From: Methanofollis tationis
Lineage (GTDB): Archaea > Halobacteriota > Methanomicrobia > Methanomicrobiales > Methanofollaceae
Direction: 5' to 3'
DNA length: 32,000 nt
NCBI RefSeq assembly: GCF_013377755.1
Contig: NZ_JABXWR010000001.1
Span: forward strand, 227,104-259,103
How positions within the stretch are numbered: the stretch's first letter is position 1; each line of letters starts with the position of its first letter. This document shows, one piece after another, positions 1-32,000 of the stretch. Position numbers and translations under genes: made by a program. The notes below the pieces were generated by a model, which was not told where the DNA came from, did not search any database, and worked only from the letters and a program-made list of their open reading frames with translations.

Positions 1-2
1 TC

Positions 3-320
3 CTCGGGCACCCGACCGCCCGCCTCATCGGCCACCGCCCCGGAACAGCGCTCGACATCGGAAGGGTCATCGAGGCGGCGGCCGCGACCGGGACGGCCCT
101 TGAGATCAACGCATCGCCGGCGCGGATGGATCTGGATGATATTTATATCAGGCAGGCAAAAGAAAGGGGCGTGATACTTGCGATCGGGACCGACACGCAC
201 CGAAAGCCTGAATTTGCCCATATGAGATATGGCGTCGCCCTGGCCCGCCGGGGATGGTGCGGGCCCAATGACGTCCTCAACACCCGCACTGCCGACGCCC
301 TCCTGGAGAGGCGGAGATGA
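3..320 (+). CDS. PHP-domain phosphoesterase, C-terminal part (PolX-type PHP domain); 5' end lies outside the window
   Basis: The frame is open from the window start. The translation LGHPTARLIG...TALEINASPARMDLDD...AIGTDTH...ARRGW follows the usual pattern of PHP/PolX C-termini. The stop overlaps the next start (ATGA). Confidence 0.55.
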   Translation, partial: LGHPTARLIGHRPGTALDIGRVIEAAAATGTALEINASPARMDLDDIYIRQAKERGVILAIGTDTHRKPEFAHMRYGVALARRGWCGPNDVLNTRTADALLERRR

Positions 321-907
321 TCCGCTGGTTTTATGAACGGAGGCTGCAACGCAGCCTCACCGTCCTTCCCCGAGAGATCTGTTTCATGATCACCGAGGAG
401 GATATGATCGAGGCCCCGCAGAAGATCGTCGAGGTGGCCGGGTGGTGCAGGGACGCCGGGCTTGAGGCCGCAACCTTTCATATCTCCACCGACGACCCCG
501 GCCGGATCGCACCCTGTCTGCCGGAGATCAGAAAGATCGCCTCCATCGGCAGGCTCAACCTCCATATCGGTGACCGGATCGAGACGACGGGAGAGGGGAT
601 GAACGTCATCGTCGCCGTCGGCAAGAGCGGAAGGGAAGAGATCGCCGCATGCATCAGAAATATCGCCGCAGAGGAGATCTGTGCCGACGAGATCGACGAG
701 GCGGTGATCGAACGGCACCTCACCTTCAGGTGCGCCCCTGACCTGGTGATCAAGACCGGCGGCAACTATCTCACCGATTTTCTCATCTGGCAGTCGGTCT
801 ACTCGGAGTTTTTCTTCCTGGACGTGAACTGGACGTTGTTCAGGAAGATCGATTTTCTCAGGGCACTGAGAGACTTCGGGGCAAGAAAAAGACGTTTTGG
901 GGCCTGA
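317..907 (+). CDS. UppS-like cis-prenyltransferase-family paralog lacking the N-terminal catalytic motif
   Basis: The C-terminus PDLVIKTGGNYLTDFLIWQSVYSEFFFLDVNW..F....FLRAL..F..RKRRFG matches the conserved UppS C-terminal pattern. Where UppS has HxAIIxDGNRR, this ORF has PREICFMITEEDM. Confidence 0.55.
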   Translation: MIRWFYERRLQRSLTVLPREICFMITEEDMIEAPQKIVEVAGWCRDAGLEAATFHISTDDPGRIAPCLPEIRKIASIGRLNLHIGDRIETTGEGMNVIVAVGKSGREEIAACIRNIAAEEICADEIDEAVIERHLTFRCAPDLVIKTGGNYLTDFLIWQSVYSEFFFLDVNWTLFRKIDFLRALRDFGARKRRFGA

Positions 908-913
908 TGACCC

Positions 914-1678
914 CTATTCTCCGGCACGGATCCGCTGGTCATAGAGGCGTATCGCCCGCAGGAGATCGATCTTCCTGAAGAGCGGCCAGTACGGCGCACA
1001 GAAATAGACGGCACACTCGTTTCCGTTTGCCATCCAGGGCAGGAAGTTCGAGGTGCGCCGCTCGTTCCCGGTCCTGATGATCAGGTCGACCGGGGGGAGA
1101 TGAAGGCCCTCGTACAGGTAGTTCTCGACCGTACGCGGCGTGATCTCGTCAGGGGCGATTGAACCCTCGCGGACGCCGGCGACGACCCGCCTGGCGGCAT
1201 GGACCAGCTCGTTCCTGCCCCCGTAGGCAAGGGCGATGTTGAGGAAGAAGCGGCTGTAGTGGCGGGTGGCTTCTTCGGCGGCTTCGATCGTCTCAAGAAG
1301 GTCTGGAGGGAGCATCGATCGGTCGCCGATCATCTGGACCCTGATCTGATTTGCGTGGACCCGCTCGTCGCTGAGAACGCCGATGAACTTTTCCTTGAAG
1401 ATATCGAAGAGGTAGTTGACCTCACCCTCGTCACGGTTGAAGTTCTCGGTGGAGAAGGAGTAGAGCGTGATCGTCCTGATCCCGAGATCCTTTGCCCATT
1501 CCAGCACCTGCTGGGTCGTTTCGGCGCCTGCACGATGGCCCTCGATCGTTCCGACACCGAGGAGACGGGCATACCTGCGGTTGCCGTCCTGAATGATGGC
1601 GATGTGGCCGGGGATATGTTTGCACTGCCACTGCAGGTAGCGCTCGTAGAGCGGATCGATCCGGTCTCTGATCCTCAG
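914..1678 (-). CDS. uppS: cis-prenyl (undecaprenyl-type) diphosphate synthase; start codon uncertain
   Basis: Hand translation upstream of the tracked ORF gives PLYERYLQWQCKHIPGHIAIIQDGNRRYARLLG, followed by LEWAKDLGIRTITLYSFSTENFNR...LIIRTGNERRTSNFLPW. No ATG, GTG or TTG lies in frame upstream of the catalytic motif. The 1678 end assumes the CTG that overlaps the radical SAM stop. Confidence 0.75.
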   Translation of the reverse strand: MRIRDRIDPLYERYLQWQCKHIPGHIAIIQDGNRRYARLLGVGTIEGHRAGAETTQQVLEWAKDLGIRTITLYSFSTENFNRDEGEVNYLFDIFKEKFIGVLSDERVHANQIRVQMIGDRSMLPPDLLETIEAAEEATRHYSRFFLNIALAYGGRNELVHAARRVVAGVREGSIAPDEITPRTVENYLYEGLHLPPVDLIIRTGNERRTSNFLPWMANGNECAVYFCAPYWPLFRKIDLLRAIRLYDQRIRAGE

Positions 1679-2676
1679 AGCGGGGTCACCTCCAGGATGA
1701 TCCCCCCATTGGGGTAGCGCTCGATCACGGACTTTTTACCGGGGAGTTCATCTTTCAATTCGGCAAGCACCCACCAGGCCATCTCAACCTGATTACCAGA
1801 GACCTCGATATCATAAATATGTTCGCGGAGGACCGTCGGCAGGGTGTCGTCTTCCAGTTCGAGGAACCCGTAGACGATGGTGCCATCCTCGGTGATCTCG
1901 TCGAAGGGGCGGGCGGTGTTCTCGGCGATGCGCCGAAGCCGCTCGCGCAGCTGGACCGAGTCCTTGAACCCGGACGAGCAGAAGTGCACCTTCGGGTCGT
2001 CGAGAAGGGGCTCTGCCAGCGCCGCAGCGCCGCCGACGGCGTTGTGAAGGCCGTCCTCAAGGTCGAGGCCACGCAGACGCATCGCTTCGGCGTTTGTCTC
2101 GCTCCACTCGAGTTCGTTGATGTTGAGGAAGTCGAGGTCTGGAAGGATCACTCGAAGGGCCTCGATGCCGGGCAGGGAGGGCACCTCGATCCCGATCGAG
2201 AACCCGAGGCGGCGGGCAGTCTCGACCGAGCGGGCATAGGGAGAATCCAGGATGCGACCCCAGATCTCCTGCGGCGGGTGGAGACGGATCTCGTCGACAA
2301 GCCCGCGGAGCGGGAGCAGCTGCGTTTCTGTCGGTGCGATCCCGGTGTAGAGGTGGATGTGGTGGTCGGGTCCGAAGTGCTCCTTGAGGAGACGGCAGGC
2401 GCTGACGACCACGTCGAGCACCAGGAAGGGTTCGCCCCCGGTGATGCTGCTCCCGAGAGCGCTCATCATCTCGGCCTCCTCGATGATGTCATCCGGCGAC
2501 GTCACCACGCGGTCGTTTGCATAGACCAGATCGCCATTCCGCCGCTTCTCAGAGATGGGGCAGTACCAGCAGTCCCGCCCGCACCTGCCGGTCACAAAAA
2601 GAACCATCTTGGCGCCCTCATAACAGAGGACGCAGCCCCGCGCCAGACGGGATGTGCTGCCTGTGATTTCGGACAC
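1675..2676 (-). CDS. radical SAM protein
   Basis: A 333-aa ORF with the CxxxCxxC cluster motif (CGRDCWYC) near the N-terminus. Its stop overlaps the uppS 5' region. Confidence 0.7.
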   Translation of the reverse strand: MSEITGSTSRLARGCVLCYEGAKMVLFVTGRCGRDCWYCPISEKRRNGDLVYANDRVVTSPDDIIEEAEMMSALGSSITGGEPFLVLDVVVSACRLLKEHFGPDHHIHLYTGIAPTETQLLPLRGLVDEIRLHPPQEIWGRILDSPYARSVETARRLGFSIGIEVPSLPGIEALRVILPDLDFLNINELEWSETNAEAMRLRGLDLEDGLHNAVGGAAALAEPLLDDPKVHFCSSGFKDSVQLRERLRRIAENTARPFDEITEDGTIVYGFLELEDDTLPTVLREHIYDIEVSGNQVEMAWWVLAELKDELPGKKSVIERYPNGGIILEVTPL

Positions 2677-2767
2677 GTCAAAATTCCCCGCTATTTTATC
2701 TTCCTATATTTATGAACCGGTGATTTCTTAACATTATGCACATCTGCAGGGGCGTACATTCTGAAAG

Positions 2768-2780
2768 GAATATATAGAGC
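2768..2780 (+). promoter_or_regulatory. candidate archaeal TATA box for the pilin-like gene cluster
   Basis: The AT-rich ggaatatatagag lies about 25-30 nt upstream of the ATG at 2803, in an otherwise GC-rich context. Confidence 0.3.
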
Positions 2781-2802
2781 CCGAGAAAAAAACTCCGGTA
2801 CA

Positions 2803-3705
2803 ATGCCTGCCGCCCGGAACGAAGAAGGTCTCTCCGAGGTCGTCGGATTCGTGCTCCTTCTGGGAGTGCTCGTCATGGCGCTCTCCGTCTACCAGATCTA
2901 TGCCGTGCCGGCAGAGGGGCGGGCGAACGAGATCGGGCATATGAACATGGTGAAGGACCGGTTCATCGACTACAAGATCGCCCTCGATTCGCTCTGGGTG
3001 AACAAAAATAACGTGACCGGCGTCACCCTCTCGACGGCCTTCGACCTCGGCACCGGGTCGGCGGCGACGGAAGGAGGAGGGCTTTCCCTCCCGATCCTCA
3101 GCCCGGCCGGGTCGTCCGGAGCGGTGAGCGTCAGGTCAGGCGGGGCGGTCCTGACGATCACGACCCCGAACAATGCAACAGAGATCCCGCTCGGCAGTCT
3201 CCAGTATGTTTCCGGGAACAACTACTGGGTGGACCAGACCTGGACCTACCAGATGGGCGGAGTCTTCCTCACCCAGAGCGGCGGGACGACGGTGCGGGCG
3301 TCACCGTCCCTCTCGGTTTACAATGTCAGCGGCAACGCCTCGGTGTGCATCGCCCCGGTGAACATCACCGGATCGGCCCTCCTGGCCGGGTCAGGGCCGG
3401 TGCGGATCGAAACAAGGCTGCGTGACATGCCGCCCTATGCAAACCTCACCGGCACCTTCGCCTGGGTGAAGATCTCGATCGAGGCGGGCGACGAGGGCAT
3501 GGCGCGGGCATGGGAGCGGGCGTTTAAGGAGGCAGCACTGCGCGAGGGGATCGACCCTTCATGGTATGCAGTCGGAAGAGCCTCAGAAACGGCATATATG
3601 AACATCACCGGCCGGTATACGGGCGCCACAGGAGATGTCACCCTCAGGACGGTGCGGGCCGACTACCTGGTGAGTATCGCAACGGCAGCATCATTGATCG
3701 AGTGA
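2803..3705 (+). CDS. archaeal type IV pilin-like protein (class III signal peptide)
   Basis: The N-terminus MPAARNEEGLSEVVGFVLLLGVLVMALSV has a charged leader, then G-x-SEV-x-G, then a hydrophobic helix. It is followed by a Thr/Ser/Gly-rich body with several N-x-S/T sequons. Confidence 0.6.
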   Translation: MPAARNEEGLSEVVGFVLLLGVLVMALSVYQIYAVPAEGRANEIGHMNMVKDRFIDYKIALDSLWVNKNNVTGVTLSTAFDLGTGSAATEGGGLSLPILSPAGSSGAVSVRSGGAVLTITTPNNATEIPLGSLQYVSGNNYWVDQTWTYQMGGVFLTQSGGTTVRASPSLSVYNVSGNASVCIAPVNITGSALLAGSGPVRIETRLRDMPPYANLTGTFAWVKISIEAGDEGMARAWERAFKEAALREGIDPSWYAVGRASETAYMNITGRYTGATGDVTLRTVRADYLVSIATAASLIE

Positions 3706-3706
3706 G

Positions 3707-4567
3707 GTGAAGACGATGAAAATGATAGACGAACAGGGCGTCTCCGAGGTAATCGGGGCCGTCCTCCTGGTATCGCTGGCGGTGCTCGGGGTGGCGATCG
3801 TGGCGGTGGCGCTCTTCTCCCAGCCCCCGCCCTCAGAGATCCCGCACGTGAGCGTGGTAGCGGGAACGACGGCCGACAACACCACCTTTGTGCTTCTCCA
3901 TGAAGGCGGCGACGCCCTCGCCGCGGGGAACTACCGGATCTACGTGGACAATGGCAGCGGGCTTGTGGACCGGACCACCGAGTTCTCCCTTGCTGGCGAT
4001 GATATCTGGTCGATCGGGGAGAACCTCACCTACACGGGCGGCGGCACGCCCGAACGGGTCGTCATCTCGGTCGTCGATTCGGGCGGCGGCGAGACGGTGA
4101 TCGCCGAACCCTATGGGTTTGGAGTGGCGGCGGCAGGGGCATATGCGGATGCCGGGGGGTCAGGATCCGTGACACCGGTGGTGACGGTGACGCCGGGGCC
4201 TACACCGACGCCTGAACCTTCCATTATCATTATTGAACCTCCTATTGGCGATCCATTTAATCTCACAGCAAAAGAACAAGGAAATGGGAGATCCATTAAA
4301 GGAACCGTCGAAGGAAACATCACCAGTGAGGATGTGACGCGTGTCGACCTCGTGATATACCCCTATAATGATCCATCGGGCAGCGGAACAAAAGAGGTGA
4401 CGATCTATCGAGATGTGGCAGAGGGCAGGGGGATATTCTCGCAAGAAATCACCTTCACCGGCAACACCATCAACGACGGCGATCCCATCACCCTTGTATT
4501 TCTTCTTTATAATGACACCAGCCTCCTCGGCGTCGATGCATTGAAAACAGAGGCACATATCGTGTAA
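3707..4567 (+). CDS. archaeal type IV pilin-like protein (DUF1628-type N-terminus)
   Basis: The N-terminus MKTMKMIDEQGVSEVIGAVLLVSLAVLGVAIVAVALF is the canonical pilin or archaellin-like pattern. The tracked start is GTG, with an ATG 3 codons downstream. A gaggtga sequence lies just upstream. Confidence 0.7.
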   Translation: MKTMKMIDEQGVSEVIGAVLLVSLAVLGVAIVAVALFSQPPPSEIPHVSVVAGTTADNTTFVLLHEGGDALAAGNYRIYVDNGSGLVDRTTEFSLAGDDIWSIGENLTYTGGGTPERVVISVVDSGGGETVIAEPYGFGVAAAGAYADAGGSGSVTPVVTVTPGPTPTPEPSIIIIEPPIGDPFNLTAKEQGNGRSIKGTVEGNITSEDVTRVDLVIYPYNDPSGSGTKEVTIYRDVAEGRGIFSQEITFTGNTINDGDPITLVFLLYNDTSLLGVDALKTEAHIV

Positions 4568-4604
4568 GTAACTCTGAACCACCATCAGATATCAGAGCTG
4601 GAAG

Positions 4605-5951
4605 ATGATGATTCAAAAAAAACAGGATGACAATACCACCGCTGCCAGCGAGATCATCGCCGTCGTGATCCTCATCGCCATCTTTGCGGTGGCGGTGGGG
4701 ATCGTCGGCGTCGTCATGCTCTCGAACCCGCCGGGGGACGCGGCCCCGGCAATGCTTGCCCATGTCGATGAGGAGAACGGGAGCACCTACCTCTACCACG
4801 ACGGCGGCGACCCCCTCGAGCGAGGGCGCTTTGCAGTCATCGTCGACGGTATCGATCGGACGGGCGAGGCCACCCTCTACAGCCCGTTGGGCGATGAATC
4901 TTCAGACTGGACGACATGGGGAACCGGGCAGGCCCTCGTCCTTCCAGGTGTCTCTTCAACGTCAAGGATCATGATCGTCGCCGCCGGCGTCGGCCAGAGC
5001 GGCTCGGAATGGCTCCTCTACGAGAACGGCACGGCAGGGACACCGACGCCCACCATCGTGGTGCCCGTGAACAGGTCCTTCATCAATTTTGTCATCGACG
5101 AGAATGTCTTCGTCTACGGCAACGTCCTCAGTTTCAGCGGGAACACCGTCACAGGGCCGGGAGCAACGGTCGTTATTACTGGAGGACTTGTTACATCGGA
5201 TCTCAATGGCGGCACCTCCATCTCCGTCTCAGAGATCTATATCGACGGCGATGTTACCCTGGACGGAGGGAGTGCCGGCCTTGGATCGGCAACTGAACCT
5301 GGAAATATCTATGTCAATGGCGATCTGACGCTCGGAAGCGGCAGCAGAAACATCTACGGCGATACGTACGTCGCCGGCAACTTCTTCCTCAAAGACGCGA
5401 GAATACACGGTAATGTGTACGTCGACGGGGATCTGACCCTGAACTGGACGCCATGGCTTGTCGATGATGCACGGATCTATTACACCGGTAAGATAGAGCA
5501 CCCCAATTACTACGACGAAGAGATCCTTAAAAAATGCGTCCACCAGGCGACGGTGCCGGGGGTCGATATACCAGATCAGGGAATCGCGCCAACAAAGCCG
5601 GCAGAGTGGTATGCAGAACGGGGATATGTCTCAGGCGGGGCCCTGACGGACGGGATAAGGATCTATGCCGACAGTTACGATGCCCCTGGCTACTCACCAC
5701 CGACCTGGAGTTCTACCGCAAACAACATAGTCATCATCGCACGCTCCGGAGATATAACCCTGAAAAATATGGGAGACCGGCGCGTTACCGGTGTATTCTA
5801 CGCACCCAATGGAAAGGTAACATTTGAGGGGACATCCCTAGAGGGAGTCGTGATCGCTCGCGACGGCTTCTTCGTCACGAGCGGTGGAACGACGGTCGTC
5901 TTCAGGAATATCGAGGAATATATCAGCAACCCGGACGACTATCCCTTCTGA
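4605..5951 (+). CDS. large type IV pilin-like protein with a beta-helix-like repeat region
   Basis: The N-terminus ...DDNTTAASEIIAVVILIAIFAVAVGIVGVVML is pilin-like. The middle has a repeated (V/I)x(G/D)(N/D)hxh pattern (VYGNVLSFSGNTVTG...IYIDGDVTLDGG...IYVNGDLTLGSG...VYVDGDLTL). Confidence 0.6.
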   Translation: MMIQKKQDDNTTAASEIIAVVILIAIFAVAVGIVGVVMLSNPPGDAAPAMLAHVDEENGSTYLYHDGGDPLERGRFAVIVDGIDRTGEATLYSPLGDESSDWTTWGTGQALVLPGVSSTSRIMIVAAGVGQSGSEWLLYENGTAGTPTPTIVVPVNRSFINFVIDENVFVYGNVLSFSGNTVTGPGATVVITGGLVTSDLNGGTSISVSEIYIDGDVTLDGGSAGLGSATEPGNIYVNGDLTLGSGSRNIYGDTYVAGNFFLKDARIHGNVYVDGDLTLNWTPWLVDDARIYYTGKIEHPNYYDEEILKKCVHQATVPGVDIPDQGIAPTKPAEWYAERGYVSGGALTDGIRIYADSYDAPGYSPPTWSSTANNIVIIARSGDITLKNMGDRRVTGVFYAPNGKVTFEGTSLEGVVIARDGFFVTSGGTTVVFRNIEEYISNPDDYPF

Positions 5952-6095
5952 TCGGCGGGAACAGACTGGACCACAACCCGATCAGACAGAACAGGCATGA
6001 GAGAATTGCGATTAACTCCTCCCTGCCATCAGATACTCGCTCCCGACTGCCCTCTTCCCCTCGCTGTTCAGCCGTTTCCTTCCTGAACCCCTGCA

Positions 6096-7143
6096 TTTAG
6101 AGGGTTTTTTGGATTTTCTCGAGAGCTATCGCTCGGCAGCTTGCGCTTTGAGGGTAAGAAGTTGCCTGAAGTTGAAATTCATGCAGGAGAAGATGTTCTT
6201 GACGTGCACTCTGGCAACCGTCGTGACCATGAGGTGGCCTGCATGGAACACCCGCTTGATCACGGCAAACGGTCGTTCCACCAGCGATCGTGTTCTGCTG
6301 ATGGCCTTGTTCCGCCGGTTCTCCTTGATGGAGAGGGGATGGTTGCGAACGGCCCGGTGCATGGTCTTGTCCATAGATGCCTGCGGTTTCACCCCAAAAT
6401 AGCCTTTATCGCGATAGACCGTCTCACCTTCCCGGGAGAGATCGATCCTGCTGTCATGGAGTGACGCCGTGGTGGTCTCAATCCGGCGGATCAGCTGACT
6501 GTCCTTGTCGAGCAGGATGTGAAGTTTGTACCCGAACTGTGACTTCGAGCCCTTCTTGGCCCAGGTGCCGTCGCGGCTGCGCCGCGTCTCTGCCTGATCT
6601 CCCCGGGGCGTGCCGGCAGGAGCATGCCCGGGATCGGCGGTGATGAACGTCGCGTCCTGCATGACACCGCGTTTGATGGCGAGCCCTTGTACTTCGAGTT
6701 GCCGCTGGAACTCATCCCAGATCGCGGTATCCTTCCCGGTTTGCGCCAAGCGTTCCCGGAACAGCCAGACCGTCGACCGATCCGGAATGGTTTCCGGATA
6801 TCCCAGGAAGTGACGGAACGAGATCCGGTCGGTCGCCTGACGCTCCAGTTCGGGGTCAGACAGGCCATACCACTGCTGAAGCACCAGCAGCCGGATCATC
6901 AGAACGACGTCATAGTTCGGACGGCCGCCTCGCCCCTCGGCGTTGGTGTAGAGGTCAGCAAGGAGAGGGCGGAAGGCATCCCAGTCGATCAGACCGCTGA
7001 CCTCACCCAGCCGATCACCCAGAGCTGCAAGGCTGGCATATTCGTGGTGGATCGCGAAATTGGTAAACGTGCTCATGGGAAAAAGGTCGATCCGGGACTA
7101 TAAAGTACTTTGGGTGAGGTGGGGTTGTTCGAAATTCTCTAAA
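6096..7143 (-). mobile_element. IS5-family insertion sequence (boundaries approximate)
   Basis: A single transposase ORF flanked by short inverted termini: tttagag at 6096-6102 and ctctaaa at 7137-7143. No target duplication could be confirmed. Confidence 0.5.
6126..7076 (-). CDS. IS5-family DDE transposase
   Basis: A 316-aa ORF with DRISFRHFLG...PDRSTVWLFRERL...MQDATFITADPG...YKLHILLD...DKGY, the typical IS5-group pattern. Confidence 0.75.
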   Translation of the reverse strand: MSTFTNFAIHHEYASLAALGDRLGEVSGLIDWDAFRPLLADLYTNAEGRGGRPNYDVVLMIRLLVLQQWYGLSDPELERQATDRISFRHFLGYPETIPDRSTVWLFRERLAQTGKDTAIWDEFQRQLEVQGLAIKRGVMQDATFITADPGHAPAGTPRGDQAETRRSRDGTWAKKGSKSQFGYKLHILLDKDSQLIRRIETTTASLHDSRIDLSREGETVYRDKGYFGVKPQASMDKTMHRAVRNHPLSIKENRRNKAISRTRSLVERPFAVIKRVFHAGHLMVTTVARVHVKNIFSCMNFNFRQLLTLKAQAAER

Positions 7144-7257
7144 GATATTTCAGAGGAATTTTCGCTCTATCCTGCCTGAAAATCGACAGATTCGTCAGAA
7201 ACCCTTTTTATTCATCAGTCCGCTGAATATTCGCCGAGCGTCCTGACTTCCCGAAAA

Positions 7258-8838
7258 TTAAGCACATAGTCCCAACCTCTCAAGGATCGCCCTCTGCCTC
7301 CGCGAAATCTCCGTCACCATGATCTCGCCATTGGCAAGCTTGATCTTCTTGATCTTGGCCAGTTCCAGCAGCATCCCCTCAAGCGTATAGTCCTCCATCA
7401 GCCCCGTTTCCTTCATCCACTTCAACAACCGCATCCTCAGGATCAGGCTGATGAAGGTCACAAACAGAAATCCCTTCATCGAAGACTCGTTCTTCGCGTT
7501 GAGGGGCATCACCTGAATGTCCTGTTTCAACGTTCGGAACGCCTTCTCCACCGCGTCGCGCTCCCGGTACACCGTGAGACATTCCTGCCAGTCGAGCGAA
7601 CTGTGGGCGAGGATGATCTGTTTTCCCATTCGGTTTACCCGCTGCGAGACCGCATTCTTCCGGATCTCAACCTGGAATCGGTTGTCGACCACCTGCCATG
7701 AAAAGTAGTTCGCCATCTTTCCCGCCCGCTCCTTGAATACTTCTTCAGGCCTGCGCCACCCGGGAATCCGACTCGATTCGAGTTTCGCTTTAAGGTCATG
7801 CAGGCGAATGTAGAACAGGTTGCGTTCCGTCTGCTCTCGTTTCAGATCATAATAGCAGAATCCAAAAACCACACTTCCCTGAATCGTCAGGGTAACGGGT
7901 TTCACGAAGATCGGATCCTGCTGATATATCTGCAGGTACTGCGGGCTTTCGAGATCCCGCTGTGCTTCCGTCAGCACTTCCTTCACCTGTTTGAGGGTGA
8001 GTGGGGCTGGAATGACAAAGGATATCTCTTCCTGAAGGAGTTCCTCCAGGTTTCCCTGGCTGAAAAATCCGCGATCCAGGACCATGGTATAATTGTGGAT
8101 GCCATGCGCGCCGAGCCTGTGGACGGTGTTCTTCAGCGTGACAACGTCGACGATGCTGCCGGGATAGATATCGTACATGACCGGAATCGCGTGCTCGGTG
8201 TCGAAGATGAGCGAGAAGTTGATCTGCGGCAGATCGAGGCCGTCCCGATTATAGCCGTGTTCGAGGAGCGGGATGAGCCGAGAGTAACTGGACAGGCTGG
8301 TGATGTCGTAGATCAGGGTTGAGTCGGTACCGATGCCCCTGAGGAGAGACGTCATGAATGCGTCGGGGACGCCGCTTTCACCGATCTCGGAGAGGAGTTC
8401 GCTGATCCGCTGGCTGGAGAGGGGGAGGTCCGGGTGTGTCAGGAAGAGGGAGGTATCTTCGTACCACGACGAGATGAGGTGCATGGCCATCGGCCGCACG
8501 ACCCGGTTCATGGAGAGCGCTAAAATGACGTTTGTTTCGATCTCGCTTGTCAATGATGAGAGGTACTCATCCAGGTGAAGATCCTTGATGATTGCCAGGA
8601 GAGGCAGAAAAGGACCGTGAGAATAGGCGTTTGTGGGGACGGAGGCGATGGATGCACCGGCGGGTTCGGTCCGTACTTTGACGGGTTTTCCGTCGATGTT
8701 TTTCCCGAGATATCGGGATTTGTGCCGGATCTGCTTTGTTTCGGGGTCGTAGTAGGGGGTGTCTTCGTACCAGTATTCCTTCCCTTTGATACGTTTGATC
8801 CGGATGAGGGGTTTCATATGCTTAATGGATAAGCGCAT
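7258..8838 (-). CDS. IS1634-family (IS4-like) transposase
   Basis: A 526-aa ORF with an N-terminus IKRIKGKEYWYEDTPYYDPETKQIRHKSRYLGK and a C-terminal YRERDAVEKAFRTLKQD motif, both typical of IS1634-type transposases. Element ends could not be defined. Confidence 0.6.
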   Translation of the reverse strand: MRLSIKHMKPLIRIKRIKGKEYWYEDTPYYDPETKQIRHKSRYLGKNIDGKPVKVRTEPAGASIASVPTNAYSHGPFLPLLAIIKDLHLDEYLSSLTSEIETNVILALSMNRVVRPMAMHLISSWYEDTSLFLTHPDLPLSSQRISELLSEIGESGVPDAFMTSLLRGIGTDSTLIYDITSLSSYSRLIPLLEHGYNRDGLDLPQINFSLIFDTEHAIPVMYDIYPGSIVDVVTLKNTVHRLGAHGIHNYTMVLDRGFFSQGNLEELLQEEISFVIPAPLTLKQVKEVLTEAQRDLESPQYLQIYQQDPIFVKPVTLTIQGSVVFGFCYYDLKREQTERNLFYIRLHDLKAKLESSRIPGWRRPEEVFKERAGKMANYFSWQVVDNRFQVEIRKNAVSQRVNRMGKQIILAHSSLDWQECLTVYRERDAVEKAFRTLKQDIQVMPLNAKNESSMKGFLFVTFISLILRMRLLKWMKETGLMEDYTLEGMLLELAKIKKIKLANGEIMVTEISRRQRAILERLGLCA

Positions 8839-8900
8839 TAAAAATATTAAAATCTTTTGATTGGTGGGGAGAACGGAGAATGGGGGAGTTAAAATACAAT

Positions 8901-10157
8901 GGTAGTGTTTCAGATCTTCTGTAATTCGTCTGAGCCCTGTCTCCTTGTTTGATCATTCCCCCTCCATCGTCAAATATCTTCTGCCGGTCACCCACTCCTC
9001 ATTGATGTCCATCAGGATGGATCCTGCCAGCCTGAGGAGTGACTCTTCATTGGGAAAGGCCCCTACAACTTTGGTTCTCCGTTTCAGTTCCTTGTTGACT
9101 CTTTCCATCATGTTCGTCGTTCGGATCCGCTTTGCGTGCTCTTTCGGGAACGCCGTGTAACTCATAAGTCCCGGGATGAATCTCTCGATCGTATTGGCCG
9201 CTTTCCGATATCCTCGTTCGTTCAGATCGTCTGCAAGCTCCTGCAGTCTCTCCTCGTCCCCATATGCCTCCTTCAAGGACTCAGCAACTTCTTTCTGATG
9301 TTTCCGTGGAATATTCTTTAAAACCGCCCGGGTGCAATGGACCGAGCACATCTGCCACGATGCGCCGAGGAAGGTGGCTTCCGCCGCCTTCTGGATCCCG
9401 GCATGACCATCTGAGACAACCATCTTGACACCCACCAATCCTCGTTCTTTGAGGTCTTCGAACAATCCCGACCAGAACATCTCATTCTCGCAATCAGTGA
9501 TTCTGGCTCCCAGGATTTCGCGGTAGCCATCCATTCGAACACCGGCGATCACCAGAAGAGCTTTGGTGATGTACCGTGGTCCCTCTCTGACTTTGTAGTA
9601 CGAAGCATCCACAAAGAGATAGGGAATCTCCTGTTCAATCGGCCTCTGAAGGAATGCATGGACCTGTTCATCGAGGTCCTTTGCTATCCTGGATACTGAA
9701 GCAGGAGAGAGTTGTTCGATGCCAAAATGAGCAACAATCTCCTGGATCCGGCGGGTTGAGACTCCCTGAAGGTAGGATTCAAAGATAGCATTCTCAAGAG
9801 CCTTCTCAACCCGGGAATAGCGTCCAAATACCTGTGTTTCGAAGGGAAATTCTCGGAACTGCGGTTTCTGGAGGATCGTTTCTCCATATCGGGTTTTTAG
9901 AGAGCGCTTCTTGTAGCCGTTTCGGTGAGCCTTCCGCGCATCGGTTCGTTCATACTGCTCGGCTCCCGCCTGGTGGAGGGCTTCGAGCAGCATCACCTGG
10001 TTGAGGAACCAGGTGATGAGGGTCTTCATGCCATTCTCATTATCGGAAAGATAATCTTCGATTAACGCTAAGGGATCCATGGCCCTGTTTCTCCTTTCTG
10101 CAAATCTAGGTTGGATTCAGGGCCAAATTATTTTTACAGAAAATTCGTTACACTATC
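8901..10157 (-). mobile_element. IS256-family insertion sequence, copy 1 (no target-site duplication)
   Basis: 1257 bp, near-identical to 15999-17255. The termini are imperfect inverted repeats (ggtagtgtttcagatcttctgtaa versus the reverse complement gatagtgtaacgaattttctgtaa). The flanking 8-mers differ (aatacaat versus gatagttt). Confidence 0.85.
8953..10080 (-). CDS. IS256-family (mutator-type) transposase
   Basis: A 375-aa ORF with ...YLFVDASYYKVRE...VSDGHAGIQKAAE...WQMCSVHCTRAVL... It differs from the copy at 16051-17178 at two amino acid positions. Confidence 0.85.
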   Translation of the reverse strand: MDPLALIEDYLSDNENGMKTLITWFLNQVMLLEALHQAGAEQYERTDARKAHRNGYKKRSLKTRYGETILQKPQFREFPFETQVFGRYSRVEKALENAIFESYLQGVSTRRIQEIVAHFGIEQLSPASVSRIAKDLDEQVHAFLQRPIEQEIPYLFVDASYYKVREGPRYITKALLVIAGVRMDGYREILGARITDCENEMFWSGLFEDLKERGLVGVKMVVSDGHAGIQKAAEATFLGASWQMCSVHCTRAVLKNIPRKHQKEVAESLKEAYGDEERLQELADDLNERGYRKAANTIERFIPGLMSYTAFPKEHAKRIRTTNMMERVNKELKRRTKVVGAFPNEESLLRLAGSILMDINEEWVTGRRYLTMEGE

Positions 10158-10400
10158 GATAGTTTCACGATCTTCGAGAAATTCTGCTATATATTTTGTT
10201 AATGCTACATGTATCCCGAACGCAGCAAAAACCATCCCAAAGAAATAAATAGTGAACGTGAGTGTGTAAACTCCAAGTCCTTCTGCTCCGAGATATTTTC
10301 CGATAAATATTCTGAGTATAAAATGGGCCAGTGACGCTGTGACGATACTGATGAACGCCCATTGCACGTCGATCATTGTCTTGCTCAGTGGGATCTTCAA
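10158..10400 (-). pseudogene. 5' fragment of a polysaccharide flippase (Wzx-like) gene, truncated by IS256 copy 1
   Basis: The hydrophobic N-terminus (WAFISIVTASLAHFILRIFIGKYLGAEGLGVYTLTFTIYFFGMVFAAFGIHVALTKYIAEF) runs straight into the IS256 terminus. The last codons and the stop are IS sequence. The segment is locally AT-rich. Confidence 0.5.
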
Positions 10401-10499
10401 TTTTTAACCTCAGTTATTTTCTATTCCGTTTTTAAGTGGATTAAAAGAATGTGGGGGTAATAGATGCCCTATCTGTTAATATATTGTGTCCTTAAGGGC

Positions 10500-11954
10500 T
10501 CATGCTATCTCTTGTATCGAGTGTCCATTCTTATCCCCCCGCCCGATCCCCCGGTACGCAAATCCTACCTCGATCCACCCATCCGGCTCCACCACATTCC
10601 TCCCATCAACAATCACCGGCCGCGCAGACCCGCACAACCGCTGCACCTCAATCGGCACCAGCCCCCGGTACTCCCGATGCCCGGCGAACACCACCACCGC
10701 ATCAGCACCAGAAAGCACCCCCTCTAAATCCCTCGACAATCCCGCCGGCACATCCGGCGCCGTCGCGGGATCCACCCACGGGTCATGCACGGCAACATCC
10801 GCCCCGGCCGCCCGTGCCATCTCATAGAACGGCTCCGCCGGCGTGTTCCGCGCATCGTCGGAGTCATTGATGAACGCCCAGCCGAGCAGGGCGATCTTTG
10901 AACCCGCGAGGGTCTTGCCTGCCTGCGCCAGCGCCGACTTCGTCAGCCGGAGCATGTGGGCCGGCATGAAGTCGTTGATCTGGCGGGAGGTGATGTACAG
11001 GGAGGCGATGTCCCCGGGCCAGTCGAGGGCGTCGGGCCCGAGCTGCTGCACCCCCCGTTCCAGGTGGTAGGTGTCCTTCGTCAGGCAGTGGCCGCCGACG
11101 CCGGCGCCCGGCCAGAGGATCGCACGGGTGATCCCCTCGCCTTTGAGGGAGTCGATCCCGGCCCTGACGTCGTAGAAGTTGATGCCCATCGCTTCGCAGT
11201 ACAGGGCGAGCTGGTTGGCGGCGGCGATCTGGAGGTCCCTGAAGGTGTTCTCGGCGGTCTTCGTCACCTCGGCGGCGGTGGCGGTCATCGGGATGACGCG
11301 GCCGGCGGTGAGCACCGGGGAGTAGAGTTCGACGGCGCGTTTCGTGCTTATGTCATCGATCCCGCCGACGATCCGGTCGTGCTCGCGGATGTTCTTGAGC
11401 AGCCGCCCGACCATCACCCGCTCGGGGGCGTGGGCGAGGGCGAAGTCCTCGCCTGCCACGAGGCCGGACTCCTCTTCGAGGAGCTGCCGGGCCATGCCGG
11501 TCGTGGTGCCCGGGGTGATCGTCGATTCGAGGACGACGAGCGTCCCCGGCGTCAGGTGCCGCCCGACATTCCTGATCCCCTCGATCAGGGGGGTGAAGTC
11601 GGGGAGGAGGTCTTTCTTGTCCTTGAATGGGGTCTGGATGGCGAGGGTGACGGCGTCGCACTCGGCGACCTTCGCGAAGTCAGGGGTGCAGGAGAATTTC
11701 CCGGCGGAGACGACCTTTCGCAGGAGGTCTTCAAGCCCGGGCTCCTCGCCCTTCAGGGGCGACTCGCCCTGGTTGAGCATCTCTATTTTATAGCCCGAGG
11801 TCCGGGAGGCGCGCTGGAAGCCGTAGACGTGCTCGATGCCCGGGACGTCGGCGAAGAGGAGGGCGGCCGGGATGCCGACGTAGCCCATCCCGAAGACGCC
11901 GATTGTTTGAATAGGTCCGCGCTGTTTGATAAGTGTTGCGAGTTTCTCGGTCAT
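10500..11954 (-). CDS. wecC: nucleotide-sugar dehydrogenase (UDP-ManNAc / UDP-GlcNAc 6-dehydrogenase, WecC/WbpA-like)
   Basis: A 484-aa ORF with an N-terminal Rossmann motif IGVFGMGYVGIPAA and a catalytic-Cys motif GGHCLTKD. It is the last gene of the co-directional operon. Confidence 0.8.
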   Translation of the reverse strand: MTEKLATLIKQRGPIQTIGVFGMGYVGIPAALLFADVPGIEHVYGFQRASRTSGYKIEMLNQGESPLKGEEPGLEDLLRKVVSAGKFSCTPDFAKVAECDAVTLAIQTPFKDKKDLLPDFTPLIEGIRNVGRHLTPGTLVVLESTITPGTTTGMARQLLEEESGLVAGEDFALAHAPERVMVGRLLKNIREHDRIVGGIDDISTKRAVELYSPVLTAGRVIPMTATAAEVTKTAENTFRDLQIAAANQLALYCEAMGINFYDVRAGIDSLKGEGITRAILWPGAGVGGHCLTKDTYHLERGVQQLGPDALDWPGDIASLYITSRQINDFMPAHMLRLTKSALAQAGKTLAGSKIALLGWAFINDSDDARNTPAEPFYEMARAAGADVAVHDPWVDPATAPDVPAGLSRDLEGVLSGADAVVVFAGHREYRGLVPIEVQRLCGSARPVIVDGRNVVEPDGWIEVGFAYRGIGRGDKNGHSIQEIA

Positions 11955-11976
11955 TGTATGCCTCTATGGTTGGTCT

Positions 11977-13032
11977 TCAGGGTTCATAATCGGTGATGAT
12001 CGCGGCGATCCGTTCGGCGGCATGGCCGTCGCCGAAGCGGGCGGAGTGCCGGCCTATCCGGCCGCCTGCCCGTGCTGTCTCCTCGATGATCTTCGAGCGG
12101 TCGGCGCCGACCAGGACGTTCCAGCCGTCCTCGACGGTCTCGACCCACTCGGTGTTCTCCCTGAGGGTGACGCACGGCACCTCCAGGATATAGGCCTCCT
12201 TCTGTACCCCGCCTGAGTCGGTGAGGACGGCGCGGGCATGGGAGAGGAGGTGGAGCATGTCGAGATATGGCAGGGGATCGATGATCTGGACGTTCGCCCC
12301 GACCTCGATCCCGTAGGCGGCCAGGTACTTCCTGGTCCTGGGATGGGCCGGGAAGACGACCGGCAGGTCGAGGGCGGCGAAGGCCCCCATGATCGAGCGC
12401 AGGTTCCCCTCCTGGTCGGTGTTGCTGGCGCGGTGGACGGTGGCCAGGTAGTAGCCGCCCTCCTCCAGCCCGGGCATCGGAGCGCAACCCGCGGCAAGGC
12501 AGCGGTTGCGCTGGAGGGCGTCGACCATCACGTCGCCGGTGAGGTGGACGCCTCCGGCGATCCCCTCCAGGGCGAGGTTCTGCACCGCCGTATCGGTCGG
12601 GCAGAAGAGGAGGGCGGAGAGGTGATCGGTGAGCACCCGGTTGATCTCCTCGGGCATCGCGCGGTCGAAGCTCCGCAAGCCCGCTTCGACGTGCGCCACC
12701 GGTACATGCACCTTCGCCGCCGCCAGCCCTCCCGCCAGGGTTGAGTTCGTGTCGCCGTAGACGAGCACCATATCTGGCTCCTCTTTCAGAATGACCTCCT
12801 CGATGGCGGCGAGCATCCGCCCGGTCTGCTCTCCCTGGCTCCCCGAGCCGATCCCGAGGTGGTAGTCGGGCGCCGGGATCCCGAGGTCGCGGAAGAAGAC
12901 GTCCGACATATTGGCGTCATAGTGCTGCCCGGTGTGGACGAGCACCTCCTGACACGATCGCCGCAGGGCGGCCGAGACCGGGGCGCACTTGATGAACTGG
13001 GGCCGTGCCCCCACGATGGAGAGGACCTTCAT
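11977..13032 (-). CDS. wecB: UDP-N-acetylglucosamine 2-epimerase (non-hydrolysing type)
   Basis: The real start is MKVLSIVGARPQFIK at 13032, an ATGA overlap with the upstream gene. The pattern then continues HTGQHYD...VYGDTNSTLAG...HVEAGLRSFD...PEEINR...DSGGVQKEA. The longer tracked ORF to 13761 is an Arg/Pro-rich artefactual extension. Confidence 0.85.
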   Translation of the reverse strand: MKVLSIVGARPQFIKCAPVSAALRRSCQEVLVHTGQHYDANMSDVFFRDLGIPAPDYHLGIGSGSQGEQTGRMLAAIEEVILKEEPDMVLVYGDTNSTLAGGLAAAKVHVPVAHVEAGLRSFDRAMPEEINRVLTDHLSALLFCPTDTAVQNLALEGIAGGVHLTGDVMVDALQRNRCLAAGCAPMPGLEEGGYYLATVHRASNTDQEGNLRSIMGAFAALDLPVVFPAHPRTRKYLAAYGIEVGANVQIIDPLPYLDMLHLLSHARAVLTDSGGVQKEAYILEVPCVTLRENTEWVETVEDGWNVLVGADRSKIIEETARAGGRIGRHSARFGDGHAAERIAAIITDYEP

Positions 13033-13946
13033 ATGCCCAGGCCCACTTTGACCGCCTCGCAGACCTGCAGGTTCAGCAGCCCCTGCTCGGGCGTCACCGG
13101 GAAGGGCTTGCCCTCGCGGGCGCACCTGACAAACGCCTGGAGCTCGGTCTTGAGGGGCTCGACCTTGTTCACCAGGAGCTTCTCGATGATATTCTCCTGC
13201 CGGTACAGCCCGTCGGTCTGGTCGTAGTGGCAGGGCTTCCGGTAGACATAGACCTCCTGGGTCATGAAGTCGGCCTCGATCGTTCGCCTCTCCTCCTCGA
13301 TGTAGATCGAGCGGATCTTCTTCGAGGACTTGCGGGAGGCCGAGAGGTAGACCGGCGTCGTCCCGAAGGTGGCGAGGACACCTGCAACGTCCTCGGTGCC
13401 GCTGGAGGAGAGGGTGTAGTCCTTTCCGGGGAAGAGGGCGTTGAAGACCACGTCGATGTCGTGGATCATCAGGTCCTCGACGACCGAAGACCCGGTGACC
13501 CGGGCCGAGGCCGGGTTGTGCCGGTGGAAGGCGACATAGAGGGGTGCGGCGACGATCTCCCCGATCTCCCGTACGATCGGGTTGAAGCGCTCGATATGCC
13601 CGATCCCGACGGTGACACCGTCCGGGATCTGCTCGATGAGGCGCTCGCCCTCCTCGACGGTGAGGCAGATCGGCTTCTCGATTAAGGTGTGGACGCCGGC
13701 CCCGATCACCTGCTGTGCGGTGTTGAAGTGGTAGGGGGTGGGGACACAGACCGAGACGCACTCGGCCTTTTGCAGGAGTTCCTCCATCGAGGAGCAGATC
13801 TCCGCTCCGGTGGCGGCGGCGACCTCCTCGGCCCCGGCGCGGTTGAGGTCATAGACATAGGTGGTCCCGACCTCCTTGAGTTCGGTGTAGACCCGGACGT
13901 GGTTCCTTCCCATCGCTCCGGTGCCGATGACGCCCGCGTCCATCAT
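13029..13946 (-). CDS. Gfo/Idh/MocA-family oxidoreductase (WbpB-like sugar 3-dehydrogenase candidate)
   Basis: A 305-aa ORF with N-terminal GVIGTGAMGRNHVRVY and an EKP motif (LIEKPI). It is translationally coupled on both sides. Confidence 0.75.
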   Translation of the reverse strand: MMDAGVIGTGAMGRNHVRVYTELKEVGTTYVYDLNRAGAEEVAAATGAEICSSMEELLQKAECVSVCVPTPYHFNTAQQVIGAGVHTLIEKPICLTVEEGERLIEQIPDGVTVGIGHIERFNPIVREIGEIVAAPLYVAFHRHNPASARVTGSSVVEDLMIHDIDVVFNALFPGKDYTLSSSGTEDVAGVLATFGTTPVYLSASRKSSKKIRSIYIEEERRTIEADFMTQEVYVYRKPCHYDQTDGLYRQENIIEKLLVNKVEPLKTELQAFVRCAREGKPFPVTPEQGLLNLQVCEAVKVGLGI

Positions 13947-15028
13947 TCGCTCACCCCGTTGATCGCCTCGCAGATGTACGCCCGCTCCTCTGCGGTCACG
14001 GCCGGGTGGACCGGGATCGAGAGCACTGAGGCGGCGAGCGCCTCAGCGACCGGGCAGGGTGACGACTCACGGTACAGCGGCTGGCGGTTGAGCGGGACCG
14101 GGTAGTGGATGGCGCTGCCGATCCCCTGCTCCTTGAGATAGGCCATGAACGCCTCGCGGGAGAGAGGAAACGCTTCGGTGAGCCTGAGGGCGTACTGGTG
14201 CCAGACATGGCTCCTGCCGGCAGCAACAGACGGCAGCACGATGCCCGGGGCGGTGATGTGGGCATTGAAGTAGGCGGCGTTCTCCTGCCGGCGGTGGTTG
14301 AAACCGTCGATCTTCTTCAGCTGCTCCCGCCCGACGGCCGAGGCGATGTCGGTGAGGCGGTAGTTGTAGCCGAGCTCGGTGTGGAGGTACTTCTCGCTCT
14401 GGCCGTGGTTGATGATCCGGCGGAGACGAGCATCGTACTCGTCGGAGGCAGTTGTCACCATCCCGCCCTCGCCGGTCGCCATGTTCTTTGTCGCATAGAA
14501 CGAGAAGCAGGCGAGGTCGCCAAGCGCCCCGGCCTTCCGCCCCTTGTAGGTGGCGCCATGGGCCTGGGCGGCATCCTCGATGAATACGAGGTCGTTGTCG
14601 GAGCAGATCTCACAAAGCGCCCCGGCGTCGCAGGGCTGGCCATAGAGGTGGACGCCGATCACGGCCTTTGTCCGGGGCGTGATCTTCGCGCTCACGTCGG
14701 CCGGGTCGATCGTGGCGGTCACCCCGTCCACATCGGCGAAGACCGGCACGGCCCCGCACATCGAGACCGAGGAGGCGGTCGCAAAGAAGGTGAACGCCGG
14801 GACGATCACCTCGTCGCCCGGCCCGACCCCGGCCGCGAGTAAGGCCGCATGGAGGGCGGCAGTGCCATTGTTCACGGCGACGGCGTGGGGGACGCCGCAG
14901 TACGCGGCGAACTCGTTTTCAAAGGCGGTGGTGACCGGGCCCTGGGCGATCGTGCCCGAGGCGAGGACTGACAGGACAGCATCGGCCTCCTCCTGGCCGA
15001 TGAGTGGGTGGGCGATGGGGATCTGCAT
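13943..15028 (-). CDS. DegT/DnrJ/EryC1/StrS-family PLP aminotransferase (WbpE-like)
   Basis: A 361-aa ORF with DAAQAHGA...FSFYATKNMATGEGGMV (PLP-lysine context). It is the first gene of the operon. Confidence 0.8.
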   Translation of the reverse strand: MQIPIAHPLIGQEEADAVLSVLASGTIAQGPVTTAFENEFAAYCGVPHAVAVNNGTAALHAALLAAGVGPGDEVIVPAFTFFATASSVSMCGAVPVFADVDGVTATIDPADVSAKITPRTKAVIGVHLYGQPCDAGALCEICSDNDLVFIEDAAQAHGATYKGRKAGALGDLACFSFYATKNMATGEGGMVTTASDEYDARLRRIINHGQSEKYLHTELGYNYRLTDIASAVGREQLKKIDGFNHRRQENAAYFNAHITAPGIVLPSVAAGRSHVWHQYALRLTEAFPLSREAFMAYLKEQGIGSAIHYPVPLNRQPLYRESSPCPVAEALAASVLSIPVHPAVTAEERAYICEAINGVSE

Positions 15029-15223
15029 ACGTGGTGCTCCTGATGAATGTGCGAAAACTCATCTTTTATTTTGCGGCAATTGTTTAAGTGGATTTCTCTT
15101 TGCCCCTCCTGCCGATCTCTAAGAAGGGCGGTTATTTCCCGGCACACCCGCTGCAAAAGCCCGAAACCTCCGGTACCTCTGGCATGGGGCGCATGGCCGC
15201 GCTCCCGGGGACCCCCCCTCCAT

Positions 15224-15455
15224 CATCGAGAAAATACGTCCATATCGCCCCCGGATCCGGGGGTCGCCCGGCCAATCCCGGCCCGTACCGGCGATATCTC
15301 CAGATCCCGGTCCTGCAAAGAGCATTCGAGAAACCAGGGGAATGCCGCCCCCTCTCCTGCCAGGATGGCGGCACGTATGATTGTTAGTACTACAAACCCC
15401 TTCACCCCCTCGCAGACGGCCGGGGGTGGAGCAGGATGCCGGGCGGAATGTGGCC
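15224..15455. repeat. novel non-coding repeat family, copy A
   Basis: It shares ordered blocks with the other four copies (aaaatacg.cc, cccc-ggatcc-gggg palindrome, ccggccaatc, ctctcctgc, tggcggc, gtatgattg, ccccttca, cgca.acggc). It lies 66 nt past the stop of the PIN fragment at 15522. All copies have the same orientation. Confidence 0.8.
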
Positions 15456-15521
15456 TGACTATCGGCCTGATTGGATATAACTGCGTTTTTTATGGTGTTT
15501 TTCTGGTTCGGTGCGGACGGT

Positions 15522-15862
15522 TCACGCTTCCCCTGTCACGGTGAGAATGCGCCTGTACAGCGCATCCTGAATCCAGAACCCGCCCCCCTCCCCGTCCATC
15601 TCCTCGCGCATCGAGGCAACCCGGCCTTCAGCCTTCGCCTGCAACAAAATGCCGATAATACCGGTGACCGGAAGATTGTAGAGTCCGGCGATACGGCGGG
15701 CTTCGGTCTCGTCGAGAAGGAGAATATCGGGTTTCATCTCCAGGGCCAGAGCGATGCTCTCCGACTCACCCGGGTGCAGGTCCTGTTCGAGCAGGTGTAC
15801 CCGGGCTCGACCACACAGTTCTCCTGGTAGGCTCGCGCCGGAAATAATCTCGATGAAAAGTG
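15522..15862 (-). pseudogene. PIN-like (DUF3368-type) toxin gene remnant with frameshift and internal deletion
   Basis: The C-terminal part reads ...LHPGESESIALALEMKPDILLLDETEARRIAGLYNLPVTGIIGILLQAKAEG. The N-terminal part (FSSRLFPARAYQE..VVEPG) is in a different frame. Confidence 0.55.
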
Positions 15863-15901
15863 TTGGAGGGGGCTGGGGCGATCAGAAAATGAATGAGGAA
15901 A

Positions 15902-15998
15902 TCACTGACCTCCTGCGGCTATAAGCGCCCGTATCTCCGGTGTGCCTTTTCTATTCGTCATGAGGTGAGTGATATGGACGATCGCAGCCTCTGAATCG
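15902..15998 (-). pseudogene. 3' fragment of the RelE-like toxin gene that is split by the nested TnpB and IS256 insertions
   Basis: It translates to DSEAAIVHITHLMTNRKGTPEIRALIAAGGQ*. This fits the missing C-terminus (xDxExxIVxIxxIxxR pattern) of the truncated ORF at 18603-18812. Confidence 0.5.
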
Positions 15999-17255
15999 GG
16001 TAGTGTTTCAGATCTTCTGTAATTCGTCTGAGCCCTGTCTCCTTGTTTGATCATTCCCCCTCCATCGTCAAATATCTTCTGCCGGTCACCCACTCCTCAT
16101 TGATGTCCATCAGGATGGATCCTGCCAGCCTGAGGAGTGACTCTTCATTGGGAAAGGCCCCTACAACTTTGGTTCTCCGTTTCAGTTCCTTGTTGACTCT
16201 TTCCATCATGTTCGTCGTTCGGATCCGCTTTGCGTGCTCTTTCGGGAACGCCGTGTAACTCATAAGTCCCGGGATGAATCTCTCGATCGTATTGGCCGCT
16301 TTCCGATATCCTCGTTCGTTCAGATCATCTGCAAGCTGCTGAAGTCTTTCCTCGTCCCCATATGCCTCCTTCAAGGACTCAGCAACTTCTTTCTGATGTT
16401 TCCGTGGAATATTCTTTAAAACCGCCCGGGTGCAATGGACCGAGCACATCTGCCACGATGCGCCGAGGAAGGCGGCTTCCGCCGCCTTCTGGATCCCGGC
16501 ATGACCATCTGAGACAACCATCTTGACACCCACCAATCCTCGTTCTTTGAGGTCTTCGAACAATCCCGACCAGAACATCTCATTTTCACAATCAGTGATT
16601 CTAGCTCCCAGGATTTCCCGGTAGCCATCCATTCGAACACCGGCGATCACCAGAAGAGCTTTGGTGATGTAGCGTGGTCCCTCTCTGACTTTGTAGTACG
16701 AAGCATCCACAAAGAGATAGGGAATCTCCTGTTCAATAGGCCTCTGAAGGAATGCATGGACCTGTTCATCGAGGTCCTTTGCTATCCTGGATACTGAAGC
16801 AGGAGAGAGTTGTTCGATGCCAAAATGAGCAACAATCTCCTGGATCCGGCGGGTTGAGACTCCCTGAAGGTAGGATTCAAAGATAGCATTCTCAAGAGCC
16901 TTCTCAACCCGGGAATAGCGTCCAAATACCTGTGTTTCGAAGGGGAACTCTCGGAATTGTGGTTTCTGGAGGATCGTTTCTCCATATCGGGTTTTTAGAG
17001 AGCGCTTCTTGTAGCCGTTTCGGTGAGCCTTCCGCGCATCGGTTCGTTCATACTGCTCGGCTCCCGCCTGGTGGAGGGCTTCGAGCAGCATCACCTGGTT
17101 GAGGAACCAGGTGATGAGGGTCTTCATGCCATTCTCATTATCGGAAAGATAATCTTCGATTAACGCTAAGGGATCCATGGCCCTGTTTCTCCTTTGTCCA
17201 AATCTAGGTTGGATTCAGGGCCAAATTATTTTTACAGAAGATTCGTTACACTATC
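15999..17255 (-). mobile_element. IS256-family insertion sequence, copy 2, with a perfect 8-bp target-site duplication
   Basis: ctgaatcg occurs at 15991-15998 and again at 17256-17263, directly abutting both termini. The element is near-identical to copy 1 (offset 7098 bp, same orientation). Confidence 0.9.
16051..17178 (-). CDS. IS256-family transposase
   Basis: A 375-aa ORF that matches 8953-10080 except for two residues (ATF/AAF and LQE/LQQ). Confidence 0.85.
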   Translation of the reverse strand: MDPLALIEDYLSDNENGMKTLITWFLNQVMLLEALHQAGAEQYERTDARKAHRNGYKKRSLKTRYGETILQKPQFREFPFETQVFGRYSRVEKALENAIFESYLQGVSTRRIQEIVAHFGIEQLSPASVSRIAKDLDEQVHAFLQRPIEQEIPYLFVDASYYKVREGPRYITKALLVIAGVRMDGYREILGARITDCENEMFWSGLFEDLKERGLVGVKMVVSDGHAGIQKAAEAAFLGASWQMCSVHCTRAVLKNIPRKHQKEVAESLKEAYGDEERLQQLADDLNERGYRKAANTIERFIPGLMSYTAFPKEHAKRIRTTNMMERVNKELKRRTKVVGAFPNEESLLRLAGSILMDINEEWVTGRRYLTMEGE

Positions 17256-17265
17256 CTGAATCGAC

Positions 17266-17420
17266 GGTGTGAACTACCTCGCCCTAAAGGGCGGGGCTTC
17301 CTGCTTCATTCTCCCTCTTTTGAGGCGAGTCCACAGGCTCAGCGGCGCGTTCCGCACCTGATACCCCGAAAAGATTCTGTTCTTGCAGGGCAAACGTCTT
17401 GATATTGTTCGCCGCGTTGA
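17266..17420 (-). ncRNA. candidate omega-RNA (TnpB guide RNA scaffold) overlapping the tnpB 3' end and right end
   Basis: The position follows established TnpB biology. The sequence ends in the hairpin gaagccccgccctttagggcgagg followed by tagttcac at the element boundary. The extent is not determined. Confidence 0.35.
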
Positions 17421-18471
17421 TGTCGCGGTCGTGATAAGTGCCGCAGTCAGGGCAGACCCACTCCCTCTCCGAGAGGGCAAGATCCCGCTTGAGATACCCA
17501 CAATTATTGCATATCTTCGAGGAGGGATCGAATCTCCCGATCTTCAGGAGCGTCTTCCCGTACTTCTGGCACTTGTACTCCAGCATCGCAAAGAACGAGC
17601 TCCACGAAACATCCCCTATCCCCTGCGCCAGATGATGGTTCTTCATCATACCACCAACATTCAGCGATTCCACTGCAATGGCTTGGTTCTCGCTCACGAC
17701 TCGAAAAGAGAGTTTGTGCAGGAAATCGTTTCTCTGATTGGCGATCCGTTCGTGGCACCGAGCAAGATTCTGGATCGCTTTCGCTCGGTTCTTTGATCCT
17801 TTGACCTTCCGAGATACTCGGCGTTGTAATACTTTCAGCCGAGCAAGAGAGTTCTTCAGATATCGTGGATTCTCGATCTTCTCTCCCATGGAGAGAGTTG
17901 CAAAGTCCTTTAGCCCGACATCGATCCCAATAGTTGTGTCCAGAGAGAACGGTGCAGGTTCAGGTTCGGGTTTCCCGTCGTCAACAAGGATGCTGACAAA
18001 CCATTTCCAGGTCGATGTTACGGAAACGGTGGCATACTTCATCTTCCCGGTGAAGACACGGTGGAAGACAGTCTTAACCTCACCGATCTTTGGAAATCTG
18101 ATCTTCCCCAGATCAAAGTCTACGCGATAATGTTGCGGTACCTGAAAGGACTGTACCGGATTCTTCTTTGACTTGAATCGAGGAAATCCTTTTTTCTCGC
18201 GGAAAAACCGGGTGAAGGCATTATCAAGATTCTTGTGTGAACTCTGGAGAGATTGAGCATTAACTTCTTTGAGCCACGGGTGCTCTTCCTTAAGCGCGGG
18301 AAGACGGGTGTTCAGGTCGAAGCAGGAGAGTTTTCGACCTTCCTGCTCATATGCCCGGATCTTCTGCTCCAGAGAATGATTGTAAACAAACCGGCAAGCA
18401 TGGATGTGCTTCATGAGGAGCGTAATCTGCTCCGGTGAAGGATACATCCGATACTTGTAGGCTTGAAGCAT
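17284..18471 (-). CDS. tnpB: TnpB (RNA-guided nuclease, OrfB_IS605 type)
   Basis: The N-terminus is MLQAYKYRMYPSPEQ. The C-terminus is CNNCGY...CPDCGTYHDRDINAANNI (zinc finger plus RuvC-III). The tracked ORF extends to 18552, but an AT-rich box at about 18487-18505 favours the ATG at 18471. Confidence 0.85.
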   Translation of the reverse strand: MLQAYKYRMYPSPEQITLLMKHIHACRFVYNHSLEQKIRAYEQEGRKLSCFDLNTRLPALKEEHPWLKEVNAQSLQSSHKNLDNAFTRFFREKKGFPRFKSKKNPVQSFQVPQHYRVDFDLGKIRFPKIGEVKTVFHRVFTGKMKYATVSVTSTWKWFVSILVDDGKPEPEPAPFSLDTTIGIDVGLKDFATLSMGEKIENPRYLKNSLARLKVLQRRVSRKVKGSKNRAKAIQNLARCHERIANQRNDFLHKLSFRVVSENQAIAVESLNVGGMMKNHHLAQGIGDVSWSSFFAMLEYKCQKYGKTLLKIGRFDPSSKICNNCGYLKRDLALSEREWVCPDCGTYHDRDINAANNIKTFALQEQNLFGVSGAERAAEPVDSPQKRENEAGSPAL

Positions 18472-18486
18472 ACGGGCAGTATTATG

Positions 18487-18505
18487 GATTATAATAAAAT
18501 ATAGT
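18487..18505 (-). promoter_or_regulatory. candidate TATA-like promoter of tnpB
   Basis: The minus strand reads ctatattttattataatcc, ending about 15 nt upstream of the ATG at 18471 (box centre about 25 nt upstream). Confidence 0.3.
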
Positions 18506-18602
18506 TTGTCGTAATAATTGGGATCATACCAGAAGGGCGGCTCCGCTTTCATCCCCGCACCTGTTGGCCGGGGTCTTCTCGCTCCACCCCCTTCACCCCC
18601 GC

Positions 18603-18812
18603 AAGATAAATTACGGTAAACGAACGTGCACTATGCATCCGGTAGATGGACCGGTTTTTGCCGGTATGGAGTCTCTCTTTGTCACCGCGAGAATGAGGAT
18701 AAGGGTTCTCCTTCAGGAGGTTCAGGGTGTCTTTGATGATCCGCTGGCTCTTTGGATCAAGGGAATTCAAAAACGCATAAGCCTCTTCATCCACACAAAC
18801 GCGAAAAACCAC
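18603..18812 (-). pseudogene. 5' part of a RelE-like toxin gene interrupted by the TnpB element
   Basis: MVFRVCVDEEAYAFLNSLDPKSQRIIKDTLNLLKENPYPHSRGDKERLH....IYRMHSARSFTVIY parallels the intact paralog at 19963-20268. After ...VIYL the ORF reads into IS left-end sequence. Confidence 0.65.
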
Positions 18813-18814
18813 AC

Positions 18815-19042
18815 TTACAGCTCCACGAACCTTTTGCGGGCCAGGACAGCCTCAACATCATCTTCGAGTTGCTGTTTTTTGGCATGCTCTACCAGATCGG
18901 CAATGATTTCGTCGAATGTTCTGTCCGGACCCTTGAGATCCGAGATGGCTTTATAGGTTCTTTCTGATACGGGGATGAACTCCGTAGCGGTCATCGAACC
19001 ATGGTAGGTGCTGATCCTACATAGTCCTTCTTTCAGTACCAT
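18815..19042 (-). CDS. RelB-like antitoxin partner of the interrupted RelE-like gene
   Basis: A 75-aa ORF ending 2 nt before the toxin start. FIPVSERTYKAISDLKGPDRTFDEIIADLV resembles the antitoxin at 20265-20522 (IPVKEYTGKSLHDLKEAGQSYDDLLSGMI). Confidence 0.55.
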   Translation of the reverse strand: MVLKEGLCRISTYHGSMTATEFIPVSERTYKAISDLKGPDRTFDEIIADLVEHAKKQQLEDDVEAVLARKRFVEL

Positions 19043-19226
19043 GGGAATGGCTTCCCGGTGCCGGGTTCATTTCATGTGGGAGCCAGCAGGTGCGGGGTAG
19101 GTGACGAAGGCCTCTGCATTGTGCGGACCGGGAAGGGACAGATGCCGCCTGGCCCCTCCCTGTAGCCTCGTGGGGCATGGTCACGGATACTCGTTGTCCC
19201 GGACCGCGTAGAAGGTGTTTGGACGT

Positions 19227-19482
19227 CTACAGCTGTACTGCCTCGCCCGGGTGCAGGTCCTGATCGAGGTCCTCATCGGCATAGTGCCGCGGGATCTTTC
19301 GTGCTCCAGGCAATGCCTCCCACTCCCACCGTTTCACCCCTGCAAGAGCGCATGCCTTCCCGGACGAGAGAATGCCGCGCTGGTAAAGTGCCAGGGCAGG
19401 CCCCTGCAGCCTGGACGGCATCGGGAGGAAGGCGGAGCGCCTGGACGATATCGTGAGGCACCATGATCGTGACGTCTGACAT
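19227..19482 (-). pseudogene. UPF0175-family antitoxin gene, frameshifted and fused to a PIN fragment
   Basis: The N-terminal MSDVTIMVPHDIVQALRLPPDAV and the C-terminal ALALYQRGILSSGKACALAGV.RWEWEAL...KIPRHYADEDLDQD are in different frames (starts 61 nt apart). The 3' end reads DLHPGE, which matches the PIN gene interior. Confidence 0.6.
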
Positions 19483-19572
19483 ACTGCTTCACCTGATAAA
19501 TAGGGATGGGACGGAGATCATAGAATAGTGGTGCTGGTGCTGAATGACCCTCTCTGGTGAGGGGGATAGATT

Positions 19573-19845
19573 GGGTTGAATACGCCCGTATCGTCCCCGG
19601 ATCCGGCGATAGAGCGGGTTGAATACGCCCGTATCGTCCCCGGATCCGGGGATAGACCGGCCAATCACGGCCAGTGTCGCCGGGATCCAGAGCTCCGGCC
19701 ACGCCGGGCGGCATTCGAAAAACCCACGAAATACCGCCGCCTCTCCTGCCATGCTGGCGGCCAGTATGATTGGCAGTAATGGGTCTCCCTTCAAAACCCC
19801 GCATACGGCAGGTGAGGAGACGTGAGTCCGGGTGGAAATCCCCGG
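19573..19845. repeat. novel non-coding repeat family, copy B (includes a 43-bp tandem duplication of its left end)
   Basis: It has the same ordered conserved blocks. 19573-19615 and 19616-19658 are near-identical 43-mers. It lies 117 nt past the RelE-like stop at 19963. Confidence 0.8.
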
Positions 19846-19962
19846 AGTCCTGGCAATGTCCTGAATTTTCTGGCTATGTACGGGGCTAACGCCGTGCAGG
19901 GAACAAAAAAGACGGCTGATCCGGGTCCTGCGGGCGCACACCGTACGGAGGGCCCGGGAGTC

Positions 19963-20268
19963 TCAACCCGATCTGCGTGAATACTCTTTATGGGCCCGCT
20001 CGATCGTTGTGATCGTCTCGATTTTCACGATCTGTTCATTGTCATCGATGATAGAGAACACGGCAAAAGACCTGCTTACATGAAGGCGATACACCGCAGG
20101 AGGATGAGGGTAATCGAGTTTTTCCTTGTTCCCCCCCGGATAGGGGTCATCTCTCAGGTCCAGAATCTTTTCAACGACTATGCGCCGGCTTTTCCCGGGC
20201 AGCTTCTTTAAAAATTCTTCAGCTTTCCTTTCGATAACAAGAGTGAACACGCTTCTCCCACGCCTCAA
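19963..20268 (-). CDS. RelE/ParE-superfamily toxin (archaeal RelE-like)
   Basis: VFTLVIERKAEEFLKKLPGKSRRIVVEKILDLRDDPYP...KEKL....AVYRLHVSRSFAVFSIIDDNEQIVKIETI has typical RelE architecture. The start is TTG at 20268 or, more likely, GTG at 20250. Confidence 0.7.
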   Translation of the reverse strand: MRRGRSVFTLVIERKAEEFLKKLPGKSRRIVVEKILDLRDDPYPGGNKEKLDYPHPPAVYRLHVSRSFAVFSIIDDNEQIVKIETITTIERAHKEYSRRSG

Positions 20269-20522
20269 TCGTCCTTCATGATCGCTTCCGGGTCAAAGGC
20301 GACGAACTCGCCCTCCCTGTCGATATCAACGATCATCTGCCAGTCCCGATAGTCCCGCTCGCGCCGGATCATCCCGGAGAGCAGGTCATCATAGCTCTGT
20401 CCGGCTTCTTTCAGGTCGTGCAGACTCTTCCCGGTGTACTCTTTCACGGGAATGCGCTTGATCTGAAGGCCGCCGGTCTCACTCGTGCTGGGGGATATAC
20501 GGGGTGATCGATCGTGAGCCAC
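20265..20522 (-). CDS. RelB-like antitoxin
   Basis: A small ORF immediately upstream of the toxin, overlapping it, and related to 18815-19042. The true start may be internal. Confidence 0.5.
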   Translation of the reverse strand: MAHDRSPRISPSTSETGGLQIKRIPVKEYTGKSLHDLKEAGQSYDDLLSGMIRRERDYRDWQMIVDIDREGEFVAFDPEAIMKDD

Positions 20523-20524
20523 AA

Positions 20525-20950
20525 TTATTGGTCGGACAAACGCCGTTCCTGGAGATGTTCCTGTATGGCAGCAAAAAATTCTCTGAGAGCAGCGAGATCC
20601 TGGTGGAGGATTGCATAAACCTGTTCGAGGTCAAGATCCCAGTAGATATGGACCAGGACATTACGGAATCCTGCCAGAGCTGAAAGGTCTCGGGTGAGCT
20701 GTTCGGGAAGGATCCCGCTTTCCCCGAGGATCTCAAATGTTTCCCGGTAACTTGCCGGTCTCCGCAATCGCTCTTCTGCGATCAGATCGGTCGCAATATC
20801 AATCGCCGACTGGATCCCGACCATCATCGCATGAAAAACCATGTTCCGGGTATCCCGATCGGAAAAAAACTGCTCCCGGGAGATGCATTGATACCGCTCC
20901 CAGTCTCCAATTGCGTCCTGCAGCTCCCGCATGTGATGAAGAATTCTCAT
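20525..20950 (-). CDS. HEPN-domain toxin (DUF86/HepT-like)
   Basis: A 141-aa ORF. GFRNVLVHIYWDLD contains the Rx4-6H HEPN motif. It has a 4-nt overlap with the upstream nucleotidyltransferase gene. Confidence 0.7.
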   Translation of the reverse strand: MRILHHMRELQDAIGDWERYQCISREQFFSDRDTRNMVFHAMMVGIQSAIDIATDLIAEERLRRPASYRETFEILGESGILPEQLTRDLSALAGFRNVLVHIYWDLDLEQVYAILHQDLAALREFFAAIQEHLQERRLSDQ

Positions 20951-21384
20951 CGTACCTCCGATGCAAGAAGGGCCCTGTCCATCCTGTCGTAGAGAGGCTT
21001 GAGATCGAGGTACTTCGCCATGACATCGGCCTCAAATGCGATCCGCAGCCCCTCATCCCGGGCAAAGACCACGTTTCCTGTCCTCACCACCTCGTACTGA
21101 AACTCCACAGGTGCATTGTTGAGGATCCGAAGGTCCACATCAAACCTCGGGGTGATGCACCGCTCCAGGTCTGATGCGATCGTCATGGAGTACTTGAAGA
21201 GTTCATGGGGTTTCCTCTCCCTGGAAAGGAGGATCCCTATATCGATGTCATGAAAGTCGTTCCGCACCAGGAACGAACCATAGAGGTAACCGAGCAGGAG
21301 ATCCTCGAAACCTGACAGGCACCGGCTGATCTCTTTGATCATCCGTTCTTTATCGATATCGTTTCCATCTCGCCCTGGAGACAT
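20947..21384 (-). CDS. minimal nucleotidyltransferase antitoxin (MNT/MntA-like)
   Basis: LLGYLYGSFLVRNDFHDIDIGILL fits the GSx10-ish DxD nucleotidyltransferase motif. It is paired with the HEPN gene. Confidence 0.7.
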   Translation of the reverse strand: MSPGRDGNDIDKERMIKEISRCLSGFEDLLLGYLYGSFLVRNDFHDIDIGILLSRERKPHELFKYSMTIASDLERCITPRFDVDLRILNNAPVEFQYEVVRTGNVVFARDEGLRIAFEADVMAKYLDLKPLYDRMDRALLASEVR

Positions 21385-21391
21385 GATTGTT

Positions 21392-21580
21392 TCAACCTGA
21401 TACTAGGGTTGGGTGAAGGTAGGATAAAGCTAGCGTTGCACTGAATGCTCTGTTATAGATGGGCCCTCGTCCACGACCTCGCGCCAGACTGCAGGCGGGA
21501 TGCAGACCGATGAAAAGCGTTGGGGTCAGGTGACGAGGAGAATGGATCAGCGGCGAGGAATTACTGACCGCCCGCGGCAT
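21392..21580 (-). pseudogene. PIN-like (DUF3368-type) toxin gene N-terminal remnant, frameshifted and truncated
   Basis: MPRAVSNSSPLIH... is in one frame and FSSVCIPPAVWREVVDEG in another. The gene ends where the MNT cassette begins. Confidence 0.5.
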
Positions 21581-21814
21581 AGGCTTTTGTCCTGATCGAG
21601 GTCCTCATCGGCATAGTGCCGCGGGATCTTTCGTGCTCCAGGCAATGCCTCCCACTCCCGGCGGTTCATCCCTGCGAGACTACACGCTTTCCCGGACGAG
21701 AGAATGCCGCGCTGGTAGAGTGCCAGGGCAGGCCCCTGCGGCCTGGACGGCATCGGGAGGAAGGCGGAGCGCCTGGACGATATCGTGAGGCACCATGATC
21801 GTGACGTCTGACAT
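21547..21814 (-). pseudogene. UPF0175-family antitoxin gene, same frameshift as the copy at 19227-19482
   Basis: The MSDVTIMVPHDIVQALRLPPDAV frame and the ALALYQRGILSSGKACSLAGMNRREWEAL...RHYADEDLDQD frame differ. Confidence 0.6.
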
Positions 21815-21895
21815 ACCGTACGATAGGGATGGGACGGAGATCATAGAATAGTGGTGCTGGTGCTGAATGACCCTCTCTGGTGAGGGGGATAGATT

Positions 21896-22125
21896 GGGTT
21901 GAATACGCCCGTATCGTCCCCGGATCCGGGGATCGCCCGGCCAATCACGGCCAGTGCCGCCGGGATCCGCCGATCCCGGCCCCACAGGCGTCATTCGAGA
22001 AACCCCCGAAATACCGCCGCCTCTCCTGCTCCGCTGGCGGCCAGTATGATTGGTAGTAATGGGTCTCCCTTCAAAACCCCGCATACGGCAGGTGAGGAGA
22101 CGTGAGTCCGGGTGGAAATCCCCGG
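21896..22125. repeat. novel non-coding repeat family, copy C
   Basis: Closest to copy B. It lies 117 nt past the RelE-like stop at 22243 and contains a 9-bp-stem hairpin gccgggatc-cgcc-gatcccggc. Confidence 0.8.
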
Positions 22126-22242
22126 AGTCCTGGCAATGTCCTGAATTTTCTGGTTATGTACGGGGCTAACGCCGTGCAGGGAACAAAAAAGACGGCTGAT
22201 CCGGGTCCTGCGGGCGCACACCGTACGGAGGGCCCGGGAGTC

Positions 22243-22548
22243 TCAACCCGATCTGCGTGAATACTCTTTATGGGCCCGCTCGATCGTTGTGATCGTCTCG
22301 ATTTTCACGATCTGTTCATTGTCATCGATGATAGAGAACACGGCAAAAGACCTGCTTACATGAAGGCGATACACCGCAGGAGGATGAGGGTAATCGAGTT
22401 TTTCCTTGTTCCCCCCCGGATAGGGGTCATCTCTCAGGTCCAGAATCTTTTCAACGACTATGCGCCGGCTTTTCCCGGGCAGCTTCTTTAAAAATTCTTC
22501 AGCTTTCCTTTCGATAACAAGAGTGAACACGCTTCTCCCACGCCTCAA
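22243..22548 (-). CDS. RelE/ParE-superfamily toxin, duplicate of 19963-20268
   Basis: The predicted protein is identical to the first copy. Confidence 0.7.
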   Translation of the reverse strand: MRRGRSVFTLVIERKAEEFLKKLPGKSRRIVVEKILDLRDDPYPGGNKEKLDYPHPPAVYRLHVSRSFAVFSIIDDNEQIVKIETITTIERAHKEYSRRSG

Positions 22549-22650
22549 TCGTCCTTCATGATCTCTTCCGGGTCAAAGGCGACGAACCCGCCCTCCCTGT
22601 CGATACCAGCGATCGTCTGCCAGTCCCGCTCGCACCGGCTCGCCATGACG
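22545..22650 (-). pseudogene. 3' remnant of the RelB-like antitoxin gene (the cognate antitoxin of the duplicate toxin is truncated)
   Basis: It aligns to the 3' end of 20265-20522 with a 9-nt deletion. It diverges after ...cgccatgac, the same junction motif seen in the chimera at 29564-30028. Confidence 0.6.
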
Positions 22651-22957
22651 ACTCCCCTACCTCAGCCGCGTGATCCTCACGTTTGAACAATTGTCCTGAT
22701 CTGATCGAGCATAACCCCTGCCGATCTCACCACATCCCGGGCATCCCTTTCCGGGTACACGCACCCATCATCCGCGCCCTCACAGTGCGCATCGCAAAGG
22801 TGAAATCTTCATGTATTGATGGGGGCAGAATTTTTTCATCGATATTCTCTCTTTTGCTACCCTCTTTTGTGGTGCAGACAGGGTCTGGAGAGCGCTTCGC
22901 CTGGTGAAGTGCAGATCCGGAGAAACTATTTATGTCCGCCCTACAGAGTGAAAATGA

Positions 22958-23581
22958 ATGAAACGATTTGTGGCCACTGCACGGGGGCGTGTCCAGCGGG
23001 TCAGCTATCGGGAGCATGTGTACAACGAGACATTTGAACGGAATATCTCGGGGTACGTGATGAATCTCAAGAACGGGGAGGTCGAGATCGTCGCAGAGGG
23101 GAGCGAGAAGGACCTCCGGGACTTCATCAACGAGATCAATATCATACGAAGACCCATTGCAGTCAAATCGTTCACCGTCAGATGGGAAGAAGCCACAGGA
23201 GAGTACGCCGATTTTGAGATCATCCGGGGAGACATCCAGGAGGAGACATTCGAGCGGATGGATTACGCCGGGAATGTACTGCACAGCATGGATATGAAAT
23301 TAGACCAGAGCCTCCAGTTACAGCGCACGATGCTGGACAAGCAGGACCAGATGCTGGACAAGCAGGACCAGATGCTGGACAAACAGGACCAGATGCTGGA
23401 CAAGCAGGACCAGATGCTGGACAAACAGGACCAGAGCCTCCAGATCGGCAGAGAGACGAAAGAAGAGATTGTAGGGCTCCGGAGCGATACCAGGAAGCAT
23501 CTTGATGACGAGTTTGGGGAGATCCGAAAGGAGCTCGTCTCCATCAAGGAAGCGCTTGCCCGGGCAGGCATCCAGGTCTGA
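22958..23581 (+). CDS. acylphosphatase-like domain fused to a C-terminal heptad-repeat (coiled-coil) tail
   Basis: The N-terminal roughly 90 aa (ARGRVQRVSYREHV...GYVMNLKNGEVEIVAEGSEKDLRDFINEI) resemble the acylphosphatase fold signature VxGxVQGVxFR...GWVxNxxDGxVE. The C-terminus carries five MLDKQDQ units. Confidence 0.6.
   Translation: MKRFVATARGRVQRVSYREHVYNETFERNISGYVMNLKNGEVEIVAEGSEKDLRDFINEINIIRRPIAVKSFTVRWEEATGEYADFEIIRGDIQEETFERMDYAGNVLHSMDMKLDQSLQLQRTMLDKQDQMLDKQDQMLDKQDQMLDKQDQMLDKQDQSLQIGRETKEEIVGLRSDTRKHLDDEFGEIRKELVSIKEALARAGIQV
23330..23434 (+). repeat. perfect in-frame tandem repeat, 21 bp x 5 (atgctggacaa[ag]caggaccag)
   Basis: Read directly. The units differ only by a synonymous aag/aaa change. 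The motif gaccagagcctccag flanks both sides. Confidence 0.95.
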
Positions 23582-23677
23582 TTTACTCTCTCCATCCCGC
23601 GCCAACTGCCCGGGTCATGCGTGCGGTCGTCCTGAGGGTGAGGTTGCGTTCGACGTCCTGATCCCGCTCTCCTCGTT

Positions 23678-23882
23678 CATCGAGAAAATACGCCCATATC
23701 TCCCCTTGATCGGGGGATCGCCCGGCCAATCCCGGCCCTGTGGGCGGCATCGGCAAAAACCCCGAAATACCGCCCCCTCTCCTGCCAGCATGGCGGCACG
23801 TATGATTGTTGGTAATACAAACCCCTTCAACCCCTCGCATACGGCCGGGGAGGGGAAGGGAGTCGAAGTGGGAATCGGGCGA
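23678..23882. repeat. novel non-coding repeat family, copy D (central hairpin segment deleted)
   Basis: It has the same ordered blocks. The palindrome is altered to tcccc-ttgatc-gggga, so the stem is kept and the loop changed. It lies 195 nt past the RelE-like stop at 24078. Confidence 0.8.
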
Positions 23883-23917
23883 ATTCCGGGCAGAAAGGTA
23901 GATTTGCGCGTCTTATT

Positions 23918-23954
23918 GTGAACTGCCCCGCCCAACAGGCGCGGGATAGTTCAC
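23918..23954 (-). other. solo IS200/IS605 right-end-like hairpin motif
   Basis: The minus strand reads gtgaactatcccgcgcctgttgggcggggcagttcac, that is a hairpin followed by cagttcac. This parallels the TnpB element terminus ccccgccctttagggcgaggtagttcac. No tnpB lies adjacent. Confidence 0.45.
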
Positions 23955-24077
23955 TCAGTCCAGAAGCATGCGGGGCTACAGGTGCCTGGCAAAATCGTCA
24001 GGATCGATCCTCGCCAGTTTCAGAACGCCGCGAAGGGTGCCGGTCTTCAAAGAGCTCTGGCAAAGGATCGTCAGGCG

Positions 24078-24326
24078 TTACTGTTCATCCTTATGATACA
24101 GATCCAGAAAGACCAGCAGATCCCTCTGCTGATCATAGCAATACGATAACCGGAATGGGGGGATATATACCTCCCTCGTCTGCTTTCTGCCGTACCTCAT
24201 TGGCTTTCCGATCGCCGGATCATTGATGATCCTGATGATCTGCTGCTTCACCCGGTTCTTCGTCGTGCGATCACGGATCTTTTTGATCGTTTTCTTAAAG
24301 GACGCATCGTAGGCAACAGTCACCAT
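24078..24326 (-). CDS. RelE/ParE-family toxin (YafQ/RelE-like)
   Basis: An 82-aa ORF with YDASFKKTIKKI...RVKQQIIRIINDP..GKPM......REVYIPPFRLSYCYD...LLVFLDLYHKDEQ. It overlaps the upstream antitoxin by 7 nt. Confidence 0.65.
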   Translation of the reverse strand: MVTVAYDASFKKTIKKIRDRTTKNRVKQQIIRIINDPAIGKPMRYGRKQTREVYIPPFRLSYCYDQQRDLLVFLDLYHKDEQ

Positions 24327-24586
24327 GATTCTAGATCATCGATAAAATCGACATCGCTCTTTCTGGTGAATGTACCTTTTTTAAACTCCTCAAATGCCTT
24401 TTCTGTTCTCTCTGCAAAGATAATGTCTTCTTTTAGCTCCGGCTCCAGTTCATCAAGGGGTTTTACGATAAAACGGCCGCCCTCCCTGATGACGAGCAGG
24501 TGTGTCCCCTCGACAAGATCTTTCCTCATAGATGCCGGAATGACGATCTGCCCCTTCGAACTCAGTCTGGTGATGCCAATGTCCAT
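24320..24586 (-). CDS. AbrB/SpoVT-type antitoxin
   Basis: The N-terminus ITRLSSKGQIVIPASMRKDL is the swapped-hairpin AbrB/MazE-like signature. Confidence 0.65.
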   Translation of the reverse strand: MDIGITRLSSKGQIVIPASMRKDLVEGTHLLVIREGGRFIVKPLDELEPELKEDIIFAERTEKAFEEFKKGTFTRKSDVDFIDDLESW

Positions 24587-24812
24587 GGGTGTCCAGTAAG
24601 ATTTATCTTACTCTACCTATATGGCTCTTTGCATGGTGCCGACCGAACGCCTCCGCCCCTCGGTCCTTCCCTCAGGCATCGCAGATGTCGAGCAACGCAC
24701 GGATCAGGGGTTTTTGTGCCGGGCCTCCTGTCCTGTCTCACTGCCGTCCCGGTCATTCCCCGTGGGCCGGGGATATCTATACAACAGAGAAAGATGCATA
24801 TCCCGATCAGCA

Positions 24813-25130
24813 ATGGACACGGCCGCTCTGCAGTGTGGCGGGGAATGCGCGAGGATCGTCGGCATTCTCCAGGCGAAAAAGGCGTACCTGGAGGAGACAT
24901 ACCACGTCAGGTCCATCGGCCTCTTCGGGTCGTGCCGGCGGGGCGAGGAGCGCGAGGGGAGCGATGTGGATATTCTGGTGGAATTCTCCGAAGTTCCGGG
25001 GATCTTCGGGTTTATCAGGCTCGAGCGGTATCTCTCCGAGATCCTCGGAAGAAAGGTGGACCTGGTCGAAAAGAGTGCACTCAAACCCCGCATCGGCCGC
25101 CATGTCCAGAAAGAGGTTCTCTATATATGA
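24813..25130 (+). CDS. minimal nucleotidyltransferase antitoxin (MNT)
   Basis: IGLFGSCRRGEEREGSDVDILVEF is the GSxxRGxxxxxSDxDxLV motif. It has an ATGA overlap with the downstream DUF86 gene. Confidence 0.75.
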   Translation: MDTAALQCGGECARIVGILQAKKAYLEETYHVRSIGLFGSCRRGEEREGSDVDILVEFSEVPGIFGFIRLERYLSEILGRKVDLVEKSALKPRIGRHVQKEVLYI

Positions 25131-25520
25131 CCGCGCGGCGCAGTCCCCTCGATTATGTGGACGATATCCTTGACGCCGTTGACAAGATCGAGATCTTCAC
25201 CGAGGGCATGTCGTATGAGCAGTTTTGCGGGGACGACAAGACCGTCTATGCGGTCACGCGAGCGCTGGAGGTGGATCGGTGAGGCGACCAAATGCATCCC
25301 CCGCGAGGTCAGAGAGAAACACCCTGCTCTTCCCTGGACAGAAATGGCCGGTATGCGGGACAAACTGATTCATGCCTATTTCGGGATCAACAGGGCGATC
25401 ATCTGGACGACGGTCCGGAATGATATTCCCCCGCTCAGGTCTGCGGTCCGGAGTCTCCGTGACGACCTGATGGCAGAGGACGCGAGGGATGAATCTCTCT
25501 TCGAACCCCGCGATCCCTGA
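25127..25520 (+). pseudogene. HEPN/DUF86 toxin gene with a +1 frameshift
   Basis: MTARRSPLDYVDDILDAVDKIEIFTEGMSYEQF...AVTRALEV stops at 25280-25282. IGEATKCIPREVREKHPALPWTEMAGMRDKLIHAYFGIN continues in another frame. An extra g in ggtgGatcgg explains the shift. Confidence 0.7.
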
Positions 25521-25661
25521 CCGGTGCTTCATGCCCCGGCCTGAGGGACGAGATCGTGCTCTGCGCTTTTTTCCAGAGACCTTCCGTGGCCCCGCCTCTC
25601 GTTATCAGGGCGAACGCCATGCAAGGGGCCAGCAGCAGATCGCGGAGACGGGAGCAGCCCC

Positions 25662-25985
25662 ATGGCAACCTCTATTCAGATGGGAGAGGATCAGATGAGC
25701 CTGTATGCGGATGTGCTCGAAAAACGGGATGAGATCCTGCGGATCGCAGCAGGTCACGGTGCTGTTAGGGTCCGGCTCTTCGGCTCGGCCGTCAGGGGCG
25801 AGGAGACCCCGGAGAGCGACATCGATCTCCTCGTCGAATTTGAACCGGGACGAAATCTCCTCGACCATGTCGCCCTCGTCCAGGATCTGGAGGACCTGCT
25901 CGGCCGCACGGTCGATGTGGTGACCGAGGGAGGACTGCACTGGTATATCAGGGACCGCATCCACCAGGAGGCCGTACCCCTGTGA
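25662..25985 (+). CDS. minimal nucleotidyltransferase antitoxin (MNT)
   Basis: RLFGSAVRGEETPESDIDLLVEF motif. The true start may be the internal MSLYADV. Confidence 0.7.
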   Translation: MATSIQMGEDQMSLYADVLEKRDEILRIAAGHGAVRVRLFGSAVRGEETPESDIDLLVEFEPGRNLLDHVALVQDLEDLLGRTVDVVTEGGLHWYIRDRIHQEAVPL

Positions 25986-26339
25986 AAGACGATCTGGCCG
26001 TACCTCATCCATATCCTCGAATGTACCGATAGGATCGAGTCCTACACGCAGGGGGGGCGGGAGGCGTTCATCCGCTCTGCAGAAGTGTATTCCCTGACCG
26101 AAACAATTGCAGACACGTCCATCCATCTGCGACGAACACATGGCATCAGGATCCCCGATGCAGTGATTGCGGCCACCGCACTGGTCCACGACTGTGCACC
26201 CGGAACGAGAGCGATTTTTCCGGGATATGCATGCTTGAGATCGTCAATCCGTTCCGTGGGGAGAACAATCCCGGGAGTACAGACGAGATCGGGTGACATG
26301 GCAAGCAGGGTCGGCCGCGGGAGGAAACCCATATCCTGA
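25982..26339 (+). pseudogene. composite debris: DUF86 N-terminal fragment joined to a VapC/PIN C-terminal fragment, multiply frameshifted
   Basis: Hand translation gives LIHILECTDRIESYTQGGREAF (DUF86 N-terminus), then IRIPDAVIAATALVHDC and, after a shift, TRNESDFSGICMLEIVNPF (PIN C-terminus). Confidence 0.5.
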
Positions 26340-26342
26340 TCC

Positions 26343-26690
26343 GTGCGTACCAGAGGTAATAGCATGCTGACGGCTGAGGGCATCATCGGTGCGCTGGCAG
26401 ATCACCGGGCGCGGATCCGGAGCCTCGGCGTCCGGCGGATCGGGATTTTCGGATCCTTCGTCCGGGGCGAAGAAGGCGAAGACAGCGATATCGATACCCT
26501 GATCGAGTTCGAAGAGGGGAGGCGCTCCTTTGACACCTATATGGACCTCACGTTTTTCCTCGAAGACCTCTTCGGGAGGAGCGTCGACCTCGTCGACCGG
26601 GACACCTTAAAACCGGGTCTTGCACCCCACATCCTCCGGAGCGTCAGGTATGTCCAGGGAATAGAATCTCTATCTAAGAGACATTCTTGA
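26343..26690 (+). CDS. minimal nucleotidyltransferase antitoxin (MNT)
   Basis: IGIFGSFVRGEEGEDSDIDTLIEF motif. An alternative start is the ATG at 26364. Confidence 0.75.
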   Translation: MRTRGNSMLTAEGIIGALADHRARIRSLGVRRIGIFGSFVRGEEGEDSDIDTLIEFEEGRRSFDTYMDLTFFLEDLFGRSVDLVDRDTLKPGLAPHILRSVRYVQGIESLSKRHS

Positions 26691-26988
26691 GGCGATCGAG
26701 AGGATTCAGCGATATACCCGGGGAATGGACTACGAAGCGTTCATAAAGGACGATCTTGTGCAGGACGGGGTGATCCGGAACCTCATGGTGATCGGCGAGG
26801 CCGTCAAACTCATTCCCGAACCGCTCACGTCCGGGCATCCCGGTGTTCCCTGGAGAAAGATTGCAGGCATGCGGGACATTCTCAATCACGCCAATTTCGG
26901 GGTGCATACAGAGATCGTGTGGGATGTCGTCCGGAACAAAATTCCTGATCTGCAGGCTGCGGTCAGGGAGATGCTCGATCTCGCCTGA
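26650..26988 (+). pseudogene. HEPN/DUF86 toxin gene with an in-frame TAG at codon 5
   Basis: atg tcc agg gaa TAG aat ctc tat cta aga gac... gives MSRE*NLYLRDILEAIERIQRYTRGMDYEAF...IGEAVK...WRKIAGMRDILNHANFGV. Only the ORF from Met 26725 is uninterrupted. Confidence 0.65.
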
Positions 26989-27045
26989 TAATCGTTCCCG
27001 CTTCAGGGTGGCGATGGGGAACACTCCATTGGCCCCCCCCTTCAC

Positions 27046-27279
27046 CATTGCCAAAATACGCCCATACCGGGCCCGGATCCGGGGATCGCCCGGCCAATCG
27101 CGGCCCGTACCGCCGTGATCCGCCGATCCATCCCCTTCGGGCGGCATCGGAGAAACCCACGAAATACCTCCCCCTCTCCTGCTCCGCTGGCGGCCAGTAT
27201 GATTGTTAGTACTACAAACCCCTTCAAACCCCTCGCAGACGGCCGGGGAGGGAAAAGGAGTGCAGGCGGAAATCTGGCC
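27046..27279. repeat. novel non-coding repeat family, copy E
   Basis: It has the same ordered blocks and lies 187 nt past the HicA stop at 27467. Confidence 0.8.
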
Positions 27280-27466
27280 ATTACGGCGAGCGTTTCCGGG
27301 TGTGAGCGGACATTTGCGCTGGCATCTCTCCACGTGGAAAAAGGCACGCCAGGGGCTGATGGGATCAGGTGGGACGTGCCCATGTGAAGTGGCGAAGAGC
27401 CTGAAACTACCCTGCAGGGGCCATCGTATCCTGGCGGCACAGTACTCTGTCGAGGAGTTCTGCGCC

Positions 27467-27691
27467 TTACAGGAGGTCCTGGATCTCCTCCCGCTCAATC
27501 CCGGCCCGTTTGAGGATCTCAAGAAGCGTACCGGTCGGCAGAACGCCCGTATGGACCGGTACGACAACCCGGCGCTTTGTCTCAGGATGGTAGAAGAGGT
27601 GGTGGCTCCCTTTCACCCGGCTCAGCACAAAACCCTTCTTCTCCAGGATCCTGATGACCTTCTGGGGCGTGAGTTGGGGAACTTTAGGCAT
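27467..27691 (-). CDS. hicA: HicA toxin
   Basis: PQKVIRILEKKGFVLSRVKGSHHLFYHP....VVVPVH.GVLPTGTLLEILKRAGI is the canonical HicA pattern. Confidence 0.8.
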   Translation of the reverse strand: MPKVPQLTPQKVIRILEKKGFVLSRVKGSHHLFYHPETKRRVVVPVHTGVLPTGTLLEILKRAGIEREEIQDLL

Positions 27692-27956
27692 GGGCTTCGA
27701 CGGTGAGGGTGTACTCCAGCAGGCCCTCCTCGGTCGGGATATCCTCGCCCTTCTCCCGGAGGTCCTCGATATAGAGCTCGATAGCTTCCCGCGCCATCGC
27801 TATCGCCTCGTCGATCGTCTCCCCGTAGGTGACGCAACCAGGAAGCAATGGGACTGTCACGGTATACCCCCCCTCTGGTTCTCTCCGGAGGAGGATGCGG
27901 TAATTCAGGTATTTCATCTCCTTCCACACCCCGCGGATCCGCTCATGATGTATCAA
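27684..27956 (-). CDS. hicB: HicB antitoxin (likely start at the ATG at 27917)
   Basis: YRILLRREPEGGYTVTVPLLPGCVTYGETIDEAIAMAREAIELYIEDL is the canonical HicB N-domain. It overlaps hicA by 8 nt. Confidence 0.8.
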   Translation of the reverse strand: MIHHERIRGVWKEMKYLNYRILLRREPEGGYTVTVPLLPGCVTYGETIDEAIAMAREAIELYIEDLREKGEDIPTEEGLLEYTLTVEAHA

Positions 27957-28072
27957 TAGCCCGATACCCTATAAATACCAACCGAACACGGGAGCACGGC
28001 ACTCTGGAGGGTATCCTGTGAAGGTACAGCTCTACTCAGGGGCATAAAGGAACACTGGACGTGAAAAAAATC

Positions 28073-28258
28073 TTATAGGGGGCCATTGGAGGTTCGAATT
28101 CGCTTCTTCATCCCTTCGAGCGTGATGGCCGGTTCATCCCGTCGCTCTGCCGCCACCGCCAGATCATGGAGGTCCTCCTCGTCGTCGCGGAGGGGAAGAA
28201 TCACGGCAACGCCCTCTCCATGCTCATCAGTGATAGAGTGCTCTTTTACCGCGCTCAA
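28073..28258 (-). CDS. orphan antitoxin-like ORF (Phd/YefM- or RelB-like), low confidence
   Basis: GVAVILPLRDDEEDLHDLAVAAERRDEPAITLEGMKKRI resembles antitoxin C-terminal halves. A short RelE-like N-terminal remnant (YKIFFTSS...) follows at about 28040-28072. Confidence 0.35.
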   Translation of the reverse strand: MSAVKEHSITDEHGEGVAVILPLRDDEEDLHDLAVAAERRDEPAITLEGMKKRIRTSNGPL

Positions 28259-28593
28259 TTCTTTTTGCCCCCTGTGGGGTGTGTGTCATATATCATTCAT
28301 CTCTTTCTGCAGGGTGTCGTCAGCAGAATCGAAGATCCTGAACTGGATGCACCGTCCAGAAAGACCTGTGAACCTTCCGGCAATGATCTCCTTGGCACGC
28401 TCCTGCACCCTCTGCCGGTGCTCACATTGCACACCCATCCGGAGGTATGGGATTGTTATCCTCTGACATGTGCCGGGCAACAAGGTATTTAACGCGGAAA
28501 ACAGGCAAAAAACCCGGCCACTACCTGCCGTCCTGCACCTCCCGTCATATTTATGGTTACATACATACTATGCACTACAAGGAGGCACCGGTC

Positions 28594-28818
28594 ATGCTGG
28601 TTAAATTTGATATCTATTTTGACGGTGAGTTCTGGTGTGCCCGCGGCATGGGTGTGGACATCTTTACGCAGGGCACGACGCTTGACGAACTCATGCAGAA
28701 TATCAAAGATGCCGTAGAACTGCACTTTGAAGAGACTATCGATGCCGGAGAGCAGATCACGGTGGTATCCCTGACAGAACTTCAGGTCGGTTCAATTGCC
28801 AAAATCTCCGGTTGTTAG
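28594..28818 (+). CDS. HicB-family antitoxin (short form)
   Basis: MLVKFDIYFDGEFWCARGMGVDIFTQGTTLDELMQNIKDAVELHFEE. It overlaps the downstream HicA-like gene. Confidence 0.6.
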   Translation: MLVKFDIYFDGEFWCARGMGVDIFTQGTTLDELMQNIKDAVELHFEETIDAGEQITVVSLTELQVGSIAKISGC

Positions 28819-29038
28819 CGGTTCTCTTCTGGTGAAGGTGCTCGGCTCGCTTGGATATACCGTTCTGCGGCAGCGTGGCAGCCATGTTCAACTGAGCAAG
28901 AATACACCTGCTGGAGAACACCGGATCACGGTTCCCCTCCATGACGAGATTGCAAAAGGCACCCTGAATGATATCGTCGCAAAGGTGTCGCAGTGGAACT
29001 GCATCGCAAAAGAGGACCTCTTAGATCTTCTGCGATGA
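28796..29038 (+). CDS. HicA-family toxin
   Basis: SGSLLVKVLGSLGYTVLRQRGSHVQLSK......RITVPLHDEIAKGTLNDIV. Confidence 0.65.
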   Translation: MPKSPVVSGSLLVKVLGSLGYTVLRQRGSHVQLSKNTPAGEHRITVPLHDEIAKGTLNDIVAKVSQWNCIAKEDLLDLLR

Positions 29039-29177
29039 TATGTCCGGTCTGTAAACGCTGAAGTCTCTGGCTATTTCTGTGGAAGCAGTTATTATGGTCG
29101 TGCAGAATGGCGGCTGTTATTCCAGGACGTTTCAATCGCTCGGCAGATGAAACCTTACTCTTTCGAGAGTATTTTTA

Positions 29178-29408
29178 TCACCCTCTCTCCCGGGACCATG
29201 CACCGACACTCCCGGCCACCTCAAACGTCGTGATGATGGGCCGCCCTCCTTCCTCCATCGGGAACTCGGCGAGGTACAACGCTGTGGCCTCCTTAAGGTT
29301 TGCCACTGCCTCTTCCACCGTCCTGCCCTGGCTGACAGTACCCACCTCCGGGCATTCAGCGATGTACATATCCTCTTCCCTGGAGAGTACGGCCGTCAAC
29401 GTCCTCAT
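29178..29408 (-). CDS. HicB-family antitoxin (UPF0150-like); the partner HicA is degraded
   Basis: LTAVLSREEDMYIAECPEVGTVSQGRTVEEAVANLKEATALYL. Downstream, 29040-29177 contains only HicA-like fragments (VIKILSKE* ...). Confidence 0.6.
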   Translation of the reverse strand: MRTLTAVLSREEDMYIAECPEVGTVSQGRTVEEAVANLKEATALYLAEFPMEEGGRPIITTFEVAGSVGAWSRERG

Positions 29409-29563
29409 ACGAGGGTATCATCTCCCTTCATAGATAATAGTGACCGATATGCCTCCTGCCGGCGTCCCTCGTTGCCCGGGCCCCTGGATGGAACCATATC
29501 CCTGAGGGCGCATGCAAAAATTCATCCGCTTCCCTTTTGATAACAGGAGCGAACTCCCACGCC

Positions 29564-30028
29564 TCACTCGTCCTTTATGATCGCTTCCGGGTCAAAGGCG
29601 ACGAACTCACCCGCCCTGTCGATACCAGCGATCGTCTGCCAGTCCCGCTCTGACCGGTTCGCCATGACATCGGCCTCAAATGCGATCTGCAGCCCCTCAT
29701 CCCGGGCAAAGACGGCTCTCCCCCTCCTCACCACCTCGTACTGAAACTCCACAGGTGCATTGTTGAGGATCCGAAGATCCACATCAAACCTCGGGGTGAT
29801 GCACCGCTCCAGGTCTGATGCGATCGTCATGGAGTACTTGAAGAGTTCATAGGCTTTCCTCTCCCTGGAAAGGAGAATCCCTATATCGATGTCATGAACG
29901 TCGTTCCGCACCAGGAACGAACCCTGGAGGTAACCGAGCAGGAGATCCTCGAAACCTGACAGGCACCGGCTGATCTCTTTGATCATCCGTTCTTTATCGA
30001 TATCGTTTCCATCTCGCCCAGGAGACAT
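29564..30028 (-). CDS. chimeric ORF: MNT nucleotidyltransferase (residues 1 to about 120) fused to the C-terminus of the RelB-like antitoxin
   Basis: The first roughly 120 aa are near-identical to 20947-21384. The tail ...RDWQTIAGIDRAGEFVAFDPEAIIKDE matches the C-terminus of 20265-20522. The junction is at ...ttcgccatgac.... Confidence 0.7.
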   Translation of the reverse strand: MSPGRDGNDIDKERMIKEISRCLSGFEDLLLGYLQGSFLVRNDVHDIDIGILLSRERKAYELFKYSMTIASDLERCITPRFDVDLRILNNAPVEFQYEVVRRGRAVFARDEGLQIAFEADVMANRSERDWQTIAGIDRAGEFVAFDPEAIIKDE

Positions 30029-30164
30029 GATTGTTTCAACCTGATACCGGGGTTGAGTGAAGGTGGCATAAACCTTACTCTGTGATAGAGAAACCATCGT
30101 CCGCGATTGCTCGCGCCGGAAATAATCTCGATGAAAAGCGCTGGAGGGGCGACATCACCCTGGG

Positions 30165-30494
30165 TTATCCCGCCTGAAGGATCTCGATGAGCCTGGTGAT
30201 GACCGATAGTATCGCCTGATCATTGAGGTGGCCGGCCCGATACAGGACAAGACCGGCATCTGCGGAAAAAAGTCGGTTTTGCCGGATATTGCTCCCTTTT
30301 CTGAGCGTGCCCTCGGTGAAATCGGTATCGCTGATGGCATAGCGGTCCCGGACCTGCTGGCTCGTGATCTGGCAGAGGATAATGTCGTCGCCACCCGGGG
30401 TGGCAACGACGAAGGCCGGACGCCGTTTCACCGTTGTAAGATCAGAGAAGGGAAACGGCACGACAACAACATCACCTTTTACAAATCGCTCCAT
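30165..30494 (-). CDS. mazF: MazF/PemK-family toxin
   Basis: MERFVKGDVVVVPFPFSDLTTVKRRPAFVVA....DDIILCQITSQ is the canonical MazF N-terminus. The tracked ORF's upstream extension is spurious. Confidence 0.8.
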   Translation of the reverse strand: MERFVKGDVVVVPFPFSDLTTVKRRPAFVVATPGGDDIILCQITSQQVRDRYAISDTDFTEGTLRKGSNIRQNRLFSADAGLVLYRAGHLNDQAILSVITRLIEILQAG

Positions 30495-30676
30495 GCTTCC
30501 TCCTCCTCGGGAAGAAGCCAGTCTTTTCGGAGCATGGGCTCGCTCGCGAGGGCGGTGTCGGGTGCGGCCTTCTGGCGTGTATGTTTCAGGAACCTGATGA
30601 AACTGAGAACTTCTCTGGACGCCCCGGGCGAGAGATTGTTCAACTCGCTGATGATCTCCTCTTTCACTCGGCTCAT
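30479..30676 (-). CDS. MazE-like antitoxin (DUF2281-type)
   Basis: A 65-aa ORF with the C-terminal motif LRKDWLLPEEEEAWSDL. It overlaps mazF by 16 nt. Confidence 0.65.
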   Translation of the reverse strand: MSRVKEEIISELNNLSPGASREVLSFIRFLKHTRQKAAPDTALASEPMLRKDWLLPEEEEAWSDL

Positions 30677-30752
30677 GGCACATCGACCTGGTATGGTGTG
30701 GGTGGGGACCCCTGTCCGGCAGGTGCGGCGAGGGGATTATCTCATCACTGAT

Positions 30753-31200
30753 TTATTTTTCTGCAATTATGTATCTTTTGTGGATACCGTCACCTGATCC
30801 GCGCCGGTGATCTCGCTCATGATACTCAGTCATCTCCACAGCAGGAGCGAGTACTCTCTGTTTCGTGCAGGTCCTGTTCGAGCAGGTGCACCCGGGCTCG
30901 ACCACCGGGAGCCAGCCCCTCCTGACCTCCCCTGTTCCCGGGCGGTTTCCCCCCTCGTCAACGACCTCACACCGACAGCAGGCGGAATGCAGACCGATGA
31001 AAACCGTTGGGGTCAGGCGACGAGGAGAATGGATGAGCAGCGAGGAGTTACTGACCGCCCGTAGCATAGGCTTTTGTCCTGATCGAGGTCCTCGTCGAGA
31101 TGGTGCCGCGGGATCTTCCTGTGCCAGGCGATGCTCTCCCGGTGGTTCATCCCTGCGAGACTACACGCCTTCCCGGACGAGAGGATGCCTGCGCCTGCAG
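30753..31200 (-). pseudogene. degraded UPF0175-PIN (DUF3368-type) module, third copy
   Basis: GILSSGKACSLAGMNHRE...KIPRHHLDEDLDQDKSLC is followed by MLRAVSNSSLLIH... and ...VVEPGCTCSNRTC fragments in shifting frames. Confidence 0.5.
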
Positions 31201-31248
31201 TTTCAGTCGGGGAGCCGTCACAGAGCGATCTTTCCTGAATAACCTTGA

Positions 31249-31701
31249 TCAGGGACGCTCCCCGCCGCAAGCCCGTCTGCACAGGAGGGCCTCGATCTCC
31301 TGCCCGAACTGAGCGAAATCTCCGATATGCTCCTGCAGGATCGCAAAGGCGAGGGCATCGTCGATCACCCCGTAGCGGTGGACGACAATATTCCAAAACC
31401 CTTTCATCGCTTTGAGGTTCTTGAGCATTCCTCTGCTGAGGGCCCCGTGCCGTATCAGGTGGTCGACGATATCTTCGTCCGTGCCGGGCACACCGAGGCG
31501 GAGGTCGGTGTTCAGCACCGCACAGATATCAAAAACATTCTCGATGGCGAATCCCGCTCTCTTGTAGATACCGTCCCTGACGATCCCGGGTCTGGTGAAC
31601 GCCTCGGCCGCATCGGGCAGATGGTCCTGGACCATATCGATGCTCTCGGTCATCTCCTGAAGTTTGGTCTTGATGGCGGCACTTCTGATCGGTCCATTCA
31701 T
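31249..31701 (-). CDS. HEPN-domain toxin (HepT/DUF86-like)
   Basis: A 150-aa ORF. GFWNIVVHRYGVIDD occupies the usual HEPN motif position, although the canonical Arg of Rx4-6H reads Trp here. It has a 4-nt overlap with the upstream MNT gene. Confidence 0.65.
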   Translation of the reverse strand: MNGPIRSAAIKTKLQEMTESIDMVQDHLPDAAEAFTRPGIVRDGIYKRAGFAIENVFDICAVLNTDLRLGVPGTDEDIVDHLIRHGALSRGMLKNLKAMKGFWNIVVHRYGVIDDALAFAILQEHIGDFAQFGQEIEALLCRRACGGERP

Positions 31702-32000
31702 AGAATCGCCCGCTCCCCGATATAGTCATAGAGGCGGTGCTTGAATGCGTCGAACTCCCTGATGGTCTCGACGGCGACGTCGTACAAAAACCGCTCATCA
31801 GGGCAGTAGAGCACCCGTCCGCGGAGCACCTCCACCCTCACATAGAGCGGGAGCTGCTGAAAAATCTGGAGGTCATAGCGGTCGCTGAAGAGTTCGGCAA
31901 GCGCATTAAACCTGAACTTCGACGCCTCCGCGGGATCTCCGTCGAAGAAGACACAGAGGTCGATATCCGATCCCTCTCGTGCATCGCCGCGGGAGACAGA
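31698..32000 (-). CDS. MNT/MntA-like nucleotidyltransferase antitoxin, 5' end outside the window
   Basis: Hand translation is open to the window edge: SVSRGDAREGSDIDLCVFF...LYDYIGERAIL*. Confidence 0.65.
   Translation of the reverse strand, partial: SVSRGDAREGSDIDLCVFFDGDPAEASKFRFNALAELFSDRYDLQIFQQLPLYVRVEVLRGRVLYCPDERFLYDVAVETIREFDAFKHRLYDYIGERAIL

Follow-up and report, generated by a model that had tools for sequence, protein, structure and literature searches.

What is the intergenic sequence that recurs, always in one orientation, among the toxin–antitoxin (TA) genes of a 32,000-nucleotide stretch of the Methanofollis tationis genome (the window: the whole stretch that was analysed)? We tentatively read this element as a lineage-restricted intergenic module of hairpins under constraint, which may be an RNA and whose copies recombine ectopically and serve as joints for cassette shuffling, although our confidence in this falls somewhat short of even.

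Copies of the element and their neighbours

A repeat search and an nhmmer profile over the 32 kb identified five co-oriented copies and none besides (Table 1). The profile, built from the five, recovered each with an E-value of 1e-68 to 1e-81, all on the plus strand, and a 23-base pattern gave 5 matches in the window against 0.00 expected from shuffles. The copies and coordinates of the preliminary description were thus essentially right, each of its listed sequence blocks was found in 5/5 copies, and the TA genes past 27.5 kb lack the element, as it had stated (nhmmer, window). The layout is a conserved core of ~225 nt within a unit of ~270–290 bp; beyond the positions first given, weaker similarity extends ~25 nt leftward and 30–55 nt rightward. 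The only other similarity in the window is a 43-nt tandem duplicate of the left arm of copy 2 (19543–19616), which arose between GGGGATAGA direct repeats. Copies 2 and 3 are paralogues in one ~1.1-kb segmental duplication (19257–20369 and 21589–22649), which reduces the independent contexts in the window from five to four. Many further segments of the island are duplicated too (D4, D7, D8, D11–D13, repeat search). Copy 4 has lost 29 nt internally, between CGGCC direct repeats, and its palindrome is a variant, CCCCTTGATCGGGGG.

On the minus strand, the core runs from GATTTCC to GATACGGG, followed by CGTATT. On the plus strand, AATACG stands immediately 5' of the core in 16/16 distinct copies; a complementary CGTAT segment and a GC-rich palindrome in subterminal position, CCCCGGATCCGGGG, come next. 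Hairpins and palindromes abound in the core, which also carries three ATAC(C)G(G/C)CC motifs in direct orientation and a mostly unpaired conserved central block (CAUUACU..CAAUCAUAC..GCCGCCAG....GGCAGGAGAGG). One minus-strand frame is open across the core in ~7/12 copies, and the earlier statement that indels break every frame was overstated. As this frame is broken in several copies and substitutions lack codon periodicity (661:742:839 at positions 1:2:3), we nevertheless agree that the element is non-coding.

Each copy in the window lies 70–198 nt beyond the stop of a minus-strand toxin gene, which is upstream of the element on that strand: the distance to the core is 70 nt for the DUF3368 remnant (copy 1), 122 nt for RelE (copy 2), 198 nt for ParE (copy 4) and 192 nt for HicA (copy 5). 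The proposed position 3' of toxin genes therefore holds for all five, and for 6/8 distinct upstream contexts across all loci; the remaining two are divergent gene starts (MNT in the related loci L005 and L007, an HTH gene in L089). The toxins, first named as a PIN remnant, three RelE-like proteins and HicA, are a DUF3368/PIN remnant, two archaeal RelE, ParE and HicA. The 101-aa ORF was assigned to archaeal RelE by its family profile (PDB 1wmi_A, E 4e-11), and 17/31 of its homologues match Pfam ParE_toxin. On its other side, copy 1 adjoins a DegT-type aminotransferase gene, and copy 5 lies between the 3' ends of HepT (plus strand) and HicA (minus strand). The frameshifted UPF0175 gene directly downstream of copy 2 is preceded by a TATA-like box of its own, located between element and ATG, and copy 3 shows the same arrangement.

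The T5–6 terminator-like tracts between toxin stop and element, together with the TATA-like box between element and UPF0175, point to separate transcription units; the toxin operon before copy 2 likely has its archaeal terminator in the T6 tract between the RelE stop and that copy. Upstream A/T-rich boxes vary, and that of L089 may belong to the divergently oriented HTH gene. Within the element, the T-tract CGTATTTT at the end of the minus strand of copy 1 is present at this end in only 6/16 distinct copies.

Table 1 Element copies and neighbouring features in the window.
Feature	Position	Strand	Basis or remark
Element copy 1	15203–15485, core 15228–15452	-	Repeat search, nhmmer 15203–15469
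DUF3368 (PIN-like toxin) C-terminal remnant	15522–15737	-	Pfam PF11848 E 5.7e-9, tblastn
UPF0175 antitoxin gene, frameshifted	19254–19482	-	Directly downstream of copy 2
Element copy 2	19543–19875, core 19617–19841	-	Repeat search, nhmmer 19621–19859
T6 tract	19905–19910	-	Between RelE stop and copy 2
Archaeal RelE toxin (101 aa); 85-aa upstream partner	19963–20268; 20265–20522	-	
DUF3368 N-terminal remnant	21463–21580	-	Follows UPF0175 gene after copy 3
UPF0175 gene, frameshifted	21571–21814	-	After copy 3
Element copy 3	21866–22155, core 21897–22121	-	Repeat search, nhmmer 21866–22139
T6 tract	22185–22190	-	Before copy 3
Second, identical archaeal RelE; truncated partner gene	22243–22548; 22535–22649	-	Upstream of copy 3
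Element copy 4	23658–23910, core 23682–23880	-	nhmmer 23658–23892
ParE toxin; MazE/AbrB antitoxin	24078–24326; 24320–24586	-	Pfam
Element copy 5	27025–27320, core 27050–27275	-	nhmmer 27025–27292
T5 tract	27338–27342	-	Between HicA stop and copy 5
HicA toxin; HicB antitoxin	27467–27691; 27684–27956	-	Pfam

Constraint and local hairpins

The core is under constraint, being conserved well above neighbouring spacer DNA. Positional orthologues of copy 1 are found in L004/L006, L007 (1363–1633) and L089 (2295–2567). For the L089 orthologue, identity is 83–85% in the coding flanks, 66% in the element core and 41% in the adjacent spacer, the last being near the highest value among shuffles (37%). Invariant columns are clustered (p about 0.02), but the significance is only marginal (p = 0.12 in a windowed test).

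In the local hairpins, 92% of cells pair. Changes on both sides were seen at eight hairpin pairs against 2.6 in shuffles (1/500 shuffles as high) and 2–6 in slid controls, a test that leans in favour of the hairpin set, as this set was derived from the same sequences. G.U-type cells number 65 against 23 of A.C type, which favours the minus strand. L089 keeps a hairpin of different sequence at the P4 position, and its CAATC/GATTG pairing contains one compensatory A-U to G-C change. A conserved global fold was not found: RNAalifold arrives at a consensus energy of about -29 kcal/mol, whereas single sequences average an MFE of about -102 kcal/mol; the predicted structure differs between alignments; the z-scores of the MFE disagree, at -2.5 and -3.1 for copy 3 and at 0.0 and -1.1 for copy 5; and ~29 nt of the centre are deletable, as in copy 4. 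The structured RNA first offered as an alternative is only modestly supported, by the local hairpins and their partial covariation and not by a global fold. Like multi-copy sRNA families and 3'-UTR-derived sRNAs, the element has a discrete conserved core, flanked by a terminator-like T-tract and the promoter that follows, local hairpins with strand-specific G.U tolerance and a mostly unpaired conserved central block; unlike them, it has neither an Rfam match nor a conserved global fold. Target complementarity was sought in the window and none was evident.

These observations bear on whether the element has a function at all. It could have none of its own and be the inherited spacer of a tandemly duplicated spacer–UPF0175–DUF3368 unit, later scattered by rearrangements and homogenized by gene conversion, given that 13/17 known copies directly precede a UPF0175 gene or remnant or follow a DUF3368 gene or remnant, that L002 and L007 hold tandem units, that duplicated segments abound in the island and that the clustering of invariant columns is marginal. 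We consider this quite unlikely, considering the gap between core and spacer identity in L089 and the compensatory changes that maintain the hairpins. In addition, no remnant of UPF0175 or DUF3368 is near copies 4, 5 or L005b, UPF0175–DUF3368 operons (72–79% protein identity) occur without the element in other Methanomicrobiales, and the L089 operon has none upstream.

Distribution and reassortment of flanks

The element is very rare. Only 12 further copies were found, on nine metagenome contigs from close relatives, co-oriented within each contig and always among TA genes; all 17 known copies are within TA islands. The best gene relatives are Methanomicrobiaceae, and the source of the window was placed in Methanomicrobiales. 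Comparisons with Rfam, plasmids and phages gave no match, in keeping with its first description as an undescribed element.

The suggestion that gene blocks reassort at the element was borne out. Flank group A pairs with 1–5, B with 1, and C with 3 and 4. One and the same left flank thus meets five right flanks, and complete element-bounded (E) units are present in L007 (E-UPF0175-DUF3368-E) and L005 (E-MNT-HepT-E). At copy 5, the left flank is orthologous to L005 (90.8%) and the right flank to L002. The interior ~185 nt is linked to neither flank: orthologous flanks are 90–100% identical against 65–88% for the interior, and a single interior type (89–98% identical) occurs in four contexts (C/4, A/3, B/1, A/4). 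The element is linked to its 5' flank as far as the P1 loop and to its 3' flank from immediately after GGGCGTATT onwards. The four-gamete test requires a minimum of 26 recombination intervals across the whole element, a mosaic that agrees with homologous recombination and not with a single fixed crossover point. Between relatives, synteny mostly breaks 37–160 nt off the element or inside genes.

The element may alternatively be the recombination site of a dedicated cassette system (integron- or attP-like), with a recombinase encoded outside the window that excises and inserts TA cassettes. Integrons are also known from archaea, and chromosomal integrons typically carry TA cassettes (PMC9668308). 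As in integron attC arrays (e.g., Vibrio VCRs), co-oriented related repeats separate small TA-rich accessory cassettes, the gene 3' end is mostly next to the repeat, and cassettes are reassorted between relatives; the combinatorial flanks, the complete units, the sharp edges of the exchanged interior and the palindrome-rich core with its three direct motifs also fit. However, an attC is a single imperfect hairpin of 55–141 nt with R''/R' core sites, and identity with attC was rejected, as the element has no such sites, no single-hairpin fold, and no integrase in the window or related loci. No recombinase gene adjoins any of the 17 copies, many breakpoints are away from the element (w24041, w22650, w26305, w27401, w31194), incompatible site pairs span its whole length, and a cassette between two copies may comprise several TA pairs of both orientations, as in the 3.1 kb separating copies 4 and 5. 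With boundaries inexact and exchange apparently homologous rather than site-specific, the integron analogy drawn earlier does not stand, and we regard a dedicated cassette system as very unlikely.

In the hairpin-module reading that we prefer, the element lies after the end of a TA operon and before the next unit, often with a T5–6 terminator tract between, in constant orientation. Its co-oriented copies would undergo frequent ectopic homologous recombination or gene conversion, making the element a joint for the deletion, duplication and recombination of TA cassettes. Core constraint may then reflect a role of the minus strand in cis or at the RNA level, for instance as a small structured transcript or as a module that serves processing or insulation between autoregulated TA operons, rather than transposition or integrase-type recombination. 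As counterpoints, selfish or recombination-site DNA forms multi-copy families confined to one narrow lineage more typically than regulatory RNA does, and the sharp edges of the exchanged interior could reflect site-specific cutting.

Comparison with mobile and palindromic elements

A plain MITE, another alternative raised at the outset, was rejected: terminal inverted repeats and target duplications are absent, the right end is fuzzy and all known copies are in TA islands. PATEs and other IS200/IS605-derived archaeal miniature elements likewise lack both features, and have subterminal palindromes and a constant short sequence at one end. The element resembles them in these respects, in its co-oriented copies and in the presence of Y1 transposase and TnpB genes in the same islands (an IS200 TnpA gene in L005, a TnpB gene in the window). 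It might be a non-autonomous mobile element (IS200/IS605-type, PATE- or REP-like) that a Y1/HUH transposase transfers in single-stranded form and inserts 3' of AATACG on the plus strand. Lagging-strand-specific insertion predicts strict co-orientation, a junction without the element in L001 (about 2962–2972) retains the GAATACG flank with the core missing, and the shared interior type in four contexts and the narrow lineage are also consistent. Nonetheless, we judge this unlikely, as the element is unlike the ends of the resident TnpB/TnpA element, its two subterminal hairpins are dissimilar, its right end is diffuse and flank-linked, and the second ATACG-like motif (P1 loop) varies among copies. 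Moreover, the interior is strongly mosaic, no copy was found in any context other than TA islands, and an exact empty site with both flanks orthologous was not found.

Compared with the dispersed intergenic repeats known from bacteria (REP/BIME, REPIN, ERIC and Neisseria Correia elements), the element is longer, has no single repeated palindromic unit, terminal inverted repeats or TA target duplication, and is known, in one shared orientation, only from the TA islands of one archaeal lineage. It shares with them being non-coding, multi-copy, intergenic (often just past 3' ends), rich in GC palindromes, a substrate for recombination and gene conversion, and possibly co-transcribed.

Copies of the element and their surroundings

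The element (E), a non-coding intergenic repeat with a core of about 225 nt, is real: repeat, profile and pattern searches each recovered the same five full copies in the window and no more (Table), and a 23-base E pattern matched five times in the window against 0.00 matches expected from shuffles. Every sequence block listed in the preliminary description was found in 5/5 copies. The sole further match is a duplicate of part of copy 2, and copy 4 is missing 29 nt between CGGCC direct repeats. As copies 2 and 3 lie in a single 1.1-kb segmental duplication, the independent contexts in the window number four.

Coordinates of E copies and other features (window positions unless a related contig is named)
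Feature	Position	Strand	Remarks
E copy 1	~15203-15485	+	left neighbour: start of DegT-type gene
E copy 2	~19590-19875	+	left neighbour: frameshifted UPF0175 antitoxin gene with its own TATA-like box
E copy 3	~21866-22155	+	left neighbour: as copy 2
E copy 4	~23658-23910	+	left neighbour: 3' end of plus-strand gene
E copy 5	~27025-27320	+	left neighbour: 3' end of plus-strand gene
Partial E match	19543-19616		43-nt tandem duplicate, left arm of copy 2
Segmental duplication	19257-20369 and 21589-22649		holds copies 2 and 3
attC regex candidate	28487-28606	both	one site, read on either strand
IS5-family transposase gene	6126-7076	-	adjacent to IS1634 gene
IS1634-family transposase gene	7258-8838	-
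IS256/Mutator-family transposase genes	8953-10080 and 16051-17178	-	identical copies
TnpB (OrfB_IS605) gene	17284-18552
RelE-like ORF, 87 aa	18549-18812		abutted by TnpB gene
Acylphosphatase-domain ORF	22958-23581	+
Tandem 21-nt repeats (five)	23303-23449		within acylphosphatase-domain ORF
MNT nucleotidyltransferase genes	24621-25130, 25662-25985 and 26343-26690	+
HepT-like ORFs	25155-25520 and 26725-26988		after first and third MNT genes
Chimeric ORF	29564-30097	-	MNT part 95% identical to 21014-21313
Third UPF0175/DUF3368 remnant	30850-31189		no E upstream
IS200 TnpA gene with adjacent IS end, contig L005	3628-4167
Stretch without called gene, contig L097	1120-2078		950 nt
Group II intron reverse transcriptase gene, contig L090	2975-4483		RVT_N, RVT_1 and GIIM domains

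Each copy had been described as lying just 3' of a minus-strand toxin gene, and such a gene does stand to the right of all five, with stop-to-core distances of 70-198 nt. Pfam identifies a DUF3368/PIN remnant, ParE and HicA among these right-hand neighbours. Direct searches with a 101-aa ORF beside E gave no match; a profile of its 31 homologues matched the solved archaeal RelE 1wmi_A (E-value 4e-11), and 17/31 of these homologues match Pfam ParE_toxin, so that the family profile settled its identity as an archaeal RelE. A single-sequence AlphaFold model of this toxin was too poor for use (pLDDT 50). Tracts of T5-T6 sit between E and the stops of RelE and HicA. The left-hand neighbours vary among copies.

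Outside the window, the 23-base pattern matched on six metagenome contigs, with 0 matches in viral contigs and 0 among 185,579 species-representative genomes. E was also translated and searched against 5.8 billion database proteins for spurious gene calls; only three calls spanning E were found, which led to two further contigs, and a 90%-identical DUF3368 homologue pointed to one more, more divergent copy (contig L089). This brings E to 17 copies, 16 of them distinct, with nine related contigs besides the window. All 17 lie among toxin-antitoxin (TA) genes, and orientation is uniform within any contig. No copy was found at the loci of DUF3368 homologues with 72-79% identity (Methanogenium and metagenomes), at 80 genome loci around homologues of the WecB-like gene near E, or in plasmids and phages (blastn, distant mode). 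The closest relatives of that WecB-like gene come from Methanomicrobiaceae/Methanoculleus MAGs (69% identity), and the nearest proteins to the DUF3368 toxin are from Methanogenium. A literature search for a comparable element found no description; E is undescribed so far. A more distant relative, L097, has a stretch without called gene upstream of its UPF0175-DUF3368 operon; the E profile does not match this stretch, and some other non-coding element could lie there.

Coding potential, constraint and folding

E had been proposed to be non-coding, and the substitution pattern agrees: changes fall by codon phase as 661:742:839, a count that excludes all six frames, since the phases are shared between them. 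Frames are interrupted in at least four copies by the 29-nt deletion, 1-nt indels or stops. One minus-strand frame (MRGFEG...GRDWPGDPRIRGRYGRI) is open in about 7/12 copies. Among the gene calls spanning E, one (P0001) has no Pfam domain, and the sole Pfam match of the other two (P0002 and P0003) is the adjoining UPF0175 gene. A protein-coding reading was rejected, as the frames are broken and there is no third-position substitution excess of the kind a conserved frame would leave.

Constraint on the core can be gauged from L089, where the E copy corresponds by position to copy 1 as its orthologue and the order is DUF3368, inserted HTH gene, E and DegT. Identity to copy 1 is 83-85% in the coding flanks, 66% in the E core and 41% in the E-DegT spacer, with a maximum of 37% in shuffled controls. 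Invariant E columns are clustered (longest run 8, p about 0.02), with a windowed version of the test not significant (p = 0.12). As the core is conserved above the spacer and invariant columns cluster, the core does not behave as neutral spacer, and the view that E is an inert duplicated spacer, against which the difference between core and spacer speaks, seems to us quite unlikely.

Known structured RNAs were sought with the Rfam 15 covariance models, which gave no hits over the whole window at gathering thresholds and only sub-threshold chance hits over 15-28 kb at E-values up to 10; ARAGORN found no tRNA or tmRNA. A conserved global fold is unsupported: consensus structures shift with the alignment used, sequences folded singly average about -102 kcal/mol whereas the consensus reaches about -29 (ratio ~0.28), and MFE z-scores are inconsistent between copies (copy 3, -2.5 and -3.1; copy 5, 0.0 and -1.1). 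We also drew a set of helices by hand, comprising the P1 hairpin, a CAATC/GATTG long-range pairing, small hairpins, the CCCCGGATCCGGGG palindrome and a terminal GAUAC...GUAUU hairpin. In these local helices 92% of cells pair, and both-sided changes occur at 8 pairs, against 2.6 in shuffles (1/500 as high) and 2-6 in slid controls. L089 retains a hairpin at one helix position despite a different sequence, and carries one compensatory change in the CAATC/GATTG pairing. Support for the helices is modest because they were derived from the same sequences on which they were tested. G.U-type cells outnumber A.C-type ones by 65 to 23, a wobble bias in favour of the minus strand. Taken together, this modest evidence would suit a folded minus-strand RNA or folded single-stranded DNA equally. 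Possible transcript signals are limited to sequence hints, namely A/T-rich boxes that precede the core by 20-55 nt and, in 6/16 distinct copies, CGTATTTT at the E 3' end. A search of the window for small-RNA targets with at least 11 nt of complementarity gave GC-rich chance matches only.

Exchange at the element and comparison with mobile systems

When all copies were aligned with their flanks, the left flanks fell into four groups and the right flanks into at least six, freely combined: left group A occurs with right groups 1-5, C with 3 and 4, and B with 1. Complete E-bounded units exist as E-UPF0175-DUF3368-E in contig L007 and as E-MNT-HepT-E, with inverted cargo, in L005. The suggestion that gene blocks reassort at E is thus borne out. 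Exchange also reaches inside E. Where orthologous flanks are 90-100% identical, the interior between them is only 65-88% identical; one interior type (89-98% identical) was found in four contexts (left/right groups C/4, A/3, B/1 and A/4), and the single locus B/1 has three interior types in three genomes. In a linkage profile, association with the 5' flank stops at the P1 hairpin loop and association with the 3' flank starts right after GGGCGTATT, leaving an interior of ~185 nt unlinked to either flank, and the four-gamete test gave at least 26 recombination intervals along the entire element. This mosaic is the pattern expected when paralogous copies at different loci repeatedly undergo gene conversion with one another, and it argues against one fixed crossover point. 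Direct CGTAT repeats at both interior edges were considered as a recombinase core and dropped, since the 5' motif varies (CGTAT, CGTCT, CGCAT, CTCAT, CGGTT). Many island synteny breakpoints lie away from E (window positions 24041, 22650, 26305, 27401 and 31194, either 37-160 nt off or within genes); homology to contig L088, for instance, begins within the UPF0175 gene at 31194, so this breakpoint is not at E.

We tentatively read E as a constrained, hairpin-rich intergenic module, a view we think possible without yet calling it probable. Co-oriented paralogues would recombine with one another, the recombining copies would serve as joints where TA cassettes reshuffle, and the minus strand of E may give rise to a transcript of its own, apart from the upstream toxin operon. 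Any molecular function of the core is putative. Archaeal TA and defence islands are highly variable, and the shuffling of their modules is poorly understood; E offers a concrete, sequence-defined joint. Close relatives carry identical flanks fused to different cassettes, and divergence of the flanks lags behind the movement of the E interior from locus to locus. Should the exchange be ordinary homologous recombination, E would stand as a clear archaeal instance in which a conserved repeat between genes drives the turnover of cassettes; an enzyme-directed exchange, or an E-derived RNA linked to the control of TA genes, would make it a new system.

The analogy with integrons drawn in the preliminary description was not supported. 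An integron attC has R''/R' sites, a single-hairpin fold and exact cassette limits, and E lacks all three. Both-strand regex scanning of the window for R'' (RYYYAAC) and R' (GTTRRRY) on either side of an imperfect palindrome (about 55-141 nt) gave two candidates, which are one site (Table), and none overlaps E. Consensus folds of E give separate local hairpins, with MFE pairs bridging its two halves a minority that varies among copies (5-45 of 76-111). No IntI tyrosine recombinase was found in the 32-kb window or nine related contigs, and cassette presence or absence is not bounded exactly by E, breakpoints lying off the element and its interior being mosaic. A functional analogue unrelated to attC/IntI can still be envisaged, with E as the site used by a new, dedicated archaeal gene-cassette system. 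A recombinase or HUH enzyme, its gene lying outside the window, would both excise and insert TA cassettes, and perhaps those of other defence systems, at the hairpin-rich core; the DNA might be single-stranded and cut at the interior that AATACG and CGTAT delimit. We regard such a system as very unlikely.

The alternative of a MITE with inverted termini and target duplications likewise fell away. No terminal inverted repeats recur at the termini of four independent copies, no target-site duplications were seen at E, the left end of E is sharp at AATACG but on its right the similarity fades over 30-55 nt according to flank group, and nhmmer detected no similarity between E and the window IS5, IS1634, IS256 or TnpB elements. 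A single-stranded-DNA miniature transposon of the IS200/IS605 type bears some resemblance to E; an element of this type would have neither terminal inverted repeats nor target duplications, but subterminal hairpins and a constant short target sequence next to one end. AATACG abuts the core in 16/16 distinct copies, with the palindrome 10 nt inside, and complementary CGTAT follows; the single E-less junction, in contig L001, keeps a GAATACG flank, and TnpA and TnpB genes occur in the islands. (An apparent stop codon abutting that junction was disregarded, as it falls in no ORF of 55 aa or more.) Against such an origin, the end hairpins of E are dissimilar and its right end is diffuse. Moreover, the ends of the resident TnpB/TnpA elements show no relation to E, and no copy was found outside TA islands. 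We consider this origin unlikely and keep the recombining intergenic module as the preferred reading.

Other features of the island

The region is a TA island dotted with IS elements (IS5, IS1634, two IS256 copies and a TnpB gene). The two IS256 genes agree at 100% over no fewer than 300 nt, which suggests recent activity of this IS; the TA island contains one of them, adjoining the DUF3368 remnant. The IS5- and IS1634-family genes separate the cell-surface polysaccharide genes from the first IS256 copy. The TnpB gene apparently truncates the unassigned 87-aa RelE-like ORF, and an 80-nt IS end of this region recurs (92.5% identical) beside the IS200 TnpA gene in L005. In contig L090, which has no E, about 5 kb separates the intron reverse transcriptase gene and a related UPF0175-DUF3368 operon.

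In the chimeric ORF, an MNT-type nucleotidyltransferase is fused with the C-terminal end of the RelE toxin's 85-aa partner (repeat families D4 and D8), and by its sequence this ORF is an apparent example of recombination within TA genes. The three MNT genes in 24621-26988 have a 70-nt conserved segment (D12) in common. In the acylphosphatase-domain protein, the tandem repeats fall in the C-terminal half and encode DKQDQML heptads.
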